From assembly GCA_964443325.1 (NCBI GenBank), contig CAYUCL010000003.1:33961-97960 (forward strand): a stretch of 64,000 nucleotides of DNA. The letters are read 5' to 3'. Origin of the DNA: an uncultured Dehalococcoidales bacterium. Lineage in GTDB: Bacteria > Chloroflexota > Dehalococcoidia > E44-bin15. This document shows, piece after piece, positions 1 to 64,000 of this stretch. The notes below the pieces were generated by a model that ran no database searches, was not told the DNA's origin, and saw nothing but the letters and a program-made list of their open reading frames with translations. The position numbers were made by a program, and so were the translations under genes. Numbering within the stretch: position 1 is the stretch's first letter; every line of letters starts with the position of its first letter.

Positions 1-594
1 GCTCCTGACGATGTACGCTGCCGGAAGGCCCAACACCAACACCATCACGCCTATGACTATCGATGCCGTACGCCAGCCGAAGTTGGTGATAAGCAAAGCC
101 AGCAAAGGCACCATTGCGGCACCACCCAAACCACCACCCGTGGTGATGAATGAGAGGGCACGGCTTCTCCTCTTGATGAACCAGTTCGCTGTGGCGGTAG
201 TTGTGGCATGGAAGAAGCCGGTTTCGAAACCCATGGTGACAAGGAGCCCAAAGATGAGGTAGAGACTCAGCACACTATTGACCGTACTAAGGGCCATAAA
301 CCCGATGCCGGTAAGGGTTACACCGATGAATATCAGCTTTCTGGCGCCGAATTTGTCAATCAGCCATCCAATGATGGGCCCCTCGATGCCCCCTTCTAAC
401 CTGGACAACGAATAGGCGCCAGACGTAATCGCCCTTGACCAGCCGAACTCGGCAACCATCGGGTTGAAAAAGGCGCTGAATCCGTAAAATACTGAACCTA
501 TGCCTAGAAAATAAAGGAAGCTGCCGGCGGCAACGACCCACCAGCCGTAGAAGACTCTCTTCGGTCTTGAGGCGAGTTCCTTTATGGTATTCAT
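1..594 (-). CDS. MFS transporter, OFA (oxalate/formate antiporter-like) family, N-terminal part; paralog of the 738..2075 gene. The gene runs off the window start.
   Basis: Reverse-strand translation from the ATG at 594 gives MNTIKELASRPKRVFYGWWVVAAGSFLYFLGIGSVFYGFSAFFNPMVAEFGWSRAITS..., closely matching the N-terminus of the 738..2075 protein (MNVITQIKARTNKVFYGWWIVAAGSSLYFLGIG...). No stop codon was met in the stretch translated (594 down to about 421); the ORF track does not list it. Confidence 0.55.
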   Translation of the reverse strand, partial: MNTIKELASRPKRVFYGWWVVAAGSFLYFLGIGSVFYGFSAFFNPMVAEFGWSRAITSGAYSLSRLEGGIEGPIIGWLIDKFGARKLIFIGVTLTGIGFMALSTVNSVLSLYLIFGLLVTMGFETGFFHATTTATANWFIKRRSRALSFITTGGGLGGAAMVPLLALLITNFGWRTASIVIGVMVLVLGLPAAYIVRS

Positions 595-737
595 CTAGAT
601 TGAGTGCTATTCCCTCCGTATGAGACGCATCATCCTTTCTGCAACTGCGAGATTTCACATGCAGCCCAAAAACCAGATTCCCTTACCGTCGCATCTCACC
701 GCGCAGCCTACTATGGTTACAGGAATAGTGTGCACAT

Positions 738-2075
738 TCACACTGGTCTTATACCCGTAGGTGCATCGGTAATGCTCGATGTCCGCTTCGGAAACCTTAC
801 AAGGAGGAATGCCAATCCTGACAAACTAACCAGCCCTATGAAGGCATAGAAGGCTATGCTGTAGCTGCCTGTGGTATCGTATATGTATCCAGCAAACACC
901 GGCGCGGCCACAGTGGCAATGGCGGTAAAAAACGATGTTAGTCCGCCCATAGTGGCGAATATCTTGCGCCCGAAAAGCTGTCCTCTGAGCGCTATCGTCA
1001 GCGGGATCGCCCCCCCATAACCAACACCGTAGACTGCTACAAACACGTATGCCGTCCAGAGGCTGTCAACGTTGATAAGGATCCATATTCCTGCTGCCTG
1101 AAGCGCTGATGAGACAAGCAGCAGCAGTCTCTTGTCAAATATGTCGCCCAGCCAGCCGAACAGAATCCTACCCGGAACACTTATGAGAACCATCGTGCCG
1201 AGAACAGCAGACGCAGCGGTGTAGGAGATCCCGACGTCAACCAGGTGAGGTATCTGGTGCACCACCAACGCGCTAAGGATGCAGGCACGTAGCATCATGG
1301 CGGGCATATAGGTCCAAAATGCAGTGCTTTTCAGGGCCTGCCTAACAGTGAGATTGATCTCGTCTTCCGGCATAGCCACCGATGATTGCCCTTCCACCTC
1401 AGCGGGAACCGCCTCAGGCCCCGCTTGTGGGCCTTTAGGAACCATAGCGCCGTCAGGCAGCATGCCTTTATCTTCCGGCCTGCTCCTCATCACATAGGCT
1501 AATGGAAGGCCGCCTATCAATAGCACCACACCGATGATTACACCGGCCAAACGCCAGCCATACTGAGTGATGAGGAAAGCGAGTAAGTTCACCATGACGA
1601 ACCCACCCAAACCCCCGCCAACGGTGATGAAGGCTAGGGCACGGCTTCTCTTTCTAATAAACCAGTTAGCAGCGGCGGTAGTGGTGGCATGGAAGAAACC
1701 AGTGTTGTACCCCATAGATATGAGGAGCCCGAAAATGAGGTAGAGGCTCAAGGTGTTGCTGATTGCAGGTAGACATATATACCCGATGCCGGCAAGTATT
1801 ACGCCAATGAATATCAGCTTCCTTGCCCCAAACTTGTCTATCAATGGCCCAATGATTGGCCCTTCAATGCCACCCTCCAGCCGAGAGAGTGAATAAGCGC
1901 CAGAGGTGGCTGCCCTCGACCAGCCGAACTCGGCAACCATTGGGTTGAAGAAGGTATTGAATCCATAGAAGATCGAACCTATGCCGAGGAAATAGAGGGA
2001 ACTACCTGCTGCGACGATCCACCAACCATAGAAGACCTTATTCGTTCTTGCCTTAATCTGTGTGATCACATTCAT
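738..2075 (-). CDS. MFS transporter, OFA family (12 TM predicted)
   Basis: 445-aa hydrophobic ORF. The N-terminal YGWWIVAAGSSLYFLG motif and the central cytoplasmic loop are typical of OFA-type MFS. It sits in tandem with the partial paralog at 1..594. Confidence 0.7.
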   Translation of the reverse strand: MNVITQIKARTNKVFYGWWIVAAGSSLYFLGIGSIFYGFNTFFNPMVAEFGWSRAATSGAYSLSRLEGGIEGPIIGPLIDKFGARKLIFIGVILAGIGYICLPAISNTLSLYLIFGLLISMGYNTGFFHATTTAAANWFIRKRSRALAFITVGGGLGGFVMVNLLAFLITQYGWRLAGVIIGVVLLIGGLPLAYVMRSRPEDKGMLPDGAMVPKGPQAGPEAVPAEVEGQSSVAMPEDEINLTVRQALKSTAFWTYMPAMMLRACILSALVVHQIPHLVDVGISYTAASAVLGTMVLISVPGRILFGWLGDIFDKRLLLLVSSALQAAGIWILINVDSLWTAYVFVAVYGVGYGGAIPLTIALRGQLFGRKIFATMGGLTSFFTAIATVAAPVFAGYIYDTTGSYSIAFYAFIGLVSLSGLAFLLVRFPKRTSSITDAPTGIRPV

Positions 2076-2459
2076 TGGATATATCTTATAGAAGGCGATG
2101 GGCGCCTTGCAAACAAGGGGCGGAGCCCGTCGTCCGAATCAGGCACCGCCCCTTCTATTTTAGATAATATCAGCTCTGAGGTCACAAATCAACACCACGC
2201 ATTTATTGAATTAGGCCCCAGACGGTGATGAAGGAAAACCAAGCACAGTATGTCAGACGACACACATTATACAGCTACGCTGCCTTTGGCACTCGGCACA
2301 CGACCAGCCTAATGTCTCGGCTTTAAACACAGTAAAGACACAATGTGGTAAACTTGCAGGAAAGGGTGAAGCAGCTAATATAAGCCCGTACCATTCAAAG
2401 TTTCCATGCGCTTTGCCCCTTGCTTATCGCCCTGTAGAATACCCAAAGGAGGAATGTAA

Positions 2460-3311
2460 GTGATGTATGAGACCATACTTTACGAGAAAAAAGGCAAGAT
2501 AACAACGATTACGCTCAACCGGCCAGAAAGAATGAATGCTATCCTCCCCTTCGTCACGCCCAAAGAACTGGAGTCAGCGGTCGGCGAGGCCAATGCAGAT
2601 CCCGATGTACATGTGATAATCCTCAAAGGTGCGGGGGGGTCGTTCTGTGCTGGCTTCGACATGGAGTTTGTTGCTGACCAGCCCGGTCCGGCTACCGACG
2701 AACCTTGGGATCCGTACCGGGACTTAATGTGGACAACATCCACCTGCGCCAGTTGGATGAGCATGTGGCGAGGCTCAAAGCCGGTTATCGCCCAGGTACA
2801 TGGCTGGTGCGTGGGAGGCGGCACTGATATGGCTCTGTGCTGCGACATCATCATTGCTGCCGAAGACGCCTATTTCGGTTACCCCCCAGCCCGGGTCTGG
2901 GGCTCGCCAACCAGCTTCATGTGGGTCTACAGGCTGGGTGCGAGCTGGGCCAAGTACTTGATGCTCACCGGCGATGCAGTAGATGGCAAAACGGCAGAGC
3001 GCATCGGCCTCATCCTCAGGGCCGTTCCCGCCAACAGGCTGGAGGATGAAGTGCTGTCTCTTGCTCAGCGGATGGCCCAGATCCCGCTGTCTCAACTTGT
3101 TACCATGAAGCTCATCGTTAACCAAGCCTACGATAACATGGGGCTCGTCAGCACCCAACTGCTAGGATGCATGGCTGATGGAGCCATGCGGCATACAGCG
3201 GAAGGGTTGGCCTTTACCAAATCGCTCATGGAGAGAGGTATGGCAGCCACGATCGCCGAGCGAGACGCCCCTCATCACGACTACAGTCAGCGTCCCAAGC
3301 GCAAGTCGTAA
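2460..3311 (+). CDS. enoyl-CoA hydratase/isomerase (crotonase superfamily)
   Basis: ITLNRPERMNAI and FCAGFDM oxyanion-hole motifs. RBS AAGGAGG lies 7-10 nt upstream. Confidence 0.8.
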   Translation: MMYETILYEKKGKITTITLNRPERMNAILPFVTPKELESAVGEANADPDVHVIILKGAGGSFCAGFDMEFVADQPGPATDEPWDPYRDLMWTTSTCASWMSMWRGSKPVIAQVHGWCVGGGTDMALCCDIIIAAEDAYFGYPPARVWGSPTSFMWVYRLGASWAKYLMLTGDAVDGKTAERIGLILRAVPANRLEDEVLSLAQRMAQIPLSQLVTMKLIVNQAYDNMGLVSTQLLGCMADGAMRHTAEGLAFTKSLMERGMAATIAERDAPHHDYSQRPKRKS

Positions 3312-3402
3312 GTCAAGGGACATATCGTAAAGTAGCCTTGGAAGGCATTAGATCCTTGGCAAAAATTAGCAAGGGCGCTAACCTTGCAAAGGAGAAAACA
3401 AC

Positions 3403-4251
3403 ATGGCAAAGGTCACCTACGAGAGACGAGGCAACATATTCCATATCACCATCAACCGCCCTGAGGTTCGCAATGCGGTCGACCCTGAGACCGGAGCTTT
3501 GATTACACAGGCCTACCTCGCTTTCCGTGATGACGACGATGCCTTGGTCAGCATCATCACTGGCGCTGGCAACGAGGCATTTTGTGCTGGTGCGGACTTA
3601 AAGGCGCTCTCAAAATTACCGCCAGACCGCCCCCTCGGTTTGGCCAGAGACGTGGACAAAGCCAGAACCGATATATACAACAACCTGGGCTTCATGGGCT
3701 ACACCCGAGGGGTAGATATCTTCAAACCCACCATCGCAGCTATCAACGGCTGGTGTGTAGCCGGCGGTCTTGAGCTTGCCACCTGGTGTGACCTGCGAAT
3801 CGCCGCAGACAACGCCAAGTTCGGTGTCCTCAACCGGCGCTTCAATGTCCCTCTGGTCGATGGTCTAACGGTTCGCCTTCCTCGTATTATCGGACTGGGG
3901 CGCGCCATGGACATGATTATTACTGGCAGAGTGATCGACGCTCAAGAGGCGCTACAATTCGGCCTGGTGAGCGCTGTAGCCCCCAGGGATAAGCTCATGG
4001 AACGAGCGACACAAACCGCCAAACAGATATGTGAGTATCCCCAGGGGTCTATCCGCACCGATAAAGAGTCCGTCCTGCGCAGCTACGGACACACCCTTAC
4101 CGAGGCCTATCTTATAGAAGCCGAATTGGGGGCCTTGACTCAAATTCGGGGTATCAACAGCCAGACAGGGGCAACTGCCTTTGCCGAGGGTAAGATTGGC
4201 CGACATGGCCACCGCACCACCGGCCATAAGTGGGACCGGCACGGATTGTAG
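3403..4251 (+). CDS. enoyl-CoA hydratase/isomerase (crotonase superfamily)
   Basis: ITINRPEVRNAV, FCAGADLKAL and GWCVAGGLELA motifs. Confidence 0.8.
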   Translation: MAKVTYERRGNIFHITINRPEVRNAVDPETGALITQAYLAFRDDDDALVSIITGAGNEAFCAGADLKALSKLPPDRPLGLARDVDKARTDIYNNLGFMGYTRGVDIFKPTIAAINGWCVAGGLELATWCDLRIAADNAKFGVLNRRFNVPLVDGLTVRLPRIIGLGRAMDMIITGRVIDAQEALQFGLVSAVAPRDKLMERATQTAKQICEYPQGSIRTDKESVLRSYGHTLTEAYLIEAELGALTQIRGINSQTGATAFAEGKIGRHGHRTTGHKWDRHGL

Positions 4252-4402
4252 CCTAGACACAAGGGGCCGACAGGTCTACGAACAAGACAACCTTACCATG
4301 CCAGACACAGCCTCCCTTGGGCGTCGACACCCAAATCCACATGCCCGCAGGCTCTATTGCCAAGCCACTGGGTGTGCTATTTCCTGCTGCCGACTGTTAA
4401 CC

Positions 4403-5380
4403 TCAGCTTCGTTCACGGTACAGCGCAGCGAGGTCAGATAGCGTATCCAGGTCGTTTTCTTCAGTAAAATCAGGCCACGACACCAGAACGTACGTGTTGT
4501 TATTCCATATCGGGTCGAGCCACATAATGTTGTTTTGTTCCTCGTCCTCATCCTTTACAAGTTGGTAGAGCTCACTGTTACTGGTAGGCTCGTACGAGTG
4601 CCCCATGTGTGTCATGTACCCTGTTCCGGTGTACTCAGCGCAGATATCAATGTCGCCGGCCTCCATTCCCTGCCGCAGAGTCGTAGTTGAGATGTCTGAG
4701 ACCAGATTAACTGTGAAGCCCCGGTCCTCCAGCAACTGCTTCATCATCTGACCAATGATGTACTGTTCGGTGAAGTTCTTGTTTCCTATGATAACTGTGC
4801 CGACCGTGGTCGCAGCTTCACCCGTGAGCAACTCCTTGTCCTCTAGGTAGCTCTGCGCAACCTCGTCTGGCTCCAACTTATCGATATCCACTTCCGCATT
4901 TAGTCCCTGCCACACACTCTGACAATCACTGATTATCTGCGCTGTCGCGTCCTGACCTCCGCCGGGAAAGGTTGCTACCAGCTCGTTCAAGATGTCCTCA
5001 AGCTCGGGATACTGGTCAAGTACATCCCCACGTACGTTGGGAGCGAGGTCATACGGGGGCCAGAACGACTTATCATCCGAGTAAACGTGCCATCCGTTCT
5101 CCGATATGGCCGCATCAGTCCCGAAAGCCATGGCTACATCACATTGATGGTTCTCCAGACCCAGTAGTGAGGCTCCGGGCGCGCCGGTCATCAGGCAGCC
5201 CTCCTCTACGTTGAAGTCATACGTCTGCTCAAGAGCGGGAAGTCCATCAGGGCGAGTAGAGAATTCGAAGCCAACATACATTTTGATTCCCTGCCCACAT
5301 CCTGCCCCGCAAGACACAGCCGTCATTAGCAGCGTGACAGCCAGCAACACCACTGTCGCCGCAGCAATCGTCTTTCTCAT
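4403..5380 (-). CDS. glycine betaine/choline-type ABC transporter substrate-binding lipoprotein (OpuAC/ProX family)
   Basis: Start reassigned to the internal Met (MRKTIAAATVVLLAVTLLMTAVSCG), which has a lipobox (AVSCG) and an AGGAGG RBS. The remaining sequence is typical of quaternary-amine binding proteins. Last gene of a four-gene minus-strand transporter cluster. Confidence 0.7.
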   Translation of the reverse strand: MRKTIAAATVVLLAVTLLMTAVSCGAGCGQGIKMYVGFEFSTRPDGLPALEQTYDFNVEEGCLMTGAPGASLLGLENHQCDVAMAFGTDAAISENGWHVYSDDKSFWPPYDLAPNVRGDVLDQYPELEDILNELVATFPGGGQDATAQIISDCQSVWQGLNAEVDIDKLEPDEVAQSYLEDKELLTGEAATTVGTVIIGNKNFTEQYIIGQMMKQLLEDRGFTVNLVSDISTTTLRQGMEAGDIDICAEYTGTGYMTHMGHSYEPTSNSELYQLVKDEDEEQNNIMWLDPIWNNNTYVLVSWPDFTEENDLDTLSDLAALYRERS

Positions 5381-5457
5381 TTCGTCCTCCTTATCTTTCC
5401 TGAATCCTGCCTCTCTGCCTCCATCGACAGCATATCCGCTCATATATTCTCCAGCTA

Positions 5458-6195
5458 TCACCCCCCTTGTTTAGTTTGCCCTTCGACTCTCAGGCCTCGC
5501 GGTGTTACCCACTTCTCAATCTGCTCCAACAGGAACCCAAGCGTAATCGCCATGAGCGCTGTAGGTGCCGCTCCCTGGAGTATCAGTAGCGGCTGGGAAG
5601 CCAATACACCCGTAAAGGTTATCCGACCCAACCCCTTGCCACCAACGAGAACAGCCAGTTCCGCCGTACCTACTGTTATAATGGTGCAAAGTCTGATACC
5701 AGCCATTATTACCGGCCTTGCTAAGGGCAACTCGATTTTTCGTGCGATTTGCCACCTGCTCATCCCCATGCCCTTCGCTGCTTCGATTACCGCCAGGTCG
5801 ATGTTGCTTATGCTGACATAGGAGTTCCTCACTATCGGCAATAACCCATATATAACAAGCGCTACAACCGCCGATTGCAAACCAAAACCCAGTAGCGGCG
5901 CCATGATAGCGATGATCGCCAGGCTGGGTATGCTCTGTCCTATATTGGCTCCTCCTATTACCGGGGCCGCCAGTTTCGTCAACCCTGGCCGGGTAACCAA
6001 ACCCCCCAGTGGCACCCCTATGATCGTAGCTATCAGGACAGCCATAAACACCATTTGCAGGTGGTTCCCCGCTTCGCTGAATATGTCTCCCCAGGTGAAG
6101 ACGTCGAAAATCCCTACCTTCTCCAGGCTTGTGATCCAGATGGTCAAGCCAATGAGAACCACTGAGAAAACGAGATAGACAACAAACCGTCTCAT
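5458..6195 (-). CDS. ABC transporter permease (OpuBB/OpuCB-like)
   Basis: Polytopic membrane ORF with the EAA-like loop of binding-protein-dependent permeases. ATGA overlap with the ATPase gene. Confidence 0.8.
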   Translation of the reverse strand: MRRFVVYLVFSVVLIGLTIWITSLEKVGIFDVFTWGDIFSEAGNHLQMVFMAVLIATIIGVPLGGLVTRPGLTKLAAPVIGGANIGQSIPSLAIIAIMAPLLGFGLQSAVVALVIYGLLPIVRNSYVSISNIDLAVIEAAKGMGMSRWQIARKIELPLARPVIMAGIRLCTIITVGTAELAVLVGGKGLGRITFTGVLASQPLLILQGAAPTALMAITLGFLLEQIEKWVTPRGLRVEGQTKQGG

Positions 6196-7304
6196 TCTGA
6201 CCCACTCTCAGACGCCTCTCTCAATCCTCTACGTATGTCGTCAAAGGACAGCACTCCTCGGAGTCTGTTGTCCTTGCCCACCACAGCTAAGACCATTACA
6301 CCACTGCTCAACATCATAGACAGCGCTTCATTCAGCACCATAGTCTCGCCTGCAACCATGGAGGATGGGGTCACTATGGCACCAGCCGTTGCGTCCTGCT
6401 TCACCTCAGCCTCGCCGACCCATCCAATAAACCTCCCGTTAGCATCTACCACCGCAACCACATCCCTCTTCCCTTCCTTGATAAGTTCATCAGCGCGTTT
6501 CACGTTCTCCTCTGCTTTTATAACCAGCGGAGAGGCATCCATAACCTCCGTCACCCGTATCAATTGCAATCCCTTGAGGGCCCTATCGGCACCGATGAAG
6601 TCTTCCACAAACCTATCCTTTGGTCTGTAAGTCAGATCAGCAGGTGTCCCATACTGCACCAGCCTTCCTTCCTTTAGCAAGGCTACCTTGTCACCCATCT
6701 TGATCGCTTCGTAGATGTCGTGTGTTACGAAGACGATGGTCTTTGATATCTCCTGCTGTATCTTGAGGAACTCGTTCTGCAGGTCTATCCTCGTTATGGG
6801 GTCGATGGCTCCGAACGGTTCATCCATTAGCAATGTTGGCGGGTCCACCGCCAGAGCACGAGCCAGACCGACTCGCTGCCGCTGTCCACCCGACAGTTCG
6901 CTGGGGTACTTGCCGAGCACCTCATCTGGGTCCAATCTGACAAGTCCAAGCAGCTCTCTCGCTCTTTCCCTGCGTTTCACTCTGGCCCAACCCTTTAGTA
7001 CGGAAACTGTTTCTATATTTTGCCCTACGGTCATATGGGGGAAGAGCCCAATCTCTTGAATAGCATAACCGATATTCCTCCGCAGTTCGTTCTCATTCAC
7101 CGTGGTCACATCGACCCCATCCAGGTATATCTTACCGCTTGTTATTGGGATGAGACGATTGATCATTTTCATGGTAGTCGTCTTCCCACAGCCCGACGGC
7201 CCCAGAAGCACGCAGAGTTCGCCTTGCTGAACCTCAAAGCTGACGTCATTGACCGCCTGAGTCCCATCAGGGTAGGCCTTAGTAACGTGCTCCAGCGTAA
7301 TCAT
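6192..7304 (-). CDS. quaternary-amine ABC transporter ATP-binding protein with C-terminal CBS pair (OpuCA/ProV-like)
   Basis: Walker A GPSGCGKTT, signature LSGGQRQRV, Walker B LLMDEP, followed by a roughly 120-aa CBS-domain tail. Confidence 0.85.
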   Translation of the reverse strand: MITLEHVTKAYPDGTQAVNDVSFEVQQGELCVLLGPSGCGKTTTMKMINRLIPITSGKIYLDGVDVTTVNENELRRNIGYAIQEIGLFPHMTVGQNIETVSVLKGWARVKRRERARELLGLVRLDPDEVLGKYPSELSGGQRQRVGLARALAVDPPTLLMDEPFGAIDPITRIDLQNEFLKIQQEISKTIVFVTHDIYEAIKMGDKVALLKEGRLVQYGTPADLTYRPKDRFVEDFIGADRALKGLQLIRVTEVMDASPLVIKAEENVKRADELIKEGKRDVVAVVDANGRFIGWVGEAEVKQDATAGAIVTPSSMVAGETMVLNEALSMMLSSGVMVLAVVGKDNRLRGVLSFDDIRRGLREASESGSE

Positions 7305-7308
7305 GGCG

Positions 7309-7986
7309 CTACCTCTTCTTCAGCCCTTTAGACGTAACGGTACTCTGCACCAGCGCCATGACACCGTCAGTTGCCAACGCGAGAAGGGAGACTGTGACGC
7401 CCCCAATGATAATCAAATCCATCCTGGCATTGCGCAGTCCTCTAAATATAGGTGTCCCCAGCCCACCGGCACCGACGAACACGGCTATTGTTGCGATCCC
7501 GATGAGAAGCATAAGTGAATTCCTAACGCCAGCCATTATCACAGGCAACGCGATTGGGAGCTTTACCCGAAGCAGTATCTGCCTTTCGGTCATCCCCATT
7601 CCCCTGCCAACCTCAATGAGCGCCAAATCAACCTGCCGTATCGCCGTATACGTATTGCGTATGATGGGAAGCTGTCCATAGATAACTAACGCAATAATGG
7701 CTGGGAGAAAACCAATGGATTTCAGCGTCATCGCGGCAAGAACAAGCATAAGCAGCCCAAACAGCGCCAGGCTGGGCACAGTCATCATGATCTCAGCCAA
7801 ATACAGGACGGTCTCCGCTAACCTTTCTCTCCCCCTGCCTGAGATGTATATTCCGACAACAAGGCCCAGAATAAGCGCTATGCTGCCAGCGACGAAGACG
7901 AGCCACACATGCCTGGTGGTCCACTCCGCCAGCAGCTCAGGGTGCCGCACGACGAATTCCCACGCCTCAACGATTGCTTCTAACAT
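7309..7986 (-). CDS. ABC transporter permease (second permease of an OpuC-type system)
   Basis: Paralog of the 5458..6195 permease. First gene of the transporter cluster on the minus strand. Confidence 0.8.
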   Translation of the reverse strand: MLEAIVEAWEFVVRHPELLAEWTTRHVWLVFVAGSIALILGLVVGIYISGRGRERLAETVLYLAEIMMTVPSLALFGLLMLVLAAMTLKSIGFLPAIIALVIYGQLPIIRNTYTAIRQVDLALIEVGRGMGMTERQILLRVKLPIALPVIMAGVRNSLMLLIGIATIAVFVGAGGLGTPIFRGLRNARMDLIIIGGVTVSLLALATDGVMALVQSTVTSKGLKKR

Positions 7987-8207
7987 TTCAGAATCCTGGC
8001 CTAGTTGCCCCCACTAACCGTTGGCTTTCCTTCACGTAGGGGACCTCGCGCTTCCTCGACGATCCCCCTTTCAAATCTACCACCGTTCTTTCAACCCAAT
8101 CCTGCCTCCGGCCACCCACAAGTTGCACCGAATCATATAATTTGTAGAAACGACAGTGCCAAACCGCCGCGAGCTTGTTGGTGTGCCAGCAAAATGTGCG
8201 AGCTCCG

Positions 8208-8720
8208 TCAACCGTCCCTCTCGCCATAGCTGTCATAGCATACTAGCTCGCTGAGTTCCACCCTGCCTTTCTCGGGTGATTCCGCTGCATATCCCAGCGA
8301 AATGAGGGATAAGATCCTTCTATCACGTGGGATGCTCAGGATTTCCTTGGCCCTCTCTTCGTAATCAGAGCCGTAGGAGCCAATCCAGCACGCACCCAGG
8401 TCTAAAGCGTGAGCAGCCAGAAGTATGTTCTGGGTTGCCGCCGCCCCGTCCTCGACAGGATGACTGGAGCCATGTGGGTCAATAACTACGGCGATGCCGA
8501 TAGGAGCTTGAGCAATAAATCTCCCAAAGGGAGCTACGCTTGCCAATTTATTCTTAATCTCTCCATCTCTAATAACTACGAATGTCCAGGGCTGCCTGTT
8601 GCTCGATGAGGGCGCCCACCGACCCGCTTCAAGGATTTGTGTCAGCTTTTCCTCCGGTACCGCTTTGACTTGATACTGCCTGATGCTTCTTCTTTCCCTT
8701 ATAGCCTCAAACACATCCAT
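8208..8720 (-). CDS. nitroreductase family protein (FMN-dependent)
   Basis: RRSIRQY...PSSSNRQPW nitroreductase motifs. The start lies 25 nt downstream of the upstream crotonase gene's stop. Confidence 0.75.
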   Translation of the reverse strand: MDVFEAIRERRSIRQYQVKAVPEEKLTQILEAGRWAPSSSNRQPWTFVVIRDGEIKNKLASVAPFGRFIAQAPIGIAVVIDPHGSSHPVEDGAAATQNILLAAHALDLGACWIGSYGSDYEERAKEILSIPRDRRILSLISLGYAAESPEKGRVELSELVCYDSYGERDG

Positions 8721-8745
8721 GCAAAACCTCCCTAACGCCTGGCTA

Positions 8746-9546
8746 TTACCGCGCCTCGAACTTTGGCTCCCTCTTTTCTAAGAATGCCCTCACCGCTTCG
8801 GCGTGGTCGGCACTGCGAAAGCAAGCATCAAGCCCCATTGTTTCGAACTTCATTTGCGTGCGAATGTCGGTATCCAACCCCTGATATAGACCTCGCTTTG
8901 CCATCTGGATGGCAAATGGAGGCAGTTTGGCAATGTTGCTTGCCATCTCCTGCGTGGCTTGCTTCAGTTCATCCGCTGGCACAAGCTGATTCAACAGGCC
9001 AATCTCATTAGCTTCAGCGGCACCGAATATGCGAGCAGTGAATACCAGCTCGCAAGCCTTGGCAATACCCACGATGCGAGAAAGAGTATAGGTCGACCCA
9101 AACTCGGGGATGATCCCAATCCGAGCAAACACCGCTCCAAAGCGCGCCTTCTCCGAAGCTATCCTTATATCGCAGTGAAGGCTGATGGTCATGCCGCCAC
9201 CGACGGCGACCCCACCGATGGAAGCAATGATCGGCTTCGATACCACTCGCATCTCCTCAACGACGGCCGGTATCGCGTCACGCCTTTCTTGTCGCACGGG
9301 CGCCTCCTCCTCTCTTTTATCTAGCGCCTGAGCAGAATCGCGTAAATCAGCGCCCGACGAGAACGCATCGCCGGCCCCGGTCAAGATAACCACCCTCACC
9401 TCCGGGTCGGCATCCACTTGGCGAAAAGCCTGCGCCAACTCCACCAGCATTGTGCTGGTCATGGCATTGAGTCTGTCGGGCCGATTCATGGTGATGGTTC
9501 CGATCCAGTCCTTCTTTCCCACCAGAAGTGTCTCATAGTTGTTCAT
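8746..9546 (-). CDS. enoyl-CoA hydratase/isomerase (crotonase superfamily)
   Basis: MNNYETLLVGKKDWIGTITMNRPDRLNAM and GAGDAFSSGADL motifs. Confidence 0.8.
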   Translation of the reverse strand: MNNYETLLVGKKDWIGTITMNRPDRLNAMTSTMLVELAQAFRQVDADPEVRVVILTGAGDAFSSGADLRDSAQALDKREEEAPVRQERRDAIPAVVEEMRVVSKPIIASIGGVAVGGGMTISLHCDIRIASEKARFGAVFARIGIIPEFGSTYTLSRIVGIAKACELVFTARIFGAAEANEIGLLNQLVPADELKQATQEMASNIAKLPPFAIQMAKRGLYQGLDTDIRTQMKFETMGLDACFRSADHAEAVRAFLEKREPKFEAR

Positions 9547-9675
9547 TAGAACCTCTCAGTCACTAAATATGCTTAACCACATTTCTCTCAATTGGTAGCA
9601 GTCATGGTTTTTTACTAAAAGCACTTGGTCACATGTTCCGCAGCGCCATTTAAAATGTTCCTCTACAGCACTCTG

Positions 9676-10476
9676 CTATCGCGACTCGAAATTTGGCTCC
9701 CTCTTTTCCAAGAACGCCTTCACTGCCTCGGCGTGGTCGGCGCTGCGGAAGCAGGCATCAAGCCCCATGGTTTCGAACTGCGTCTGCGTACGAATGTCGG
9801 TATTCTGCCCTTGATAAAGGCCTCGTTTTGCCATCTGGATGGCAAACGGAGGCAGTTTGGCGATGGAACTTGCCATCTCTTTTGTCGCCTGCTTCAGTTC
9901 TTCTGCGGGCACAAGCTGGTTTACCAGCCCAATCTCTTTAGCCTCAGCGGCATCGATTATGCGAGCGGTAAATACCAGCTCACAGGCCTTGGCGATGCCG
10001 ATAATACGAGAAAGAGTATAGGTCGAACCGTATTCGGGGATTATGCCCAAACGTGTGAAGACAGCGCCGAATCGGGCCTTCTCTGAAGCGATCCTTATAT
10101 CAGCACACAAGCCTAAAGTCAAAGCCATCCCAACACAGACACCGTTGATAGACCAGATGATTACCTTCCCCATCTCCCTCATGAAAGTCGGCATAGCGTT
10201 TATAGCCGATTCCGGTGCTGGACCTCCCGCTGGCATCTTCCCTCTCAACTCCAACCCGGCGGCAAAATCGTGTATATCTGCACCGGCAGAAAAGGCATCG
10301 CCTGCCCCAGTCATGACCACAACCCTAACATCGGGATCGCTTGCCATTTCCCGCATGGCTTGGGGAAACTCATCGCGCATCTTGGTATTGAAGGCATTTA
10401 ATCTTTCGGGACGATTGAGTGTGATGGTGCCAATCCACTCCTCCTTTTCCACCAGAAGTGTCTCATAGTTGCTCAT
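9676..10476 (-). CDS. enoyl-CoA hydratase/isomerase, tandem paralog of 8746..9546
   Basis: Start moved to the internal Met (MSNYETLLVEKEEWIGTITLNRPERLNAF), which has a GGGAGG RBS. About 75-80% identity with the downstream paralog along the whole length. Confidence 0.75.
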   Translation of the reverse strand: MSNYETLLVEKEEWIGTITLNRPERLNAFNTKMRDEFPQAMREMASDPDVRVVVMTGAGDAFSAGADIHDFAAGLELRGKMPAGGPAPESAINAMPTFMREMGKVIIWSINGVCVGMALTLGLCADIRIASEKARFGAVFTRLGIIPEYGSTYTLSRIIGIAKACELVFTARIIDAAEAKEIGLVNQLVPAEELKQATKEMASSIAKLPPFAIQMAKRGLYQGQNTDIRTQTQFETMGLDACFRSADHAEAVKAFLEKREPNFESR

Positions 10477-10782
10477 CAGTACCTCCCAGGTATTCGATTT
10501 AGGCAATCTAATTCTTGACCTGTTACACTGCAGGATTGTAGGTTGGCATGAGGCCAAAGTCAAGCAAGGTATCTCGGTCTGTTGCACACATTGGCGGTCT
10601 TACTGGGTTGCTAACTGCGGTGAAAGCTACGATCTGTCTCCATAAACTGTGAATACTGATAAGTTATAATGGAAGGCAAACACAACTAACCCTTGGTGGC
10701 CACCCGAACACAAGAAAGGCGGTGCAAAAGATGAATAGTTTATGTAATCATAGGTTCTCACAGTTGTATGCCCAGGTTTCAG

Positions 10783-12402
10783 CTAGCCATGGTGCTTGCG
10801 TAGCGGTATTTCTTTAATGAACATATTAGCTACCCAGGCGACGACGATGACTATGAAACCTATGAAGAAAATCTCCCCCAAGGCCGAACTGAGAGCCAGC
10901 TTGAGCGATTCTAATACCTCATCAAAGAGCGCTATCCCTTGCGTCCCCAACTGCTCAAACATATCCATCAACTGACTTTGGGCCTGAGGGCTCACAAGTG
11001 CCTGTGGATTATGCGCCAGTGTATTTAGCGCTTCTGGTGGTATGACCGCCTTTGCGGTATCGGATAGGCCACTGACGAACTCCGTAGCGAACCTATTGTT
11101 CAGCGCTGACCCATAAATGGCCAGCCCCAAAGCACCGCCAAAGGACCTAGCGAAGGCATTCGAAGACGTAGCCACTCCCATAACGGCATAAGGGACTGCG
11201 TTCTGTACCGCGATGGTATACAGAGGCATGATAATGCCCGCTCCAATGCCTGCAATAATTATGTAAACCACCGCTGTCGCATAGCTGGTCTCAACCGTCA
11301 TTATAGAGATTAGCCCGCAACCCACTGCCATGATTGCCAGTCCCACAACACCTTGCAACCGGTAATGTCCCCCTGTGCGTGATAGAACCTGCCCGGATAC
11401 AATGCTACCTGCCACCACCCCTAACATCATAGGCGTTAAGAAGCTACCGCTGGCAGTGGCTGATGTCCCCAGCACGCCCTGAAAGAAGAGCGGGATGAAG
11501 ATAATTGCCCCGAATGTGCCAAAACCGGTCAAAAAGGTAACGATCGTCGATACAGCTACAATCCGGTTCTTGAATATCCACAGAGGAATAATGGCCTCCT
11601 CGGCTCGGCTTTCGATCACCACGAAAAGGATCGCCATTGCCGCTGAGAAAACGAACGTGCCGATTATCGGGGCAGAAACCCATGGAAAATCGACGCCAGC
11701 CCACGATAGAGCCAGCATAGCTGGTACCACCGAGAGTATGAGTGTCACCAGGCCAAGGTAGTCGATCTTGCGCTTTAAAGCGGCTGGCTTCAACTGAGGG
11801 AAGAAGAATACGAATAGGCCAATGACCACGATTCCCAGAGGCACATTAACGAAGAAGACCCAGTGCCATGAGAGGCTGTCGGTTATGAATCCACCCAGCG
11901 TTGGCCCAATTACGGACGATATGCCGAACACCGCAACGGCTAAACCTTGGTACTTCCCTCTTTCAATCGCCGGAAAAAGGTCGCCAATGATGATGAATGC
12001 ATTGGCCATCATGATCCCGGCGCCTGCACCCTGCAGCCCTCGAAAGATGATGATTTGCAGCATTGTCTGGCTAAAGCCACAGAGGATGGAGCCGCCTATG
12101 AAGATCGCTATTCCCGCGGTATAGAACCACTTTCGACCGTATATATCGGTCAGTTTACCAGTGATTGGCACAGTGACGGTGGAGGCGATTATGTAGGCAG
12201 TGGTAATCCACGTGTAATGGGTAAATCCGCCGAGGTCAGCGACGATTCTCGGCATGGCAGTGCCGACTATCGTCTGGTCAAGTGAACCAAGGAACATGGC
12301 CAACATCATGCCGGCCATGGTGATGACTACTTGCTTCTTGGGCAGTGATCGCGGGCCACTAGTGTCTGCTGCTATTATCCCGTTTGCTTTCTCTTCTCCC
12401 AC
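10783..12402 (-). CDS. MFS transporter, DHA2 (EmrB/QacA) drug:H+ antiporter family, 14 TM
   Basis: 539-aa polytopic protein with MFS motif A-like GKLTDIYGRK and a DHA2-type length and topology. Confidence 0.7.
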   Translation of the reverse strand: MGEEKANGIIAADTSGPRSLPKKQVVITMAGMMLAMFLGSLDQTIVGTAMPRIVADLGGFTHYTWITTAYIIASTVTVPITGKLTDIYGRKWFYTAGIAIFIGGSILCGFSQTMLQIIIFRGLQGAGAGIMMANAFIIIGDLFPAIERGKYQGLAVAVFGISSVIGPTLGGFITDSLSWHWVFFVNVPLGIVVIGLFVFFFPQLKPAALKRKIDYLGLVTLILSVVPAMLALSWAGVDFPWVSAPIIGTFVFSAAMAILFVVIESRAEEAIIPLWIFKNRIVAVSTIVTFLTGFGTFGAIIFIPLFFQGVLGTSATASGSFLTPMMLGVVAGSIVSGQVLSRTGGHYRLQGVVGLAIMAVGCGLISIMTVETSYATAVVYIIIAGIGAGIIMPLYTIAVQNAVPYAVMGVATSSNAFARSFGGALGLAIYGSALNNRFATEFVSGLSDTAKAVIPPEALNTLAHNPQALVSPQAQSQLMDMFEQLGTQGIALFDEVLESLKLALSSALGEIFFIGFIVIVVAWVANMFIKEIPLRKHHG

Positions 12403-12630
12403 GTTTTCTCTTATTGCAGGCTCCAGAAATACCAGCGTCTATTCTACCATGTTTCCTCACTCGCAGACATGGAAACATGAACGAGAATATTTATGGGGGC
12501 CAGAGGTGTCTCTTCTCTGGCGGGGAGCTGTGGGTGTCCCCCAGAACCACAAATCAGGCCAGGCGGATGGGTTGGATTCCTTGACTCAACGATTGGAGGT
12601 GATGTACCCTTTATCGCGGAGGTGAATTGA

Positions 12631-13272
12631 GTGAAGAGATATTGTATACTGCTTATCGTTGCAGCGTCCCTGCTGGCTGTTAGCTGCGGTGGTGGAGAGA
12701 CCGCAACACCGACACCGACGCCAACACCAACGTCTATACCGACACTGACTCCAACGCCTACGCCAATGTATAAAACCTATTCAGAACCACCACCAATGAC
12801 AATCGATGAAAGCAAGCACTATACTGCTATCATTGAAACGGATAAGGGCGACCTGGTGCTGGAGCTATTCGCCGCTGACGTTCCAGTAACTGTCAACAAC
12901 TTCGTCTTCCTGGCTAATGATGGTTTTTACGATAACTGTACGTTCCACCGTGTAATACCAGGCTTTATGGCTCAAGGTGGAGACCCTACTGGAACCGGTA
13001 GTGGAACCCCCGGCTACTACATTCCCAACGAAATCACCGAGCATACCCATGTGGCTGGCGCCATATCGATGGCTAACTCCGGCGCGGATAGAAATGGCTG
13101 CCAGTTCTTCATTTGCTATGAGCCGCAGCCGTACCTCGATGGCAATTACTCCGTGTTTGGCCAGCTAATCGAAGGGATGGATGTCCTCGAATCACTTACC
13201 CCTAGAGACCCAACTCAGTACCCAGATTTCGAGGGCGATACCATAATACGGATAACTATAGAGGAAAGCTAA
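12631..13272 (+). CDS. peptidyl-prolyl cis-trans isomerase, cyclophilin type, lipoprotein with PT-repeat linker
   Basis: GTG start after a GGAGGTG RBS. Signal peptide plus lipobox LLAVSCG, then a (TP)n linker, then the cyclophilin core FHRVIPGFMAQGGDPTGTGSG. Confidence 0.8.
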   Translation: MKRYCILLIVAASLLAVSCGGGETATPTPTPTPTSIPTLTPTPTPMYKTYSEPPPMTIDESKHYTAIIETDKGDLVLELFAADVPVTVNNFVFLANDGFYDNCTFHRVIPGFMAQGGDPTGTGSGTPGYYIPNEITEHTHVAGAISMANSGADRNGCQFFICYEPQPYLDGNYSVFGQLIEGMDVLESLTPRDPTQYPDFEGDTIIRITIEES

Positions 13273-13377
13273 ACATCATCGCTGGATTTCAGAGACCGAG
13301 TGACCCGCCTTGTTGGCTATATCACCTATAATGGCAACAGGCGGTGACCTCGGCGAGGTAGGTCACTATCATCATTC

Positions 13378-14826
13378 TCATTGGTTGGGGCAATATAGAT
13401 AACCGACTTTTTGAGATTCGGTTTTATCATGATTACTGTAGTAGAACCTAGCAAAGAGTGGATCAACCTTTGCAATAGCGTCATAATCCCATGGCGGAGG
13501 TGCACATTCTGGACACCAATGCCCTGCTGTAACACATACAGGGGTAGCTTCCCATTCATGTCCGAACCAACATCTCCATGTGAGCTTGGACCCGATACCA
13601 CTAAACTCTGTTGAAAGGCATTGCCCACCCCTTGATTCAGCCAGTTCTCGCATATCATCTATTGTATAGTCCTCAGATGCCATTTCCTTACGACGTTCTG
13701 CTTGTTCACCAGGCTCTGCACAAATGTAATCGTGCCAACCGGGAATATTCTCCCATGCTTCACGGCTACCGAAAAAAGCCTTGATTTTCTCCTCTTCGTT
13801 GTTTTCTATCCATTTTAAGGGGTCTGCCATTCTCTTCATAAACGCCTTGGTGATATTGGTTGGCGCTATTGTAGCTCCTAATTTCAAATACAACGGGATG
13901 GCATCTTCCACCTGCCTGTAGTGGTCCTTAAGCGAATGACGCCAGTGACCCAGATATTCATTGAGAACCCAGCTATCCTCGTACCAACAGCAATGGAAGT
14001 TCCTCAAGGCGAACCAGTTGAGCGGCATTATCTTTCTATAATCCCCCAAACCGAAGATTCTCATCATTCGACCCAGATAATCCTTGTACACAACCCGGCA
14101 TGATGGGCCGCCTCCCATATTGTATACTCTGCCATAGAACTCATCGGGGGCCTCCAACGTTTGCACTAGCCCGTATCCTGCATCTTCCTTGGTAATAAGC
14201 TCAATGTGGGTATTTACAGGCTGGTGGAACATGATTGGGTCCAGAAGGGACAGTGCATTGGGGATAGCTATATAAGTCTGTCGCATTGAGCCCCAATATT
14301 TTAGACCTGATTCTATAACCGCTCTTTCCGCTGCTACTTTTGTCGTTGCATAGAAGTCCCCAACGCTTGGTTTGAGAGGATCGCCAACCCTCACCATATG
14401 GATAGGTGGAAGCCGATCCCCATATTCAGCTACGGTACCGATATAGACGAATCGAATATCGTCGCCATTGTTTGGCTGCTTCTTAATCGCAGCTATTATG
14501 TTTTCTGTGCCACCGAGGTTTATCTTGTTAGCAAGCGCAGGATTGTGGTCTGCCGCCGGTGCGATAAACGCAGCTGGATGGAGAACATGGTCTACTCCGT
14601 TAACCGCTTCCAATACATCATCGGGATTCTGCAAATCTCCCCAGACCACTTTAATTCTTTCCTGATTCTCATATTGTGCGAAATCCCTCTTCTCTTGCCT
14701 GGTAGGCCTGAGCAGAATTACAATGTCATATTTGTCTCTTCTTCTAAGCAGCTCTTTGAAAGCCTCGCCGCCCATTGAGCCGCTTGCACCGGTCAGAAGC
14801 ACTTTCTTCTTCGCCATTTTACCCAT
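13378..14826 (-). CDS. NAD(P)-dependent epimerase/dehydratase (extended SDR) with an extra Cys/His-rich C-terminal domain of about 100 aa
   Basis: N-terminal VLLTGASGSMGG Rossmann motif and an SDR-like core. The C-terminal WRCWFGHEWEATPVCVTAGHWCPEC segment is not part of the SDR fold. Confidence 0.6.
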   Translation of the reverse strand: MGKMAKKKVLLTGASGSMGGEAFKELLRRRDKYDIVILLRPTRQEKRDFAQYENQERIKVVWGDLQNPDDVLEAVNGVDHVLHPAAFIAPAADHNPALANKINLGGTENIIAAIKKQPNNGDDIRFVYIGTVAEYGDRLPPIHMVRVGDPLKPSVGDFYATTKVAAERAVIESGLKYWGSMRQTYIAIPNALSLLDPIMFHQPVNTHIELITKEDAGYGLVQTLEAPDEFYGRVYNMGGGPSCRVVYKDYLGRMMRIFGLGDYRKIMPLNWFALRNFHCCWYEDSWVLNEYLGHWRHSLKDHYRQVEDAIPLYLKLGATIAPTNITKAFMKRMADPLKWIENNEEEKIKAFFGSREAWENIPGWHDYICAEPGEQAERRKEMASEDYTIDDMRELAESRGGQCLSTEFSGIGSKLTWRCWFGHEWEATPVCVTAGHWCPECAPPPWDYDAIAKVDPLFARFYYSNHDKTESQKVGYLYCPNQ

Positions 14827-15057
14827 TCACTGTGCCATGGTTAGTTGCAGCCTAAAGGATATGCTAATTCATATAAGAAGCTTGGTCGTTGGCTAACGTT
14901 CTCAAATGCGCTAGCCCATCGTGGTTTATGCTGATGTACACGAATGCCCCGAAGTTCTTCATATTAGTAACGATACGGTGCATTTGTGTAAGCTTACTAT
15001 GATATATCTAATGCGTGGTATGCCCGGGCGCTGTGGATGTGTTTCGTAGCTCTGGCC

Positions 15058-15696
15058 TCACATGTCAAGGAGAAGCCGTTTCATGCCTGGAGAGCCCGTT
15101 TCCGCTTCGAAATCGGGATGCCTCTTCTCATCGACGACTTTGAAGCCGCATTTCTCGTAGGCATTCTGCGCCGGCGTATTGCCAATAAAAACGCCAACCT
15201 GGGCGAGGCCAAACCCTAGCCGCCGGCCCTTTTCAAGGACTTCCTCCAGTAATATGTTTATCACTCCCCGACGGCGGACCTCTGGCAGTGTAGCTACACT
15301 CTCAATAATCCACGCGCCTTCGGTCTCTTCGGGGTAACAGTACAAAATCGCCGCCACGCCCTTCTGGTTGTCCAACCTGCTGCTTCCATTCAACCCAAGC
15401 TTCTGGAACGCCTCCAGTAACGGCTGCCCCACCTCAGCCAATTGCTTGGGATCGTAGCCGCTGAGGGCAGCGACTGGGCGACCGTCCACCTCCGCTATTA
15501 TAAAGTCTGAGTAGTGGAACATATGATGCGCCTCTGTCACCGTTAGATGTTCAAGGAAGGTAATGCACTCGTTTTCTGGCATTCCAACGATAATATCCCA
15601 AACTCCTCTAGGGCAATGCGAGCGCCCTGCCGCGAAAATAACCCATCCCAGAAAGGAAGCATCGTCGGGCCGGGCCGTCCGGATTTCGATTTCCAT
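15058..15696 (-). CDS. GNAT family N-acetyltransferase
   Basis: Acetyl-CoA binding motif region RRRGVINILLEEVLEKGRRLGF, GNAT-like length. Confidence 0.6.
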   Translation of the reverse strand: MEIEIRTARPDDASFLGWVIFAAGRSHCPRGVWDIIVGMPENECITFLEHLTVTEAHHMFHYSDFIIAEVDGRPVAALSGYDPKQLAEVGQPLLEAFQKLGLNGSSRLDNQKGVAAILYCYPEETEGAWIIESVATLPEVRRRGVINILLEEVLEKGRRLGFGLAQVGVFIGNTPAQNAYEKCGFKVVDEKRHPDFEAETGSPGMKRLLLDM

Positions 15697-15701
15697 TTGT
15701 T

Positions 15702-16601
15702 CTACTCCCCTCTCATGTCTCGCTGGGACGAGCCTTTGCTAGATTGCTCACTGAATCCGATGCACTGTAGATAGAACCATTGAATCGAAGCCGCTGATGA
15801 TGCATCGTGTTCCCCAATAGTGTGAAGTAGTTCTTCCCAACTCAATGTGCCGACTTCGATTTGTTGAAGGGTGGGCTGAAACCAATCTTTATACCATTTT
15901 TCTTTCTTGACACCGAACTCATTCACTCGTTTTTTGACCTTCCTGTTTATCGAACTACGACTCATTGCCTTTTCGAACACGTTTCGGGCAATCTGAACCT
16001 GTGGAGCCAGTACATAATAGCAGAGACGGGACAAATCTGAAGGAGGACGGTCGGCACGTCTGAGAACCTCGGCGATGCAGGCAACAGTGCGAGCTGCCTG
16101 GTCAAAATATTTGGCGTTGGTAACACCAGGCGATAGCCCGCTGAATATCTTGGCTTCGAGCACCACCAGGTGTTTGGCGTCAGGCTGCAGCGACAGGTCG
16201 GCCTTGCCATTAGTGCCAACGTCAAAATGGCCGACCACAGCATCCACATGAGTCGAAGTCTCGGCTAATCGTGCTGCCTTGCCACTTCCAGTAAAGGTGG
16301 TGGGTAGTAATACCTCCGAGAACCACCGCCCCTTCTCCGTAACATTGAGTGGATGCCCTTCAATCGGGTGTGCTGAGAACCAGTCCAACATAAGCCGAAG
16401 CAACCATCTCTCATTGTAAATGGTCGTCGGTGGGAACACCGGCGATTTCGTTGCACATGATTGCATCATTGCTCCGATCCTCTTTGTTGCCAATGAAAGC
16501 CCATCCTGACGTACCGGCTGCCTGGATTTCATTGGCGCCCGTTCACGCGTCACACCGCGATGACTTGTTAGAGCACCTATTCTACTCCACGGGCCTTTCA
16601 C
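15702..16601 (-). CDS. hypothetical protein, possible PD-(D/E)xK nuclease-like fold
   Basis: No family recognised. Possible D...E-x-K motif (FDVGTNGKAD....LVVLEAK). Start codon uncertain (several in-frame Met). Lies 5 nt upstream of the GNAT gene. Confidence 0.3.
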   Translation of the reverse strand: MKGPWSRIGALTSHRGVTRERAPMKSRQPVRQDGLSLATKRIGAMMQSCATKSPVFPPTTIYNERWLLRLMLDWFSAHPIEGHPLNVTEKGRWFSEVLLPTTFTGSGKAARLAETSTHVDAVVGHFDVGTNGKADLSLQPDAKHLVVLEAKIFSGLSPGVTNAKYFDQAARTVACIAEVLRRADRPPSDLSRLCYYVLAPQVQIARNVFEKAMSRSSINRKVKKRVNEFGVKKEKWYKDWFQPTLQQIEVGTLSWEELLHTIGEHDASSAASIQWFYLQCIGFSEQSSKGSSQRDMRGE

Positions 16602-16898
16602 AATTGAGCCACTCCTATATTGTCAACTATCTATACCAACCAACATGACAACATGTAGAGGAGATTTCACGTACTAATTCCTCAGTAGACCTCATCGTCA
16701 TCCCATCTAGATTACAAGAAAAACCCCCTCAGAGTCAATAAGATGTATTTGCAGAAGTCACCACCATCCCCTTGCAGAGGGTAAACCCCTATGCACTACA
16801 CTTTTTCTTCCCACTCCCTTCAAAGATGGTATAATGCCATGATATAAACCGGCCTCCAGTGGCCACTATATCGAAATTAGACGCGGAGAGATACCAAT

Positions 16899-17474
16899 AT
16901 GAGTGTTTATGATACGGCTATTAAACGACGGTCGATCAGGCGATTCAAGGACATGCCAGTCCCTAAAGACGTTTTGGAGAAGTGTGTTGATGCGGCCAGG
17001 CTGGCACCATCGGGTGCCAACCTCCAGCCACTTGAGTATATCATTGTAGATGATGAGCAGCTAGTGCCCCAGGTGTTCTCCATTATAAAATGGGCGGCAT
17101 ACATCAGACCGGCAGGCGACCCGCCCCCGGGCCATGAGCCCAAGGCCTACATCGCTATACTCAAGGAAGCCAGCGCCACAGCGCCATGGACGGCGTACGA
17201 TATCGGAGGGGCGATGGATAATATCATGCTCGTGGCCCTGGAAGAGGGCGTTGGTTCCTGTGCCCTTCTCAATGTGGATTGGGACAAGCTGAGAACAATA
17301 TGTAGCGTCCATGATAGCTATGAAATTTCTCTGCTCATCGCCCTGGGCTATCCCGATGAAAGCCCGGTTGAGGAGCCTTTTGATGGGTCGGTGAAGTACT
17401 GGAAGGACGAGCAGGGCGTGCTTCATGTCCCTAAGAAGAAGCTGGAGATGGTTCTGCACTGGAATGCTTTCTAG
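16899..17474 (+). CDS. nitroreductase family protein
   Basis: KRRSIRRF...APSGANLQP motifs. Confidence 0.75.
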   Translation: MSVYDTAIKRRSIRRFKDMPVPKDVLEKCVDAARLAPSGANLQPLEYIIVDDEQLVPQVFSIIKWAAYIRPAGDPPPGHEPKAYIAILKEASATAPWTAYDIGGAMDNIMLVALEEGVGSCALLNVDWDKLRTICSVHDSYEISLLIALGYPDESPVEEPFDGSVKYWKDEQGVLHVPKKKLEMVLHWNAF

Positions 17475-17614
17475 TACCACTGTGTTCTGCCATCACTCAA
17501 AACAGCGTCCAGACTTGATAACGGGTGTTTGGGTGTGTACCCCAGCAATACCTCTCAGGTTATGTGTGTAGGTGGGATAATTAGAATCGACTTCTGAAGC
17601 AATATACTACAAAA

Positions 17615-18280
17615 ATGGCAGAGAAAGTTATTCTGGCATGGAGTGGCGGCAAAGATAGTGCCATCACGTTATATGAAATTCAACAAAGAACAGATTACCA
17701 GGTTGTCAGCCTGCTAACAACGCTAACTTCAGACTACGATAGGGTGAGTATGCACGGCGTCCGCCGCGCTCTATTGGAGCGGCAGGCAGAATCTCTCTCA
17801 CTACCACTCTATGAGGTATTTATCTCAAAAGAAGCAACCAACGAGGAGTATGCGTCCAAAATGCAAGCTGCGCTCACCGATTTTCAGAAGGCTGGAGTGT
17901 CCTCTGTTGTCTTCGGCGACATTTACCTGGAGGATGTAAGAAAATATCGAGAGGACAACCTGTCTAAGGTAGGAATGAATGCGGTTTTCCCCATCTGGGG
18001 AAGAGATACCGCCGAGCTAGCCAGAACTTTCGTAGATTTAGGGTTCAAGGCTATTATAACCTGCATTGATTCAAAGGTTCTCGATAATATGTTTGCCGGA
18101 AGGATAATCGATGATAGCTTCCTGGCTCAACTACCATCTAATGTTGACCCATGCGGCGAAAATGGCGAGTTCCATTCGTTTGTCTTTGACGGGCCAACAT
18201 TCAACAGTAGCATACAGTACACGTTAGGTCAGATCGTCCTCAGAGATTCATTCTACTTTTGCGACTTGATTCCGGCATAG
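17615..18280 (+). CDS. PP-loop ATP pyrophosphatase, MJ0570/Dph6-like (diphthine-ammonia ligase family)
   Basis: N-terminal SGGKDS PP-loop, length about 220 aa, and EFHSFVFDGP C-terminal region typical of MJ0570-type ATPases. Confidence 0.6.
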   Translation: MAEKVILAWSGGKDSAITLYEIQQRTDYQVVSLLTTLTSDYDRVSMHGVRRALLERQAESLSLPLYEVFISKEATNEEYASKMQAALTDFQKAGVSSVVFGDIYLEDVRKYREDNLSKVGMNAVFPIWGRDTAELARTFVDLGFKAIITCIDSKVLDNMFAGRIIDDSFLAQLPSNVDPCGENGEFHSFVFDGPTFNSSIQYTLGQIVLRDSFYFCDLIPA

Positions 18281-18429
18281 TAAAGCCTGATCACATGTTC
18301 CCCACGTGGTTTGGAGAACGGCGAAAACTTCGCCTCACCCCAGCCTTTCCCACCTACGAAAAGGAGACAGATCGAAACAGCGGCCGCCATCCGACGAACC
18401 GACGCCGACCGATGTATTCCTCGGGTAAT

Positions 18430-18488
18430 CTAGAGCATCTGCTCTAGGCATCGTTGGAGCCCTTCCCCTGAAGGGCTCCAACCTACCC
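18430..18488. repeat. compound palindromic element, copy A (CTAGAGCA-TC-TGCTCTAG followed by a GTTGGAGC...GCTCCAAC stem)
   Basis: Seen directly. Shares 18/18 and a flanking GGGTA..CTACCC arrangement with copy B at 31455..31508. The second stem differs but stays palindromic (compensatory). Confidence 0.55.
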
Positions 18489-18639
18489 ATGAGCTAGGCC
18501 CTGACTATCTCGGGTGAGACTTCAACCATGGCTCTGGCGAATGCCTTTCCTTTACACTGCAGTCGAACAATGCTATAGTGACAAAGAGAGCGGAGTGGAA
18601 GGGTGACCTACCACTCCTGCTAATTATAAAGGCAGGATA

Positions 18640-19620
18640 ATGGTTGAACAGATTTTACCCAACCTATACACAATCGAGGTTCCTCTTCCAGGAAGCCCTC
18701 TAAAAGCGACCAACTCGTACATAATAAAGGCTGATGATCGATCTTTGATTATCGACACGGGAATGAATCGGGAAGAATGCCTCTCCGTACTATCTGCTGG
18801 CTTGAAGGAACTTGATGTAAATCTAGCGCAGGCAGACTTCTTTATCACGCATATGCATGCTGACCATTCAGGTCTCATCTCAACTCTAGCCACAGAGACA
18901 TCAACAATCTACTTCGGTGAAACGGATGCTCCCAGTGGCGCTATGGCCGCCAAGCATAACTATTTTGAGCAGATTCCCAAAGTTGCTCGCATGCAAGGTT
19001 TTCCTGAGGACGAACTTCAAAAGGCTATTAAGAATCACCCCGGTTACAAATACAGTGCAAGAGGCCACTTAGAATTTCATTTTGTTAGAGACGGCGACAT
19101 AATAAGCATCGGCGACTATTCATTTATATGCATTGCAACCCCAGGCCATACTAACGGTCACATGTGTCTTTATGAGCCTAATAAGAAGATCTTTGTTGCC
19201 GGAGACCACATTCTTATTGATATTACCCCTAATATCTCATTGTGGTCTGAAGGTGATGAAAACCCTCTGGGTGATTACCTGGCCAGTCTGGACAAGGTCT
19301 ATGACCTAGACGTTGAGCTTGTATTACCTGGACATCGAAGACGTTTTAAGAACCACAAGCAGAGAATTGACGAATTGAAGAAGCATCACGAAACAAGAGC
19401 TAATGAAGTTCTCTCCATACTCAAACAAGGTAGTCAACATGCCTATCAGGTGGCATCGCAGATGACCTGGGATATGAGCTACGAGCACTGGCATGAATTC
19501 CCACCCTCGCAAAAATGGTTTGCCACCGGAGAGGCGCTTGCCCACCTCAAGTATCTTGAGGACGAGGGGAAAATACGAAGGGAAACCCACAATCAAACAG
19601 TATTCTTTTCACTGATATAA
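18640..19620 (+). CDS. MBL-fold metallo-hydrolase
   Basis: HMHADHSG metal-binding motif and downstream His/Asp ligands. Confidence 0.75.
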   Translation: MVEQILPNLYTIEVPLPGSPLKATNSYIIKADDRSLIIDTGMNREECLSVLSAGLKELDVNLAQADFFITHMHADHSGLISTLATETSTIYFGETDAPSGAMAAKHNYFEQIPKVARMQGFPEDELQKAIKNHPGYKYSARGHLEFHFVRDGDIISIGDYSFICIATPGHTNGHMCLYEPNKKIFVAGDHILIDITPNISLWSEGDENPLGDYLASLDKVYDLDVELVLPGHRRRFKNHKQRIDELKKHHETRANEVLSILKQGSQHAYQVASQMTWDMSYEHWHEFPPSQKWFATGEALAHLKYLEDEGKIRRETHNQTVFFSLI

Positions 19621-19625
19621 TACAA

Positions 19626-20915
19626 TCAGACAGGAATGTCTTTAGGCTCTTCCGTTCTTTCCTCTTTAATCACAAACATATAAGCAATTGTGTTTGCCTT
19701 GACATCAGCTATCAGCAACGTTAGACCTGCATAAGTTATCTGCTCCCCTTCTTTGGGAAGATGCCCAAAGAGGTGGAGGGCAAATCCACCAATAGTCTGA
19801 TAGTCGCCTTCGGGAATATCGAACTGGAGCTGCTCATTTACGTCGTCGATTCGCATGCCGCCCTCTATTTTATAGAGATGCTCTCCGACTACCTCAAATT
19901 CCTTTTTGGCTTCCGTCAGTTCTTCTCTCACCTCGCCCACAATTTGCTCGACTACTTGCTCGATGGTCACTATGCCCGAGGTACCCCCGTACTCGCTTAA
20001 CACAACTGCCATCAAATATCCTTCGTCCCTCATTTCGCCAAACAGTTCGCCAACTGTCTTGCTTTCAGGAATAAAATACACGGCGCGAGCCAGGTCGGTA
20101 ACCACATCCTGTCGCCCCATCGAGTCCTGTGACATGGCGGTAAGTACATCGCTGATGGAGAGCATACCTACCACATTGTCGTAGCTTTCCTCGTAAATGG
20201 GGTAACGCTGGGCAGGAGACTCACTGTATATCTTCAGGAAATCATCAAGCTTGATACCCTGCTCCAGCCAGACTACCTCGGTACGTGGAGTCATCACCTC
20301 CCGCACCTGACGTTCCCCCAACCTGACGACGCTGCGCAGCATTTGCGCTGAGGCCTCGTCGACAACGCCCTCCTCCTCCCCCATGGAGATTATTGTACCT
20401 AGCTCCTCCCGGCTAATTAGCTCCCCCGTTATAGTGCTCGAATGAGTCAGGTGTGTAAACCTGCCAGCGACCCAGCTCAACGCGATGACAACAGGGTGTA
20501 ACAGCCTGGAAAGTATCTCAATTGGCCTGACGTACAGCAGAGCGATTCTCTCCGGGTGCTGTGCAGCAATGGTCTTAGGAATCACCTTGGCGAATATGAG
20601 TAATACGATGGCTATGACCACAATAGCTACCGGCGTTCCTACGCCCTCACCCAACAGCGCAACGATGAATATCGTTCCCAGTGCAACGACGATGGTTTCG
20701 GCAAAGCTGAGGCCAGTGAGAACAACAGAGAGGAATCGCGACGGGTGTTCCATAATCCTGGCTACGCGGTCAGCGCCGTGAACTCCCTCCTCCTGTAGAT
20801 GCCTGAGCCTGAACCGTTGCAGGTTGATGAACCCTATCTCAGCGCTGGCAAAGAAAGCACAGATCAAGAGAAATAATATGGATAGCAGCAGATATAAAAT
20901 TTCTAAGGTTCCCAT
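19626..20915 (-). CDS. HlyC/CorC (CNNM) family transporter: DUF21 + CBS pair + CorC_HlyC domain
   Basis: Four N-terminal TM helices, a CBS pair, and a C-terminal transporter-associated domain. Confidence 0.8.
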   Translation of the reverse strand: MGTLEILYLLLSILFLLICAFFASAEIGFINLQRFRLRHLQEEGVHGADRVARIMEHPSRFLSVVLTGLSFAETIVVALGTIFIVALLGEGVGTPVAIVVIAIVLLIFAKVIPKTIAAQHPERIALLYVRPIEILSRLLHPVVIALSWVAGRFTHLTHSSTITGELISREELGTIISMGEEEGVVDEASAQMLRSVVRLGERQVREVMTPRTEVVWLEQGIKLDDFLKIYSESPAQRYPIYEESYDNVVGMLSISDVLTAMSQDSMGRQDVVTDLARAVYFIPESKTVGELFGEMRDEGYLMAVVLSEYGGTSGIVTIEQVVEQIVGEVREELTEAKKEFEVVGEHLYKIEGGMRIDDVNEQLQFDIPEGDYQTIGGFALHLFGHLPKEGEQITYAGLTLLIADVKANTIAYMFVIKEERTEEPKDIPV

Positions 20916-21030
20916 ACTTCCATCTTTGGTTAATCAGTTGTGTAATTCTACAATGAGATGGTCTAAACCACAAGAATGACCACCCTCTACTATGGCGAAT
21001 TATTGATCATGATATAATGGGCTGAAAGGT

Positions 21031-21744
21031 ATGGGTGAGAAAATGGAACGGAAAATATATCCACAGTGCCACAGATGTGAGAAGAGGGTCTGCTACCCTA
21101 CCATTGGAGTCGATGAAGAGCCCCCATTTAGTGAGGCGCCGGAATTCTGTCCCATGAGGCTTCATAGCGAGATCATACAAAGTGCGCTCTCCGAGTATGA
21201 CAGGAAGGATGTCAGAGAGTTTGCTCGGCTTGCCTCATTACAGGAGTTTGAATGTTATGAGTGGGTGCCAGAGGGCATAAGGACAAGGTTTCCGCGGGTG
21301 GAAGAGACCATACAGTTCGCCAAGAAAAATGGCTATAAGCGAATTGGCATAGCTTTTTGCATCGGTCTTATGAACGAGGTTCGCATGCTGGCACAAATCC
21401 TGGAGCGTAAGGGCTTCGAAGTTGTCTCTGTATGTTGCAAAGCGGGTGCAATCCCCAAGGAAAGAATAGGGTTGAGGGCGGAGGAGAAGATTCCAGGCCC
21501 GGCAATCTTCGAGTCGATGTGCAGTCCGATAACCCAGGCTGAAATCTTGAACGCAGAAGAGGTCGATTTTGTCATCCAACTGGGCCTTTGTGTAGGACAC
21601 GATACCCTTTTTATGAAGTATTGCCGCCTACCCATGACAGTGCTTGCGGTTAAAGACCGGGTTTTAGGACATAACCCGCTAGCTGCGCTGTATCTATCTA
21701 CTTCGCCCTATTACTCCAGGCTTAGGTCTCGAAAGACGGATTGA
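21031..21744 (+). CDS. DUF1847 family metal-binding protein
   Basis: N-terminal Cys cluster PQCHRCEKRVCYP and the overall pattern recalled for DUF1847. Based on recall only. Confidence 0.5.
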   Translation: MGEKMERKIYPQCHRCEKRVCYPTIGVDEEPPFSEAPEFCPMRLHSEIIQSALSEYDRKDVREFARLASLQEFECYEWVPEGIRTRFPRVEETIQFAKKNGYKRIGIAFCIGLMNEVRMLAQILERKGFEVVSVCCKAGAIPKERIGLRAEEKIPGPAIFESMCSPITQAEILNAEEVDFVIQLGLCVGHDTLFMKYCRLPMTVLAVKDRVLGHNPLAALYLSTSPYYSRLRSRKTD

Positions 21745-21799
21745 CGCAATGGAATTCACCGATCATTGTCCTATCACCAAAGCTTAGAGATGTACTCAT

Positions 21800-23659
21800 A
21801 TGAGCGATACTGTTGAAAATTTGGCACCACTTGTCTTGAAACTGGACGTCATGGGACGCCTGGGAGAGGCCTTAGCCTGGAGTAATAGTACTAAGGTATT
21901 CGTCTTTGGAGGTATCCCCGGCGAAGAAGTGCTGGCTGAGGTAGTGCGGCAGCACCACAATCGTATCGCCGCGCGAGTGGTCAAGGTGATAGTTTCCTCT
22001 TCCCAGCGGGTGGAACCGCCATGCCCCTATTTCGGGTCGTGTACCGGGTGTCAGTGGCAACACATCCGCTATGAGCACCAGTTGGAGCTTAAGCACATGA
22101 TGGTCAAGGAGGCCATGGAAGCGATGGGAGGGATGGTCCACGCTCCGGTGGCCCCTGTTGTCCCTGCACCCCAGACCCTGGGCTACCGCAACCACGCCCG
22201 CTTCACCGTGGGGCCAGAGGGCGCCCTCGGTTTCGTCAACCGCGAGAGCCGCCGCTTTGTCCACATCGACCAATGTCTACTCATGCACCCATCGATCAAC
22301 GAAGCACTATCCCAGCTTCAGGGCCGCTGCGCAGAGACTACCCAGCTCTCTATCCGCTATGGAGTAAATACCGGCCAGTGGCTGATTCAGCCCACCCTCA
22401 GAAGGCCTGAAGTTCCTCTATCATCTGGCCAGAAAAGCTACGAGGAGGCTCTTCACAGTAAACTCTTCCGCATATCTGCTGCCTCTTTCTTTCAGGTGAA
22501 CACAGCCCAGGCGGAAAGAATGGCTGAGCTGGTGCGGGAGCGCCTCGCATTGACCGGCGAGGAACTGCTTGTAGACGCCTACGCTGGTGTAGCCACCTTC
22601 GCTGTTCTCTTCGCCCCGTACGCCAGCAAGGTCATCGCCATCGAGGAGTCGGCCTCTGCTATCAAGGATGCCCAGGTCAACATCCAGGGTTTGACTAACA
22701 TTGAGCTTGCCCAGGATAAGACGGAAAAGTTGCTACAGTCCCTCCCGCAAGTACCTGATGCCCTGATTCTGGACCCACCGCGCACCGGATGCCACCCCAC
22801 AGTCCTGCAGACCATCCTGCATCGGCCGCCGCAGCGGATAGTGTATGTCTCGTGTGACCCGTGGGCTCTGGCCCGCGACCTGCGAGTGTTATGCCACGGG
22901 CCTTTTGTTCTGGAAGAGGTGCTACCCATTGACCTCTTTCCCCAGACTCACCACATCGAGTGCATCGCCACCCTATCTTATAGCCCAGAAAGGCAGTATG
23001 CCTTCCAATCACGCCAACAGCTTGTGCTGGCTTCCGAATCCCCCAGGCGGCAGGAGATCATGGCCACCATGGGCCTCACCTTCCAAACAATACCATCGAA
23101 GGTTGATGAGACTCCACCATCCTATGGTGATCCGGTAGCTATTGCCCAGAAAGAGGCCCTCGACAAAGCCCTGGCTGTGGCATCTGACCTGCGCGAGGGA
23201 ACGGTTATCGGAGCCGACACTGTGGTTGCCGATGGGGATGATATCCTGGGCAAGCCTGCAACGGAGGAAGAGGCCTATGCCATGCTGCGCAGGCTTCGTG
23301 GTAAGGAACATCGGGTTATCACCGGGTTAGCCCTGGTAGACGCTGCCAGTGGCGAACAGCTCAGCGGCTACCGCATCAGCCACGTGCGCATGCGAGAATA
23401 TAGCGATGAAGAGATCACTGCCTATATCGCCGCCGGTGATGCCTGGGACAAGGCTGGTGCCTACGGCATCCAGGATACCCAGTTTCATCCCGTGGCTAAG
23501 GTGATGGGCTGCTACCTGAACGTTGTCGGTCTTCCCCCCTGCATACTGCTGCGTCTACTACACCGAATGGGCATATATCCAGCCATCGACCCCAACTGGG
23601 TCCCACCAGGGAAATGCCGCGATTGCCATCGCCTGGCCAGAGATGCCAGGGATAAATGA
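21800..23659 (+). CDS. bifunctional fusion: RNA (uracil-5)-methyltransferase (RlmD/RumA family, TRAM + 4Fe-4S + SAM MTase) fused in frame to a Maf nucleotide pyrophosphatase
   Basis: aa 1-about 395: TRAM region, CPYFGSCTGCQWQH cluster, DAYAGVATFA SAM motif, LDPPRTG and the family C-terminus VYVSCDPWALARDL. aa about 403-600: Maf signature LASESPRRQEIM...IGADTVV.DG.ILGKP...LSG..H.V.TGLAL...AGAYGIQ. There is no stop between the two. Confidence 0.7.
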   Translation: MSDTVENLAPLVLKLDVMGRLGEALAWSNSTKVFVFGGIPGEEVLAEVVRQHHNRIAARVVKVIVSSSQRVEPPCPYFGSCTGCQWQHIRYEHQLELKHMMVKEAMEAMGGMVHAPVAPVVPAPQTLGYRNHARFTVGPEGALGFVNRESRRFVHIDQCLLMHPSINEALSQLQGRCAETTQLSIRYGVNTGQWLIQPTLRRPEVPLSSGQKSYEEALHSKLFRISAASFFQVNTAQAERMAELVRERLALTGEELLVDAYAGVATFAVLFAPYASKVIAIEESASAIKDAQVNIQGLTNIELAQDKTEKLLQSLPQVPDALILDPPRTGCHPTVLQTILHRPPQRIVYVSCDPWALARDLRVLCHGPFVLEEVLPIDLFPQTHHIECIATLSYSPERQYAFQSRQQLVLASESPRRQEIMATMGLTFQTIPSKVDETPPSYGDPVAIAQKEALDKALAVASDLREGTVIGADTVVADGDDILGKPATEEEAYAMLRRLRGKEHRVITGLALVDAASGEQLSGYRISHVRMREYSDEEITAYIAAGDAWDKAGAYGIQDTQFHPVAKVMGCYLNVVGLPPCILLRLLHRMGIYPAIDPNWVPPGKCRDCHRLARDARDK

Positions 23660-23664
23660 TGCTT

Positions 23665-25392
23665 CTACGGCTTTACCCGAAGCGTGCGCAACCGATTTAC
23701 CGCGGCAGCCAACTCCTGCGCTCTGAAGCCTACAAGGTCGGGAGGGTATAGAATGTGAGATATCCCATCGAGTCCCGCCTGTTGCACATCACGTTGGACC
23801 CGCCCTAATATCTCTCGAAGAGGCGTACTACCATCCATGTAGCGCTGTCGTGCGTATGCCATGGCGTATCCGATGGCCTTCACCTGTCCGTCCTCAACAA
23901 CCTGCTCCACATGGGAGAGGTCAATCTCGTCGCGCCCGAACAGAAGCGTACGCGTTCCTCTAGCCTTCAAATTCACCTCACGCCGCCCCTTCCTTGGGTC
24001 CAGGCTCTCCGCAAGAGGAATGCGCTTCGGGATAGGTCCGAAGTGGTCTCCACCCTCTAATGTCCGGTCAGTGGGATACTTTAACGCTATTGCCCTTGCC
24101 TCCTCGGCCACCTCCTGGGGCACGTACTCTACCATTGCGATAACCGTATCCGCCACATCGAAATAGTCCCCCGAACCTCCCATAACCAGCACGGTCGAGA
24201 CTCCGTGGTCTTTATATAACCTCTGCACCTGGTCGACGAAGGGAGTTATTGGCTCATGTCGCTTTTCGACCAAGGCTTGCATCCTTCGATCGCGGATCAT
24301 GAAGTTGGTGGCCGAGGTGTCTTCGTCCACTAGTAGAAGACGGCTTCCCGCCTCCAGCGCCTCAGCGATGTTGGCCGCCTGAGAGGTCGAGCCACTGGCG
24401 TTTTCCGTGGTAAACCATCGGGTGTCCACACCACCCGGCAGCCGATCGATAAATGGCGAGATGTCAACGCCAACCACGCTACGCCCGTCCTCCGCCCGTA
24501 CCTTAAAAGCGGTGGGATCAGAGACCACCAGCTCTCGGCCGTCACCAGGTACGTGATTGTATACCCCACGCTCAAACGCCCGCAGCAGCGTGGACTTCCC
24601 ATGAAAACCGCCCCCAACGATAAGCGTAACACCTTGAGGCATACCCATACCTGTCACGGCACCTCGGCTGGGCGCCCCTATCGTCACCCGCAGGCGTTCC
24701 GGCGAGCGGAATGGAACAGCCCGTGCCAAGGGCCGGTCGTCTACCCCGCTACGGCGTGGGAGCACGCTATCATCAGCGACAAATGCCACCAGCCCGAGTG
24801 TCTCAAGACTTGCCCGCAGTGCATCGGTATCCTCAGAGGCTTCCACATGCTCCCACAGCGCTTTGTGGTCCAGATTTTTAAAGTAAAGTGCCGCTTCCAC
24901 GATGACAGGCAGCGCCTGCACCAGCATATCCTCAGCCTCAACCCCCAGGATACGGCGCCCGGCCGCTGGCAGCCCGACGAAGAAGCGCAGTTCCACATAG
25001 TCTTGGTTCACCTGGCATGCGCTGCGCTCCAGGATCTCCTGCCCTGGAGCGTCAACAAATAGCTGACCGCTCTTGCCTGAACCGCGGCGCTCCGAAACAT
25101 GCCGCGCCTCCCGGGCGAAGGCCCTTACCAGAAAGTCCCGAAGGGCGACCCCCCGCGAGCGGTTGGAAAAGGTCTCTGGCGGAAAATCCGCCACCCCCTG
25201 AGGCACGAGGACGTGGAAACGGCTTGGGGCAGCAAATGGATCCCCTTGAATATGGTCCACTACAAGCTCGAAGCCCGGGAATTGAAAGCGCTGCCTTTCC
25301 AGGTCTTTGTAGGCTTTGTAGCCACGACCATCGATGCGATGCAGGATCTCCCGAAGCCGATTCATCTCAATCAGAATATCCTTTTGCTGCAA
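23665..25392 (-). CDS. ABC-class ATPase domain protein (COG3044-like, P-loop GGGFHGKST)
   Basis: 575-aa ORF with a single Walker A in the middle and the characteristic length of the predicted 'ATPase of the ABC class' family. Its stop is only 5 bp from the stop of the convergent rlmD-maf ORF. Confidence 0.5.
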   Translation of the reverse strand: MQQKDILIEMNRLREILHRIDGRGYKAYKDLERQRFQFPGFELVVDHIQGDPFAAPSRFHVLVPQGVADFPPETFSNRSRGVALRDFLVRAFAREARHVSERRGSGKSGQLFVDAPGQEILERSACQVNQDYVELRFFVGLPAAGRRILGVEAEDMLVQALPVIVEAALYFKNLDHKALWEHVEASEDTDALRASLETLGLVAFVADDSVLPRRSGVDDRPLARAVPFRSPERLRVTIGAPSRGAVTGMGMPQGVTLIVGGGFHGKSTLLRAFERGVYNHVPGDGRELVVSDPTAFKVRAEDGRSVVGVDISPFIDRLPGGVDTRWFTTENASGSTSQAANIAEALEAGSRLLLVDEDTSATNFMIRDRRMQALVEKRHEPITPFVDQVQRLYKDHGVSTVLVMGGSGDYFDVADTVIAMVEYVPQEVAEEARAIALKYPTDRTLEGGDHFGPIPKRIPLAESLDPRKGRREVNLKARGTRTLLFGRDEIDLSHVEQVVEDGQVKAIGYAMAYARQRYMDGSTPLREILGRVQRDVQQAGLDGISHILYPPDLVGFRAQELAAAVNRLRTLRVKP

Positions 25393-25636
25393 ATAGTAAC
25401 GTTCGTATTGACTGCAATATTAGCACTGGGCTATTAATAGAGCAATCTGCACAAATTAACACAACCGCGCTTGTTACAGGTCTTGACAGCCTCCGAGCAG
25501 GCGTTTAGCATACCCGCACCAGCAGATACGGGAAATCCCTGTATATGGAGAAAACGGTGGCTGTGATTAAATGCCGAGCTATTATAGATATCATATGTAG
25601 CTGCCCTACCATCAAGAAGCGAAAGAGGTTTTCTTT

Positions 25637-26500
25637 ATGAACGATAAGCTGAAGATTGCTGCGGTGCAGATGGAACCCAAGATCCTGGAGAAGGATAGGA
25701 ACCTGACAAGATGCCTCGAGCTGATTCAGGTCACCGCCAGGGAGAGCGCTCAGCTTATTGTCTTTCCTGAATGCGCTTTGACTGGGTACGTATTTACCAG
25801 CCTTGAGGAAGCACTGCCCCTTTGCGAATCTATCCCAGGTACCAGCACCGGAAAAATCATTAGCGTGTGCCGTGAACTGAATGTATATGTGGTACTTGGT
25901 TTGTTAGAAAGGGAGGCTGACAAATACTACAATGCCGCAGTCCTTCTGGGCCCTGGGGGAGTGCTCGCCAAATATCGCAAGATCCACCTTCCCTATCTAG
26001 GGGTTGACCGCTTCTTGAACCATGGCGACCTACCACCAACTGTATGTCAGACAGAGATAGGCAGGATAGGGATAGGCATCTGCTATGATATAAATTTTCC
26101 AGAACACGCACGTGTTATGGCATTGCAGGGAGCAGATATCATCGTTCTCCCAACGAACTGGCCTTTGCACAGGGAGTTCGTCCCAGAGCATATTGTCCCG
26201 GCAAGAGCCGCTGAGAACCTGGTCTTCGTTGTTGCTGTCAATCGTGCTGGTGAGGAACGAGGCATAAGGTTTATCGGTCGCAGCAAGATCGCCCATTGGT
26301 CCGGAGGGATAGCTCTGGCTGAAGGGAAGCCCTATGAAGAAGATGTCCTTTATGCTAATATCGAACCAGCAACAGCCAGGGAGAAGCACTTGGTATTCAC
26401 TCCTGGAGAGTTTGAGGTGGACATCTTCAAGGACCGAAGGCCAGAGCTATACGGTGTTATCACTAAGCCCTTGGATGATCCTTCTCGCATTAGGAAGTGA
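25637..26500 (+). CDS. carbon-nitrogen hydrolase (nitrilase superfamily)
   Basis: Glu-Lys-Cys triad context: IAAVQME, FPECALTGY, and a Cys in the IGIGICYD region. Confidence 0.8.
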   Translation: MNDKLKIAAVQMEPKILEKDRNLTRCLELIQVTARESAQLIVFPECALTGYVFTSLEEALPLCESIPGTSTGKIISVCRELNVYVVLGLLEREADKYYNAAVLLGPGGVLAKYRKIHLPYLGVDRFLNHGDLPPTVCQTEIGRIGIGICYDINFPEHARVMALQGADIIVLPTNWPLHREFVPEHIVPARAAENLVFVVAVNRAGEERGIRFIGRSKIAHWSGGIALAEGKPYEEDVLYANIEPATAREKHLVFTPGEFEVDIFKDRRPELYGVITKPLDDPSRIRK

Positions 26501-26738
26501 TACAGCGTCCTAGACTAGGCTACCCGTGATAGGATATTGGACGTATTCCAAGTCCATGTATCTGGTGGCTAGGTGGCATTGCCAGTGAAGGTATCAATTG
26601 ATAAAGACTATACCCCAAGGCTGGTGGCGCGATCCCAGATGCCAGTTTGGTGAACTCAGCCTGTTCCTGTAGGGGCATTCAATTGAACGTCCCTACAAAG
26701 CAACAGGTTTCATAATATTTTCATAGGAGGTGACAACC

Positions 26739-28172
26739 ATGGCGAAATCTGCCGAACTCGCTTTCCTTGACGCTATTGCCCAGGCAGGCCTGGTGCGGCG
26801 GAAGGAGGTCAAGCCAATCGAACTTGTGGACGCGGCCATTGAGCGGATCGAGCGCCTCAATCCTACCCTCAATGCAGTGATCACGCCAATGTACGAACAG
26901 GCTCGCACCGCTGCCAACAGCGCACTTCCCGAGGGACCCTTCACCGGGGTGCCCTTCCTGCTCAAGGACGTCATTGCCAGCTATGCTGGCGTGCGAATGA
27001 CGTTTGGGTCGAGTTTCCTGCGCGACCACGTACCGGACCACGATAGCGAGCTGGTGTCACGGCACAAGCGTGCCGGTCTGATCGTCCTCGGCAAGACCAA
27101 CGCTCCCGAGTTTGGCATACTTCCTACCACCGAGCCGCATCTCTTTGGTCCTACGCATAATCCATGGGATACGAGCCGAACCTCAGGCGGGTCCAGCGGT
27201 GGCTCGGCCGCGGCTGTTGCCGCTGGCATGATACCCATGGCCCATGGCAATGACGGCGGTGGCTCTATTCGTATTCCCGCCTCCTGTTGTGGTGTCTTCG
27301 GTCTCAAGCCCACTCGAGGGCGTACGTCGCTTGGCCCTGACTTCGGCGACCTGATAGGCGGCTTTGTCGAGGAGCACGCCCTCACCCGGACGGTGCGGGA
27401 TAGCGCCGCCCTGCTTGACGCCAACGCAGGCCCTTCCATTGGCGACCCCTACTGGGCGCCCAAACCTGCCCGTCCCTTCCTTGAGGAGGTGGGCGCCGAT
27501 CCAGGGCGTTTGCGCATCGCCTTCACTACCGAAACGGCTACCGGCGTCGCGGTCCAACCCGACTGCGTCGCCGCCGTCCACGACGCAGCCAAGCTCTGCA
27601 GCGACATGGGCCACGACGTGGTGGAGGCCAACATGTCACTGCCTGGTGATTCGCTCGTTCAAGCTTTCATAACCGTTTGGTGTGCCATGGTAGCCTGGAC
27701 CATTGATGGCATGGCTCTCATCACCGGTCGTACGCCATCCGCCGACCAGTTTGAGCCGCTCACCTGGGCATTGTACGAAGCGGGCCACCAGAGAACCGCG
27801 TCAGAGTACCTGTTGGCGGTGACGACACTCCAGTTGATTTCCCGTGAGATCGCTCGCTTCCGCGCCGACTACGACGTGATTCTGACCCCCACCCTGGCCG
27901 AGCCCCCACCACCGCTGGGCACCTTCGATTCACCTCCGGACAACCCGTGGCAGGGTCTCTTTCGATCCGCTGAATTCATGCCCTTCACCCCGCTGTGCAA
28001 CTTCACCGGTCTACCTGGCATGTCCATGCCTCTCTTCTGGAACTCGGAGGGAATCCCCATCGGCACGCACTTCGTAGGACGTTACGGTGACGAAGCCACT
28101 CTCTTTCGCCTTGCGGCACAGCTTGAGGAGGCGCATCCATGGGCCGAGCGCCTACCTCCGGTGTCAGCTTGA
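26739..28172 (+). CDS. amidase (amidase-signature family, GatA-like)
   Basis: AS signature [15 protein letters not shown] and the Ser-cisSer-Lys context. ATG at 26739 is preferred over the tool's GTG at 26730 because AGGAGG sits 8 nt upstream. Confidence 0.8.
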
Positions 28173-28282
28173 GCAGCACTGCGGGCGGTCTTGGAATAAC
28201 ACCAGAAAATATGAATTAGGCGAACTCAGAGTTCGTCCGTACTACTTGTTAGGTGAAATCATCCCTAACATAAGGAGACACT

Positions 28283-28792
28283 ATGAAAACCGTTGTCGTT
28301 CTTGCCATGCATGGCGCACCGCCAAATGACTTTCCCAAACACAAACTGGCTGAATTCTTTTCATTATATGGCGGTCCTGGACATACATCTGAGACAGATT
28401 CCGTAGCGCCTAAACACCGCTATGCCGAGCTGGAGGCTAGTATGCGCGCGTGGCCACGTACAGAACAGAATGATCCCTTCTACCATGCTTCACAGGACCT
28501 GGCAATACACCTAAGCCGAGCAACAGGACATGAGGTGATTGTTGGGTTCCACGAATTTTGTGCACCCGATTTGGATGAGGCGCTTGAACATGCGATAAAA
28601 CATGGAGCCGATAAGGTCATCGTCATTACACCAATGATGACCCGCGGTGGCGAGCATTCCGAGGTGGACATTGCTGCCACGGTAGAACGCGCGAAAACGC
28701 TACACCCTGATATCCCTATCACCTACGCATGGCCGTTTGAGGTCTCCGAAATAGCGCAGTTTCTTGCCTCACAGATAGCCCGGTTTGCTTGA
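28283..28792 (+). CDS. CbiX/SirB-type sirohydrochlorin chelatase-like protein
   Basis: Small protein with N-terminal VVVLAMHGAP and a second His in the VIVITPMMTRGGEH region, as in the CbiX small form. Confidence 0.45.
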   Translation: MKTVVVLAMHGAPPNDFPKHKLAEFFSLYGGPGHTSETDSVAPKHRYAELEASMRAWPRTEQNDPFYHASQDLAIHLSRATGHEVIVGFHEFCAPDLDEALEHAIKHGADKVIVITPMMTRGGEHSEVDIAATVERAKTLHPDIPITYAWPFEVSEIAQFLASQIARFA

Positions 28793-28959
28793 CAGACCAC
28801 GTCTCTTACCCCAATAGCGTGTTACATCTCCTATAATCACACCCACTTTACGGTCTGATCGATCGTCCTCAATTACCTGAATAGCGCCGCTTCTATTCTC
28901 CACTATTAATCTATATCAAGTCCTCGTATGTGATCTGTACTTCTCTCTCTAAATATGTG

Positions 28960-28988
28960 TTGACAACGAGACATATACTTGGTATAAT
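28960..28988 (+). promoter_or_regulatory. consensus sigma70-type promoter: TTGACA, 17-bp spacer, TATAAT, upstream of the MarR-epimerase operon
   Basis: TTGACA at 28960-28965, TATAAT at 28983-28988. The palindrome TTACAGTAA at 29003-29011, just downstream, is a candidate MarR operator. Confidence 0.5.
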
Positions 28989-29066
28989 ACAAATAGTTAG
29001 CCTTACAGTAATAGATTGTGTTACCAATAATATGTGCCTTATTCAAATAAAGCTAGGAGGCGCTAC

Positions 29067-29552
29067 ATGACAGTGGAGCATCAAAACGAGGAACTTGTCG
29101 AACATGTGCTCGAGCTCGGGGCCAAGATATTCCACGAGTTGCTTCCCATAATACCAAAAGAGGTGCTTCAATTCGACCTGACCATGCCCCAGCTCAAGGT
29201 CGTCCTTCTTCTCTTCTTAAATGGGCCGATGCGCATGAGTGATTTAGCCTCTGGGTTGAGCGTCAGCCTGGCTACAGTAACGGGAGTGGTAGACCGATTA
29301 GTTGAAAGAGACGTCGTGTTGCGGGAGAGCGAGCCCACGGATCGCCGGGTGGTGTTGTGCCGTCTATCGGAGAAAGGCCAGGAGCTGACAGATGTGCTGT
29401 GGAAATCGGCCCGCGACAGAACAAGGGAGCTGCTTATGGCAATGACCGTACCCCACCTGCAGTTGCTCAACGAAGCGCTCGAGGCGCTGCTACAGGCCGG
29501 TACAGCAAAGAAAGATGACTTACAGCAGGTAAGGGTAAATGATATTCAATGA
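29067..29552 (+). CDS. MarR family transcriptional regulator
   Basis: Winged-helix region MSDLASGLSVSLATVTGVVDRLVERDVV. ATG at 29067 with an AGGAGG RBS is preferred to the upstream GTG. Confidence 0.75.
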   Translation: MTVEHQNEELVEHVLELGAKIFHELLPIIPKEVLQFDLTMPQLKVVLLLFLNGPMRMSDLASGLSVSLATVTGVVDRLVERDVVLRESEPTDRRVVLCRLSEKGQELTDVLWKSARDRTRELLMAMTVPHLQLLNEALEALLQAGTAKKDDLQQVRVNDIQ

Positions 29553-29579
29553 GTCTAATACCCACGCAAGGAGGACCGA

Positions 29580-30536
29580 ATGCGTGTGCTGATTTCGGGT
29601 GGAGCGGGACGATTGGGGATCAGTGTCTGCCGGACCTTTTTACAACAGGGATTCCAGGTGCGCGTATTCGACCTAAACACGGAACGCAACAGAAAGAGCG
29701 TCAAAGAGCTTGGGCCCCAAGCGGAGATCTTTTGGGGAGATATCACACAACCCCATTCGGTGCGGGAGGCTATGGAAGGAGTGGACGCAGTGGTTCACAT
29801 GGCCGCCATCCTACCCCCTGTTGCCTACGAGAAACCTGAACTGGCCAGTAAGGTTAATGTGGGAGGTACCAAAATAGTCGTTGACCTGCTAAAAGAAAAA
29901 GGTGGCCATATCCCATTCGTGTTCACATCCTCGGTGGCAGTGTTTGGCCCCTCTCCCAACGCCACTGAACCTATCAGCCCGGAGAAGAATGTGCCGCATC
30001 CCAAAGGGCCATACGGTGAGACCAAACTTCAAGCCGAAAACCTTATCAAAGAAGCAGGGATTAACTATGTGATCTTGCGCCTGACGGCTACTATGTACCT
30101 CGCTTTTGGGACAAGCGACCTCAAGCGCTTGTATAGTGTCTCGCTTGACAATCGCATCGAGTTCTGTCATCCAGATGACACCGCTGTGGCGATACGTAAC
30201 GCCATCAATAATTTTGACGCCGTAAAAGATCAGACGCTGGTGATTAGCGGAGGGCCTGGTCAGCAAATGCTGTACAAGGACATGATTCGTCGCATCCTGC
30301 GAATTATGGGGTTGCCAGTGCCGCCAACCCACAAATTCACCAAGGAGCCATATTATCTGGACTGGTATGACACCAGCAAGTCTGAAAAACTCCTTTGCTT
30401 CCAGCGAACCACGTTTGCTGACTACCTTAAGGACTATTCCCGAGGGCTAACCAAGCAGTACTCCGCACTGTTCCTGCCTTTCATGCTCTACTTTGTAGGA
30501 CCTCTTTTTGGCAAGATTATTGTTCATTTCATTTAA
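29580..30536 (+). CDS. NAD-dependent epimerase/dehydratase (extended SDR)
   Basis: MRVLISGGAGRLG Rossmann motif, a YxxxK-like region, 318 aa. Lies 27 nt after the MarR stop. Confidence 0.7.
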   Translation: MRVLISGGAGRLGISVCRTFLQQGFQVRVFDLNTERNRKSVKELGPQAEIFWGDITQPHSVREAMEGVDAVVHMAAILPPVAYEKPELASKVNVGGTKIVVDLLKEKGGHIPFVFTSSVAVFGPSPNATEPISPEKNVPHPKGPYGETKLQAENLIKEAGINYVILRLTATMYLAFGTSDLKRLYSVSLDNRIEFCHPDDTAVAIRNAINNFDAVKDQTLVISGGPGQQMLYKDMIRRILRIMGLPVPPTHKFTKEPYYLDWYDTSKSEKLLCFQRTTFADYLKDYSRGLTKQYSALFLPFMLYFVGPLFGKIIVHFI

Positions 30537-30665
30537 ACCATAGCACTGCTTCTAGATTGCAACACTAGCGCACATAGCGTAATTCCAAATGAAATCGCCT
30601 ATATAGTCAGCAAATCAACTAAGTCGCATTTGTAAGTCGATCGAAACCTCGTAGCAGATTACTAA

Positions 30666-30698
30666 AGAGAGGATGCCATATATAATGGCATCCTCTCT
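30666..30698. terminator. bidirectional hairpin (14-bp perfect stem AGAGAGGATGCCAT / ATGGCATCCTCTCT, loop ATATA) between convergent genes
   Basis: Seen directly. Located between the epimerase (+, ends 30536) and the zinc-ribbon gene (-, ends 30727). There is no strong U-tract. Confidence 0.5.
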
Positions 30699-30726
30699 CA
30701 TAGCATTGCCCTTCTTAAGTGACGGC

Positions 30727-31017
30727 TTAGCGCCTCATTTTAGAATAACAGTCGCTGCAGTACACTGGTCGCCCTTGTCGGGGCTCGAAAGGTACCTGAC
30801 ACTGAGCGCCACAAGATGCACACACAGCGTCATACATCTGCCTCGGTCGACCATAGCCGTAGCCACCACGTTGCTGTTTCCTGGCTTCTCGGCATTGAAG
30901 ACACCGCTTGGGCTCATTAGTGAAGCCCCTGCTGGCGAATAGCTCCTGCTCGTCCGCACTAAAGACGAATTCCGCACCGCACTCTACACAAGTTAGAGTC
31001 TTATCCTCGTAGTCCAT
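30727..31017 (-). CDS. small zinc-ribbon protein (two CxxC pairs)
   Basis: Start moved to the internal Met (MDYEDKTLTCVECG...) with an AGGAGG RBS. Pairs CVECG / CLQC and CASCG / CSDC, with a Gly/Tyr-rich linker. Confidence 0.5.
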   Translation of the reverse strand: MDYEDKTLTCVECGAEFVFSADEQELFASRGFTNEPKRCLQCREARKQQRGGYGYGRPRQMYDAVCASCGAQCQVPFEPRQGRPVYCSDCYSKMRR

Positions 31018-31454
31018 GGATAACCTCCTTTCTAAAGCACTCGGTTGCCGTTTGGTCATCCATGGCCCAGGGAATTCGTGAGGAATCGCTCGGGGTGGGA
31101 TTTGCAAACCTTCAACCAGAGGAATAGTCTACCATAGAATTGTATGCATGTCAAGCCAGCGTACTCGTTCAGGTGACCGGTATCACCTCACCCTCCCCAC
31201 TTTCCTTGTTATTTTGACATGAACTCCTTCCTTGTCATTCTGAGTGCAGCAAAGAATCCCATGGCGCTCAGGACAGGCTCCGGCGAAGAATCTCGGTTTG
31301 GTAGAGACCCTTATGCATGCCCAGTGAAACAGTAGTGGCGGGTTTTAAACCCGCCCCTACAAAATGACATCCGCCCAATTAATTGGGCAACTACACTTAT
31401 CAACTCATACAATTGCCGTAGTTGCCTGATTTATCCGAAACATTGGCAAACAGG

Positions 31455-31508
31455 GTAGCCTAGAGCATCTGCTCTAGGCTTGGTTGGAGCATATGCTCCA
31501 ACCTACCC
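31455..31508. repeat. compound palindromic element, copy B, immediately 3' of the HpaB-family gene stop
   Basis: GGGTAGC-CTAGAGCATCTGCTCTAG-GC-TT-GGTTGGAGCAT/ATGCTCCAACC-TACCC. On the minus-strand transcript it is followed by UGUUUG. Confidence 0.55.
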
Positions 31509-31515
31509 CATTGTT

Positions 31516-33003
31516 TTAGATGTCCACCTCTGGTGGCCATTCTGGCAGGTCCTTAAGTTCAGGGTGTTCCTTCCACCCAGGTATACCGGCAATTCTCTTA
31601 GCAATGGCTTTATACCTTGGCCAATCAGCAGAAGCGTAAAGAGCCATCCTTTGTGCTGCTAGAGAGCCTTCAGCATGAATAACGGTAGCGTCATGGCTAT
31701 CACCGGTCAGATCCTTTACCAGCCTTATAGCGCGAAGCCGATGTTCAGTTGGTACGCCACCCTTGGCGGCAAGATATTTGTCAATAAAAGGCTTTTCTTC
31801 AGGGTTCATCCAATCTTTGTAGCCAAAGACGGTTGTTGTGACTCCACCCGTGATATCGGCAAGAAGCTTGGAAGCCTCGTGCTGACCATTGGCAAACATG
31901 AACTTGGCTATATTGGTATACATCAGGTTGGGAGCAGCCAAGCCAATATCTTCATACATGTCAGGGTGCTCACAAGCTGCCTTGGCCATGGTATCGTTTA
32001 TCTGGCAATGCATGGCAAGCCATGCCAATTTCTCCTGGATATGAGGATACTTATCCAGACCATTGTATTCAGCCATCAGCGCCGCCGCGCCGGCAGTTTG
32101 CTCCAGTGATATCACTTTGTGAGTAGTGCCAAAGAGACGGTGGAAAACGCCAAAGGTCCAGGCAATATCTCTGGAAAACTGCCATTCGCCACACATAAAC
32201 ACCCTGTTCCAGGGGACAAAAACATCATCAAATACAATCATGCACTCACTAATCCCCGCAGAACGTCCGGTGAGAGGCCAATTCCACTGGGCTTCCTCAC
32301 CCGTTTCCGTAAAATGCGGTGGAGTGGTTATTAATGTGATGCCTTTAGCATTTATGGGAGTGGCAAAGACTAGTGCATAGTCCTTGTCTTCTTCACGGTG
32401 AGCCCGACATGGCGAAATGATCAGTTCGTTGGCATCGGGGGTAGCGCTTATGTGCGTCTTGGCTCCTCGCACTACTATGCCGTCTTTTTGCCTATCAACA
32501 ACCCTGACATAGAAATCCTGATGCTGTTCCTGCGCTGAGGGTCGAAGGCCCCTGTTGCCCTTAACATCGGTAATGGCTCCGGTGATAGCCGGGTCCGCTT
32601 TTTTCAGGTGCTGGCGATAATCCTCAACAGCATCCATATAATGCGTGCCTAATTCCCGATCCATTCTTGTAGCGACAACACCTGCGGCAGCCAGGGCATC
32701 AGGACCCATACCACTAATGCCTGCTCCTACCCGGAGAGCGGTTATATAAACATCCCTTCGTCTTATAAGGTCTTCAGCGGTTTTGGGCTGATTCCACAGG
32801 AACATGACTCTTTCCCCGTCCTCCTCCATGGTAATCAGGTCTCGATATTGAGGATCATTAGCAAGAACATAACCCATGGCTCTACGCTGGATGGCTCCCT
32901 TCATAAGGGGATGCTTCGTTATGTCGGGTATCTTCTCCCCCATAAGATAAATCACTCTTCCGTCATTCAAGCTTTCTATATACTGCTGTGGTGTCCTAAT
33001 CAT
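31516..33003 (-). CDS. HpaB / 4-hydroxybutyryl-CoA dehydratase family flavoenzyme (4-hydroxyphenylacetate 3-hydroxylase-like fold)
   Basis: 495 aa with acyl-CoA-dehydrogenase-like HpaB architecture. Paralog of 45345..46784. No CxxxC / H-x6-C Fe-S ligand pattern of AbfD was noticed. Confidence 0.65.
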   Translation of the reverse strand: MIRTPQQYIESLNDGRVIYLMGEKIPDITKHPLMKGAIQRRAMGYVLANDPQYRDLITMEEDGERVMFLWNQPKTAEDLIRRRDVYITALRVGAGISGMGPDALAAAGVVATRMDRELGTHYMDAVEDYRQHLKKADPAITGAITDVKGNRGLRPSAQEQHQDFYVRVVDRQKDGIVVRGAKTHISATPDANELIISPCRAHREEDKDYALVFATPINAKGITLITTPPHFTETGEEAQWNWPLTGRSAGISECMIVFDDVFVPWNRVFMCGEWQFSRDIAWTFGVFHRLFGTTHKVISLEQTAGAAALMAEYNGLDKYPHIQEKLAWLAMHCQINDTMAKAACEHPDMYEDIGLAAPNLMYTNIAKFMFANGQHEASKLLADITGGVTTTVFGYKDWMNPEEKPFIDKYLAAKGGVPTEHRLRAIRLVKDLTGDSHDATVIHAEGSLAAQRMALYASADWPRYKAIAKRIAGIPGWKEHPELKDLPEWPPEVDI

Positions 33004-33176
33004 GACAACCTCCTTTAATTAGATTTCAACTCCGCTACCTGCTCCATGACTTTTATACTATACAACCTTCTTCACCTCCAACAAGTTAAATTCTACTAAT
33101 GCTTAATACGAAAGACTGCATAACATAGAATATATATTCCCTCTTTCATGTCAAGTGAAAACGAAAGCGCAAGTGC

Positions 33177-34127
33177 CTACTCTGCACCCGCCAATGAGCC
33201 AAAACTCAGGCAAATAGCCATCGCTTCTTCTATCAGTCTCGTTACTATTTGTTCAGCACTCTCGATTTCTGTGATCATCCCGCCAACCTGCCCTGCTGTC
33301 ACGCTTACATCCGATCTGCTCCTGCGTTTCCTCTTAATCTGACTGGCCAGGTCTTCAAGCTCTTGGGCTGTTGCACCTTCTCTCTGTCTACGAAACCACT
33401 GCTCCAACTCAGGGCTTTTGAGCACTCGAACATTTCTACCGGTGAAAATCGGCGTAGGGACTGTGTCTTCTTCTGAAGCTTCAAGTATCTTCTGTTTTTG
33501 TTCAAAGCTAGCCCCACTCTCATGGGTAGCTAAGAAACGAGTTCCCATTTGGACCCCACAGGCTCCTAGCGCCAAAGCAGCAACAAAGCCACGAGCATCG
33601 CCTATCCCCCCTGCGGCAACCACTGGGATCTTCACCGCGCTAACCACCTGAGGAATTAAAGGCAAGCTACAAACTGTCCCCACATGCCCCCCAGCCTCCA
33701 TGCCAGACGCTATAACTGCGTCAGCTCCTTCCTTTTCCATTCGTACAGCGTGCCTTACGGCGGCCACCACCGGCAGAACGGTAATACCACGTCCCTTCAG
33801 CAAGGATACGATGGGCTTCTTGGGATCTCCACGTCCTGTGGTAACTATGGTAACTCCCTCTTCAACAGCCACCTTTGCCACGCGGCTGACAAAGGCTGGC
33901 TTAGCAGCATAGATGTTGAGGCCGAAAGGTTTGTCGGTGAGAGCCCGGGTTTGACTTATCTCCTCTCGCAATTGCCCAGTAGTCAAACCGAAAGACGCTA
34001 AAACCCCCAAAGCTCCTGCATTGGAGACGGCTGCTGCCAAGAGATGCCCGCCACTAACACCACCTAAGGCACCCTGAATAACAGGGTATTTGATTCCAAG
34101 CAGGTCACAAAGCTTCGTGTGAAACAT
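33177..34127 (-). CDS. nitronate monooxygenase / FabK-like FMN-dependent oxidoreductase (NMO family)
   Basis: N-terminal LLGIKYPVIQGALGGVS motif and TIM-barrel FMN pattern, 316 aa. Confidence 0.7.
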   Translation of the reverse strand: MFHTKLCDLLGIKYPVIQGALGGVSGGHLLAAAVSNAGALGVLASFGLTTGQLREEISQTRALTDKPFGLNIYAAKPAFVSRVAKVAVEEGVTIVTTGRGDPKKPIVSLLKGRGITVLPVVAAVRHAVRMEKEGADAVIASGMEAGGHVGTVCSLPLIPQVVSAVKIPVVAAGGIGDARGFVAALALGACGVQMGTRFLATHESGASFEQKQKILEASEEDTVPTPIFTGRNVRVLKSPELEQWFRRQREGATAQELEDLASQIKRKRRSRSDVSVTAGQVGGMITEIESAEQIVTRLIEEAMAICLSFGSLAGAE

Positions 34128-34396
34128 ACTATATATAATGCAATAGGAAGCTAGTCTTCAGAGCGCTCATACTGCCATCTCCCACATCCCCAGGCACCCT
34201 TCATCCAGCACCTGAATGTGAACATCAAAAGCCTACTACCCTGCTTATGAACTGTCAATGGGAGGGGGTCGATTGCGAGTTTCAAAAAGGATGAAGATGT
34301 TATATTATTGGAAGTTAAGATACTAGCTTAATGGCTAGTTGTGTAGATGGGAAGGTTGTTCATCGGAGTTTATTTTAGTCAGCTAGGGGGAATAGA

Positions 34397-35521
34397 ATGG
34401 CTATCGCTATTCTATATCGAGAAGAACTAAAAGAGTATGATTTTGGTCCAGCTCATCCGTTTCGAGGAGATCGGTATGAAGCATTTATTCACCTGCTAAA
34501 GGACAGTTTGACTGAGGACGATATCTATAGGATTATCGAATCAGATTGGGCCACTGCGAAAGACCTGCTGCGAATATGCGATAGTGATTACATAGATTTC
34601 ACCACTGAGTTCTACAAAGCAGCCAATCTAGGACTGGACTATGGTGGGCCATTTAGTCAATTCCACTCCGACGATAATGCACCGGGCGGCATAACAGGGA
34701 AGGTAGAGGAGGCAGCCAGGCTGGTCATCGGGCAGGCTGAACTAGCTTGCGATCTGGTTGAGCGCGGTGAATTCAAAAAGGTAGTGTCCATCGGCGGAGG
34801 GCTACATCATGCCCAGAAAGACTATGGGGAAGGCTTTTGTCTCTATAACGATGTTGCCTTTTGCGCTACATATTTGATGGAAAGCTACGGTTTGGAAAGG
34901 ATTTTAATTTTGGACACCGATGCCCATGCCGGAAATGGAACCAGCGCCTATTTCTACCAGACCTCAAAGGTACTGTTTATCGACTTGCACCAGGATCCCT
35001 TAACGCTATATCCCGGTACTGGGTTTGCCCATCAAATCGGCGAAGGAGACGGAAAAGGTTTCACAATAAATGTGCCTCTCCCGGTTTTTGCCGGCTATGA
35101 CTCCTATAAACTGGTCTTCGACGAGATAGTCCAGCCGGTAGTTAACGAGTTTGGGCCTCAGATTATCATTAGGAACGGGGGCTCCGACCCCTATTTTGAC
35201 GATGGATTGACTAGCCTGGGTCTAACCGTAGTCGGGTTCCGGATGATAGGAGAGATAGTCGCTCAGTTGTCTGCCCAGCTCTGCCAGGGTAGGGTTATCG
35301 ATTTAATCGCCTCTGGGTATAACAAGCGAGCCTTACCTTACGCCTGGCTAGCATTGATTTGTGGATTGGCTGGCATACAAATCTCTATCGCTGACCCTGA
35401 GCCGATTCCTCAAAGATTCACCAAAGATCCTTCATTCGAGGATACCAGGACAGTAGTAGGGGAGGTTAAGGGGAACCTAAAAGATTTCTGGCGCTGTTTC
35501 AGCACGGCTCAATCGCTTTAG
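34397..35521 (+). CDS. histone deacetylase-family amidohydrolase (AcuC / acetylpolyamine amidohydrolase-like)
   Basis: GGGLHHA, FCLYNDVA and ILDTDAHAGNGT zinc-site motifs. Confidence 0.8.
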   Translation: MAIAILYREELKEYDFGPAHPFRGDRYEAFIHLLKDSLTEDDIYRIIESDWATAKDLLRICDSDYIDFTTEFYKAANLGLDYGGPFSQFHSDDNAPGGITGKVEEAARLVIGQAELACDLVERGEFKKVVSIGGGLHHAQKDYGEGFCLYNDVAFCATYLMESYGLERILILDTDAHAGNGTSAYFYQTSKVLFIDLHQDPLTLYPGTGFAHQIGEGDGKGFTINVPLPVFAGYDSYKLVFDEIVQPVVNEFGPQIIIRNGGSDPYFDDGLTSLGLTVVGFRMIGEIVAQLSAQLCQGRVIDLIASGYNKRALPYAWLALICGLAGIQISIADPEPIPQRFTKDPSFEDTRTVVGEVKGNLKDFWRCFSTAQSL

Positions 35522-35834
35522 GGCATCCATCTTTTCCCTGCTATCCAATCTCGACCTTCGTACTGCATTCCCGGGAAAAGCAATCCTTCCATCGTATGTA
35601 TCACGATCGGTGGCGAACGGATGCCCATCTTTGCCGCCTTGAAGCGGTAGATTTGCAATGCATTTCTTAGGTGAGCGGTTTTTCTCCCTCATTATCGCAC
35701 TATGAGATATGCTATTTAATGAATACACCTTGACTTGCGTCCCTACCTATTGTTGATTAAAATATTATCAGCACCATGAAAGTCGAAGCAACAATGACAA
35801 GCGACAATGCCAAGGTAGAGCGAGGTGTAGGATA

Positions 35835-36530
35835 GTGGAAACCGGGGATGAAAGAATACGATATGCCATTGAACACACAGCGGTGTTGAGATTCCCCAGG
35901 CAATCTCTGGCTACATTCGGCACTACCAATGTGAACTACTACTTATTAACCAAACCGGTGTATGCCGAGATGGTAGATAAAGAAGAGACTGTCATAAGGG
36001 AGGGGAGAGTCAGTGCAGAAAGACCGAAGATAATAACACCTTCTTATCTTACCAGACTTGAGGGTTTTGGCGAAAATGCCAGGAGATACCTTGAAGTTGT
36101 AGTGAGAGAGTATGGGCCTCATGCTCCTGGGCTTCTCTATAGCTATAAAAATGAGCCGAAAGGGCTCTCAACTGTATCCGACGGATTGGGCGTAGTAGTC
36201 GGAAGATTAAATGAGAGAATAGACAAGGAAGAAAATAGGCTGGCAGCGATTATACAAGGCATTGATGAACTGTGGGACGTATCGCTACTCAAGTTCATAA
36301 AGGAGTTAACAGAGGGGTCACTTAGAAGCAACCTTGCCGAATTAGGTAGTAGAGGCCTCCTCGACATAGACTACGCCGGTGTTCCAAGAGATGCAAGATA
36401 TCGAATTGAGCTACTTTTTCAGCAGGTCGCAAGCGGTGAACGAGACCCATCGGAACTGAAGAGAGAGCTTGATAGATGGGAGCTGTTCCCTGAATACGAG
36501 GACCGATTCCTCGGCCTATTTAGCAAATAG
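35835..36530 (+). CDS. hypothetical protein
   Basis: GTG start. No family recognised. A promoter-like TTGACT...TAAAAT lies upstream. Confidence 0.3.
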   Translation: METGDERIRYAIEHTAVLRFPRQSLATFGTTNVNYYLLTKPVYAEMVDKEETVIREGRVSAERPKIITPSYLTRLEGFGENARRYLEVVVREYGPHAPGLLYSYKNEPKGLSTVSDGLGVVVGRLNERIDKEENRLAAIIQGIDELWDVSLLKFIKELTEGSLRSNLAELGSRGLLDIDYAGVPRDARYRIELLFQQVASGERDPSELKRELDRWELFPEYEDRFLGLFSK

Positions 36531-36569
36531 GCACATCCCTTCACCGCCGCGGTGGCGCAAATCTGCTGA

Positions 36570-37772
36570 TTACAGTATCGCCCCTTCTTCCTTCATCGCG
36601 ATGATGTCATCCCAGGTGTACCCCAAGTCGAGAAGTATCTCTTCGGTATGCTGGCCCAACTCGGGCGCCTGCTCTCGCACCATGCCCGGCGTCTCGCTCA
36701 GGTCGAGATTGACCCCAACCACCTTGGCCTCGCCGACGCCCGGATAGTCGATGGTCACCAGATAGTCATTCTCTATCACCTGCGGGTCGGAGGCCAGCTC
36801 GGTGAAAAGCTGCACTGGCGCCCACGGGAACTGCCACGGCTCCAGGCACTCGATCCACTCTCTCTGTGTTTTGGTGAGGAACAACTCGTCAAGGATGGAC
36901 ACCAGAGCATCGCTGTTCTCCCGCCTTGCTTCGTAGGCCCCGAAGCGGGGGTCCTCCTTCAGGTACTCTATCCCCACGGCTTCGCAGAACTGTGCCCAGC
37001 TCGCGTCGTCGTGCATAACCGCAATCTGGATGAACCTGTTGTCCTTGGTCTCATAGATGTTGTACAGGGAGCCCTCTTGCACGTGTGACTTGCCATACAT
37101 GTCCTGATTGGCGTATAGAGAGGCATCGACACTACAGGCCGCCATCTTCATGAAGGCGCCAAGAAGTGAGGTGTGCACCAGTTGCCCCCTGCCGCTTCTC
37201 TCGCGGTGATAAAGGGCGAGCATAACTCCGTAAACTAGGTATGTCGCTGCTATGTAATCACCCAGTGCTGGCGGCCACACCGCGGGGCGAACCCCGCGCT
37301 CGACGAAGCTCGTTAGCATCCCGGACCCCGCAACTCCGGTCACCTCGAAGCCGCCACGATTACGGCCCGGCCCCTTCAGCCCCCACCCGGTGCCCAAGGC
37401 ATATATGAGCCTGGGATTCATGTGGGACAGCGTATCGTAGTCCACTCCCAAGCGCTCAAGACCCCCCATCCGCAGGTTTGTTACGAAGATATCTGCATCC
37501 CCCACCAGCTTGTACATCACCTGCCTTGCACTCTCGAAGTGCAGGTCGAGCGTCATGCTCTTCTTTCCACGCTGGATCTGGTCGAAGTACGAATTGAATC
37601 CGTTTGACGGCACGCCGCGCAGGATATCCACCCCTCGCAAAGGGTCACCGCCGCGGGGAGTCTCAATCTTAATCACCTCCGCCCCCATCTCGGCAAGGTA
37701 TTCTGAGGTTCGCGGGCCGAATGCCTGTATGGTGAAATCAACGACCCGTATGCCCTCCAGTGGTGCACTCAT
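36570..37772 (-). CDS. family III CoA-transferase (CaiB/BaiF family)
   Basis: N-terminal LEGIRVVDFT..GP.....LAEMGAEVIKIE motif, 400 aa. Confidence 0.8.
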   Translation of the reverse strand: MSAPLEGIRVVDFTIQAFGPRTSEYLAEMGAEVIKIETPRGGDPLRGVDILRGVPSNGFNSYFDQIQRGKKSMTLDLHFESARQVMYKLVGDADIFVTNLRMGGLERLGVDYDTLSHMNPRLIYALGTGWGLKGPGRNRGGFEVTGVAGSGMLTSFVERGVRPAVWPPALGDYIAATYLVYGVMLALYHRERSGRGQLVHTSLLGAFMKMAACSVDASLYANQDMYGKSHVQEGSLYNIYETKDNRFIQIAVMHDDASWAQFCEAVGIEYLKEDPRFGAYEARRENSDALVSILDELFLTKTQREWIECLEPWQFPWAPVQLFTELASDPQVIENDYLVTIDYPGVGEAKVVGVNLDLSETPGMVREQAPELGQHTEEILLDLGYTWDDIIAMKEEGAIL

Positions 37773-37805
37773 CTATGCCTTCTCCTCTCCATGGTATGCC
37801 AGCTC

Positions 37806-39008
37806 TCAGAGTACTGCACCCTTCTCCTTCATCACAATTATGTCATCCCATGTATAGCCCAGTTCCAACAGAATCTCTTCCGTTTGTTGACCCAGTTCTG
37901 GAGCCTTGCCTCTTATCTGGCCTGGCGTCTTGCTTAGATCGATAGCAGTCCCCACTACTTTGACTTCACCAACCTCCGGATCATCCAAAGTAACAATATA
38001 ATCATTTTCAATAATTTGTGGGTCCGAAGCTAGCTCGGTAAAGTACTTAACTGGCGCCCATGGAAACTGGTATTTCTCGAGGCGCTCGATCCATTCGCTC
38101 TGGATTTTAGTGAGAAATACTTCGTCCAATATAGTAATAAGAGCCACATTATTTTCACGTCTGGCCTCTGGAGAGTTGAATCTGGGGTCATCATTTAAGT
38201 GCTCAAGGCCCATTGCTTGACAGAATTCAACCCAACTGCGGTAGTCCTGAACCACTGCCAATTGTATCCACCTCTTGTCCTTAGTCTGGTACATACTATA
38301 CAGAGCGCCATCACCTTCATGGGGCAATCCAAACATGTCCTTCCCCGCAGCAATGGAAGTATCAATAACAGCGGACATAACCTTCATACAAGTACCCAGA
38401 AGTGATACATGTACCATCTGACCTTCTCCGGTTCGTTCCCGGTGAAAAAGGGCGAGCATTATGCTATATGCCAGAAATGTTGCCGCCGTATAATCACCAA
38501 AAGCCGGCGGGCACAGCGGTGGGCGGGAGCCAGGCTCAACAAAACCCGACACTAATGCAGATCTGGCAAAACCGGTAGCCTCAAAAGCACCCCGGTTCCG
38601 TGCTGGGCCCTTCAGGCCCCACCCAGTGCCAATAGCATAGATTAGCCTGGGATTGACTCTGGATAGAGTCTCATAATCCATTCCCAGCCTTTCCAATCCA
38701 CCCATCCTCAGGTTCGTTACAAAAACGTCTGACTTCTCAATGAGTTTGTATGCTACCTCGCGTGCTTTCTCATGATGTAAATCCATGGCAATGCTTTTCT
38801 TCCCCCGATTGGTTTGCTCAAAATAAGCCTTAAACTTGCCAATTGGCACTTCCCTCATGTTATCTATCCAGCGAATAGGCTCACCGCTTTGGGGATTCTC
38901 TATCTTGGTCACCTCAGCTCCCATTTCAGCGAGATAGGCAGCAGTCTGAGGGCCAAAAGCATATTGGGTCAAATCCAGAACCTTGATTCCTTCTAGAGGC
39001 ATGCTCAT
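37806..39008 (-). CDS. family III CoA-transferase (CaiB/BaiF family), tandem paralog
   Basis: LEGIKVLDLTQYAFGP..AAYLAEMGAEVTKIE motif. About 60-65% identical to the downstream paralog, separated by 33 nt. Confidence 0.8.
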   Translation of the reverse strand: MSMPLEGIKVLDLTQYAFGPQTAAYLAEMGAEVTKIENPQSGEPIRWIDNMREVPIGKFKAYFEQTNRGKKSIAMDLHHEKAREVAYKLIEKSDVFVTNLRMGGLERLGMDYETLSRVNPRLIYAIGTGWGLKGPARNRGAFEATGFARSALVSGFVEPGSRPPLCPPAFGDYTAATFLAYSIMLALFHRERTGEGQMVHVSLLGTCMKVMSAVIDTSIAAGKDMFGLPHEGDGALYSMYQTKDKRWIQLAVVQDYRSWVEFCQAMGLEHLNDDPRFNSPEARRENNVALITILDEVFLTKIQSEWIERLEKYQFPWAPVKYFTELASDPQIIENDYIVTLDDPEVGEVKVVGTAIDLSKTPGQIRGKAPELGQQTEEILLELGYTWDDIIVMKEKGAVL

Positions 39009-39351
39009 CTATGTTTCCTTCTCCTTTCCGTCACTATGTTATTTGGCTAGAATCGTTATCCGCCATTTAATATTCCAATTCTTAACGCGAAGCTGTCCAT
39101 TCCTACCTTCTACGCAAACGTGAGTTTTTTGAACCTTTTGCCCCTAAGAGCCAATCTGCAGGTTTATATAGAATCACCTATCTTTGTTCCGCGAACTTTG
39201 CCAGAATGGTTTGGGGAGAAACCAAAGCAAGAACTGCCACGAATCAGCGGGACAGGCAGGTACAATTTCACAGATGCTTGTTTTGTGTTTACTTTATTCA
39301 GCTTCTCAGATCGTCCAAAGGTGCTACTCTAAATGCCGTGCTTCCAATTTA

Positions 39352-39675
39352 TTAATAGGGAGAACGCTCGTTATCATAATACTTATTCACGAATGCAATA
39401 TATTCATCAAGCAAGGTTGCCGCTTTACCGTTGTCGCCATTATGTATAGCCTTAATTGCGCTTTCCAATATTCCAATTTCCATATCAATCAGCGAGGATA
39501 TATTGCAAAGATTGCCAACGCAGGAACCCATATCGCTTCGCCACATATGCGATTGCTTTATGTCTACTAGCTTTTTTATATCGGCAAGACACTCCTCTTT
39601 TGTTTGAGGGTTAGCCAGTTTTTCTTTGGTAGCAGCCATGGATGCTTCGACATCCCCCTTATCCATCATCAACAT
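39352..39675 (-). CDS. hypothetical small protein (107 aa)
   Basis: No family recognised. Divergent from the LexA-box promoter region. Confidence 0.3.
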   Translation of the reverse strand: MLMMDKGDVEASMAATKEKLANPQTKEECLADIKKLVDIKQSHMWRSDMGSCVGNLCNISSLIDMEIGILESAIKAIHNGDNGKAATLLDEYIAFVNKYYDNERSPY

Positions 39676-39812
39676 TTCGCTTCTCTCTCCTGCTATTGAA
39701 GTTAAAAATTATTCAACACCCTTTTAACATTATAAGGCTAACTAACGCAATTGCCAAGGGGCTTGAGGCACGCAATCAGCTCGCGAGCTTAAGATAGCAA
39801 ACAAAAAGGCTC

Positions 39813-39841
39813 TTGACTTGCACTCCCATTAGATGTATAAT
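39813..39841 (+). promoter_or_regulatory. consensus sigma70-type promoter (TTGACT, 17-bp spacer, TGTATAAT extended -10)
   Basis: TTGACT at 39813-39818 and TATAAT at 39836-39841, preceded by TG. Confidence 0.5.
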
Positions 39842-39842
39842 T

Positions 39843-39856
39843 AGAACAAATGTTCT
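39843..39856 (+). promoter_or_regulatory. LexA (Cheo-type) box AGAAC-AAAT-GTTCT overlapping the transcription start of the small-ORF / dnaE operon
   Basis: GAAC-N4-GTTC with perfect inverted 5-bp arms, located immediately 3' of the -10 hexamer. Confidence 0.55.
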
Positions 39857-39877
39857 TACTGCCTCGATCTTCTTTCC

Positions 39878-40126
39878 ATGAGCAGAATCATTTTAGAGAA
39901 GGTATTACTCTATCGAAAGGACGGAATGGTTCCCCAGGCCTTCATCTGGCGGGGCCGAGTCTACCGCATCACCAGCGTCATAAACTGGTGGCGAGAGCCC
40001 GGAGCCTGGTGGGAGGGGGAACCAGTACGCTCTTTTCTCCGGGTCACTGCTAAGAGGGAGACCGAAGGCGTATGCGACCTGTGCAGGGTGGGACAAGATT
40101 GGCTGCTGTACCGAATTTACGACTGA
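39878..40126 (+). CDS. small conserved-looking hypothetical protein (82 aa, Trp/Arg-rich) translationally overlapping the dnaE start
   Basis: MSRIILEKVLLYRKDGMVPQAFIWRGRVYRITSVINWWREPGAWWEGEP... Its stop at 40124-40126 lies inside the first codons of the DnaE ORF. Confidence 0.4.
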   Translation: MSRIILEKVLLYRKDGMVPQAFIWRGRVYRITSVINWWREPGAWWEGEPVRSFLRVTAKRETEGVCDLCRVGQDWLLYRIYD

Positions 40127-43100
40127 AGGAGTTCATTCACCTCCATGTCCATTCCCCATACAGCTTTCTCGACGGCGTATCCCCTATCGAGCGCCTTCTA
40201 CAGAAAGCAAAGCATTTCGGCATGCCTGCTATGGCCCTAACCGACCATAATAGCCTGACCGGAGCCATTCGCTTCTACGATAGGGCAAGGGAAATGGGCA
40301 TCAAGCCTATTATCGGCGCTGAGGTCGATGTCGAAGGTGGTTATCACCTGACCATTCTAGCCCAGGGTATCGAGGGGTATGCCAACCTGTGCCATCTTCT
40401 TTCCGAAGCCCACCTGGCCAAGCTCGATCCCCACCCGGCGGCTACCAAGGAGATGCTGGCCAGGCATTCCAGTGGTCTCACAGTCCTCTCCGGTTGCAAC
40501 AAAGGCGAGATTCCTAGCCTGGTCGCCAGGGGCCTCCCGGAAAAAGCGAAGGAAGCTGCAGCATTTTACCAGAGCATCTACCCGGACCGCTTCTACATCG
40601 AGCTTGTCTACCACCCCAACAGGGATGGCAGGCGCTCCATATATCGACTGCTGGAGTTCGCCAGGGAGCTATGTCTTCCCGTCGTCGCCACCAACGACGT
40701 TCACTATGCTGAGATGGAGGAATACGCCGTCCACGAACTCCTGGAATCTATCCGGCAGATTATTCCCATAGAGCAACTTCCGGGCCCCAGGACGGTGGAG
40801 CAGTACCTCAAATCCCCTACCGAGATGGCCGCCCTTTTCAGGGATATCCCTGAAGCCCTAAGCAACACGGTAGCGGTGGCCGAGCAATGCAATCTTGATC
40901 TCCCCCTGGGCGAGCCCAAGTTTCCCGTTTTCTCTCCTCCTGCCGGATACAGCGCGCAGAGTTACCTGAGGGAACTGACATATCAAGGAGCCTCGCGTAG
41001 GTATGGAAATCCCAGCACGGTGATCCTGGATCGCCTGAAGCACGAGTTTGAGGTTATTAGCCTACTGGACTTTGAGACCTATTTCTTAGTGGTGTGGGAT
41101 ATTGCCCGCTTCGCCAGGGAAAGAGGCATCCGCTACCAGTGCCGGGGCAGCGCCGTCAATAGCCTTGTAGTCCACTGCCTGGACATCAGCAATGTGGACC
41201 CGTTGGAGTACGATCTGCTCTTTGAGCGCTTCATGCACAAGGAGCGCCGCGAGATGCCAGATATCGATCTCGACTTTCAGCGCACCAGGCGGGATGAGGT
41301 GAAGGAATACATTACCAGCAAGTACGGCAGGAACAGCGTGGCGGCAGTGGCTACCATCAACACCTTCCAGGCCAGGAGCGCCATCCGGGAGGCAGCCAAA
41401 GCTCTCAACCTGCCTAAAAGTGCTTTAATAGGGCTTCAGGCAGGCGTCCGATGGCAGTCGGTAAAGGAGCTTGCAGCGTGCACCAATACTCTCCCCGAAT
41501 TGAAGACTAACCGAGCCCTCAGAAACCCGGTGTTCAGGGATTTTCTAAAGCTGTGCTCAGCCCTGGACGGTCTGCCCCGGCACCTGTCGGTGCACCTGGG
41601 TGGTCTGGTTATCAGTCCAGGCAGTCTTGCCGACTGGGTGCCACTGCAATGGTCCAGCGGCGGCGATGTCATCACTCAGTTCGAAAAGGACGACATCGAG
41701 CGTCTGGGCCTCATCAAGATGGATATCCTGGCCGTTCCCACACTGGACGTCATCGAGGACACGGTGGCTGAGGTGAAAAGAATCCGGGGCGTCGAGGTAA
41801 ACGTAGACTCCATCCCCCGAGACGATCCCGCAGTCTTTGCCATGCACCGGGAGGGGGACACCATCGGCTGCTTTCAGGTGGAGAGCCCGGCGCAACGGGA
41901 GATGGCAGGTAGGCTGCTTCCCGAATGCTTCGATGACCTGATACTGCTACTGGCTCTCATCCGGCCAGGACCCATGAAATCGAGGATGCACGAGAAATAC
42001 CTTAAAGTGAGACAGGGGCAACAGCCGCTGACCTATCTGGACAAAAGGCTGGAACCAGTGCTCAAGGAGACCCTGGGCCAGTTGGTCTACCAGGAGCAGG
42101 TGCTCCCACGAACTGGCGGGGATGAGCTACGCCGATGCCGACGGGCTGAGGCGGGCCATGACCCATGGACGCTCTCCCGAAGAGATGGAAAAGATACGCG
42201 AGGCTTTTATCTCCTCATGTCTGAGCAACAGCGTATCTAAGACAATTGCCCAGACAGCTTGGCAAGAGGTCTCAGCCTTTGCTGCATATGGCTTCCCCAA
42301 GGGTCATGCCGCCTCCTATGCCATTCCTGCCTATCAAACCTTGTGGCTTAAGTGCCATTATCTGCCGGAGTTCCTGGTCAGCGTCCTCAATAACCAACCC
42401 ATGGGCTATTATCCACCCTGGGTGTTGGTGCAGTATGCCGGGTGGAAAGGAATCGAGGTGCTGCCACCCGACATCAACATGTCCATGGATCGCTATTCCT
42501 TAGAGGATCGAGCTATCAGGATGGGGCTGTCTCAACTCAAGGGGGTCTCTAACCCAGCCTTGGCTTCTATACTCAGCGCCAAAAATAAGGATGGGCAATT
42601 CCGCAGTGTGGGGGACTTTCTGCTGCGAACAAACGTGCCCAAGTCAACCACTGAGGATCTCATCAAGGTGGGGGCCTTCGACTCCATTTGTGGTAACCGG
42701 TGCCAGCTTATATCCCAGCTAGATTCCCTGCTTACGAACAAGCAGAGGCGCAGGCATGGTACGCAGAATGAAATGATTCCCTTTGGCGAAGTTGGCAAGG
42801 AAAATCTCACCGATGCCTCAACTCCACCCATCGATGCTGCTCTGTGGCAGCACTACGAGCTTGACCTGCTGGGTCTTCCCATTAGCGGACACCCTCTGGA
42901 TTCGCTGGATGGCCGGATTAAGGGCATCACCAAAATCAAAGACCTGAAGGGGTTGCTAGCCAACCACCGGGTAAAACTTGCAGTGGGGGTTATCAGATAC
43001 CAGACCCCGCCTATCTGGGATGGAACCAGAGTTGTCTATATCTGCGCCGCGGACGAAACGGGCATTGTGGATATAACTCTCTTCTCGGACGCCCAGGAAC

Positions 43101-43246
43101 GCTCAGGTGAAGCTCTCTTCAAGGCAGGATGGCTCTTGGTTGAGGGAATTGTGCAGCGTCGAGGACTCCACGCACTGTCAGTGATAGCTTATCGTGTTGC
43201 CACCTTACAGCCCCCCGCTTCAAGTCAACGTAAAAAATGTTTTTAA
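40072..43246 (+). pseudogene. dnaE: DNA polymerase III alpha subunit (DnaE family, short form ending after the OB fold) interrupted by a +1 frameshift near 42100-42112
   Basis: ORF 40072..42240 carries the PHP domain (HLHVHSPYSFLDG) and polymerase core up to ...VYQEQVL. DnaE homology then continues in the +1 frame (HELAGMSYADADGLRRAMTHGRSPEEMEKIR..FAAYGFPKGHAASYAIPAYQTLWLKCHYLPEF..) as ORF 42122..43246. The combined length is about 1055 aa. Confidence 0.75.
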
Positions 43247-43483
43247 TTTGGCAACTATCCCTTGAAGGTAGGTATAATACAATGATAATGGGTAAAACAA
43301 ATAGGCTGGAGACCTTGCTCATTGCCTCTCAACCTATTTGCTATTGGGTTCTATATTACAGTCGATTGCTTTCCCATCAAGCTACCGCCCCACCAAGATT
43401 ATAGCACTATGATAAAATTTTTGACTAGAGAGCAATAAAATGATATGCTGACTTCCCTGAAAGGCCAAGAAGGGAGGCGCAGT

Positions 43484-44305
43484 ATGTCATTGGGTATAGT
43501 ATTCAAGGGACCCGAAGGCATTGTTTTAGCTGCTGATAGTAGGGTTACGCTTAACGCACATTTGCCAAACCAAAATTTAATCATTTCAGCTACGTTTGAT
43601 AATGCTACTAAGCTACTCAGAGTTAAGGGGCAAGATTATATCGGAGCAGTCACCTATGGGATGGGAGCTCTAGGAGAAGGAACTCCTCGAACCGCTCACA
43701 GTTTTATCCCAGAATTTGAGGCTAAGTTAAGTAATGAATCAGGGGATAGATTGAGTGTCCCAGATTTTGCAGATAAGATTAGTGAGTTTTTCTTGTCTCA
43801 ATGGACAACAAGCATGCCCAACAATTATCAAGGACCAGATATGGTATTTCTGGTAGGTGGGTTTGACGAAGGTTCTCCGTATGGGCGAGCCTTTGAGATT
43901 GGGATACCCTCTCGACCAACACCAAAAGAATGGCACGTAAATACTTTTGGGCCTGTATGGGGTGGGCAGCGAGAGTTCACAGACCGTTTAATACAAGGAT
44001 TTGACCCAAGAGTGCTAGATATAGTTAAGGATACATTTGGCTTATCTAATGACCAGCAGGTTGAATTACAAGATAAACTTAAACCGCTCAGCGTGCAAAT
44101 CCCTTATCCTTTTCTACCATTGCAGGACTGTGTTGACTTGTCTATCTTTTTAGTGAGAACTACTATGACTATTCAAACATGGCAAGTAGGTGTGCGGGGC
44201 GTAGGTGGTGCAATAGATGTCGCTACTATTACTCGAACTGATGGATTCAAGCCTGTGCAACTGAAAAGAGTAAGAGGTGAATCATCCAGTATGGAGGAAG
44301 ATTAA
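43484..44305 (+). CDS. proteasome beta-subunit-type Ntn-hydrolase homologue with Ser at the nucleophile position
   Basis: Start at the internal Met, which has a GGGAGG RBS. MSLGIVFKGPEGIVLAADSRVTL aligns with proteasome beta / HslV / Anbu N-termini (TTIVGV.YKDGVVLAADTRAT). Asp17 and a Lys about 40 are retained, and there is a C-terminal extension. Confidence 0.5.
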   Translation: MSLGIVFKGPEGIVLAADSRVTLNAHLPNQNLIISATFDNATKLLRVKGQDYIGAVTYGMGALGEGTPRTAHSFIPEFEAKLSNESGDRLSVPDFADKISEFFLSQWTTSMPNNYQGPDMVFLVGGFDEGSPYGRAFEIGIPSRPTPKEWHVNTFGPVWGGQREFTDRLIQGFDPRVLDIVKDTFGLSNDQQVELQDKLKPLSVQIPYPFLPLQDCVDLSIFLVRTTMTIQTWQVGVRGVGGAIDVATITRTDGFKPVQLKRVRGESSSMEED

Positions 44306-44306
44306 A

Positions 44307-44504
44307 GTGGAAGTTCTAACAAATGGAGTGGGAACAAAAGAATGGGAGGAAATAAGTAAGGATTGGTATATTTACGCATATGTGCCAGGTTCTCCTATAG
44401 GTGATGTAACCGAAGGGTTATCTTCAGAAGAACAGGATAGTGTTTTCACGAAACAAGACTCTGAAAAAGTACTCAAAGAAGTTAGCCGCAAAATTAAGAA
44501 GTAG
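44307..44504 (+). CDS. small hypothetical protein (about 65 aa) translationally coupled to the proteasome homologue
   Basis: GTG at 44307, 1 nt after the TAA stop of the upstream gene, with GGAGGAAG 7 nt upstream. No family recognised. Confidence 0.3.
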   Translation: MEVLTNGVGTKEWEEISKDWYIYAYVPGSPIGDVTEGLSSEEQDSVFTKQDSEKVLKEVSRKIKK

Positions 44505-44665
44505 TTATTTGGCCTAGAACAGTCTTGAACATAGCTCTTTCATCTTTCCTATGATTGTATCGAAAGGTGTATTCGTCTAGACATGATTGGAGATACTTAG
44601 GTGATATAGCATGATAGACATCAGAAATACCACGCTTAACCAAAGACCAGAAACCCTCAATGCTA

Positions 44666-45181
44666 TTACTGCTGAGAATCCTTCTCCATCTCCTCCAGGA
44701 TGATTCTGGTTGTGAGCCTGGCTGTTTCCCCAACGAGCTTTGAGCAATAATCGAACATACCAAACTTCGTGGCTTCTTGTAGCTCATTAGGGTCATACAG
44801 GTTGAAAGTCCTGCCCATAAGCCTTTCTTGAATGTCGTAACACCGGCAAGTGCCATATTTTTCAACAAACTCGTCATGCAACCTTTTTGACAGTATATAG
44901 GATTTCAGCGGCTTCATCATATCGGCAAAATCCTTCCTTTCCCTGCCAAAAAGATAGCCTATCACTATAGCCCCTGCCGTGAGAGACCCACAAGTCCCAT
45001 CTCCGGTTAGCCCCAGCCCGTCAGCTAAACCACTCGCCGCCTTGAAAACATCTTCATTGTCAATATCAAGAGCATCGAAAATTCCCGCAATCGTAGTCTG
45101 TGCGCATCCAGTACATTCCCTTTCATACTTGCGCCCCCGCTCAAAGGCCTTATTTGAAATCTCTTCGATTGACTTTCCCAT
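44666..45181 (-). CDS. C_GCAxxG_C_C family (putative redox-active) protein
   Basis: CTGCAQTTIAGI motif plus downstream Cys residues. Start moved to the Met with an AAGGGGG RBS. Confidence 0.6.
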   Translation of the reverse strand: MGKSIEEISNKAFERGRKYERECTGCAQTTIAGIFDALDIDNEDVFKAASGLADGLGLTGDGTCGSLTAGAIVIGYLFGRERKDFADMMKPLKSYILSKRLHDEFVEKYGTCRCYDIQERLMGRTFNLYDPNELQEATKFGMFDYCSKLVGETARLTTRIILEEMEKDSQQ

Positions 45182-45344
45182 ATAATTCCCCCTTACTGTT
45201 TTTTCAAACAACATACTTCGATGAGAAATACTTATCTATGCCACACATAATTGTACCATCTCACCAGCATTAATGACCAAGCTAAATGCCCAGGATCTAC
45301 CACCGCTTATTCTAATCCCCTTGCACGGCCAAGCGTCCACATGC

Positions 45345-46784
45345 CTATGGCAACTTATACACTGGCTCTGTAGGTAGATCCTTGAAATCAGGATGGTCCG
45401 TAGGAAGTCCCAGAGAATGCCTGGCCGCAGCCTTATATCGCTCCCAATCGGCCTGCATATAAACCGTCATTCGCTGAGCCGCCAAAGACCCCTCAGCATG
45501 AATGGTAAGCGCTCCCATGAAAGACGAGCCCTCACGGTTTACCGCATTCATAAGTTGTATCCTCTCCTCAGCAGGATACTCCGCAGCGCCCTGAAGATAC
45601 TTCTCCAGATAAGGACGGATTTCGGGATTGTCCCAGTCCTTCAGCGAAGGCATGGTTGCTGGAAGCCCACCAGTTATGTCCTGGAGATACTTGACTGCCT
45701 GATGCCAATTTTCGGCAAACCAGAACTTAGCACAATTGCTATAGACCGGATTGGGCGCCGCCAGACCTATCTCCGGGTCTATTGTAGCGTCTAAAGCTGC
45801 TGCCTTGCCCAGAGCCTCATTTATCTCAGCATACATAGCAAGCCAGGCTAGCATGTCCATAATACGGGTAGCACGAGTGAGTCCATTGTGTTCTGCCATT
45901 AACATGGCAGTCCCTGCAAGCGTCTGGAGCATAACCGTCTTGTAGGTGGCGGCAGTAAGTCGATGGTATCGCGCGAATGACATCGCTACCTCCCTTGAAA
46001 ACTGCCACTCCCCGGCGAGGAAAACCTTGTCCCAGGGAACAAAAACATCGTCAAAGACAATCATCGGGTGTGCCCCAGGCTGCCCCTGATCCGACATAGT
46101 CCCAATAAAAACAACCCCTTTGGCGTTGCATGGTACGGCACAGGCCACAGCATAATCTTTGGCCGGCTCATTGTGGTTGCGTGAGGGCAATACTACTAGC
46201 CAATTGGCATAAATGGCGTCGGTGATGTGAACCTTGGCACCCCTGATGACGATACCATCGCTGCTTCGGTCAACGATCCTGACATAGAAATCTGGATTCG
46301 CTTGCCTTGGGTCTTCGGGGTGCAAGCTCCTGTTGCCTTTCACATCGGTCATTGTAGCAACAATGCCAGGGTCATGTTTCTGACAATAATTGCGGAATTC
46401 TTCAACGTGCTCGGCATAATTGGTGCCTATCGCCAGGTCCATCTTCCTGGCGCTGTAGGCAATTCCGTTCAGTCCATCAATTCCGGTGAACTTCGTACCT
46501 CCGGCAGCCGAGCGAAACAGCGTCTGAATGATCAGTCTCCGTCTCTGAAGATCTTCACCAGTCTTAGGCACGTGATAAACAAAAGGATACTCTTCCCCAT
46601 CCTTCACCACATTGAACAGCTCACGGTTCTCAGGCTGCAAAGCTATATAGTATTCTGAAGCTGCGTGCTCCACTGCTCTCTTGTAAGCTGGAAGGGAAGG
46701 TACATCCGATACCCTCTCCCCATCCTGGTAAACTACCCTTCCATCTCTCAGGTCTTCTACAAACTGCTCAGGCGTCCTAAGCAT
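45345..46784 (-). CDS. HpaB / 4-hydroxybutyryl-CoA dehydratase family flavoenzyme, paralog of 31516..33003
   Basis: 479 aa. Conserved blocks DFYVRIVDRS.DGIVIRGAK.H.T, IVFDDVFVPW.KVF..GEWQFSR and TIHAEGSLAAQRM are shared with the other copy. AAGGAGG RBS. Confidence 0.65.
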   Translation of the reverse strand: MLRTPEQFVEDLRDGRVVYQDGERVSDVPSLPAYKRAVEHAASEYYIALQPENRELFNVVKDGEEYPFVYHVPKTGEDLQRRRLIIQTLFRSAAGGTKFTGIDGLNGIAYSARKMDLAIGTNYAEHVEEFRNYCQKHDPGIVATMTDVKGNRSLHPEDPRQANPDFYVRIVDRSSDGIVIRGAKVHITDAIYANWLVVLPSRNHNEPAKDYAVACAVPCNAKGVVFIGTMSDQGQPGAHPMIVFDDVFVPWDKVFLAGEWQFSREVAMSFARYHRLTAATYKTVMLQTLAGTAMLMAEHNGLTRATRIMDMLAWLAMYAEINEALGKAAALDATIDPEIGLAAPNPVYSNCAKFWFAENWHQAVKYLQDITGGLPATMPSLKDWDNPEIRPYLEKYLQGAAEYPAEERIQLMNAVNREGSSFMGALTIHAEGSLAAQRMTVYMQADWERYKAAARHSLGLPTDHPDFKDLPTEPVYKLP

Positions 46785-47046
46785 GATACCTCCTTAGTCT
46801 GTTCTTAATTATGCACATATTTTTAAAAAACAACCCTAACGTTATTTTCGCGATATGACCCCCTCCCTTCATGTATCTCTATGAGTCAAGGCATCGATAT
46901 TGTGGTATTTCCAAGTTGCCTTGTCAATTATTTGTATTTACCCACACCAACGTTATACTATCATACCACTATCCGAAATCTTTTTAAAAAAAGAATGAGC
47001 CCCCCGACTTCACCGGAGGGCCCCATTCAATATTCCCAGCCTATCT

Positions 47047-49578
47047 CTAGCCCAGTCCTTGCACTGTCCTCTGGATAATATTGTCCTGTGTCTTGCGGCT
47101 GATGTCCACAAAATGGGCGCTGTACCCAGCCACCCGCACTATCAACTCCTGGTACTTCTCCGGCTCCCGCTGCGCCGCCCGCAACGTGGCATCATCTACC
47201 ATGTTGAACTGCACATGGTCCAGCCCCAGGTCAGCCCATGTCTTCATGTACGCCTTCCATAGCTGATACCCCTTCTCCCCCGCTAGCTGCGTCGGAGAAA
47301 GCCGCTGGTTCAACAGGAACGCCCGGCCATCGCTGATGTGGTTTATCTTGCCGCATGACTTCAGCACCGCTGTTGGCCCCTTCTTGTCAAGTCCAGGGCC
47401 TGGTGAAAGGCCTCCGTCGTAGAGGGCGTCGCCCAGCCTCCTGCCATTGGGCAAGGCATGTACCCTATTGGAGAAATGGATGTTGCCGCTCACATTCTCC
47501 GGCAGCACCGGCCATGGGTTTCCGCAAGGGTCCTTCAACTCGTGGGAGTGTCGGCTTATTTCGTGCAAGCAGCGCACCATTATATCGTCCACGTAGTCTT
47601 CATCATTGCCCCACTTGGGAGCTCTCTTGACGAAGTCAAGCCGTATTTCCTCGTAGCCCTCCCAGTTGGCTTCAAGGGCGGTTATCAACTGGTCCATTGA
47701 GTACTTCTTATCTTCAAATACGAGCTTCTTCACCGCCGCCAGAGCATCTACATTCTCTACCCATGTGAAGAAGGTAACCCAGCTATTGCCTCGCTCACCA
47801 GACCTTGGGTCGACTGTGTCCCAACCGCTGTCCACCGACCTCTCGGAGATGCCCGACAAGAATGGACGACCGAAACTCTTATAGGAATTCGCCCGCCCGG
47901 CGTTAACGATGCGCACCCCAAAGTTCATCAACCACTCCATCTGTTTGACCCACGCCTCAAACAATTGCTCAAAGTCGGTGAACTGACGCGCATCGCCAGT
48001 CTTCGGCCCTATCTGCATCTGCATACAATGGTCATATCCATTATGGAGGGCATACTCGATCATCTTTGCGGCGTTCATAGTCGCCGATGCCATTCGGCAC
48101 GGCTGATAGCCATACTTGGTGGTGGGAGCGGGCGACATGCACGCCTGGTGCACCCATGTCCTCATCTCCTCCAGAGGGTGATTATGCCAGTACATCCCAT
48201 TTTGAATCAGGATGGGGTCATTGCGAATCGAGGGATAGCCCAGACCATGCCTGATACACTCGAATATCTCCCGCATTACCTCATCTTTTACCTGAGGATG
48301 CCAGCGGAAGCCAAAGGTAGGGTTGGACACCCGCACCATCCTCGCCGCCTGCAGGAACGCTGTCGTCAGGTCGGTACATGCATCACTACCATCCTTATTT
48401 ACCCCACCCAGAGTCCACACCCAGGTGCCTACTATGCCCTGCAGCGCTTCGGCTCCACCTCGGCCTAAAAAGTGGCCCATTTCGTAGGCTCGGATGAGGG
48501 ACTCCCCTACCAGGTCGAGCGCTTCGTCCTTGGTGAGTGTCTTATCTATATTCACATCCTTGTTGTAATAGGGCCAGCCATAGTAGTCCGGTCGTGTAGG
48601 CCACGCCGACTCAAATTCCTCCAGTCTGGTCCAGGTTTGTATGAAGTGCTGCATCTGCAAATGCTCCTGGAAGGTTCTGGCCGGCTTCGCCGGCACCCGC
48701 TCGCAGGTTTCGGCGACCTTCAGCAGCTCCTCCTTGCGCCTGGCATCCGGTTCATAGTTCTCCGCTATAATCCGCGCCAGCCTTGCATATCGCTTAGCGT
48801 GATTGATGCAACCCTCCAGTGCGATCTGCATCGCCTCCCAGTTGGGCAGCTTCTCGTAAATGTCAAGCTCAGCACCATCGGGCGTGCCATCTAGCTGATC
48901 CTCACCCTCATCGATCTTCACCTGGATGTCGTTGATCATATCCTCGAATCCCTTGCCACCACCCACCTCCTGGTTCTTACCAAATATGTACTCATAATCT
49001 TTACCGGAATAACCATAGCTGCCACCGAAAGGAAAACCCCACATGAGCGCCCCTGTAATGTACTTCCCCACATCCTCAGACCTGAGAATCTTGAACATCT
49101 CCTTTATATGACCCTGAGTGCCCCAGTAGTTGGCGACATCAGACATAATCTGTAAGGATTCCTCCTTCGGCTCAGGGATGATGATCGGATCATTGTAGAT
49201 CTCACCACCCATCATCTGCGCATTGGCATACAGGGTGTTCGGAAGGTTACCCTCAGTAGCTACAAGCTGTGCATGATCGCTTATGAAAACAGTCCTGTTT
49301 TCCATCATATAGGCCAGAGCCTTCGCCCTCCTCAGCATGAGGGGGTTACCTTCGCTCGCCTTCCAGCCCTCGGTGTATAGCTGTGGGCTTTCCAGGTCAA
49401 TCTTTAGACCCTGTTCATACGCCCCTCCCCTTCGCCCCTTTTTCCACACCGCTTTCCTCAGGTAGTCCAGCCTCGGCGACCTCTTCTTCTCCGCCGCCCA
49501 CCACCACGCCCTTTCCGTCTCGAGCTCATCTACAGACTTATCTGGCGCTGCACTTTGCTTTGCTATTATTTCCGCCAT
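47047..49578 (-). CDS. glycyl radical enzyme, X-succinate synthase (fumarate-adding enzyme, BssA/AssA-like) catalytic subunit candidate
   Basis: 843 aa. Glycyl radical loop RVAGYSAHFVDI at the C-terminus, Cys loop HQACMSPAP, GND(E)D block, and multiple blocks recalled as BssA-like (see findings). Confidence 0.7.
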   Translation of the reverse strand: MAEIIAKQSAAPDKSVDELETERAWWWAAEKKRSPRLDYLRKAVWKKGRRGGAYEQGLKIDLESPQLYTEGWKASEGNPLMLRRAKALAYMMENRTVFISDHAQLVATEGNLPNTLYANAQMMGGEIYNDPIIIPEPKEESLQIMSDVANYWGTQGHIKEMFKILRSEDVGKYITGALMWGFPFGGSYGYSGKDYEYIFGKNQEVGGGKGFEDMINDIQVKIDEGEDQLDGTPDGAELDIYEKLPNWEAMQIALEGCINHAKRYARLARIIAENYEPDARRKEELLKVAETCERVPAKPARTFQEHLQMQHFIQTWTRLEEFESAWPTRPDYYGWPYYNKDVNIDKTLTKDEALDLVGESLIRAYEMGHFLGRGGAEALQGIVGTWVWTLGGVNKDGSDACTDLTTAFLQAARMVRVSNPTFGFRWHPQVKDEVMREIFECIRHGLGYPSIRNDPILIQNGMYWHNHPLEEMRTWVHQACMSPAPTTKYGYQPCRMASATMNAAKMIEYALHNGYDHCMQMQIGPKTGDARQFTDFEQLFEAWVKQMEWLMNFGVRIVNAGRANSYKSFGRPFLSGISERSVDSGWDTVDPRSGERGNSWVTFFTWVENVDALAAVKKLVFEDKKYSMDQLITALEANWEGYEEIRLDFVKRAPKWGNDEDYVDDIMVRCLHEISRHSHELKDPCGNPWPVLPENVSGNIHFSNRVHALPNGRRLGDALYDGGLSPGPGLDKKGPTAVLKSCGKINHISDGRAFLLNQRLSPTQLAGEKGYQLWKAYMKTWADLGLDHVQFNMVDDATLRAAQREPEKYQELIVRVAGYSAHFVDISRKTQDNIIQRTVQGLG

Positions 49579-49678
49579 TTACCTTACCTCCCGGTTTTTA
49601 CTCACGCCCCTGCAATCAGGGTAATCACCACTAGACTGCCACCAGCTTGCTCTTTTCTCGCTACCCCCCAACCCTGCG

Positions 49679-50035
49679 TCACTTCATCAACTGCCTTTGG
49701 TGACGACTATACCGCGGGTCGAATGCCTCTCCAATATCAGTGTCGATAAGCTCCATCTCTTTATAATACTTACACTTGCTGGCATCCATCTTTATATCTG
49801 ACATCAAGTTCACTTCACCATCCAGCACAAACACCGGCGGCTCGCTCTCAATCTGAGAACCCATTTTCAAAACGAGACAGTGACCGGCGGTAAGTCCGGC
49901 AGAAGCGAAAAAGTTCTTGCATTTCCCGCATGCCTTTTCGGGTATATACTCCCTCTCTTCTACAGTTTTGCCCAGCTCTTGCATACTCAAATAGCCCTGC
50001 TTCACCTGATCCCATTCACTCTTTCTCCTCGGCAT
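49679..50035 (-). CDS. small Cys-containing protein (118 aa), candidate Fe-S small subunit (BssC/AssC-like position) of the GRE
   Basis: ATG at 50035 with an AAGGAGG RBS. Four Cys residues (CGKC...GHC...SKC). Immediately upstream of the GRE gene on the same strand, 101-nt gap. Confidence 0.35.
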   Translation of the reverse strand: MPRRKSEWDQVKQGYLSMQELGKTVEEREYIPEKACGKCKNFFASAGLTAGHCLVLKMGSQIESEPPVFVLDGEVNLMSDIKMDASKCKYYKEMELIDTDIGEAFDPRYSRHQRQLMK

Positions 50036-50080
50036 GCCACCCTCCTTTCCGTTATCTCCATATATCAAAACTGTAATGCT

Positions 50081-50110
50081 ATTTTGAAATAACCATGCTG
50101 GCTTGTCAAT
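50081..50110 (-). promoter_or_regulatory. candidate promoter for the small-subunit/GRE operon (minus strand TTGACA, 18-bp spacer, CAAAAT)
   Basis: TGTCAA at 50105-50110 and ATTTTG at 50081-50086 on the plus strand, about 45 nt upstream of the ATG at 50035. Confidence 0.3.
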
Positions 50111-50255
50111 TCTTTCCTATTAGCTAAGCCAATATTAAATGATTTTGTCATAATCTAACTATTCTGGATAAATGTGATGTGAGGTCAAGGCATTAACACT
50201 TGAGGTTGGGTTTCTAACTGCTATTCACATTTCCCTTAGATTTGAGGCCTTGTTG

Positions 50256-51434
50256 CTACTGCCGGCTTAGCTCGACGAACCCGGTCTCCTCCACACAGGT
50301 ATCCGTGCCATATATCCGCTTCTTCCAACGGACACTACCACCGACCACCCGCAGCGCACCGGCATACAGTGCAGCCAGATAAAGAAATGAGAATCCAAAC
50401 GGGTGCAGTAGAGTCGAAACAGGCGACTCCTTGAAGCGATTGTGCACAAGCCAGCGCATACTTATTATGGCAACCACCTGAAAAAATATAACGCCTCGTA
50501 TTTCAATTGGAGTAGCATTCAAAACAAGTACGTTCCAAAGCGAGTAGAAGGGAGCTAAAAAGAAAATGTAGCCCGCTACAAACATCCCAACATACCCCAC
50601 CGGCGATATTGCTGCTATTGGATAAAGCGACCTGACAAGCCCCTCCCACATCGCTCCTACGCTCCGGTACATATTGCATGAAACCACCGGCGATAAATCA
50701 ATTGCCATATGCCGCCCGCCATGTCGGCAGACCTCCGCACCCAGCCAGACATCTTCAATTATTTTGGACTTCACCGCCTCATGTCCGCCAATGTGCCAGT
50801 ATGCCTCTGTCGGGAAAAGCATGAACTGACCTATAGCCAGTGACGGTTTCGGCTTCTTGCAGCGCTGAAGCCACCACAATGGTAACCAGCTCATGATAAT
50901 AAAGTATATGACTGGAATTGCCACCTTCTGAGGTAAAGAAGTGGTAAGCTGACGGGGAAGCCCAGATAACAGCGCAGGTTTTGATTTAAGAGCCAAGGCA
51001 AGCACACTGCGTAGCATATGGGGAGCATGAGTGGTATCAGCATCGATAAACAGCAGCCATGAACCTCCAGCCACCTTGGCCAATTGGTGGCAGGCGAAGG
51101 GCTTGCCTGCCCAGCCTTCATCACGAGGTTCGCCCCTGAGCAGTCGGATACGGCTGTCAGTAGCCGCCATCTGTTGCACGATATGAGCCGTATTATCCGA
51201 GGAGTCGTCATCCAGCACCAGAATCTCAAAATTGGGATAATCCTGTTTCTTCAGACACTCTAGACAGTTCCCGATGTTCGCTTCCTCATCCCTGGCGGGA
51301 ATAAGAACAGATATGAGAGGTGCTGGATCGGCTATGACGCCATCAGCCAGTGGTCTCTTGAGGGATCTCAAATTGAGAACAAGATTAAACACAAAGATAA
51401 GGAGGCCTGCGGCTATGACCATCTGATATATCAT
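50256..51434 (-). CDS. glycosyltransferase family 2 membrane protein
   Basis: SVLIPARDEE...LDDDSSD...FIDADT GT2 motifs, with N- and C-terminal TM helices. Confidence 0.7.
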   Translation of the reverse strand: MIYQMVIAAGLLIFVFNLVLNLRSLKRPLADGVIADPAPLISVLIPARDEEANIGNCLECLKKQDYPNFEILVLDDDSSDNTAHIVQQMAATDSRIRLLRGEPRDEGWAGKPFACHQLAKVAGGSWLLFIDADTTHAPHMLRSVLALALKSKPALLSGLPRQLTTSLPQKVAIPVIYFIIMSWLPLWWLQRCKKPKPSLAIGQFMLFPTEAYWHIGGHEAVKSKIIEDVWLGAEVCRHGGRHMAIDLSPVVSCNMYRSVGAMWEGLVRSLYPIAAISPVGYVGMFVAGYIFFLAPFYSLWNVLVLNATPIEIRGVIFFQVVAIISMRWLVHNRFKESPVSTLLHPFGFSFLYLAALYAGALRVVGGSVRWKKRIYGTDTCVEETGFVELSRQ

Positions 51435-51457
51435 GCTCTCGTCCTGCGATTGCTAAC

Positions 51458-52084
51458 TCAGGTTTCTCGCCCCTTTATTTGAAGCCAACCAATCAGCCTT
51501 CCGTTAAGGCTGGGAATAGTCTGCAACTCACGATAATGCTTCAGTGCCAATATTGCAAGCACACACAGCATGAACAACGATTCCCAGGGTCTTGCCCCCA
51601 TAATTGCAAGGCAAGCCAATGAACCCGCTGCGGTGAGTATGACTGCCCATGCGTCAGTACGTACGAAAAGGAAAGCTAACACCATTAGGACGGTAAACGT
51701 AGCCAGTATCTCGTACTGAGGCAGCGCCAGCATGACACCAAAAGTGATAGCTATCGCTTTACCCCCTCTGAAGCGGAGCAGGGGGGAGAAGGCATGTCCC
51801 AATATCGCACTCACTGCGACCGCCATAACTGCCGGCTCTGACAAACTAAAAAACCAGTGCGCCAGCGCTACGAATGGCACACCTTTCAATATGTCCAAGC
51901 CCAATGCAAGGGAACCAAGCTTACGGCCTCCAGATCGGAACACATTGGCAGAACCGGGATTGCCATCTCCGTAATCTCTTATATCTTTACCCAGGCGCCA
52001 CCGGCCAATCCACACCGAAAACGGGCATGCACCTAGCGAGAAGGCGCCCAGAGCTAGCAGTAGAAAACAGAATAAATCCCCCAT
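51458..52084 (-). CDS. plsY: glycerol-3-phosphate acyltransferase PlsY
   Basis: DGNPGSANVFRSGG and LDILKG signature, 208 aa, five TM helices. Confidence 0.8.
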   Translation of the reverse strand: MGDLFCFLLLALGAFSLGACPFSVWIGRWRLGKDIRDYGDGNPGSANVFRSGGRKLGSLALGLDILKGVPFVALAHWFFSLSEPAVMAVAVSAILGHAFSPLLRFRGGKAIAITFGVMLALPQYEILATFTVLMVLAFLFVRTDAWAVILTAAGSLACLAIMGARPWESLFMLCVLAILALKHYRELQTIPSLNGRLIGWLQIKGRET

Positions 52085-52648
52085 TTGAATGCTCTCGATA
52101 GAAATTGCTCAGATACCTTGCTTTTCTACGCGTAACATAAACCATAACCCCATTGTTAGTCAATAGCAGAAAAGGTACCTTAATCCGTGGATTCTTCTTG
52201 AGGGCTGAGGGAGTCCTCTCCCTCAGCTTTCGTGAAGGAATCCTTCACAGAAGGACCTTCACGCCTCAGAAAAAACCAACTAACAGACGAGTCTTTTGAA
52301 TCCGAACTCACAGACCAAGGAGGTAGGTGCCAGAGATATTTTGCCAACCATAAACCGGGCCATAATGACAGATAACACCTTATATCTTAAGATAACTTTA
52401 TACGGTTAATAGGAGCGTAGGCTGTTCTCTCGGACCACTTTCGGCCAGTTTGTGAGACCCCATGCTGCCGATGCCACCTGGTATGTTGAATGTGCTATAA
52501 TTCCGCGAGGGGCTTAAGGCAGAGTGTTTTGCATTCTGCCACTACGAACGACCAGGCATGCAAAATCTACGCTTGATAGCGTGTCAAAGCTATACAAGCA
52601 GGCAGAGCTTGGTCAGTATTGCTACATATACAACGGGGGGCTGATTGT

Positions 52649-53542
52649 ATGAATCATAAATGGCAGCATCGTTTTGTGAATACAAATGGAATCCGTATGC
52701 ACTACGTTGAGCAGGGAGAGGGTTTCCCCGTGCTCCTCCTCCATGGTTTTCCCGAGCTTTGGTATTCATGGAGATACCAGATACCGGAGTTGGCCAATGC
52801 CGGCTTCCACGCCATTGCACCCGACCTGCGCGGCTATGGTGAGACAGACAAGCCTGAGGGCATCGAGTCCTATGACATCCATCATTTGATTGGAGACCTG
52901 GTAGGTTTACTTGATGCTCTTGAGTTGGAGCGCGCAGTGATTGTAGGGCATGATTGGGGTGGCATTATTACCTGGCAGATGGCTTTGATATGTCCAGAGC
53001 GCGTTGAGCGAGTGATCTCACTGAATACTCCTTTCCAACTTCACGGCCCCGTGCGGCCAACAGAGGCCTTCAGCCAAACCCCTGACGGCCGGTTCAACTA
53101 TATCATCTATTTTCAGCAGCCGGGACAGGCCGAAGCGGATATTGAGCCTAATATAGAGGCCTTTTTGGAAACGACGATGCGCCGTCTCGCCACAGAAGAA
53201 AGCTTCATTACCGAGGAGACCCTCAAGGTCTTTTCTAATGCCTTCCACAAAGGGGGCCTAACTGGCCCGATTAATTACTATCGCAACTTCGACCGCAACT
53301 GGGAGACAACCGCTCATCTCACAGGCCGCAAAGTCACTATGCCCGCACTCATGATTTGCGCCGAAAATGACTCGATACTCACACCACAAATGACGAATGG
53401 TATGGAACGTCATGTTCCCAATCTCACCACTCGCCTGGTTAAGAATTGCGGGCACTGGACCCAGCAAGAGCGACCCGACGAGGTCAACCGCCTGATCATA
53501 GAATTCCTTCACGACCTGAAGAGGAGGCGAGACAATGTTTGA
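52649..53542 (+). CDS. alpha/beta hydrolase, epoxide hydrolase / haloalkane dehalogenase-like
   Basis: HGFPELWYSWRYQ motif and GHDWGG nucleophile elbow. The start at the internal Met is preceded by a G-rich RBS. Confidence 0.75.
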   Translation: MNHKWQHRFVNTNGIRMHYVEQGEGFPVLLLHGFPELWYSWRYQIPELANAGFHAIAPDLRGYGETDKPEGIESYDIHHLIGDLVGLLDALELERAVIVGHDWGGIITWQMALICPERVERVISLNTPFQLHGPVRPTEAFSQTPDGRFNYIIYFQQPGQAEADIEPNIEAFLETTMRRLATEESFITEETLKVFSNAFHKGGLTGPINYYRNFDRNWETTAHLTGRKVTMPALMICAENDSILTPQMTNGMERHVPNLTTRLVKNCGHWTQQERPDEVNRLIIEFLHDLKRRRDNV

Positions 53543-54563
53543 ACTAATATTTGATGAAAAGAAATGCTTGGCTTGCCAGACTTGTGATTGTCTCACCAAG
53601 TGCCAGTATATGGATATAGACATAGATACAGCGAAAACAGAGATGAGGAAGATAATCAACGGTGAAGATTCTTTCGTATTACACCAGTGCGTAACATGCT
53701 ATGCCTGCGAGGAATACTGCAAAATGGGGAACCACCCCTTCTATCTAATCGCTGAGCGCCAGGAAGAACTGGGCATACCGCCTACGCCCAAGCCTGTTAT
53801 CAGGCAATGGGTTCAATTGGCTATCCCGCAGATGGGAGAACTCAAGATTGAACAGGTTAAGGAGCCGGTTCTCAGTATGTGCATGTTCGGTCAGCTTGCT
53901 GGTTCAATCCAGGGGAAACTGTTTGACGGTGTCTCCATTCTACCAAGGGAGAATCAAGAAGGGATGCAATTCTTCTGTCAGTTGATGTACCTGCACTTTG
54001 CCAGGACTTCCGTAATAAAAGAGAGGCTCCCGAGGATAATAGAGAACATCACCAAGCACAATATCACAGAGCTCATATGCTTCCACGACGAGTGCTACGG
54101 TACCTTTACCTCATACGCACCTGCCGTGGGCATCGAAGTCCCGTTCAAACCAATTCATTTCTTTGAGTATCTGTACAACAGGCTAGTGGAACTCAAGGAC
54201 GACATAAAACCGCTGAATTTGAAGGTGGCTTATCAGCGTCCCTGCTCGTCCAGGCTTTCCCCAGAAAAACTCCACTTCGTCGACGATATCTTCAACCTGA
54301 TAGGGGTGGAGAGCGTCAAAAGAGAGTATGTTGGCGAGAATGCCCTATGCTGCGGAGCACCTATCAGAGGACAGAGAAAGGAAGGAAGCCGTCAACTCGC
54401 TATTGATTTGCAGCGGAGAAACATACAGGATATGATTGACGCTGGGGCCGAATTCTGCGTTTTCAACTGCCCCTATTGCTTCCTTACCCTGTCGGAGCGC
54501 GTTACCAAGAGCGGCTTGAAGCCCGTCTTTATGGGCGACCTTTGCCGGCTCGCCGTTGGCTAG
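53535..54563 (+). CDS. Fe-S oxidoreductase with two ferredoxin-type Cys clusters and a C-terminal CCG domain (HdrD/GlpC/LutA-like)
   Basis: CLACQTCDCLTKC, CVTCYACEEYC, LCCGAP and CVFNCPYC motifs. ATGTTTGA overlap with the upstream hydrolase gene. Confidence 0.7.
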   Translation: MFELIFDEKKCLACQTCDCLTKCQYMDIDIDTAKTEMRKIINGEDSFVLHQCVTCYACEEYCKMGNHPFYLIAERQEELGIPPTPKPVIRQWVQLAIPQMGELKIEQVKEPVLSMCMFGQLAGSIQGKLFDGVSILPRENQEGMQFFCQLMYLHFARTSVIKERLPRIIENITKHNITELICFHDECYGTFTSYAPAVGIEVPFKPIHFFEYLYNRLVELKDDIKPLNLKVAYQRPCSSRLSPEKLHFVDDIFNLIGVESVKREYVGENALCCGAPIRGQRKEGSRQLAIDLQRRNIQDMIDAGAEFCVFNCPYCFLTLSERVTKSGLKPVFMGDLCRLAVG

Positions 54564-54588
54564 AAACTAGCATAATGGAGATGATACT

Positions 54589-55968
54589 GTGGATTCAATA
54601 TTTAAATCATTAGCTGAAATAGTTGGAGAAAGTCACGTCTCCAGCCAACCAGAGGAGCTTTATATCTATTCTTATGACCTTGGCACGACTGAGCCTCATC
54701 GTCCGGACTATATAGTGGCGCCGAGGACGACTCATGAAGTGCAAGAAATAGTTAAGCTAGCAAATAGGGGGAAAATCCCGGTGGTTCCTCTTGGAGGCGG
54801 GTTGTCCCTAGCTGGTCTGGCTGTGCCTCAGCGGGGAGGCATCGTGCTGGACCTAAAGAGGATGGACACAATAATAGAGGTAAATGGAAAGGCAAGGTAT
54901 GTAGTTGTCGAGGCTGGCGTTTCACAGGGGCAGCTAATATCCTACCTGGAGAAGTACCACCCCAAACTGAGACACTCAGAGCCACAGGCACCAGGTCCAG
55001 CCACGATTGCGGGCAATGTAGCGATACACGGTCAAGGCGATCTGGCTCAGCCGTATGGCTTCAATTCCGATATGGTGAACGGGCTAGAGGTTGTCTTACC
55101 AACAGGAGAGTTGTGCAAAATCGGCTCCTGTTCAGTATCTCCCATTTGGTTCACCCTACACCCCTTGCCCGATTTAGGTCTCTTCCTCGGATGGTCTGGC
55201 ACCACGGGCATCATTACCAAGCTGTCGCTTAAGCTTTTCCCATCGAAAAGGATCAGGGAAGTGGAGCAGTTTATAGTCGAGGATGCGGAGCTGGTTCCAG
55301 AAATTATATACAAAATCAGTCACACAGAGATGGCTGAAGATATATTCGCCGGAACTCAAACGACCATTCCTGCTCGTATGGGTCTCCACCATGTAACTAT
55401 GTATATCACCGCTGATTCGGAAAAGGAACTCGAATTCAAGACAGGGTTAATCTGGGATGACGCACTCGGGGAATATATTCGGAATGGAGATGGGGGGTTC
55501 GTCGATTTACCACCCCCTATAAAAGCTCGCTTTACCGAGAGACCCAGTATGCTGCTGTCTACAGTCGCTGATGCCAAAGAGGGTGGAGGCTTTGAATATG
55601 TCGGGGGCATTATGCCAATGGAAACCTACCCTGAGTGCTGCAAGCGAGGGGCTGAGATCTGTTCCAGACACGATATTCCTCAACTGTTGATCGCGCGGGT
55701 TATTGGACGGTCTCACTCTATGATGTTTGCCTGGGCATATGTATTCAATCGCGCTGACCTTGAGAGCATCAGGCAAGCGAGGGAAGCCGTACATGAAACG
55801 GACGACCTTGTCCTGGAGTTGGGTGGGGCTATCTGGAAACCCGGCGTTTATGGACAGAGGCTAATGATGCAACGAATTGACCCTACTACTCTCAAACTCA
55901 TGGAGATGGTAAAGGGGCTTCTCGACCCTAACGGCATTATGAACCCTGGAAATTGGGAGGCAGTATAA
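54589..55968 (+). CDS. FAD-linked oxidase (GlcD / D-lactate dehydrogenase family)
   Basis: FAD_binding_4 region PRTTHEVQEIVKLANRGKIPVVPLGGGLS and a C-terminal FAD-oxidase_C region. GTG start. Confidence 0.8.
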   Translation: MDSIFKSLAEIVGESHVSSQPEELYIYSYDLGTTEPHRPDYIVAPRTTHEVQEIVKLANRGKIPVVPLGGGLSLAGLAVPQRGGIVLDLKRMDTIIEVNGKARYVVVEAGVSQGQLISYLEKYHPKLRHSEPQAPGPATIAGNVAIHGQGDLAQPYGFNSDMVNGLEVVLPTGELCKIGSCSVSPIWFTLHPLPDLGLFLGWSGTTGIITKLSLKLFPSKRIREVEQFIVEDAELVPEIIYKISHTEMAEDIFAGTQTTIPARMGLHHVTMYITADSEKELEFKTGLIWDDALGEYIRNGDGGFVDLPPPIKARFTERPSMLLSTVADAKEGGGFEYVGGIMPMETYPECCKRGAEICSRHDIPQLLIARVIGRSHSMMFAWAYVFNRADLESIRQAREAVHETDDLVLELGGAIWKPGVYGQRLMMQRIDPTTLKLMEMVKGLLDPNGIMNPGNWEAV

Positions 55969-56147
55969 TTGTTCTTGCAGACCGGTAAGATCTCTGCCTG
56001 CCGCACAGAGACAATAGCAGGTAGCCAACCCCTTGAATTCGTAGAATAATTTGACATAGTATTGTTCTCTGATAGAATGGTGCTGCTTGCCAGTTAGGAT
56101 ATTGCAGTAGTCTATCAATGTAGTAACACAAGCGAGGGGGTGAATTC

Positions 56148-57194
56148 ATGTATGAATTAAAATTTGATGAGAGGAAATGCATAGCCTGTAAGACTTGTGA
56201 TTGCCTCACCAAGTGCCAGTATATGGATATAGACAGGGATACAGCAAAAACAGAGATGCGCAAAATAATCAATGGTGAGGATTCCTTTGTATTACATGAT
56301 TGCGTAACATGCTATGCCTGCGAGGAGTACTGTAAAATGGGCAACCACCCCTTCTATTTGATCGCTGAACGCCAGGAAGAACTAAATATACCGCCTATGC
56401 CCAGGCCTCTTATCAAACAAGCTGTCCAATTGGGCATCCCCTGGAGGGGAGATCTCAAGATTGAGGAGGTCAAGGAGCCTGTGCTAAGTATGGGTATGTT
56501 CGCTCCGCTTGCCAATTTAATACAGGGGAAGCTTTTTGAAGGTCTCTCTCTCCTATCAGTGGATCCTCGAACGGCGGTTCATCTTTTTTGTCAGCTCATG
56601 TACCTGCACTTCGCCAGGACATCGGTAATAAAGGAGAAATTGCCAGGCATCATAGAAACTATCGCCAAACACAATGTCAAAGAGGTCATATTTTTCCATG
56701 ACGAGTGCTACGGTACCTTTACCTCATATGCCCCTGCGGTTGGCATTGAAGTCCCGTTCAAATCTATTCATTTTCTCGAGTATCTCTACAACAGGCTAGT
56801 GGAACTCAAGGATGATATCAAACCGCTGAATCTTAAAGTGGCTTACCAGCGCCCCTGCTCATCCCGTCTTTCCTCGGATAAGCTCCACTTTGTCGATGAT
56901 ATCTTCAACCTGATAGGGGTAGACGGCGACAGAGAGTATGTTGGCGAGAATGCCCTGTGCTGTGGAGGTACGATCATAGGGCAAAGATATGAAGGAAGAT
57001 ATGAACTCGCTGCTGATGTACAAAGGAGAAATATTGAAGATATGGTGAACGCTGGCGCTGAGCTTTGTGTCTTTAATTGCCCTGCTTGCTACGATACCCT
57101 AAGACGTTTGGTCACCAGAAATGGCATATGGCCCATATTTATGAGCGATCTTTGCCGACTCGCCATAGGCGAGCAACCTGCAGGATGGAGGTGA
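56148..57194 (+). CDS. Fe-S oxidoreductase with CCG domain, paralog of 53535..54563
   Basis: Same Cys motifs, about 80% identical. Confidence 0.7.
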   Translation: MYELKFDERKCIACKTCDCLTKCQYMDIDRDTAKTEMRKIINGEDSFVLHDCVTCYACEEYCKMGNHPFYLIAERQEELNIPPMPRPLIKQAVQLGIPWRGDLKIEEVKEPVLSMGMFAPLANLIQGKLFEGLSLLSVDPRTAVHLFCQLMYLHFARTSVIKEKLPGIIETIAKHNVKEVIFFHDECYGTFTSYAPAVGIEVPFKSIHFLEYLYNRLVELKDDIKPLNLKVAYQRPCSSRLSSDKLHFVDDIFNLIGVDGDREYVGENALCCGGTIIGQRYEGRYELAADVQRRNIEDMVNAGAELCVFNCPACYDTLRRLVTRNGIWPIFMSDLCRLAIGEQPAGWR

Positions 57195-57198
57195 TATT

Positions 57199-58569
57199 AT
57201 GGATTCCATATACAAAGCCCTGGTTGAAATAGTGGGGGAGGACCATGCTTCCACCGAGCAGGAGGAGCTTTACATCCATTCTCGCAGTCTAGGGACGGTA
57301 GAGCCCCACCAGCCCGACTATGTAGTGGCGCCGAGGACAACAGAGGAAGTTCAACAAATAGTTAAGCTGGCAAATAGAGAGAAAATTCCCGTAGTTCCAC
57401 TGGGGGGTGGATTATCTCTAACCGGTCTAGTCATGCCTCTGCGAGGAGGCATTGTGCTAGACATGAAAAGGATGGATACAATAATAGAGGTAAACGAAAA
57501 GGCAAGGTATGTAATTGTCGAGGCTGGCGTTTCACAGGGTAAACTAATATCCTGCCTGGAGAGGTATCATCCTAATCTGATGCACTCAGAGCCTATGGCA
57601 CCAGCCCAAGCCACAATTGCGGGCAATGTGATGATACATGGTCAAGGTGACCTGGCGCAGCCGTATGGTTTTAACTCTGACATGGTTAACGGACTTGAGG
57701 TTGTACTACCAACAGGAGAGGTGTGTAAAATAGGCTCCTGTTCGGTATCTCCCTATTGGTTCACAGCACACCCTTTACCTGATTTAGGGCTCTTCCTCGG
57801 ATGGTTTGGCACCACAGGCATCATTACCAAGCTGTCGCTTAGGCTTTATCCCTGCAAAAAGATAAACGGTGTAGATCGATTCTTGGTAGAGGATGCTGAG
57901 CTAATTCCAGAGATCCTACTCAAGATCACTCACACAGAGATGGTGGGAGATCTGGTTTCTTCCATCCAAGGACTCCCACTTGCGGTTAGGGGAATCCACA
58001 TCATAACAATCAACATAAACGGAGATTCCGAGAAGGAGATCGAGTTTAAGAGGCAATTGATCCGCGAAGATATCCTAGGGGAATATATTCGGAATGGGGA
58101 TTGCGGATTTATGGGTACGACGCCAGATTTGAGAACAGGGCAACAGAGACCTACGATTACAACGGTCGCTGACATTAAGAGGGGTGGTGGATTTGAATAT
58201 GTTGGAGCAATACTACCGGTGGATACATATCCCGAGTGTTGCAGAGAAGGTGAGGCGATCTCTTCAAGACACGACATTATCTACACTTTAGGAGGACGAG
58301 TTATCGGAAGGTCTCACGCCATGATGTTTTTCTGGTCATATGCATTCAATCGAGCAGACCCAGAAAGCGTCAGACAGGCAAGGGAAGCACTACATGAATC
58401 AGATGAGCTTGCCCTTAAACTAGGAGGGGTCCCCTGGAAGCCAAGTGTTTATGGACAGAAGTTAATTATGGAGAAGATGGAACCAAATACCCTCGAATTG
58501 ATGAGGAAAATAAAGGAGCTTCTCGACCCTAACGGAATTATGAACCCTGGAAATTGGGAGGTAATGTAA
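57199..58569 (+). CDS. FAD-linked oxidase (GlcD family), paralog of 54589..55968
   Basis: About 75% identical, same domain layout. Confidence 0.8.
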   Translation: MDSIYKALVEIVGEDHASTEQEELYIHSRSLGTVEPHQPDYVVAPRTTEEVQQIVKLANREKIPVVPLGGGLSLTGLVMPLRGGIVLDMKRMDTIIEVNEKARYVIVEAGVSQGKLISCLERYHPNLMHSEPMAPAQATIAGNVMIHGQGDLAQPYGFNSDMVNGLEVVLPTGEVCKIGSCSVSPYWFTAHPLPDLGLFLGWFGTTGIITKLSLRLYPCKKINGVDRFLVEDAELIPEILLKITHTEMVGDLVSSIQGLPLAVRGIHIITININGDSEKEIEFKRQLIREDILGEYIRNGDCGFMGTTPDLRTGQQRPTITTVADIKRGGGFEYVGAILPVDTYPECCREGEAISSRHDIIYTLGGRVIGRSHAMMFFWSYAFNRADPESVRQAREALHESDELALKLGGVPWKPSVYGQKLIMEKMEPNTLELMRKIKELLDPNGIMNPGNWEVM

Positions 58570-59759
58570 TGGCTCTTGCAGATTATAAATACAAAGATGT
58601 CATACACAGGTGCTTCAGGTGTGGCTACTGTAAGTTTCCAAGTAACTGGATGGAGGTGAATAACTGCCCAGCTTATGCCAGATTCCGTCTGGAAAGCTAC
58701 TCCACAGGGGGGCGGTTGTGGCTGATAAGAGCCTGGCTAAATGATGAAATAGAGTGGACGGACCATCTTGCCCAGATTGTATATTCATGCGCCGCATGTA
58801 AAAACTGTGTTGAGCAATGCCCATATCGCTTCCATGATGATATCGTCGACATGATCATAGCAGCAAGGAGTGAGATGGTTGAGAGAGGTTCAATACCATC
58901 TGTTGTCAAGGAGTTTTTAGAGAATATTCAGAGGCAGGGAAATCCGTATGGGAATGCTAGATCAAAGAGGGGCGAATGGGTTGAGGGAATGGGAATAAAG
59001 CAATATGAGGGACAGGAATATCTGTATTATGTTGGCTGTGTAGGGTCGTATGATACCAGAGCCAAAGAGACAGCGAGAACGCTTGGAGAGGTGCTGCTAA
59101 AAGCCGGCGTATCTTTTGGGGTGATGGGCAATGATGAAAATTGCGATGGTAACGAGGTGAGCAAGCTCGGCGAGGAGAGTTTATTCCAGTCATTAGCTGA
59201 GGACAACATCCAGCAATTCAAAGATTTAGGGGTAGAGAAGATTGTTGCCCTCTCTCCGCATTCCTACAACGCCATTAAAAACGACTATCCTATGTTTAAT
59301 GGTAGCTTTGAGGTATTTCACTACACACAACTTCTTCGAGACCTTATCAAAGGGGGAAGGCTAGATATTTCCAGTGGATTCGATGCCAGGGTTACCTACC
59401 ATGACCCCTGTTTCCTCGGCCGGTGGAACAAGGAGTATGAAGCTCCAAGACAAGTGCTAAACGCTATTCCTGGAGTCGAACTGGTAGAGATGGAGAGGAG
59501 TAGAGAGGGCGCCCTGTGCTGTGGTGGCGGCGGCGGCAACTTCTATACCGATTTTCTTGGCGGGAGCGAGGATAGCCCGGCAAGAATCAGAATCCGCGAA
59601 GCCTGCGCTACGGGAGCCAGCATAGTTGCGACAGCCTGTCCCAACTGTATGACCATGCTGGAGGATGCTGTCAAAGCGGAAGGGCTTGAAGAGAGTATTA
59701 AAGTAAAGGATATCTCTGAAATTGTAGCTGAGGCTTGCCTGGCAAAAAGGGCTGATTAG
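58569..59759 (+). CDS. GlcF-like Fe-S protein (two 4Fe-4S ferredoxin motifs plus two CCG domains)
   Basis: CFRCGYCKF...NCP, CAACKNCVEQCP, CCGGGGGNF and CPNCM motifs. ATG at 58569 with a GGAGGT RBS (TAATG overlap with the upstream gene). Confidence 0.7.
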   Translation: MALADYKYKDVIHRCFRCGYCKFPSNWMEVNNCPAYARFRLESYSTGGRLWLIRAWLNDEIEWTDHLAQIVYSCAACKNCVEQCPYRFHDDIVDMIIAARSEMVERGSIPSVVKEFLENIQRQGNPYGNARSKRGEWVEGMGIKQYEGQEYLYYVGCVGSYDTRAKETARTLGEVLLKAGVSFGVMGNDENCDGNEVSKLGEESLFQSLAEDNIQQFKDLGVEKIVALSPHSYNAIKNDYPMFNGSFEVFHYTQLLRDLIKGGRLDISSGFDARVTYHDPCFLGRWNKEYEAPRQVLNAIPGVELVEMERSREGALCCGGGGGNFYTDFLGGSEDSPARIRIREACATGASIVATACPNCMTMLEDAVKAEGLEESIKVKDISEIVAEACLAKRAD

Positions 59760-59837
59760 CTAATTACGGAATAGATTTCCTTTAGTAACCATATTCCCCG
59801 TATCAAATCATCCTTCTTTCTTAGCAGGAGATTAATC

Positions 59838-60620
59838 ATGGATATAGTGGTAGCTATAAAACAGGTGCCAGATACTTCAGAAGCGGTGGATGTAGTGGAA
59901 ATCGATGCATCCGGAAGGGATATAAATAAAGAGGCGCTGGTTTCCAAGATAAACGATTGGGACGAGTACGCTTTAGAGGAAGCAGTACAGTTGAAGCAGA
60001 AGCTAGGAGGAACTGTTACCGCGGTAACGGTGGGAGCAAGTGAATGGGATGATATCCTGAGAAGAGCATTAGCTATGGGTGCTGACAGGGCGATTAGAAT
60101 CGATGAAGATGCAGCTTCCATGGACTCCAACACTGTAGCCAAGATTCTGACAGCCGTTATCATCCATTTGCCCTATGACCTAGTAATCTTCGGTGCACAA
60201 TCAGAAGATTTCGGTAGCGGTCAACTTGGCTGCATGGTTGCTGAGATGCTTGATATTCCGCATGCCACCCTCGTGGTCAGCCTCCAGATGGATGAGGGAG
60301 AGGTTCGAGTAAGCCGAGAGCTAGAGGGTGGCGCGCTTGAGTTGTATACCCTGAAGCTTCCTGCGCTTCTGACTATCCAGACTGGTATCAATCGGCCAAG
60401 GTATGTCTCCTTTGCCAGCATTAAAAAGGCAAGGGAGAAGGAATTGAAGGTGATCTCGCTCAACGAGCTGGGCTTGTCCCGCGATGCATTAACTCCACTG
60501 GTAATATTGGAGAAATTAGAGTTAACGCCCACAGGTAAAAAGGCAGAGCTAATATCCGGTTCGGCTGAAGAGACTGCGGGCAAACTGGCGATGATCCTGA
60601 ATGATTCGGGGGTTATCTGA
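59838..60620 (+). CDS. etfB: electron transfer flavoprotein beta subunit
   Basis: MDIVVAIKQVPD N-terminus and EtfB fold length of 260 aa. Confidence 0.85.
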   Translation: MDIVVAIKQVPDTSEAVDVVEIDASGRDINKEALVSKINDWDEYALEEAVQLKQKLGGTVTAVTVGASEWDDILRRALAMGADRAIRIDEDAASMDSNTVAKILTAVIIHLPYDLVIFGAQSEDFGSGQLGCMVAEMLDIPHATLVVSLQMDEGEVRVSRELEGGALELYTLKLPALLTIQTGINRPRYVSFASIKKAREKELKVISLNELGLSRDALTPLVILEKLELTPTGKKAELISGSAEETAGKLAMILNDSGVI

Positions 60621-61595
60621 GTGGCTGAGATACTGGTAGTTGTCGAACATAGAAATGAAAATTTGGCCGATGTTTCTCTTGAGATGCTTTCCAAAGGGAG
60701 GCATTTGGCTGACCACGTTAGTGCTGAATTGCTGGCCGTCATCATCGGCAAGGATGTTAACAGGTATGCGCCACGGCTTGCCCAGTGGGCAGACAAGGTC
60801 CTCGCAGTGAAGAATGATGAACTGGAGGATTCGCAAGCTGAGCCCTACCAGAAGACATTGGCTCCCATCATAAAAGAGAGAAAACCAAAGCTTGTCTTGA
60901 TAGGTCATAGCTCCTTTGGAATGGATTTGGCTCCCGCACTGACGGTCGATGTGGGAGCACCCCTGGCTACAGATTGCACAAATATAGCTGTAGAAAACGG
61001 AACGATTACGGTAACAAGGGCGATATACAATGGCAAGGTGAATGCGGTCTACTCATTTGCTCCATCTGAAACGGTGATAGTTACTGGTCGTCCGGGTGAA
61101 TTCCCCGTTGAGGAGGGTCAGAAAGGGGGCAGTGTGGAGGAAATTGATTACCTCCTGGACGAAGAGTTTGATTACAAGAGTTTCGAGGGATACATTGAGC
61201 CTGAGGTAAGTGATATAGATATTACCAAATCAGAGGTCTTGATCGCCGTCGGCAGGGGAATAAAAGATAAGGGAAATATCGAATTGGCCGAGGAGTTAGC
61301 CAACGCATTGGGAGGAGTGCTCGCCTGTTCCAGGCCATTGGTAGATTATGGATGGTTACCGTCTGGTCATCAGGTAGGCCTGTCCGGCAAGACGGTAAAG
61401 CCAAAGCTCTATATTGCACTCGGCATAAGCGGTGCCTTCCAACACATGGTTGGTATGAGGGGCTCGAAGATGATTGTGGCCATCAACAGGGATGCAAAGG
61501 CTCCCATTTTTGCCGATGCTAACTACGGGATAATAGATGACATCCTCAAGGTTGTTCCCATCCTCACACAAAGAATAAACGACCTCAAATCCTGA
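60621..61595 (+). CDS. etfA: electron transfer flavoprotein alpha subunit
   Basis: C-terminal FAD-binding signature [17 protein letters not shown]. Directly abuts etfB. Confidence 0.85.
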
Positions 61596-61767
61596 ACAAA
61601 ACGCAACTCGACAGCGTGCCCCTCCCATTTGAGCTACCGCCTTAGCTACTCAAAAAACGATGGATTTCACACAATTTTAGCTGAATATGACTGACACAAG
61701 AGCGGACACCGCCGTTAAAGCCAGACCTGGAGCCCTATTTAAATGCTAGTCTGAAACTGGCCCTGCT

Positions 61768-62664
61768 TCACCACTTGGACAGTACATCATTCCAGAAAGC
61801 GTATATCCCCTTCTTTCCCTTCCCTCCTCTATATCCAGCCCGTATCATCGCCCTTACCAGGGGATGAAGGCGACCTTTGTCCGGACCGAGCTCCCTTATC
61901 CTATCTTCCTCCGACCAGTCCGACAGTCCCCAGACCCCAATTATATCGGCAAGCTCAAGAGGCCCGATGGGCAGATTGTAGCCCATCTTGACCGCCTTAT
62001 CTATGTCCTCTGGGGTTGCAACTCTCTCCCACACCATCTGAACCGCCTCTCCAGTCATACGACCGTATACACGGTTGGCCAGAAAGCCGTAACTTACATC
62101 TTTGCACACCACCGGCTCTTTCCCCAACTTCCTAGATAAATCACAAGCGAACTGCACCACCTCATCGGAGGTATGAGCCCCCCTCACCACCTCCACCAGC
62201 CTCATTATGGCCACGGGATAGAAAAAGTGCATTCCTACCACCTTATCGGGGCGGCTTGTGACTTCGCCCATCTCCGTTATGTTAAGACCAGAGGTATTAG
62301 AGGCCAGAATTGCATGCTGCGGAGCACTCGCATCTAGCTTCTTGAAAACATCTTTTTTTACACCCAGGTTCTCCACAACCACCTCAATGACGAAATCAAC
62401 GTCCTTTACCGCTTCCTCTATACTTGTGCTACATCTTATTCGGTCCAATGTAGCCTTCTTTTCCTCCACCGTCAGAGTACCTTTAGAGACGAAATAACGC
62501 TCCAACCTTTCTTCAATCGCCCGCAGTCCATTACTCACCAGTTCATCACTCATATCCACCATATGCGTCTCATAACTCCCCAGACGGGCAAGGATTTCAG
62601 CTATTTGAGAGCCCATGGTACCTGCACCTATCACCGCAACTTTCTTAATATCTTCGACCTTCAT
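61768..62664 (-). CDS. 3-hydroxyacyl-CoA dehydrogenase (NAD-binding, Hbd-like)
   Basis: VAVIGAGTMGSQIA Rossmann motif and an HCDH C-terminal domain. Start at the internal Met with an AAGGAG RBS. Confidence 0.8.
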   Translation of the reverse strand: MKVEDIKKVAVIGAGTMGSQIAEILARLGSYETHMVDMSDELVSNGLRAIEERLERYFVSKGTLTVEEKKATLDRIRCSTSIEEAVKDVDFVIEVVVENLGVKKDVFKKLDASAPQHAILASNTSGLNITEMGEVTSRPDKVVGMHFFYPVAIMRLVEVVRGAHTSDEVVQFACDLSRKLGKEPVVCKDVSYGFLANRVYGRMTGEAVQMVWERVATPEDIDKAVKMGYNLPIGPLELADIIGVWGLSDWSEEDRIRELGPDKGRLHPLVRAMIRAGYRGGKGKKGIYAFWNDVLSKW

Positions 62665-62795
62665 ATATCTCCTTTCTTCAACTCTTTGGTAGCATGTCAA
62701 ATAACTGACACGCTTTTAAGCAGCCTCGTCTTGCAATTTACCTCGCATTGCAGGGCACCATCAAAACCCGGCAATAGTCCTCGGCCACTACTAAC

Positions 62796-63026
62796 TTACC
62801 TGAACAACCTCAGCACGACGTTGATCAAAATGGTCAGCACAAGGCTGATAATGATGCAAGTTACCACTGGGATAAATAAGCTGAAGCTGCCTCTCTGGAT
62901 CATAAAGTTACCAGGAAGCTTCGCCAGAAAAGGGATACGTTCCCAGAAAATTAAAAACAATCCAAACAGGATAAGAAAAACCCCGGCAAGGATTAAGAAC
63001 TTCCCTACCCCACTAAAGGCAAACAT
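62796..63026 (-). CDS. DUF2905-like small membrane protein
   Basis: 76 aa with two TM helices flanking LAKLPGNFMIQRG. Confidence 0.45.
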   Translation of the reverse strand: MFAFSGVGKFLILAGVFLILFGLFLIFWERIPFLAKLPGNFMIQRGSFSLFIPVVTCIIISLVLTILINVVLRLFR

Positions 63027-63145
63027 CTCGTGTCCTCGCCTGTTTCCATTTTGAAATTAGACTTTATGCTATGTTTGTGCGGCTTCATCGCATTTCCACA
63101 GCAACCACCACCCTACGCTCGAAGCCAAAACACTACCATGCAACT

Positions 63146-63772
63146 CTACTTCGCCCCCGTTTTCAACCCTTCTATTATTCTGGCGAATTCCTCACTATAT
63201 CTCTTCTCGTGCTGAGAAAGGAACTCTCGCCACTGGGGGTTGCGTTTCACCGCCTCATCTGCACTCAATTGCACCATCGCCGTATTCTGACCTTGTTTCA
63301 CCTGCTCCATCCTTAATCGAGGATCCCTTTCTACCTGTGCTCTTAGCTCGTCATAGGCACGTTGCACTTCCTCGCCATATCTTCTTTGTAATTGTTCAAT
63401 TGAATTCAAACCCGCCTCAAGCACCGGCGTATTCTGTTGCTCCTTTAGAGTCTCTACAGCCAAAATGCCCTCTTTTCGTTTCTGAATCTCCTCTAGCCCA
63501 CTACTAAAACTGAGGGAATCAATCAGCTTTAACTGGACTTCTTTCAGTAGCTGTCCTTTCCCTTGGTCTCCATATTCTTTCAGTGCGGTCCACAATCCCT
63601 CAGATGTAAGCTCCTCTGTATAGAATTCTGAAAGCAATGAATCCAACCTCTCGGAATCTTTCATCCGTTCCTTCTCTTCACTGGTCAATTCGCCTGCTTT
63701 CGCCAGCCTCTCTCTCACTATCGGGGGCAGCTTTTCTTCCCAGTCTGTCATCTTTTTACCTCCCATTGCCAT
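63146..63772 (-). CDS. hypothetical coiled-coil protein
   Basis: Charged, helical, E/K/Q-rich sequence. No family recognised. Confidence 0.3.
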   Translation of the reverse strand: MAMGGKKMTDWEEKLPPIVRERLAKAGELTSEEKERMKDSERLDSLLSEFYTEELTSEGLWTALKEYGDQGKGQLLKEVQLKLIDSLSFSSGLEEIQKRKEGILAVETLKEQQNTPVLEAGLNSIEQLQRRYGEEVQRAYDELRAQVERDPRLRMEQVKQGQNTAMVQLSADEAVKRNPQWREFLSQHEKRYSEEFARIIEGLKTGAK

Positions 63773-63840
63773 TATGGTATGACTCTATCTGTGTCGAAAT
63801 GGATACATCTATCACCCAGTACACGGCTTAACTCACTAGC

Positions 63841-64000
63841 TATCAGTTTCGGCCTGGGTCTCTTTTTCGGTTTCAGTCTCACTCTCGGGTTGACCCTCCG
63901 TCTCACGCGCCCTAATCCAGCGTTTAATCTCATCTAAGGCAGGCGGGGCAATGTAGAAAACCTGTATATCGGACGGAAACTGAACCTGATGCCCTTCTCT
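63841..64000 (-). CDS. C-terminal fragment of a gene that continues beyond the window end
   Basis: The reverse-strand frame reads ...GHQVQFPSDIQVFYIAPPALDEIKRWIRARETEGQPESETETEKETQAETDS and stops at TAG 63841-63843. Confidence 0.3.

Follow-up and report, generated by a model that had tools for sequence, protein, structure and literature searches.

A Dehalococcoidia family of inverted, GTAG-tagged hairpin doublets, probably of the REP class

Two compound palindromes (copies A and B) in the window, as we call the whole 64,000-nucleotide stretch of DNA analysed, probably represent a Dehalococcoidia-specific REP family of inverted HH heterodimer doublets, with the GTAG tags outermost and a RAYT-type mobilisation suggested by analogy. 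This is a new family within a known class of bacterial repeats and not a new type of feature. The doublets were dispersed, multi-copy and extragenic, and they lay in either orientation. Their arms fold alone, and their GTAG tags are conserved as sequence. Identical copies occurred at unrelated loci of one genome, and copies persisted at orthologous sites. The named homologs of the window proteins were labelled Chloroflexota or Dehalococcoidales, and the window sequence was identical to part of contig DAOUED010000294.1 of assembly GCA_034430535.1 over the compared region.

Copies A and B had a common layout, consisting of GGGTAG, hairpin 1, 4-5 nt, hairpin 2 and CTACCC. Their parts, and their scores against a covariance model of the family (R1), were as follows.

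18423..18488, plus strand: copy A, a complete putative REP doublet, GGGTAAT/H1/GCATC/long-form H2/CTACCC (R1 68.2 bits, E=5e-17)
18423-18429, plus strand: bracket GGGTAAT of copy A
18425..18428, plus strand: left tag of copy A, degenerate, with GTAA replacing GTAG
18430..18447, plus strand: hairpin 1 (H1) of copy A, the 18-mer CTAGAGCATCTGCTCTAG, that is CTAGAGCA-TC-TGCTCTAG
18453..18482, plus strand: hairpin 2 (H2) of copy A, long form, GTTGGAGCCCTTC-CCCT-GAAGGGCTCCAAC, with a 13-bp stem, a CCCT loop and a CCTTC-N4-GAAGG apex module
18483-18488, plus strand: right bracket CTACCC of copy A
18483..18486, minus strand: right tag of copy A, a minus-strand GTAG heading hairpin 2
31453..31508, plus strand: copy B, a complete putative REP doublet, GGGTAGC/H1/GCTTG/short-form H2/CTACCC (R1 86.4 bits, E=4e-22)
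31453-31459, plus strand: bracket GGGTAGC of copy B
31455..31458, plus strand: left GTAG tag of copy B
31460..31477, plus strand: hairpin 1 of copy B, the same 18-mer as in copy A
31483..31502, plus strand: hairpin 2 of copy B, short form, GTTGGAGCAT-ATGCTCCAAC
31503-31508, plus strand: right bracket CTACCC of copy B
31503..31506, minus strand: right tag of copy B, a minus-strand GTAG

Both palindromic copies were present as the first-pass annotation had described them. The H1 18-mer had two exact occurrences in the window, where shuffles gave an expectation of 0.05, and the GTTGGAGC...GCTCCAAC stem also occurred twice, with none expected. The annotation had placed both copies between GGGTAR and CTACCC brackets, and this is indeed where the similarity ends: pairwise alignment confined the likeness of A and B to the sequence between GGGTA and TACCC, with unrelated flanks. 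However, the full element A begins at 18423 and not at 18430. Searching the whole window with the covariance model, filters off, found no copies besides A and B. A marginal match at 52197-52270 (13.9 bits, E=0.13) was an unrelated compound palindrome. Copy A has a diphthamide-synthase-like gene on one side and an MBL-fold hydrolase gene on the other, in a gap measured at 359 nt (18281-18639), and it has no T-tract; the annotation had given the gap as about 360 bp, without a U-tract. A minus-strand gene encoding HpaB_N and HpaB domains has its stop codon at 31516-31518, seven nucleotides beyond the end of copy B. The copy B sequence was identical in six public contigs, with no polymorphism among them.

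Across the family, the canonical form was GGGTAGC CTAGAGCATCTGCTCTAG GCAYG GTTGGAGC-(G/A/C)GAT-GCTCCAAC CTACCC. Read as its reverse complement, the right arm is GGGTAG-GTTGGAGCATCYGCTCCAAC, in parallel with GGGTAG-CCTAGAGCATCTGCTCTAGG of the left arm. Each arm thus consists, as read from the sequence, of a hairpin headed by a 5'-GTAG tag, and the arms are inverted relative to each other, with 4-5 nt between the hairpins and the tags outermost. Arms were 24-34 nt in size, with stems of 8-13 bp and loops of 2-4 nt. The core GAGCA-NN-TGCTC is common to both arms, and the outer stem differs between them at 4-5 positions, so that pairing takes place within each arm and not between the two. Solo variants of the form GGGTAGC-H1-GCTACCC were rare (L008 and L010). 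Insertions within H2 or between H1 and H2 were found at L028, L040, L042 and L048, flipped hairpin loops at L003 and L044, and a chimera with another repeat in place of H2 at L031 and L032.

The apex of H2 occurred in two main forms. Copies A and B differ here as GAGC-[CCTTC-N4-GAAGG]-GCTC versus GAGC-[NGAT]-GCTC, an alternative 10-nt self-complementary module, and the long-form module was also present in L003, L017, L027 and L033. Loci L023 and L033 are orthologous, with flanks 94% identical, and one carries the short-form apex and the other the long form. The apex thus changes in place.

The family was delimited by an exact-match scan for the H1 18-mer in 185,579 species-representative genomes. 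The scan detected 52 loci, 42 of them with the whole architecture, in 15 MAGs labelled Chloroflexi, Chloroflexota, Dehalococcoidia or Dehalococcoidales. The ten remaining loci, in other phyla, had the bare 18-mer without the architecture, which is consistent with the roughly 17 chance matches estimated for 596 Gb read on both strands (division by 4^18). MAGs carried up to 7 copies each, counting exact-seed matches alone in the 15 MAGs, and the source genome had 2, counted within the 64-kb window. About 45 copies in genome loci were recovered with model R1, and three further copies were detected with it in 80 metagenome loci around HpaB orthologs. An exact-pattern search of viral contigs found no copy.

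The suggestion in the annotation that A and B are a REP-like dispersed repeat was thus borne out by about 45 further copies in 15 Dehalococcoidia MAGs. Chance similarity of A and B, which the annotation had tied in part to an absence of further copies, was rejected on this count and on the shuffle expectation of 0.05. For annotation, this recurrent intergenic feature of Dehalococcoidia MAGs can now be named and searched with a covariance model. Repeats of this kind interrupt assemblies (several copies were located at the ends of contigs), and they may be taken in error for terminators, operators or small RNAs.

Copies A and B folded, on either strand and in both minimum free energy and centroid structures, into a three-way junction in which an outer helix encloses the two hairpins. 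RNA folds had energies of -39 to -42 kcal/mol (z about -6.3 to -7.4), and DNA folds about -22 kcal/mol (z about -7). Model R1 was built from 28 distinct copies, and base pairs were counted on the same 28. Standard pairs filled 98% of cells, and compensatory changes were found at three hairpin pairs. The pair at the foot of the H2 stem was G-C in 20 and A-T in 6 of the 28 copies. The H1 of L067 showed a compensatory change from A-T to G-C, and L006 differed from its ortholog L049 by one from C-G to A-T. The annotation had read the A/B difference itself as covariation implying selection for structure. This was supported in part only: at the apex, A and B differ by the insertion or deletion of a palindromic module, and not base by base, while true compensatory changes lie elsewhere in the family.

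The outer GGGTAG/CTACCC helix behaved differently from the hairpins. It had 8 unpaired cells and not one compensatory change among the 28 distinct copies, and it thus behaves like a tag conserved in sequence on both strands, not like a stem under selection. Each tag position was conserved in 24-28 of the 28, and the variants were GTAA, GTGG and TTAG. H1 and the GTAG tags were nearly invariant across the 15 species-level MAGs, although the invariance of H1 is partly an effect of ascertainment, because the genome scan demanded an exact 18-mer. The hairpin 2 apex was a hot spot of module swapping, insertion and deletion.

Nearly all copies (44 of 47) lay outside ORFs of at least 90 aa. For the 32 copies with genes on both sides, the two genes were tandem in 16 cases, convergent in 7 and divergent in 9. 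Relative to tandem genes, 8 copies had the same orientation and 9 the opposite one. No T-tract follows copy A or copy B, and a scan with a terminator consensus listed neither. The terminator-like matches near copy B were two neighbouring hairpins, at 31355-31337 and 31390-31371. The annotation had proposed that copy B could serve as the terminator of the HpaB-family gene. As a canonical terminator it was rejected, given the missing T-tracts at A and B, the random orientation and the divergent-gene contexts (9 of 32) of the family. On the preferred reading, A and B are repeats of an ordinary kind, not regulatory devices peculiar to the adjoining genes.

Evidence that the doublet is copied came from MAG SZUA-161. 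Its copies at L001, L002, L009 and L015 were identical over 60 nt and shared a flank of about 25 nt on each side, while the loci were otherwise without homology. Identical doublets at unrelated loci require a copying process.

Orthologous sites showed how long single copies persist. The copy-A site was occupied in L146 and L147, in which the MBL-fold protein was 94% and 81% identical, respectively, and both had GTAG where copy A has GTAA. In these three genomes the tags, H1, the spacer and the 5' arm of H2 were nearly invariant. The window had the long form of the H2 apex, L146 had the short form plus an insertion of 22 nt, and L147 had lost the apex and the 3' arm of H2 to a 21-nt deletion. 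Since the apex was different in all three orthologs, the full structure is unconstrained at that site. A syntenic locus at 71% identity (L148) had a 114-nt spacer without the element; its DNA no longer aligns and is too diverged for an insertion boundary to be seen. At orthologous sites, H1 and the tags were strongly conserved, together with a hypervariable H2 apex.

Two further sites were compared. Beside the HpaB ortholog in L067 (coding DNA 77% identical), an element lay in the same orientation as copy B, 39 nt past the stop codon. The intergenic DNA does not align, which leaves room for an independent insertion. Of the regions downstream of the 32 closest HpaB orthologs, only that of L067 had the element, and the others do not align. 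Among the 80 HpaB-ortholog loci searched with the covariance model, L069 and L070 alone had further copies, at a distance of about 1 kb. The orthologous loci L006 and L049, with flanks 81-86% identical, were both filled. A clean pair of a filled and an empty site was not found; all orthologous pairs examined were filled.

This persistence would also agree with a host function and with low mobility at present. We consider it unlikely, however, that the family consists of host-function elements which are no longer mobile, whether as a selected double-hairpin protein-binding DNA site, a stabiliser of mRNA 3' ends or a weak terminator. Such a role would agree with the constraint at the copy-A site, where about 37 of 40 columns of H1, tags and H2 5' arm were invariant in three genomes, compared with about 65% of the adjacent left-flank DNA. 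It would also agree with the compensatory pair change in the L067 element past the HpaB ortholog, with the change in situ between L006 and L049, and with the lack of an empty site among the orthologs examined. Nevertheless, the H2 apex at the copy-A site differs in all three orthologs, including a deletion that destroys H2, and the identical copies at unrelated loci need a copying process. A primary role at 3' ends is opposed by the 9 of 32 copies between divergent genes and by the random orientation, and a terminator by the missing T-tract after copies A and B.

A more far-reaching reading, in which the doublet is a domesticated, sequence-constrained three-way-junction element of Dehalococcoidia and more than a selfish repeat, is possible but has the odds against it. 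It would fit the near-invariance of H1 and the tags, which were kept at orthologous intergenic sites even where the neighbouring protein was 81% identical, and the occurrence of in-situ compensatory changes beside a hairpin 2 apex prone to swapping, insertion and deletion. If true, it would mean a host-level function or a long-term partnership of the REPIN-RAYT type in a streamlined, uncultivated lineage.

The core was embedded, in several MAGs, in a longer unit of about 113 nt, with the imperfect inverted ends CTAGGAGsgTGTCyGAaAA ... TTcTCaGACAggCTCCTAG. These extended flanks surrounded the core at eight loci (L001, L002, L015, L038, L039, L006, L049 and L017), were degenerate in window copy B, and were absent from copy A and many others. 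They could point to a MITE that derives from, and is moved by, a DDE-type insertion sequence, with the core lying inside the longer unit. No outer flanks turned up in the absence of a core, so that the longer unit is apparently what is copied, and this speaks for the MITE. We nevertheless regard such an origin as quite improbable. No target-site duplication was evident at the core or at the extended ends, and about 0.75 Mb of loci contained no parent IS with matching ends. In addition, the flanks are missing from copy A and many other copies, and the arms of GTAG plus hairpin, together with other families of the same layout, point to the REP/HUH type.

That the family encodes a strand-specific structured non-coding RNA or cis-regulatory RNA, as the annotation had allowed, is hardly credible, since the very stable fold (z about -7) and the G-U pairs in some stems are offset by equally good folding of both strands, tandem-gene orientations of 8 same and 9 opposite, G-T and A-C mismatches (marking the given and the other strand) at 7 to 7, the presence of the element in every intergenic context and the lack of any Rfam family at gathering score. 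The Rfam search covered the whole window, and ARAGORN found no tRNA and no tmRNA there. Readings as a riboswitch or sRNA and as a tRNA-like element were also rejected. The Rfam and tRNA results, with the absence of an orientation bias and of a T-tract, speak against both a strand-specific RNA and a primary role as terminator.

On the REP reading, a RAYT-type transposase would act on the family. We searched for RAYT genes by tblastn with E. coli RayT (NC_000913) and with a protein from L015, and by a 121-sequence HMM of that protein's clade on six-frame translations. No RAYT gene was found in the 64-kb window or in element loci other than L015. The E. coli query gave nothing significant, and its best match (E=0.027) lay within the RayT-like ORF of L015. 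This ORF, L015:1532-2122 (MAG SZUA-161), encodes a 196-aa protein with the HUH-like motif NHFHGV and a YxxxNP region. The protein scored 25 bits against Pfam Y1_Tnp (cut-off 23) and 72.9 bits (E=2e-20) against NCBIfam REP_Tyr_transpos, below the cut-off of 80. One other gene stands between this ORF and a copy 1.1 kb away, and the protein has more than 2,000 homologs, many of them named RayT at their source.

In three homolog loci the gene was flanked by, and contained, palindromes of the type GTAGGGGCACGGTGCACCGTGCCCCTAC, and in L015 a related hairpin lay 30 nt downstream of the RAYT-like gene. The palindrome flanking the L015 gene and its homologs is of a different type, GTAGGGGCAC..., bounded by GTAG...CTAC. 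The L015 RAYT clade thus appears to be paired with a different type of GTAG-REP. For the doublets themselves, we infer RAYT mobilisation from the common architecture of GTAG plus hairpin.

By analogy with E. coli and Pseudomonas, each GTAG-plus-hairpin arm, when single-stranded, would bind and guide a RAYT-type HUH tyrosine (Y1) transposase. In E. coli, both binding by TnpA_REP and its cleavage at CT dinucleotides need a 5' GTAG at the hairpin foot (Messing et al. 2012, PMC3479197). The enzyme would cleave and rejoin single-stranded DNA and so copy the doublet into new intergenic sites. The different stems of the two arms would make them fold separately, and not as one long unstable hairpin. 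Resident copies might secondarily stabilise mRNA 3' ends or bind host proteins.

Other GTAG-tagged hairpins occur in the same genomes. Copy B is clustered with three of them, between 31332 and 31441.

31332..31360, strand not assigned: solo GTAG...CTAC palindrome near copy B, GTAGtGGCGGGTTTTAAACCCGCCCCTAC, resembling the GGGGC-type palindromes beside RAYT-like genes elsewhere
31371..31394, minus strand: GTAG-tagged hairpin near copy B, GTAGTTGCCCAATTAATTGGGCGG, with related copies in L037 and L041
31418..31441, plus strand: GTAG-tagged hairpin with a degenerate 3' arm, GTAGTTGCCTGATTTATCCGAAAC, with intact relatives GTAGTTGCCTGATTCATCAGGC in L023 and L033

Four hairpin pairs of unrelated sequence in the carrier MAGs share the layout GTAG, hairpin 1, 5 to 10 nt, hairpin 2 and CTAC.

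L025 7505-7555: same-layout pair of another family
L034 1874-1924: same-layout pair of another family
L014 3392-3441: same-layout pair of another family
L039 332-377: same-layout pair of another family

The layout is therefore a general feature of the carrier genomes. This tight GTAG-hp1-hp2-CTAC arrangement, common to several unrelated hairpin families, may define a lineage-specific subclass of REPs. At hairpin feet outside the family, GTAG, TAGG and TAGT were enriched 3.4- to 4.9-fold in 314 kb of carrier loci; C-rich tetramers were equally enriched, and the enrichment of GTAG is thus supportive only. In the window alone the measure did not discriminate, as hairpins were few and sub-stem starts inflated the controls.

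Rho-independent terminators resemble the doublets in their stable, GC-containing hairpins, and copy B lies directly past a stop codon as a terminator would. Unlike them, the family has no T/U tract, consists of a bracketed double hairpin, and occurs in either orientation and also between divergent genes.

E. coli BIMEs bind IHF or gyrase. The doublets are like BIMEs and the TnpA_REP system in the 5' GTAG at the hairpin foot, in the alternating orientation of different REP types and in the clustering downstream of genes. However, the stems of E. coli REPs are imperfect and mismatched, whereas those described here are perfect, and BIME linkers are longer, some with an IHF site, compared with a doublet spacer of 4-5 nt.

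Classical REPINs are made of two near-identical REPs with a longer spacer and form one long hairpin. Unlike classical REPINs, the doublets have arms that differ and fold separately into a three-way junction. They agree with the REPIN-RAYT systems of Pseudomonas and Enterobacteria (Bertels & Rainey 2011) in that the inverted REP doublet is apparently the copied unit, in the identical doublets at unrelated loci of one genome, in an apparently long-term and mostly vertical persistence, and in that at least one carrier genome has a RayT-like Y1 transposase. No cognate, single-copy RAYT with the doublet family on its flanks, as in REPIN-RAYT systems, was found in the element loci. Orthologous copies persist over deep divergence and, with a cognate RAYT, the lineage could serve to test a long-term vertical partnership of REP doublets and host.

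The closest likeness in layout is to the GTAG-tagged REPs, which are 20-40 bp stem-loops classified into 24 families from several phyla, including Chloroflexi (Di Nocera et al. 2013, PMC3733652). Their HH dimers have the GTAG termini outermost, with some partners 1-5 bp apart, and many are heterodimers, which were suggested to escape hairpin-processing nucleases; RAYT genes are typically flanked by their own REPs (PMC3733652). The doublets are likewise built of short stem-loops with GTAG at the 5' foot, as inverted units with different stems, and their spacer of a few bp is like that of GTAG-17 from Opitutus terrae. They are also extragenic, multi-copy and clustered, with several families per genome. 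We found no prior description of such repeats in Dehalococcoidia in the searchable literature. The survey of Di Nocera et al. already included a Chloroflexi family, GTAG-23 from Thermomicrobium roseum, but Dehalococcoidia lay outside it, and the tag is extended here to GGGTAG. About a quarter of our copies were between divergent genes, whereas the surveyed REPs prefer tandem and convergent contexts. The comparison with the 24 published families covered architecture. Judged by that architecture, the doublet is a GTAG-REP HH heterodimer on every structural criterion, and it would extend a superfamily studied mainly in Proteobacteria to an uncultivated class of Chloroflexota.

In columns 184-218 of alignment A4, which compares the window with the orthologous loci L146 and L147, the apex of hairpin 2 in copy A of the REP doublet (window 18460-18475) was hypervariable at a single orthologous site. 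The three genomes displayed three states, namely a module swap, a 22-nt insertion and a 21-nt deletion, while outside the apex the element was nearly invariant among them. The apex was also switched between another pair of orthologs, L023 and L033.

A conserved segment, window 18551-18642, lies upstream of the neighbouring MBL-fold gene. About 90% of its positions were invariant between the window, L146 and L147, which is above the level of the remaining spacer. It includes a promoter-like site (TTTACA-17-TATAGT) as well as a 5′ leader. The leader carries one hairpin of the form GGAGTGG...CCACTCC and another, CCTGC...GCAGG, that overlaps the ribosome-binding site.

The intergenic region of copy B also holds a repeat of a second kind, GTCATTCTGAGTGCAGCAAAGAATCCC...GCTCAGGACAGGCTCCGGCGAAGAATCTC (window 31234-31292). 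A pattern search for GTCATTCTGAG-N(4-30)-GAAGAATC recovered 12 occurrences across eight carrier MAG loci, and many of the REP-doublet copies are flanked by related "cctgtcctgagcttgtcgaaggg" motifs.

Palindromes of the form GGGGCACG...CGTGCCCC were found within RAYT-like coding sequences at the following loci:
L015, 1838-1855, intragenic palindrome
L140, 4281-4302, intragenic palindrome
L141, 647-668, intragenic palindrome
L142, 669-690, intragenic palindrome

Their type matches that of the GTAG...CTAC palindromes flanking the same genes. The same palindrome occurs in L038 (2561-2578), where no RAYT was detected by HMM search.

One additional compound palindrome in the window has a sequence unrelated to that of the family:
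window 52197-52270, GGGCTGAGGGAG-tcct-CTCCCTCAGC, next GTGAAGGA-atc-CTTCAC..., enclosed by CTGAGG/CCTCAG and followed by AAAAAAA

It matched the covariance model of the REP doublet only marginally (13.9 bits, E=0.13).

Other repeats in the window were of different kinds. Two inverted-repeat arms of 30 nt each (21701-21730 and 21866-21895), 83% complementary, span the junction between the end of one ORF (21031-21744) and the start of the next (21800-23659), and may form a long-range RNA structure over it. Direct repeats of 270-300 nt with 72-85% identity, at 1-2050, 8747-10489 and 53521-58582, had spacings of 1481, 930 and approximately 2610 nt. These are tandem paralogous duplications and probably represent duplicated genes.

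Finally, REP-doublet copies in four of the comparison loci (L037, L048, L006 and L016) were positioned at the ends of MAG contigs or a few bases away from them, which suggests that the family breaks short-read assemblies.

Follow-up and report, generated by a model that had tools for sequence, protein, structure and literature searches.

Architecture of the fusion gene

The DNA analyzed here, which we refer to as the window, is a 64-kb stretch from an uncultured Chloroflexota bacterium that carries on its + strand a gene of 619 codons plus stop (21800..23659). The ORF list and the sequence define a single open reading frame, running from an ATG at 21800 to a stop codon at 23657-23659 with no internal stops. 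The encoded 619-aa protein combines, in this order, a RumA/RlmD-type TRAM/[4Fe-4S]/SAM RNA uracil-C5 methyltransferase (residues ~1-395), a YhdE-type Maf (~406-590), and a Cys-rich tail. An in-frame fusion of a complete RumA-family methyltransferase to a complete Maf is what the original prediction, an earlier reading of this DNA, had described, and it is borne out: both halves match Pfam and NCBIfam models, family cutoffs are passed, and every catalytic residue is invariant in both domains. The motifs that it quoted can all be located, SCDPWALARDL with C352, DLFPQTHHIE with E387, LASESPRRQEIM starting at residue 410, and GAYGIQ with Q558 as its last residue. The GC content of the gene, 0.578 versus 0.508 for the window, is unexceptional given 2-kb bins of 0.45-0.58, and no second Maf or m5U methyltransferase paralog is found within the 64 kb.

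The methyltransferase half opens with a TRAM-like, presumably RNA-binding beta-barrel (residues ~11-65; 21830..21994, + strand) that has five strands in the AlphaFold model. The Pfam TRAM model is not significant on the window protein, yet it matches several homologs; NCBIfam models align from residue 11, and Foldseek alignments to RumA and RlmCD span the entire targets. The modeled five-strand barrel and the full-length Foldseek alignments together indicate that the TRAM domain of the RumA/RlmD-type family is present. The central domain (21995..22444, + strand) contains four predicted [4Fe-4S] cysteines, C75 (22022-22024), C81, C84 (22049-22051), and C159 (22274-22276), which are invariant in 33 fusion proteins and align with the cluster cysteines of PabTrmU54/RumA; the four-Cys set of the RumA/RlmD-type family is complete, and cluster binding is predicted. 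Then follows the class I SAM-dependent uracil-C5 methyltransferase catalytic domain (22445..22984, + strand), assigned from Pfam PF05958, invariant columns, and alignment to 2jjq and 5xj1. Here we find the putative motif VI nucleophile C352 (22853-22855, + strand) and motif VIII general base E387 (22958-22960), along with F230/Q232 of motif X, which serve uracil recognition, D259..G263 of motif I, E282, and DPPRxG at 325-330, all invariant in 33 sequences and aligned to PabTrmU54; the residue roles are those defined for RumA-type uracil-C5 methyltransferases (PMC2528175).

Which RNA might this enzyme methylate? Matches to Pfam tRNA_U5-meth_tr (PF05958; residues 222-390, E 1.1e-17, 64.5 bits versus a cutoff of 23) and to the NCBIfam model TIGR00479 rumA (288.7 bits, cutoff 183.55) place the window methyltransferase among the RumA/RlmD-type RNA (uracil-C5)-methyltransferases (COG2265, TIGR00479, PF05958). 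The score against the RlmD equivalog NF009639 (E. coli, 23S rRNA U1939) is 216.7 bits, below the cutoff of 458. Of the label "rRNA m5U methyltransferase (RlmD/RumA family)" that had been proposed, RumA family membership stands, but "rRNA" is only a candidate target: NF009639 is below cutoff, and enzymes of the RumA kind may act specifically on tRNA (PMC2528175). Moreover, the top sequence match in the PDB belongs to a tRNA U54 enzyme, and therefore the RNA target is not assignable by homology. The candidates are 23S U1939, U747, or tRNA U54, among which the sequence does not discriminate.

The Maf half (residues ~406-590; 23015..23569, + strand) is assigned as a YhdE-type nucleoside-triphosphate pyrophosphatase domain from Pfam Maf (PF02545; residues 407-589, E 5.6e-54, 183.1 bits versus a cutoff of 27), from TIGR00172 maf (156.4 bits, cutoff 117.15), and from Foldseek, with TM scores of 0.78-0.89 against Maf, YhdE, and ASMTL-Maf. 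The Maf signature S-R-E-K-D-K, corresponding to S10, R13, E33, K52, D70, and K82 of YhdE (PMC3899018), is present as S414, R417, E437, K456, D473 (23216-23218), and K485; in 33 sequences, all of these residues are invariant except E437 (≥90%). Subfamilies are distinguished by the motifs R-T-Q for YhdE and W-Q-E for YceF (PMC3899018), and the window protein has R-T-Q in the form of R416, T474 (Ser in a few homologs), and Q558. Score, signature, and motif agree in assigning the domain to the YhdE subfamily, whose R-T-Q motif marks the Mafs that prefer m5UTP (PMC3899018); as a member, the window Maf would be expected to favor m5UTP, pseudo-UTP, and dTTP. Where the Maf domain gives way to the C-terminal tail, the protein carries four cysteines, C571, C581, C606, and C609 (GCY..LPPC..CxxC; 23510..23626, + strand), a candidate metal site that is invariant in 33/33 fusions. 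We rejected this Cys4 tail as a fusion-specific trait since unfused Mafs from Anaerolineae and other Chloroflexota also have it, with C-x7-C; it is absent in the other phyla sampled.

A short connector (residues 396-405; 22985..23014, + strand), predicted by AlphaFold to be a helix over residues 396-405 with a block pLDDT of ~95-97, joins the two halves, and both its length and its sequence differ among homologs, as reflected in variable alignment columns. The original prediction had given the junction as 22960-23030, which is residues 388-410. The AlphaFold model of the whole fusion has a pTM of 0.88, and the predicted folds of both halves are confirmed by the model and Foldseek; compactness, here and below, is judged from the pLDDT and pTM of AlphaFold models only.

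Could a missing base or stop, in sequencing or in assembly, have joined two neighboring genes? Adjacent separate genes do exist in relatives, but the identical fusion ORF turns up on 9 contigs, which were assembled from at least 5 independent samples/runs, and 120/120 best homolog clusters, at 52-100% identity and from Dehalococcoidia, SAR202, and Dehalogenimonas, are fused. The diverged fused clusters number more than 120, drawn from NCBI, JGI, ENA, and Logan assemblies, and clustering at 50% leaves 7 full-length fused representatives. Codon-level purifying selection also spans the junction: dN/dS is 0.146 for the whole gene against a 91%-identical homolog, 0.06-0.20 across all segments including the junction, and 0.06-0.16 for residues 388-409. 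Given the recurrence of the identical ORF, the fused homolog clusters, and the dN/dS values, we reject a junction artifact or frameshift, the one outcome named at the outset as fatal to the fusion, and regard its probability as negligible.

Recurrence of the linkage and its known relatives

At least three further linkages of a RumA-type methyltransferase with a Maf occur, in sister Dehalococcoidia, Aminicenantes, and Coriobacteriia. Homologous loci, at which a comparison of fused versus separate genes had been suggested, include both: the best 120 clusters are fused, and sister Dehalococcoidia have separate rlmD and maf genes that abut or overlap through a GTGA stop/start, with overlapping genes at loci L001, L002, L003, L028, and L035. 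Aminicenantes have a fusion family in the reverse order, Maf-RumA, in which 120/120 best hits are fused and all catalytic residues are invariant, and an rlmD/DJ-1/maf gene cluster is present in at least 7 Coriobacteriia loci. In most bacteria among the matches listed, maf is unlinked to any m5U methyltransferase; the contig scan was seeded with motifs from both halves and is a biased sample rather than a census, and we claim no frequencies from it. Fused and unfused forms are interleaved in a rough NJ tree, which carries no support values and serves only as a hint on the number of fusion events.

Beyond the pair itself, the genomic context varies. The neighbors of the fusion encode DUF1847 and an ABC-class ATPase in the window, and DmpG and TatA/TatC in SAR202; in Dehalogenimonas, the gene for the ribosome GTPase BipA lies 18 nt upstream of the fusion and the other neighbor has no assigned function. 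Across the window, Dehalogenimonas, SAR202, and the P0003 contig, there is no conserved neighborhood that might explain function, and the methyltransferase-Maf pair persists regardless. Nor does any of the lineages examined have mre/min or other division genes close to the fusion.

The theme of a Maf fused to a methyltransferase has already been published for eukaryotic ASMTL, and a Maf-methyltransferase link has been noted in both eukaryotes and archaea (PMC3899018). In human ASMTL and other eukaryotic fusions (PDB 2P5X), a YhdE-type Maf is likewise covalently joined to a SAM-methyltransferase-like domain, an arrangement that has been interpreted as a tie between methylation and modified-nucleotide clearance (PMC3899018), and few solved structures match the window Maf as well as the Maf domain of ASMTL does, at ~40% identity. 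However, Maf is N-terminal in ASMTL and its partner is an ASMT-like O-methyltransferase, whereas in the window Maf is C-terminal and its partner is a TRAM/[4Fe-4S] RNA uracil-C5 methyltransferase. We considered and rejected an ASMTL-type assignment; with the order methyltransferase→Maf and a PF05958 methyltransferase, the window protein is analogous to this group and not a member of it. The expected product of the window methyltransferase (m5U) corresponds directly to the best substrate of Maf.

Each half also has well-characterized stand-alone counterparts. E. coli RumA/RlmD (1UWV, 2BH2) and S. pneumoniae RlmCD (5XJ1, 5ZQ0) share the three-domain fold (Foldseek TM 0.76-0.79, normalized to target) at ~22-24% identity by structural alignment, and the window protein shares with RumA-type enzymes the Fe-S cysteines, a Cys nucleophile in motif VI, and a Glu base in motif VIII; the solved RumA-family structures are without Maf. 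Of the solved structures, Pyrococcus abyssi PabTrmU54 (2JJQ, 2VS1; E 1.9e-40) matches best in sequence; it has the same TRAM/Fe-S/methyltransferase layout, but it methylates tRNA U54 rather than rRNA (PMC2528175) and lacks a Maf domain. Among Mafs, E. coli YhdE and B. subtilis Maf (4P0E, 1EX2, 4HEB) share the fold (TM 0.84-0.89, 37-40% identity) together with S-R-E-K-D-K and R-T-Q; they are stand-alone proteins of ~190 aa, whereas the window Maf is part of a fusion. It also has two additional cysteines and a CxxC tail, which other Chloroflexota Mafs share. The Maf-RumA proteins of Aminicenantes/Ca. Saccharicenans (e.g. P0123, and L041 at 6004-7932; database entries only) also hold both enzymatic modules in one polypeptide and are predicted to be compact (pTM 0.78), but Maf comes first, the methyltransferase is ~25% identical to that of the window and belongs to a distant clade, and there is no Cys4 tail; they represent an independent fusion event. 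A full-text search found no literature on Maf combined with RumA, RlmD, or TrmA, and the word Maf is absent from PMC5851275 and from candidate comparative-genomics papers. The sequences of these fusions are already in databases, and we found no paper that describes the RumA-Maf architecture.

What the linkage might mean

The original prediction saw in the fusion a Rosetta-stone association, and this argument is now stronger than it could have known, with at least three further linkages and the R-T-Q motif to support it; functional coupling of the methyltransferase and the Maf is what we infer from these sequence data. We think it probable that this is one bifunctional protein that would write m5U and hydrolyze m5UTP, with the two activities coupled by co-expression rather than by channeling. 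By homology, the TRAM and Fe-S domains of the N-terminal module would bind an RNA, and C5 of one specific uridine would be methylated with SAM, Cys352 attacking C6 and Glu387 taking the C5 proton, as in RumA. In the Maf domain, Asp473 and Glu437 with a divalent metal would hydrolyze pyrimidine NTPs to NMP and PPi; m5UTP is the preferred in vitro substrate of characterized YhdE-type Mafs (PMC3899018). Turnover of m5U-containing RNA may release m5UMP. Re-phosphorylation could turn this into m5UTP, open to misincorporation into RNA, and Maf would remove it. Substrate channeling is not proposed because the methyltransferase product remains within the polymer; instead, fusion or tight translational coupling would allow the m5U writer and the m5UTP sanitizer to be made and inherited together. 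The fusion was most likely born by stop loss in an ancestral overlapping rlmD-maf pair, and GTGA junctions persist in relatives. House-cleaning keeps the status of a proposal because, for E. coli YhdE, the detectable in vivo substrates are dTTP and UTP, with modified NTPs below detection (PMC3899018).

Could the covalent link be without functional meaning? Because overlapping stop/start junctions ease fusion mechanistically, joining the two genes could in itself have been a neutral step; with the GTGA/short-overlap junctions of unfused relatives, a 1-nt change would be enough for co-transcribed but unrelated housekeeping genes to lose the intervening stop. The interleaving of fused and unfused forms in the rough tree and a connector that varies in both length and sequence fit such an origin. 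We nonetheless consider neutrality unlikely: the pairing is conserved where the flanks are not, another phylum has its own fusion with the domains in the opposite order, a third linkage occurs in Coriobacteriia, the junction is under purifying selection, and both fusions are modeled as compact (pTM 0.88 and 0.78). It is similarly improbable, in our view, that Maf acts on canonical dTTP/UTP or brakes division while tied to a ribosome-maturation enzyme, which would let nucleotide supply or division keep pace with ribosome biogenesis, with no m5UTP clearance. This would accord with the altered dTMP and UMP levels upon YhdE overexpression and with dTTP/UTP as apparent in vivo substrates (PMC3899018), with maf overexpression phenotypes and the location of Firmicutes maf in the mre/min cell-shape cluster (PMC8136486), and with the BipA gene 18 nt upstream in Dehalogenimonas; however, no mre/min or other division genes adjoin the fusion in the lineages examined, and the specific partner in each of three independent lineages is an m5U writer, which fits the best in vitro YhdE-type substrate.

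Two further readings concern how the domains might work together. Maf could serve as a non-hydrolytic accessory, i.e. a nucleotide/RNA-binding or dimerization module that changes which target the methyltransferase selects or how it oligomerizes, and the confident compact model with its rigid helical connector and the dimerization of Maf proteins via their C-terminal region (PMC3899018) are in keeping with this idea. Yet in both independent fusion families S414, R417, E437, K456, D473, and K485, all of them hydrolytic residues, show either no variation or at least 90% conservation, which is unexpected for a purely structural role, and we judge this reading very unlikely. Alternatively, RlmD-type writers and YhdE-type Mafs might form a physically coupled machine, beyond co-expression, and may interact even if separately encoded; both independent fusions have essentially no flexible linker in the predicted compact proteins. 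The Maf site would then sense or hydrolyze m5UTP to gate methylation, or would act on an RNA-linked nucleotide in ribosome/tRNA maturation. We regard physical coupling as quite doubtful and continue to favor a bifunctional protein coupled by co-expression.

Significance for the Maf family

Maf proteins, named as septation inhibitors, are nearly universal, and their physiological role has been unsettled ever since that naming. The proposal that Mafs sanitize modified-nucleotide pools was reportedly made in 2013 on the basis of in vitro kinetics alone. The repeated independent coupling of a YhdE-type Maf to an m5U writer, in two fusion orders in two phyla and in operons in others, is the kind of evidence that gene-fusion analysis is built to find, and it provides good genomic support for the proposed "clean-up" role. 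The automated names "Maf family nucleotide pyrophosphatase" and "RlmD" each conceal half of the fusion protein. If the domains do prove to be physically coupled, Maf would have a direct role in RNA biogenesis, which would account for its puzzling growth/division phenotypes. Do cells that make m5U-containing RNA need to destroy m5UTP? These fusions are natural single-polypeptide objects with which to ask.

A single reading frame with both active sites

The fusion gene is an uninterrupted open reading frame of 619 codons on the forward strand, from an ATG at 21800 to a stop codon at 23657–23659, which confirms the original prediction that an RlmD/RumA-type methyltransferase (MTase) continues in frame into a Maf domain; the motifs then quoted are found where they had been placed, and the proposed junction (22960–23030) corresponds to residues 388–410. 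Each half is matched by Pfam (tRNA_U5-meth_tr, residues 222–390, E = 1.1e-17; Maf, residues 407–589, E = 5.6e-54) and by NCBIfam (TIGR00479, rumA, 288.7 bits, cutoff 183.55; TIGR00172, maf, 156.4 bits, cutoff 117.15); against NF009639, the more stringent equivalog for RlmD of the E. coli type, the protein scores 216.7 bits, below the required 458. The region at 22001–28000, fusion gene included, has the highest GC content of the window (0.556–0.583 against a mean of 0.508), probably as ordinary heterogeneity, since a second bin at 40–42 kb also reaches 0.570.

Invariance was judged by aligning 33 fusion proteins of the same domain order (MTase–Maf), with residues numbered as in the window protein. 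In the MTase half, the four Fe–S cysteines (C75, C81, C84, C159), motif X (F230, Q232), the SAM motifs (D259–G263, E282, DPPRxG at 325–330), the motif VI nucleophile C352, and the motif VIII base E387 are invariant and align with counterparts in PabTrmU54, the Pyrococcus abyssi tRNA U54 enzyme; the roles of C389, E424, Q265, F263, and the four cluster cysteines of RumA are set out in PMC2528175. We leave the RNA target general because the best sequence match among solved structures is a tRNA U54 enzyme. In the Maf half, the S-R-E-K-D-K signature is complete, with S414, R417, K456, D473, and K485 invariant and E437 at least 90% conserved, and the R-T-Q motif that defines the YhdE subfamily (PMC3899018) is present as R416, T474, and Q558. 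YhdE-type enzymes hydrolyse dTTP, UTP, CTP, m5UTP, pseudo-UTP, and m5CTP, with the lowest KM and highest kcat/KM for m5UTP (PMC3899018).

Four further cysteines (C571, C581, C606, C609; 23510–23626) are conserved at and beyond the end of the Maf domain. They recur in Chloroflexota Mafs, fused or stand-alone, among them those of loci L011, L012, L013, L015, L016, L019, L021, L033, and L035, as GC..LPxC..CxxC in Dehalococcoidia and with C-x7-C in Anaerolineae, and are absent from the sampled Mafs of other phyla; this Chloroflexota feature may be a structural Zn or Fe–S site.

An AlphaFold model built with the 33-protein alignment (mean pLDDT 91.2, pTM 0.88) predicts a five-strand barrel at residues 11–65 and, confidently, a helix at 396–405 connecting both enzymes. 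By Foldseek, residues ∼1–395 match RlmCD, RumA, and PabTrmU54 (TM 0.76–0.79 of target), and the C-terminal part matches Maf, YhdE, and the Maf domain of human ASMTL (TM 0.78–0.89); none of the matches is a solved chain spanning both halves.

Recurrence, selection, and unfused relatives

An artefactual fusion would be extraordinarily hard to reconcile with its recurrence, and we conclude that the frame is genuine. Nine contigs carry a gene for exactly this 619-residue protein; they come from five or more independent samples or runs, and on each of them the gene is flanked by one for a DUF1847 protein and one for an ABC-class ATPase. All of the best 120 cluster representatives, whose identity ranges from 100% to 52%, combine the two Pfam domains in a single chain of about 500–700 residues; where the source is named, it is Chloroflexota, Dehalococcoidia, the SAR202 cluster, or Dehalogenimonas sp. 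THU2, and NCBI calls such proteins ‘Maf family nucleotide pyrophosphatase’ or ‘RlmD’. Among 1.84 billion representatives scanned exhaustively with HMMER, there are seven full-length same-order fusion clusters at 50% identity, plus fragments. Purifying selection extends across the gene: against a 91%-identical homologue, dN/dS is 0.146 overall, 0.06 at the junction (residues 388–409), 0.14 in the Maf part, and 0.17 in the C-terminal tail, and against an 80%-identical homologue it is 0.15 overall.

Orthologous loci hold both arrangements, fused in those 120 clusters and separate, on the same strand and in different frames, in four Dehalococcoidia species genomes (L001, L002, L003, L028; 42–54% identical) and another Chloroflexota MAG (L035). 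The two genes meet at a GTGA stop/start overlap in L035 and L002, an ATG 22 nt before the end of the stop in L003, a GTG 23 nt past the stop in L028, and a 57–114 nt gap in L001; from such stop/start junctions, a single-base change could yield a fusion. In a neighbour-joining tree of MTases, which is rough and carries no support values, all 33 aligned fusions fall in one large clade adjoining the unfused L001 and P0138, and a few further fused representatives are dispersed among stand-alone enzymes, which points to a single main fusion as likely, with additional ones possible. The sampled Anaerolineae, Caldilineales, and other Chloroflexota classes have only stand-alone Maf.

Flanking genes differ wholly from lineage to lineage, so conservation is confined to the MTase–Maf pair. 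A Cys-rich DUF1847 gene (21031–21744, forward strand) lies 55 nt upstream on the same strand, kept in near-identical contigs (L086, L088, L089) and absent from more distant fusion-bearing genomes, and a convergent MRB1590-type ABC-class ATPase gene (23665–25392, reverse strand; domains ABC_N, ABC_ATPase, MRB1590_C) ends 5 nt from the fusion stop. In one lineage only, that of Dehalogenimonas sp. THU2, the fusion gene (L081, 4175–5983, forward strand) is preceded at 18 nt by the end of bipA/typA, which encodes a ribosome-associated GTPase.

Independent pairings of Maf with RumA-type enzymes

A 642-residue protein at L041 (6004–7932, forward strand) has the reverse order, Maf then TRAM/Fe–S/MTase. 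It belongs to a large family (that of P0123), in which its best 120 matches all have both domains in 625–673 residues; the names given are mostly Aminicenantes or Ca. Saccharicenans, with ‘RumA/MAF protein’ as the JGI label of some. The HMMER scan found eight reverse-order clusters, and the catalytic residues of both domains are all invariant among 26 members. In the compact AlphaFold model (pLDDT 88.7, pTM 0.78), the final helix of Maf leads directly into the TRAM barrel. This is an independent recurrence, with an MTase ∼25% identical to that of the window and in a distant clade of the tree. The L041 record is labelled ‘Eubacteriales’ and may be mislabelled, given that every one of its closest homologues is named Aminicenantes.

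In seven Coriobacteriia loci (Collinsella, Ca. Coprousia), rlmD-like, DJ-1/PfpI, and maf genes lie in this order on the same strand, and the DJ-1/PfpI-family gene overlaps the start of maf; the cluster at L007 (5965–8613, forward strand) has its counterparts in L006, L008, L009, L010, L014, and L018. Every linked Maf inspected has the YhdE-type motif.

A putative writer of m5U and sanitiser of m5UTP

The two enzymes form one polypeptide that is intact, recurrent, and under selection and that keeps both active sites, and we think it fairly probable that it couples a writer of m5U to a sanitiser of m5UTP. By homology, the MTase would use C352 and E387 to methylate a specific uridine in RNA at C5 with SAM, and Maf would use D473 and E437 for metal-dependent hydrolysis of pyrimidine NTPs, chiefly m5UTP. 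Turnover of m5U-containing RNA would release m5UMP, which could be re-phosphorylated to m5UTP and misincorporated into RNA unless cleared by Maf; fusion or translational coupling would ensure that writer and sanitiser are expressed and inherited jointly. Such coupling would not be channelling, because the MTase product is polymer-bound.

Two observations count against this reading. Work in E. coli indicates dTTP and UTP as the detectable in vivo substrates of YhdE (PMC3899018), and MTase and maf are unlinked in most bacteria sampled. That the fusion instead couples growth or division through canonical dTTP/UTP is unlikely in our estimation. We regard a neutral fusion as similarly improbable. 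A non-catalytic, accessory Maf domain is more doubtful still. The original prediction, that the fusion links m5U synthesis to modified-nucleotide clearance, gains support from these comparisons, with a mechanism and RNA target that we infer.

In principle such a fusion is unsurprising. According to PMC3899018, many eukaryotes have a protein that combines Maf with a predicted methyltransferase (human ASMTL), some archaea show an association between the genes, and both are interpreted there as signs of a functional relationship. An ASMTL-type fusion is ruled out here by the opposite domain order and by the partner, an ASMT-like O-methyltransferase in ASMTL but an RNA m5U methyltransferase in the window protein. 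Public databases already hold both fusion types under one-sided automated names, and a full-text literature search found no paper linking Maf with RumA, RlmD, or TrmA. The value of the fusion is that its partner's product matches the best substrate of Maf in a pairing that recurs independently, which makes the long-standing question of the physiological role of Maf directly testable.

Follow-up and report, generated by a model that had tools for sequence, protein, structure and literature searches.

An 8-nucleotide deletion private to one assembly splits a dnaE-type DNA polymerase gene of a sediment Dehalococcoidia strain

Introduction

Frameshift-fragmented PolIII-alpha genes whose close relatives are intact have been described by Timinskas et al. 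(2014), who treated them as likely sequencing or assembly errors and rejoined the pieces (PMC3919608). The dnaE-type gene described here lies in a 64,000-nucleotide stretch of DNA from an uncultured Dehalococcoidales bacterium (the window) and belongs to this already known, ordinary class, being a C-family polymerase gene that is split by a frameshift while its close relatives are intact. It differs from the earlier cases in that the lesion is exact, one unit of an 8-nt quasi-repeat, and private to one assembly of a strain that has been sampled more than ten times. We read the split as a lesion of an ordinary kind that is confined to this assembly; it is either a rare allele with loss of function or an error of assembly, and programmed frameshifting is not involved. 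Beyond the known class, the lesion is now correctly defined (8 nt lost rather than 1 gained), the way to repair it is established and the strain's normal allele is found to be intact; mildly unusual is only the coincidence, at the same base, of another independent deletion with the end of a contig.

Three other kinds of system invite comparison. Like slipped-strand or microhomology deletions between direct repeats, the lesion removes one 8-nt unit (6/8 identical to its neighbour) and has a 3-nt CTC at the junction, although the repeat in the window is short and imperfect; neither reversibility nor variation in repeat number was seen at the site, which is therefore not a contingency (phase-variable) locus. 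With programmed frameshifts such as dnaX (-1) and prfB (+1) the locus shares a change of frame, here within a replication gene, but the window lacks a conserved slippery heptamer, a stimulatory element and conservation among orthologues, and coding sequence is missing from it. The intein-split DnaE of cyanobacteria likewise comes in two pieces, whereas the window contains no intein sequence and residues have been lost rather than inserted. The cyanobacterial split site, which we take to be ...AEY|CFNKSH, lies about 45 residues downstream of the junction in the window (where the corresponding sequence is AAY|GFPKGH), and the idea of an intein-loss scar was discarded for this reason.

The gene and its two reading frames

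The plus strand carries an ORF at 40072..42240 (722 aa) and, overlapping it in another frame, a second at 42122..43246 (374 aa); DnaE homology runs in one frame up to ...YQEQVL (42105) and then in the next frame from HELAGM... (42107). The 5' part of the gene (40072..42105, plus strand) encodes residues 1-678 in the native frame and contains the PHP domain (PF02811), the palm/NTPase region (DNA_pol3_alpha, PF07733) and the first three quarters of the fingers (DNA_pol3_finger, PF17657, positions 1-122 of 166), the Pfam matches extending to residue 678, a leucine with its codon at 42103-42105. Orthologues are called from a TTG at 40099, so that P0125, the same-strain protein discussed below, begins at residue 10 of the window ORF. 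The 3' part (42107..43246, plus strand) reads from HELAGMSYADADGLRRAM... to the stop in the shifted frame, of which the earliest ATG is at 42122, and carries the remainder of the fingers (PF17657, positions 127-165 of 166), the HhH domain (HHH_6, PF14579) and the C-terminal region. The stretch 42106..42240 (plus strand) forms an out-of-frame tail of the upstream ORF with 44 aberrant residues (PRTGGDELRR...EQQRI) and a stop.

The order of the C-family core, PHP and Pol3 palm/NTPase followed by fingers and (HhH)2, is present over both ORFs (PF02811, PF07733, PF17657, PF14579), and the first ORF alone scores 619.7 bits against TIGR00594, for which the cut-off is 434. NCBIfam DnaE models break adjacently at the same point (NF004226, for example, matches at positions 4-684 and 689-1064), and three to four profile positions are skipped at the frame break. 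An uninterrupted frame through the fingers helix YQEQV(M/L)-x3-...RRAM is absent from the window, where the break falls at 42105/42106 and 8 nt and three residues are gone. The frame switch sits inside one gene and a chance match is ruled out. A sequence-only reading of this DNA had already proposed two overlapping out-of-frame ORFs and a frame switch at 42105/42107 within dnaE, and the ORF coordinates, Pfam and NCBIfam bear it out.

A loss of eight nucleotides

The skipped profile positions called for a closer look at the lesion. The protein obtained by removing one C from the window was aligned with the best 30 of 7,858 homologues found, all full length (1,020-1,105 aa) and the best of them 92% identical; all 30 have three additional residues (R/K/Q/E-I/V-A) between YQEQVL and HELAGM, and the same spacing is present in 120 of 120 homologues among the matches listed. 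The tripeptide also occurs in the sequences of the Taq and Mycobacterium tuberculosis structures, and Escherichia coli Pol III alpha aligns gap-free to the intact form, with Q692-I693-A694 as the residues that correspond to those lost, 15 residues ahead of R709-R710. At the DNA level, four orthologous loci (L001-L004; 88-95% nucleotide identity) align collinearly with the window gene, interrupted only by one gap of 8 nt, GTGCT[CAGGATCG]CCCAC, and alignment with intact copies from the strain itself places the 8 missing nucleotides as GTGCT[CAGGATCT]CCCAC. The net +1 effect on the frame arises from an 8-nt deletion and not from a 1-nt insertion.

The two alleles at the site can be written ...CAGGTGCTCCCACG... 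and ...CAGGTGCTCAGGATCTCCCACG.... In the strain's intact allele CAGGTGCT and CAGGATCT adjoin as an imperfect 8-nt tandem repeat in which six of eight positions are identical, and the first unit, CAGGTGCT, is retained in the window at 42097..42104 (plus strand). The junction itself reads GGTGCT|CCCACG and can be placed in four equivalent registers within 42102..42106, owing to the 3-nt CTC microhomology at 42103-42105; the C at 42106 is what remains, as third base, of a lost TCC (Ser) codon. Serine is peculiar to the strain: its intact allele (L090, L095, L100, L101) has TCC where all 120 listed homologues have Ala (GCC in relatives), and because of this G-to-T change the strain has the second CTC of the microhomology and a better 8-nt repeat. 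The CCC run is thus nothing but the new deletion junction and not a homopolymer that has gained a base. The proper repair is to restore CAGGATCT, which gives R-I-S, and not to remove a C, since a repair of the latter kind can silently yield a protein that lacks conserved residues. In annotation the locus is best recorded as a dnaE-type polymerase from which 8 bp are deleted in comparison with the strain's standard allele, not as a recoding site or a homopolymer error. As local context only, a weak inverted repeat (GCCAGTTGGT / ACGAACTGGC; 10 nt, 90% complementary) surrounds the junction at 42077..42117 (plus strand). A hairpin-driven deletion was considered and found unpersuasive, as folding of the local DNA gives an unexceptional z-score of -1.63 and the inverted repeat is short and imperfect.

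Other assemblies of the same strain

The neighbouring proteins of the window led to contigs of the same population from JGI metagenomes 3300031278, -331, -337, -351, -358, -575, -586 and -643, from several Logan SRA assemblies and from MAG GCA_034430535.1. Four assemblies cross the site, namely JGI 3300031278 (L090/L093), Logan SRR8556701 (L095), JGI 3300031331 (L100) and JGI 3300031358 (L101); none has a mismatch to the window within the gene and all read CAGGTGCT CAGGATCT CCCAC. A full-length protein on record, P0125 (1,051 aa, from 4 JGI contigs), matches the window product with 100% identity after restoration of R-I-S. Over window positions 15272-61460 (46,189 nt), compared with 28 distinct same-strain contigs, the 8-nt gap is the sole indel and is accompanied by a handful of SNPs, which implies that the assembly is not error-prone and represents high-accuracy sequence with one private lesion.

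The deletion allele itself was not recovered elsewhere. The out-of-frame tail has no match in a collection of 5.8 billion proteins, look-ups of the first ORF (two start variants), the second ORF and the 286-aa neighbour returned no record, and a search of metagenome contigs with the junction pattern allowing N{0,8} gave a single match, the intact relative L003, and no carrier of the deletion. The 8-nt deletion is unique to the window's assembly and the strain's normal allele is intact. As a separate observation, the ends of many independent same-strain contigs cluster in the AT-rich intergenic stretches 39201-39402 and 43362-43541 that flank dnaE, a pattern that looks like coverage or assembly dropout rather than biology.

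A private allele or an artefact of assembly

Purifying selection acts on the gene: when the window, L001-L004 and L045 (a further related locus that is described below) are compared pairwise, dN/dS is 0.13-0.25 throughout, also for the part past the break when read in the restored frame. The explanation preferred here, held with confidence evenly matched by doubt, is that the 8-bp deletion was present in real DNA as a private allele of this normally intact gene. The window would then carry an ordinary dnaE-type (C-family) polymerase gene of a salt-marsh or sediment Dehalococcoidia strain, and the molecules behind the assembly would have lost 8 bp, one unit of CAGGTGCT|CAGGATCT flanked by the CTC microhomology, with strand slippage or microhomology-mediated deletion as the mechanism that the pattern of the repeat suggests. 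Such a pattern would fit replication in the cell and amplification in vitro equally well. The loss takes the conserved R-I-S/A tripeptide from a helix of the fingers domain and shifts the frame, so that the predicted product has 678 native and 44 nonsense residues and is without the HhH domain, the C-terminal region and the RRAM stretch of the fingers; the HhH- and OB-bearing C-terminal third would be left untranslated or translated separately, making this a loss-of-function allele. It may be very recent and rare or sample-specific in a population whose standard allele is intact, and neither selectively maintained nor recoded. If the reads bear it out, the allele would illustrate on a small scale that a polymerase gene can be polymorphic for loss of function in an environmental population that is otherwise clonal.

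Against a real allele stands the fact that all four same-strain assemblies that span the site are intact. Its strongest competitor, an appreciable possibility though a doubtful one, is an artefact of assembly, consensus or curation, in which the organism's own DNA has the unbroken sequence (CAGGTGCTCAGGATCTCCCAC) and the 8 nt disappeared in contig merging, bubble collapse, long-read polishing or amplification. This would account for a deletion that neither the protein look-ups nor the tail search found anywhere else, and for a gene with no further change relative to the intact copies. A frameshifted and possibly essential polymerase is moreover improbable as a majority allele: if the polymerase of this type, which lacks the C-terminal domain (CTD), is the sole replicative one, the allele would be lethal and unable to dominate a living population. 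Dehalococcoides ethenogenes 195 has been reported to have a single dnaE1 (PMC5054071). The artefact reading also draws on two same-strain contigs, of which one (L085) ends at 42104 and the other (L094) starts at 42146, which makes the region a join point in other assemblies. It is opposed by the lack of any other indel in 46 kb compared with the 28 contigs, which does not resemble a noisy long-read consensus, and by the clean loss of one unit with 3-nt microhomology, which resembles polymerase slippage rather than a mis-join. It also sits badly with the working of De Bruijn assemblers, which emit only those junction k-mers that reads contain.

The contig that stops at the site deserves closer description. 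L085 (DAOUED010000310.1, from MAG GCA_034430535.1) matches window 36166-42104 with 100% identity along its full 5,939 nt and terminates at 42104, within the junction interval. The chance of a contig end in this 4-nt interval was estimated by the author at about 0.5% (56 contig ends in 46 kb). The end suggests a branch in the assembly graph, that is, two alleles in the reads, although the contig stops one base before the sequence shared by the two alleles does, which makes the graph-branch reading inexact. L109, another contig of MAG GCA_034430535.1, differs from the window at 9 positions, and hence this MAG is not the same assembly as the window. The end of L085 lies in GC-rich coding sequence, and L094 starts 41 nt past the junction; the two contig ends together may reflect allele heterogeneity in those read sets.

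A second deletion at the same site

The site is also broken in L045 (CAZYLE010000140.1, a Dehalococcoidales MAG), which is 87% identical in the gene and closest to L002. It has a 50-nt out-of-frame deletion directly after GTGCTCAGGATC, which starts within 6 nt of the window's deletion; the lesion lies at 1190-1203 of that contig, equivalent to window 42105-42154, and splits dnaE into overlapping ORFs 62..1273 and 1203..2273. As L045 keeps bases that are lost in the window and lacks bases that the window retains, the two deletions are separate events. Downstream of the break the gene has a dN/dS of about 0.11 relative to L002. Among 82 other related loci L045 is the only one broken at the site, the other 81 being unsplit.

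The deletion in L045 and the break of L085 give a hint in favour of real, deletion-prone DNA. A stronger version of this idea is that the YQEQVL/RIA codons of CTD-less DnaE are a deletion hotspot in sediment Dehalococcoidia, where an accessory polymerase would be inactivated repeatedly, possibly under selection, or the DNA would break site-specifically. It takes its support from the independent out-of-frame deletions in two unrelated lineages, the window (-8 nt) and L045 (-50 nt), which start within 6 nt of each other, and from the third assembly that breaks at the same base, and is regarded as improbable. A link to restriction sites was tried and dropped: both deletions abut a GATC, but there are 10 other such sites in the gene and 161 in the window.

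Class of the polymerase

In Dehalococcoidia and Chloroflexota MAGs the family measures 1,020-1,060 aa and ends directly after the OB region, without the tau-binding CTD; on model NF004226, which has 1146 positions, the alignment of intact orthologues covers positions 4-1065. The intact proteins P0001, P0015 and P0009 score 899-933 bits against this DnaE1 equivalog, below its cut-off of 1002, and scores of 803-870 bits against the DnaE2 model NF004225 are likewise below the cut-off of 939. The PHP metal-binding motifs (HxH, D, TDH, E, H, C, DxH) are present in the window protein, as judged by eye on the alignment, and in the clamp-motif region the resemblance to QxxLF is weak, with QNEMIPF in the window and xxPLF/xxSLF in the 56% group.

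These features can be read in two ways. The CTD follows the OB region in 91% of DnaE1 proteins and a minority lack it (PMC3919608), so its absence does not exclude DnaE1; the absence of a CTD is at the same time a feature by which DnaE2/ImuC is recognised. Neither imuA/imuB nor Y-family genes were found as neighbours at the window, L001, L002 or L071, and the SRDF[H/R] motif of DnaE2/ImuC is absent from the C-termini examined. The neighbours in the window, L001 and L002 are CoA-transferases, a 107-aa ORF of no known kind and a C_GCAxxG protein, and in L071 their place is taken by a ferredoxin, an AFOR-type oxidoreductase and a response regulator. Since there are DnaE2B/X groups that lack ImuAB (PMC12926913), the neighbours leave room for membership of DnaE2, and other Chloroflexi carry both DnaE1 and DnaE2 (PMC3919608). 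By the criteria of Timinskas et al. (PMC3919608) the protein is either a CTD-less DnaE1 variant or an unassigned, DnaE2-like form; the literature on DnaE1 and DnaE2 gave no answer for this clade, and 'DNA polymerase III alpha subunit family' is a safe name where a finer assignment is not. A 3.8-Mb Armatimonadota chromosome (OY760504.1) has two loci, L010 and L059, each with a 43%-identical member of the CTD-less DnaE family, which can thus be multi-copy per genome.

The class of the enzyme bears on a further explanation, that the lineage has dispensed with this polymerase, for instance as an accessory DnaE2-like copy, and that the gene is an established and decaying pseudogene. A family that lacks the tau-binding domain, scores under the DnaE1 equivalog cut-off and has many members labelled 'error-prone DNA polymerase' by JGI would suit such a fate, as would the second MAG with a broken copy (L045). 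That the gene has decayed or that its loss is fixed in the lineage is nevertheless very improbable: outside the 8 nt there is 100% identity with the intact same-strain copies and not one further substitution, its dN/dS of 0.13-0.25 extends downstream of the break, and the intact allele is found in at least 4 samples.

Extra base and programmed frameshift

An additional C in the CCC homopolymer, whether as a sequencing indel or as a real +1 insertion, had been the sequence-only explanation of the frame switch, and removal of one C does open the frame; yet the repaired YQEQVL-HELAGM lacks the tripeptide of 120 of 120 listed orthologues, E. coli, Taq and M. tuberculosis, and same-strain DNA has exactly 8 more bases and no other difference, which leaves this explanation with next to no probability. 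Just as hard to credit is a programmed +1 ribosomal frameshift or a functional two-polypeptide DnaE, for which one could cite the net +1 shift common to the window (-8) and L045 (-50) deletions and the ATG at 42122 as a start for the second ORF, but against which stand a split without conservation (it is absent from 81 of 82 related loci and from every same-strain copy), junction sequences that differ between the two broken alleles and conserved fingers residues that are physically missing. There is no slippery site at the junction, where CTC CCA CGA does not re-pair in +1, no nearby stop, the first in the 0 frame coming only 45 codons past the junction, no Rfam match at E <= 1 over 39000-45000, no exceptional local fold (z = -1.63) and no convincing spacing of a ribosome-binding site before the ATG at 42122. 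For want of a slippery codon, stimulator, ribosome-binding-site spacing, near stop or conservation, a programmed frameshift or designed split enzyme is excluded for practical purposes. The sequence-only reading had offered assembly error, pseudogene and programmed frameshift as options and had proposed comparison with orthologous dnaE genes, a split shared by these being the mark of programming. The comparison was run: orthologues are unsplit at the site and the same strain is intact in four other assemblies, so that programmed frameshifting falls away while assembly error and a genuine inactivating mutation are still live.

Neighbouring genes

Downstream of dnaE, about 1.4 kb of the window (43247-44665, up to the C_GCAxxG gene) is absent at that position in L001, L002 and L003. 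Its ORFs of 273 aa (43484-44305) and 65 aa (44307-44504) have no family or structure match; for the 273-aa ORF beside dnaE there was none in Pfam or NCBIfam, and the only PDB matches were spurious ones to nanobodies (E ~1e-3). A remnant of the C-terminus of an IS1595-type transposase lies on the minus strand inside ORF 44494-44877, and the stretch 43247-44665 is probably the relic of a mobile-element insertion. On the other side of the gene, 36570-39008 (minus strand) holds two tandem 400-aa family III CoA-transferase paralogues (36570-37772 and 37806-39008), where L001 has one.

Follow-up and report, generated by a model that had tools for sequence, protein, structure and literature searches.

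The hydrolase gene described here, encoded in a 64-kb stretch of DNA (the window), is a member of a large unnamed family of proteasome-like proteins that travels in IS1595-type elements. The second gene of these elements encodes a translationally coupled small protein of ~65–75 aa, composed of a conserved motif of ~24 residues and a variable tail. The small-partner tails match bacterial toxins encoded elsewhere in the family, which points to proteolysis as a built-in means of control. The conserved small partner, the match between its tail and the third gene, and the status of these genes as IS1595 transposon cargo are the new elements of this study.

Fold and predicted active site of the hydrolase

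The proteasome-like Ser-Ntn hydrolase gene is an intact ORF of 273 aa on the plus strand (43484..44305), and its start, MSLGIVFKGPEGIVLAADSRVTL, confirms the proteasome-beta-like reading frame with Ser after Met that a first-pass annotation had proposed. Direct reading of the sequence places a ribosome-binding site, GGGAGG (43472..43477, +), 6 nt 5' of the ATG. A consensus scan additionally located a promoter-like TTGACT-17-TATGCT element with a TG extension (43421..43449, +) 35 nt 5' of the ATG; such sites are as common in shuffled sequence, so this one is weak evidence. Relatives of the hydrolase share ~60% identity across phyla and are patchily distributed, exclusively in metagenome-assembled genomes; accessions recovered for the family are MBI3660174.1, MBI1742156.1, MBI4524806.1, and HEY3131616.1.

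Support for a proteasome fold is weak from sequence alone and strong from the predicted structure. The Pfam profile PF00227 matches the window hydrolase at E=0.14 with 12.3 bits, under the cut-off of 22.4, and it matches 112 of 140 diverse relatives at E≤1 with none of the 140 reaching the gathering cut-off. Searches of NCBIfam and PADLOC returned no match, and an hhalign comparison of the window family with Escherichia coli HslV was not significant. The profile comparison thus left the earlier proposal of a bacterial proteasome homologue below threshold, while the structure model bore it out: built from 140 diverse sequences (30 close relatives gave a pLDDT of only 58.9), the model is a four-layer alpha-beta-beta-alpha Ntn sandwich with the proteasome order of strands and helices. 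Its nearest structural neighbours are Anbu and 20S beta, both ring-forming general proteases, and comparison with a viral fold library added nothing further except proteasome-like phage proteins. A sequence search of the PDB also returned nanobodies (E ~1e-3, residues 159–213), which we regard as a chance likeness to VHH framework regions.

The predicted catalytic residues, all encoded on the plus strand, are the nucleophile Ser2 (43487–43489), directly after the initiator Met, Asp18 (43535–43537), equivalent to proteasomal Asp17, Lys43 (43610–43612), equivalent to Lys33, and the oxyanion residue Gly59 (43658–43660), equivalent to Gly47. The mapping of Asp18, Lys43, and Gly59 is based on the ungapped N-terminal alignment, the order of secondary structure elements, and the HslV hhalign register. 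An HMM register against the beta subunit of Thermoplasma acidophilum was dropped, as its 2-residue gap shifts the nucleophile; the ungapped register pairs D18 with residue 17 and R20 with R19. Of 213 hydrolase relatives, 207 have Ser as the nucleophile, six have Thr, and none has any other residue at this position. The start codon lies immediately 5' of the nucleophile codon in 193; in most cluster representatives, position 1 of the profile is residue 1 of the protein. The conserved Asp and the Lys after an insertion noted in the first reading proved invariant, as did Gly59, in all 140 diverse relatives. Strict retention of the nucleophile, these three residues, and the start-codon placement in more than 200 sequences indicates selection for catalysis. 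Cleavage of the initiator Met alone would expose Ser2, making a propeptide unnecessary. The auxiliary Ser129, Asp166, and Ser169 of the proteasome are not kept in sequence, the aligned residues being G161 and V237/V240.

Core helices in the model were assigned by DSSP to residues 72–85 (H1), 92–110 (H2), 164–171 (H3), and 213–233 (H4). The S3/S4 region is a beta-hairpin longer than usual, and the insertion that precedes Lys43 varies among relatives. A family-specific two-helix insertion (43997..44119, +; approximately residues 172–212) separates H3 from H4, with helices at 176–185 and 189–202 by DSSP, and ends in the invariant motif IPYxFLPLQDCVD, within which L211, L213, Q214, and D215 never vary. 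The C-terminal strands of the proteasome fold, VGGAIDVATITRTDGF, follow this insertion at residues 240–259 (compare SGGMIDVAVITRKDGY of the T. acidophilum beta subunit), and the model stops after S11 without a C-terminal H5 helix. The C-terminal extension of ~60 aa perceived in the first-pass annotation was therefore a misreading; the extra length of the protein is mainly the H3/H4 insertion, plus the longer S3/S4 hairpin.

A coupled small partner with a conserved N-terminal motif

The small partner gene (44307..44504, +) encodes 65 aa and begins with a GTG 1 nt past the hydrolase TAA. Its own ribosome-binding site, GGAGG (44293..44297, +), lies within the 3' end of the hydrolase gene, 10 nt 5' of the GTG by direct reading, so the coupled ORF described earlier stands as described, and public records likewise annotate it as a 65-aa gene (P0220). 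Residues 4–27 (44316–44387, +) form the conserved N-terminal motif LTNGVGTKEWEEISKDWYIYAYVP, for which the family consensus is TNxAxTxDWLxAxxGxxIxAY, followed by a variable tail; the Trp at about residue 13 of the window protein recurs elsewhere in the partner family. Using an HMM of this motif, we located a small partner directly 3' of the hydrolase in at least 54 of 80 loci from more than 12 phyla, which answers in the affirmative the question of conserved synteny raised by the first reading. The median distance between the two genes is 2 nt; of 49 distances measured, 42 lie between −20 and +35 nt. A full-length profile of the small ORF returned 20 matches in the protein database, all of them hypothetical proteins of 65–89 aa. 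The small ORF is a genuine conserved partner of the hydrolase.

Partner tails follow the third gene

The tail class of the partner follows the identity of a third gene, which encodes MazF, PIN, ParE, YoeB, a 217-aa protein of unknown kind, or a 55-aa membrane peptide. Class A tails occur with MazF (11/13), class B tails with the 217-aa protein (5/6), and class C tails with the 55-aa membrane protein (6/7), while all seven class D tails, the class of the window, occur without a toxin; the table of tail class against third gene is fully diagonal. Toxins in the third position were recognized by Pfam (PemK, 5.6e-22; PIN, 5.4e-15; ParE-like, 8.4e-11; YoeB, 3.9e-28; Fic/Doc, 4.3e-12), and a recognizable toxin lies next to the gene in the antitoxin position in at least 17 related loci. 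The MazF-adjacent tail is acidic with a Trp and the PIN-adjacent tail carries a DFD motif, both resembling classical inhibitory antitoxin C-termini; antitoxin-like or HTH tails are also present in two further loci (L011 and L046). Because the tail class in other copies co-varies with a type II or candidate toxin gene, the small protein occupies the antitoxin slot. For the same reason a reading of the small ORF as a RiPP precursor was ruled out.

The correlation between tail and toxin partly reflects common ancestry of whole cassettes. Cassette types are also intermixed across the hydrolase similarity tree, i.e., modules have been shuffled. The tail of the window protein, FTKQDSEKVLKEVSRKIKK, ends in SRKIKK, and no toxin gene lies 3' of the small ORF in the window, where a transposase remnant comes next instead. 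Approximately half of the loci, the window included, are without a recognizable toxin, and a toxin-antitoxin role therefore cannot be the whole story.

Carriage in an IS1595-family transposon

The region 43250–44676 of the window is best read as a degenerate IS1595-family transposon with the two-gene core as its cargo. The left terminal inverted repeat, GGCAACTATCCCTTGAAGGTAGGTA (43250..43274, +), begins 4 nt past the stop of an upstream DnaE-like gene. It is the sole match to the inverted-repeat core in the 64 kb (two mismatches; 0.01 expected by chance) and aligns with element ends from seven further loci, 11 ends in all. Across ~1.09 Mb of loci, nearly all core matches fall either 84–228 nt 5' of the hydrolase or just past the 5' end of the transposase. 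On the opposite side, the last 60 codons and the stop of an IS1595-family transposase (44494..44676, −) converge on and overlap the 3' end of the small ORF. This remnant matches PF12762 (DDE_Tnp_IS1595) at E=2.6e-9 over profile positions 113–153 of 153 and is 70% identical to residues 226–285 of an intact transposase from a related locus, L063 (E=2e-30), with which it shares its final residue.

The L063 transposase gene (PF12762, 3e-44) likewise converges on the small ORF and overlaps it. At 2054 bp, L063 is a minimal element and contains no genes beyond those for the hydrolase, small partner, and transposase. Together with three other complete copies (L025, L035, and L050), it has 25-nt inverted repeats that enclose the hydrolase, the small ORF, an optional toxin, and the transposase, flanked by perfect target-site duplications of 8–9 bp; the duplication length of the IS1595 family is 8 bp. 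The window element has its left repeat only, and a target duplication is not readable without the right end. As the right end and most of the transposase are lost, the window copy is probably an immobilized two-gene remnant in which both ORFs are intact. The element coincides with a low-GC island in the composition profile (43200..44800; 0.39–0.45 GC against 0.50–0.58 in the flanks), which fits horizontal acquisition. A comparison of two further loci (L075 and L076) was uninformative on the limits of the mobile unit; the near-identical stretch of 10.6 kb common to both is probably an assembly overlap. We found no literature on IS1595 passenger genes of the proteasome-homologue kind, and neither the transposon nor the toxin-antitoxin context features in the first-pass annotation.

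Proposed function and alternative explanations

Our preferred reading, which we hold with slightly less than even confidence and whose mechanism is inferred from sequence patterns, is that the hydrolase acts as a sequence-specific Ser-Ntn peptidase on or through its small partner, within a control module resembling toxin-antitoxin systems. The enzyme would be a specific peptidase rather than a general degradation chamber: it would dock on the N-terminal motif of the partner and then cleave or turn over the protein, and the mobile element would thereby set, independently of its host, how much of an antitoxin-like or adaptor protein is present. Such a scheme would be akin to that of toxin-antitoxin-chaperone (TAC) systems, with a protease replacing the chaperone, and the window copy would represent a toxin-less class D version, reduced to its two immobilized genes. 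A broader and more doubtful proposal is that the family constitutes a mobile tripartite class, 'toxin-antitoxin-protease', in which antitoxins of five or more toxin superfamilies, together with several effectors of unknown kind, have acquired a portable degron or docking motif at the N-terminus. If this is true, the element controls its own addiction or defence module proteolytically and independently of the host, and the proteasome fold gains a dedicated single-substrate role in bacteria.

Several other explanations were considered. The small protein could be an adaptor rather than a substrate, as in the type VI system SocAB, with its motif anchored to the hydrolase and its tail recruiting a toxin or other client for degradation. 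The combination of one constant motif and a constant hydrolase gene with tails corresponding to five or more toxin families agrees with such a role, as do the tails themselves, which are short, sufficient for toxin binding, and devoid of a DNA-binding domain. However, several tails resemble inhibitory antitoxin C-termini (the acidic Trp tail beside MazF, the DFD tail beside PIN), and toxin-less class D copies would be left without a client, so we consider the adaptor unlikely. Quite unlikely, in our view, is a two-gene toxin-antitoxin pair in which the free hydrolase is toxic, the small protein inhibits it as a pseudo-substrate, and the other toxins are later additions. Thr1Ser mutants of the proteasome are weaker, and broad toxicity would not be expected of a proteasome homologue that has a Ser nucleophile and lacks an unfoldase; such a pair would also leave unexplained why the tails follow the third gene. 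The minimal content of L063 and the window, the tight translational coupling typical of toxin-antitoxin stoichiometry, and the location on a mobile element would nevertheless all fit it.

Recognition of the ~24-residue motif could also serve ligation or cyclization of the small protein by a transpeptidase of the connectase kind. We think this very unlikely, as H1 and H2 are present in the window hydrolase and absent in connectase, the model lacks a two-helix S3/S4 lid, and similarity is much greater to Anbu and 20S beta. That these best structural matches are ring-forming subunits would be in line with an ordinary ring protease of the HslV, BPH, or Anbu type serving general quality control, the small ORF being either unrelated or a gate or assembly factor, for which the Ump1-type small assembly factors of 20S proteasomes are a precedent. 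Transposon carriage, a patchy distribution in metagenome-assembled genomes, and ~60% identity across phyla are nonetheless unfit for a housekeeping role, the H3/H4 insertion falls at the ring-ring interface, no ATPase is encoded nearby, and the partner tails match toxins; we give a ring protease only a slim chance. Least probable of all is a catalytically inactive, alpha-like protein that serves only to bind the motif as a scaffold or chaperone, analogous to the SecB-like chaperone of toxin-antitoxin-chaperone systems. Its logic would parallel chaperone addiction (PMC5105189, PMC6377645) and the auxiliary Ser129, Asp166, and Ser169 are indeed not conserved, but the strict retention of the Ser/Thr nucleophile, Asp18, Lys43, Gly59, and the start-codon placement argues against an inactive protein.

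Relation to known systems

By context and architecture, the window hydrolase is a bacterial proteasome-homologue variant distinct from HslV, Anbu, BPH, 20S beta, and connectase, which upholds the first reading. No gene for HslU or another AAA+ protein, ATP-grasp, transglutaminase, alpha-E, or a 20S alpha subunit lies within ~15 kb on either side, again as first noted, and genes for ATP-grasp, alpha-E, and transglutaminase were found neither in the window nor in 80 related loci. Anbu, in contrast, is encoded in an operon with the latter three and has a C-terminal H5. Relative to Anbu and 20S beta, the window hydrolase has the extra two-helix H3/H4 insertion, Ser in place of Thr, and a sub-threshold PF00227 match; it also lacks the co-encoded alpha subunit, the propeptide, and the Ser129/Asp166/Ser169 set of 20S beta. 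HslV differs in its adjacent hslU and compact subunit of ~175 aa. HslV/CodW, BPH, and the window hydrolase share, as bacterial proteasome homologues, a nucleophile right after the initiator Met, and the CodW protein of Bacillus subtilis has an N-terminal Ser nucleophile.

Fuchs, Alva and Lupas (2021) described 22 uncharacterised families of proteasome homologues, including the proteasome homologues with multiple insertions (PMI; representatives include WP_137109689.1 and HDY66466.1), some with an insertion between H3 and H4 that was argued to be incompatible with double-ring stacking; they reported neither a function nor an informative genomic context for such orphans, and a Ser nucleophile is permitted in the superfamily (PMC8665760). 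Compared by description, the PMI families and the window family have in common a beta-like core, Thr1/Ser1, Asp17, Lys33, and Gly47, and no propeptide; both are without an AAA+ partner or Pfam assignment and lie nearest the Anbu/20S side ('group II'), and PMI-2 to PMI-6 share the H3/H4 insertion. The window family, likened by description only, may coincide with one of the 22. The conserved small partner, the toxin genes, and the IS1595 transposon frame set it apart from the PMI families as described. With a co-translated partner, a ~24-residue motif, toxin-paired tails, and an active transposon, it offers a handle on the function of orphan proteasome homologues.

Connectase (MJ0548 family) is a proteasome-fold enzyme that acts alone on a specific recognition motif of ~20 residues and thus offers the closest functional parallel to an enzyme specific for one motif. 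Unlike the window hydrolase, with its H1/H2 and S3/S4 hairpin, connectase lacks H1/H2, has a helical S3/S4 lid, and occurs only in methanogenic archaea; the substrate it acts on, MtrA, is not a small protein encoded alongside it. If the hydrolase acts on the motif, it would be the second sequence-specific proteasome-fold enzyme after connectase, a possible biotechnological tool, and a protease counterpart to chaperone-addicted toxin-antitoxin systems. TAC systems (PMC5105189, PMC6377645) likewise combine a conserved accessory gene with a short conserved segment on antitoxins of varied toxin families. In TAC, however, the accessory is a SecB chaperone and the appended segment is C-terminal, whereas the window family has a proteasome-like hydrolase with an intact predicted active site, an N-terminal segment, and many toxin-less copies. 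We found no literature that links proteasome homologues with toxin-antitoxin systems. Passenger toxin-antitoxin genes of Tn3-family elements (PMC7157771) are similarly enclosed by DDE-transposon inverted repeats; here the transposon family is another one and the cargo includes a proteasome homologue. IS1595-type elements can thus spread complex cargo, beyond resistance genes, over more than 12 phyla.

Fold and active site of the hydrolase

The hydrolase is encoded by an intact forward-strand ORF at 43484-44305 (273 aa, beginning MSLGIVFKGPEGIVLAADSRVTL..., with GGGAGG 6 nt upstream of the ATG). It is followed on the same strand, at 44307-44504, by a 65-aa ORF already called as a gene in public records, whose GTG lies 1 nt past the hydrolase TAA with GGAGG 10 nt upstream, in line with the ribosome-binding site ascribed to it in the first-pass annotation. 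Longer alternative starts at 43445 and 44277 find no support in the family comparison.

By profile search the protein falls under the Pfam threshold for PF00227 (Proteasome; E=0.14, 12.3 bits against 22.4 required), and NCBIfam and PADLOC searches returned no matches. A 90%-clustered protein database contains 2591 relatives at E<=1e-3, all unnamed or 'hypothetical' and none with a Pfam domain; identity to the query stays at 58-72% even between phyla. The family profile recovered 2966 clusters from a 50%-clustered library at E<=1e-3 (296 at E<=1e-30), with the match mostly beginning at protein residue 1. When 140 family members were scanned singly with PF00227, 112 matched at E<=1 (best 5.7e-4) and none reached the threshold. 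An AlphaFold prediction from 30 similar sequences was poor (pLDDT 58.9), and one from 140 sequences chosen for diversity reached pLDDT 91.5 and pTM 0.88. In a Foldseek search of the PDB the model drew 426 matches at E<=1e-3, the top ones without exception 20S proteasome subunits.

Among the 213 relatives with a readable N-terminus, 207 have Ser and 6 have Thr next to the start codon, with no other residue observed; the annotated start immediately precedes this residue in 193, and the pattern also holds across 80 related genomic loci read independently of annotation. D18, S19, R20, K43, G59, Q214, D215, R238, G241, and G242 are invariant. In an ungapped register placing Ser2 on Thr1, D18, R20, K43, and G59 correspond to Asp17, Arg19, Lys33, and Gly47 of proteasome beta subunits, while the auxiliary Ser129, Asp166, and Ser169 show no conservation by sequence. 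The initial proposal of a proteasome-type protein with a Ser after Met, a conserved Asp17, and a Lys behind an insertion is thus borne out, K43 lying behind an S3/S4 hairpin that is longer than usual and variable. Sequence conservation shows the hydrolase to be under strong selection for Ser or Thr at the N-terminus and for the catalytic Asp, Lys, and Gly. Methionine aminopeptidase takes off Met before Ser, and such cleavage would bare the nucleophile without a propeptide.

The C-terminal extension of about 60 aa originally suggested was not borne out: the strands that close the proteasome fold at its C-terminus (VGGAIDVATITRTDGF; SGGMIDVAVITRKDGY in the T. acidophilum beta subunit) are found at residues 240-259, and the additional residues reside in the hairpin and in two predicted helices, 176-185 and 189-202, which separate H3 (164-171) from H4 (213-233). 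A similarity of residues 159-213 (window 43958-44122) to camelid nanobody framework (GKEREFV...DSVKGRF..., E~1e-3) was judged a chance resemblance. Fold and active site place the hydrolase in the proteasome-like Ntn superfamily; the Pfam threshold does not.

Because defining features of HslV, Anbu, BPH, 20S beta subunits, and connectase were each tested and not found, the hydrolase is assigned to none of them. As first reported for its surroundings, it is an orphan: no genes for an AAA+ ATPase, ATP-grasp, transglutaminase, alpha-E, or alpha-subunit protein occur within about 15 kb on each side, and clustering of all ORFs within 5 kb in the 80 loci revealed no conserved large neighbour. Fuchs, Alva and Lupas described 22 families of homologues, found no informative genomic context, and described for the PMI families an H3/H4 insertion site that, they argue, would disturb the stacking of two rings (PMC8665760). 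The hydrolase shares this insertion, a likeness drawn from the description of those families. Neither the fold nor the notion of orphan bacterial proteasome homologues is new.

A partner with a constant and a variable module

Of the 80 loci, 78 come from species-representative genomes, all metagenome-assembled. They span Acidobacteriota, Chloroflexota, Aminicenantes, Desulfobacterota, Actinomycetota, Dormibacterota, Alphaproteobacteria, Spirochaetota, Atribacterota, Poribacteria, Calditrichota, and Gemmatimonadota, among others. A same-strand small ORF directly follows the hydrolase gene, and an HMM built from these ORFs identified a common N-terminal motif, xGTNSA(S/G)T(K)DWLxA(S/T)(K/R)GMxI(S/T)AY(D)P, in 54 loci, with several more fitting by eye. 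The Trp at about residue 13 is invariant. The gap between hydrolase stop and small-ORF start has a median of 2 nt (42 of 49 gaps between -20 and +35 nt), and eight loci show a 4-nt overlap. The window ORF agrees with the family on motif, Trp, and gap, and the small ORF noticed in the single sequence is a conserved partner of the hydrolase gene.

Past the motif the small proteins diverge into tail classes that follow the identity of the third gene. Class A tails (W(D/E)xLSDEA) precede a PemK/MazF toxin in 11/13 cases, class B (DRARMN) a 200-217-aa protein of no known family in 5/6, and class C (FGxHxxEA) a predicted 55-aa membrane protein in 6/7; class D (FTKxDF...SRRIKK; FTKQDSEKVLKEVSRKIKK in the window) has no third gene in 7/7. 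There are no off-diagonal cases, the class A-C exceptions being loci where no third gene was found, and the correlation derives partly from shared descent of whole cassettes. Pfam matches confirmed the toxins: PemK/MazF (5.6e-22), PIN at L012 (5.4e-15), ParE-like at L017 (8.4e-11), YoeB at L046 (3.9e-28), and a convergent Fic/Doc at L030 (4.3e-12). Further PIN, MazF-like, and U217-like genes (U217 denoting the 200-217-aa protein) were seen in L065, L064, and L032. Two long small-protein forms gave a weak Phd-like antitoxin match or a borderline GntR-type HTH match. The tail pairing and the Pfam toxins together place the small protein in the antitoxin slot of type II modules; it fills this slot for at least five toxin superfamilies, with a common N-terminal motif and the same hydrolase gene ahead. 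The partner is co-translated and consists of one constant module and one variable module that covaries with toxin genes. Cassette types are interspersed on the hydrolase similarity tree, which suggests that the tail-plus-toxin module was exchanged repeatedly.

U217 (MFAxxHDxPPSLRQGDII...AVISQCCDLD) has no Pfam match and may represent a new family of toxins or effectors; it occurs at L041 (9048-9698), L061, L066, L068, L069, L080, and L032, always after DRARMN-tail small ORFs. The predicted membrane protein (52-58 aa; L031, L033, L039, L052, L058, and L074), always behind FGxHxxEA tails, ends in ...YPDxHxKWAFGxxGxxxGYWL(K/R) and is a candidate small membrane toxin. In MazF-bearing Chloroflexia loci (L019, L025, L034, L035, and L021) the small ORF has mostly lost the Trp motif (e.g., MFNTITITSKDRPV...) and keeps the C-terminal E..A..DF..FE tail. 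The catalytic residues remain in place in the hydrolase, and the lineage may have evolved a divergent recognition motif.

Carriage by an IS1595-family transposon

In 14/80 loci the cassette has an IS1595-family transposase close by, mostly convergent and 180-750 nt downstream. Aligning DNA upstream of the hydrolase gene with DNA beyond the transposase 5' end yielded a 25-nt terminal inverted repeat, GG(Y)(R)ANTATCCC..GTAGG(K)A, whose core is almost confined to those two positions in about 1.09 Mb of loci. Four complete elements are flanked by perfect target-site duplications: L063 (7907-9960; TAATATAA), L025 (7867-10542; TAAAACTA), L035 (7874-11306; ATACTTTA), and L050 (7782-11559; (C)GGCAAGCT). 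These boundaries indicate that hydrolase, small ORF, and toxin, if present, transposed together with the transposase, and the cassette is mobile as a unit. A second, IS1-like transposase (weak DDE_Tnp_IS1 and IS240 matches) near seven cassettes (L007, L031, L035, L046, L048, L056, and L079) shows that the surroundings of the cassette are rich in transposons even outside its IS1595 frame.

L025 and L035 are two contigs of one metagenome-assembled genome, each with a complete element at its own site. The two transposase genes share 84% nucleotide identity, but the hydrolase genes have diverged too far for blastn to align them, which points to independent acquisitions or old copies. L075 and L076 belong to one Longimicrobiales assembly and are 99% identical over 10.6 kb, cassette included, probably an assembly overlap and not a true duplication. 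Their hydrolase gene lacks the first ~60 codons.

In the window, the only match to the terminal repeat (0.01 expected by chance) is the left repeat at 43250-43274. It lies 4 nt past the stop codon of the DnaE-type polymerase gene, with the hydrolase ATG about 210 nt downstream. On the opposite strand, 44494-44676 codes for the last 60 residues of an IS1595-family transposase, 70% identical to the L063 protein (E 2e-30) with the same end residue, and overlaps the small-ORF 3' end exactly as in L063. This copy has lost the remaining transposase sequence and the right repeat. Its GC content of 0.39-0.45 marks the region as a low-GC island between flanks at 0.50-0.58, and the arrangement recurs in four further metagenome contigs of the same organism. 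The copy in the window is a remnant, toxin-less and immobilised, but its two ORFs are still intact.

Possible function

The finding is real, and its context is of greater interest than the Ser nucleophile alone. The partner motif, toxin pairing, and transposon frame appear to be new; literature outside subscription journals yielded no link of a proteasome homologue either to toxin-antitoxin systems or to IS1595 cargo. We propose that the constant module of the small protein would be the recognition target of the constant enzyme, and that the hydrolase would be a sequence-specific peptidase acting on, or through, the small protein. The element would thereby have a means of its own to control an antitoxin-like protein in any host, a scheme that does not account for toxin-less class D, the class of the window. 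The closest known logic is that of toxin-antitoxin-chaperone systems, in which a SecB-like chaperone reads a 'chaperone addiction' segment on antitoxins of different families (PMC5105189, PMC6377645). Connectase offers a precedent for a motif-specific enzyme with a proteasome fold (PMC7980362), and Tn3-family transposons with toxin-antitoxin genes inside offer one for the cargo (PMC7157771).

Sequence leaves room for other readings of the same arrangement. The small protein may serve as an adaptor handing the toxin over, or as an inhibitor of a toxic protease, and the hydrolase could be a ligase. The hydrolase could also be a generic ring protease or a dead scaffold; we rank these two lowest because of the transposon context and how strictly the active site is conserved. 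Of the two findings that the first-pass annotation named as counting against it, neither emerged: the modelled fold matches proteasome subunits, and the nucleophile position is never other than Ser or Thr.

Genes flanking the window copy

Within about 15 kb on each side of the hydrolase lie two CoA-transferases, two HpaB-like enzymes, a glycyl-radical enzyme, a C_GCAxxG_C_C protein, a DnaE-type polymerase, and lipid and redox enzymes. The HpaB-like enzymes and the family III CoA-transferases form paralogous pairs; together with the glycyl-radical (PFL-like) enzyme and the C_GCAxxG_C_C protein they occupy 31516-39008 and 45345-49578, and these flanks look like an anaerobic organic-acid or aromatic catabolic cluster that was the target of the transposon insertion. 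The DnaE-type DNA polymerase III alpha gene (PHP, DNA_pol3_alpha, finger, and HHH_6 domains) is split into forward-strand ORFs at 40072-42240 and 42122-43246, in different frames with an overlap of about 119 nt, which a frameshift, decay to a pseudogene, or an error in sequencing could explain. An 82-aa ORF at 39878-40126 lies immediately upstream of this split gene.
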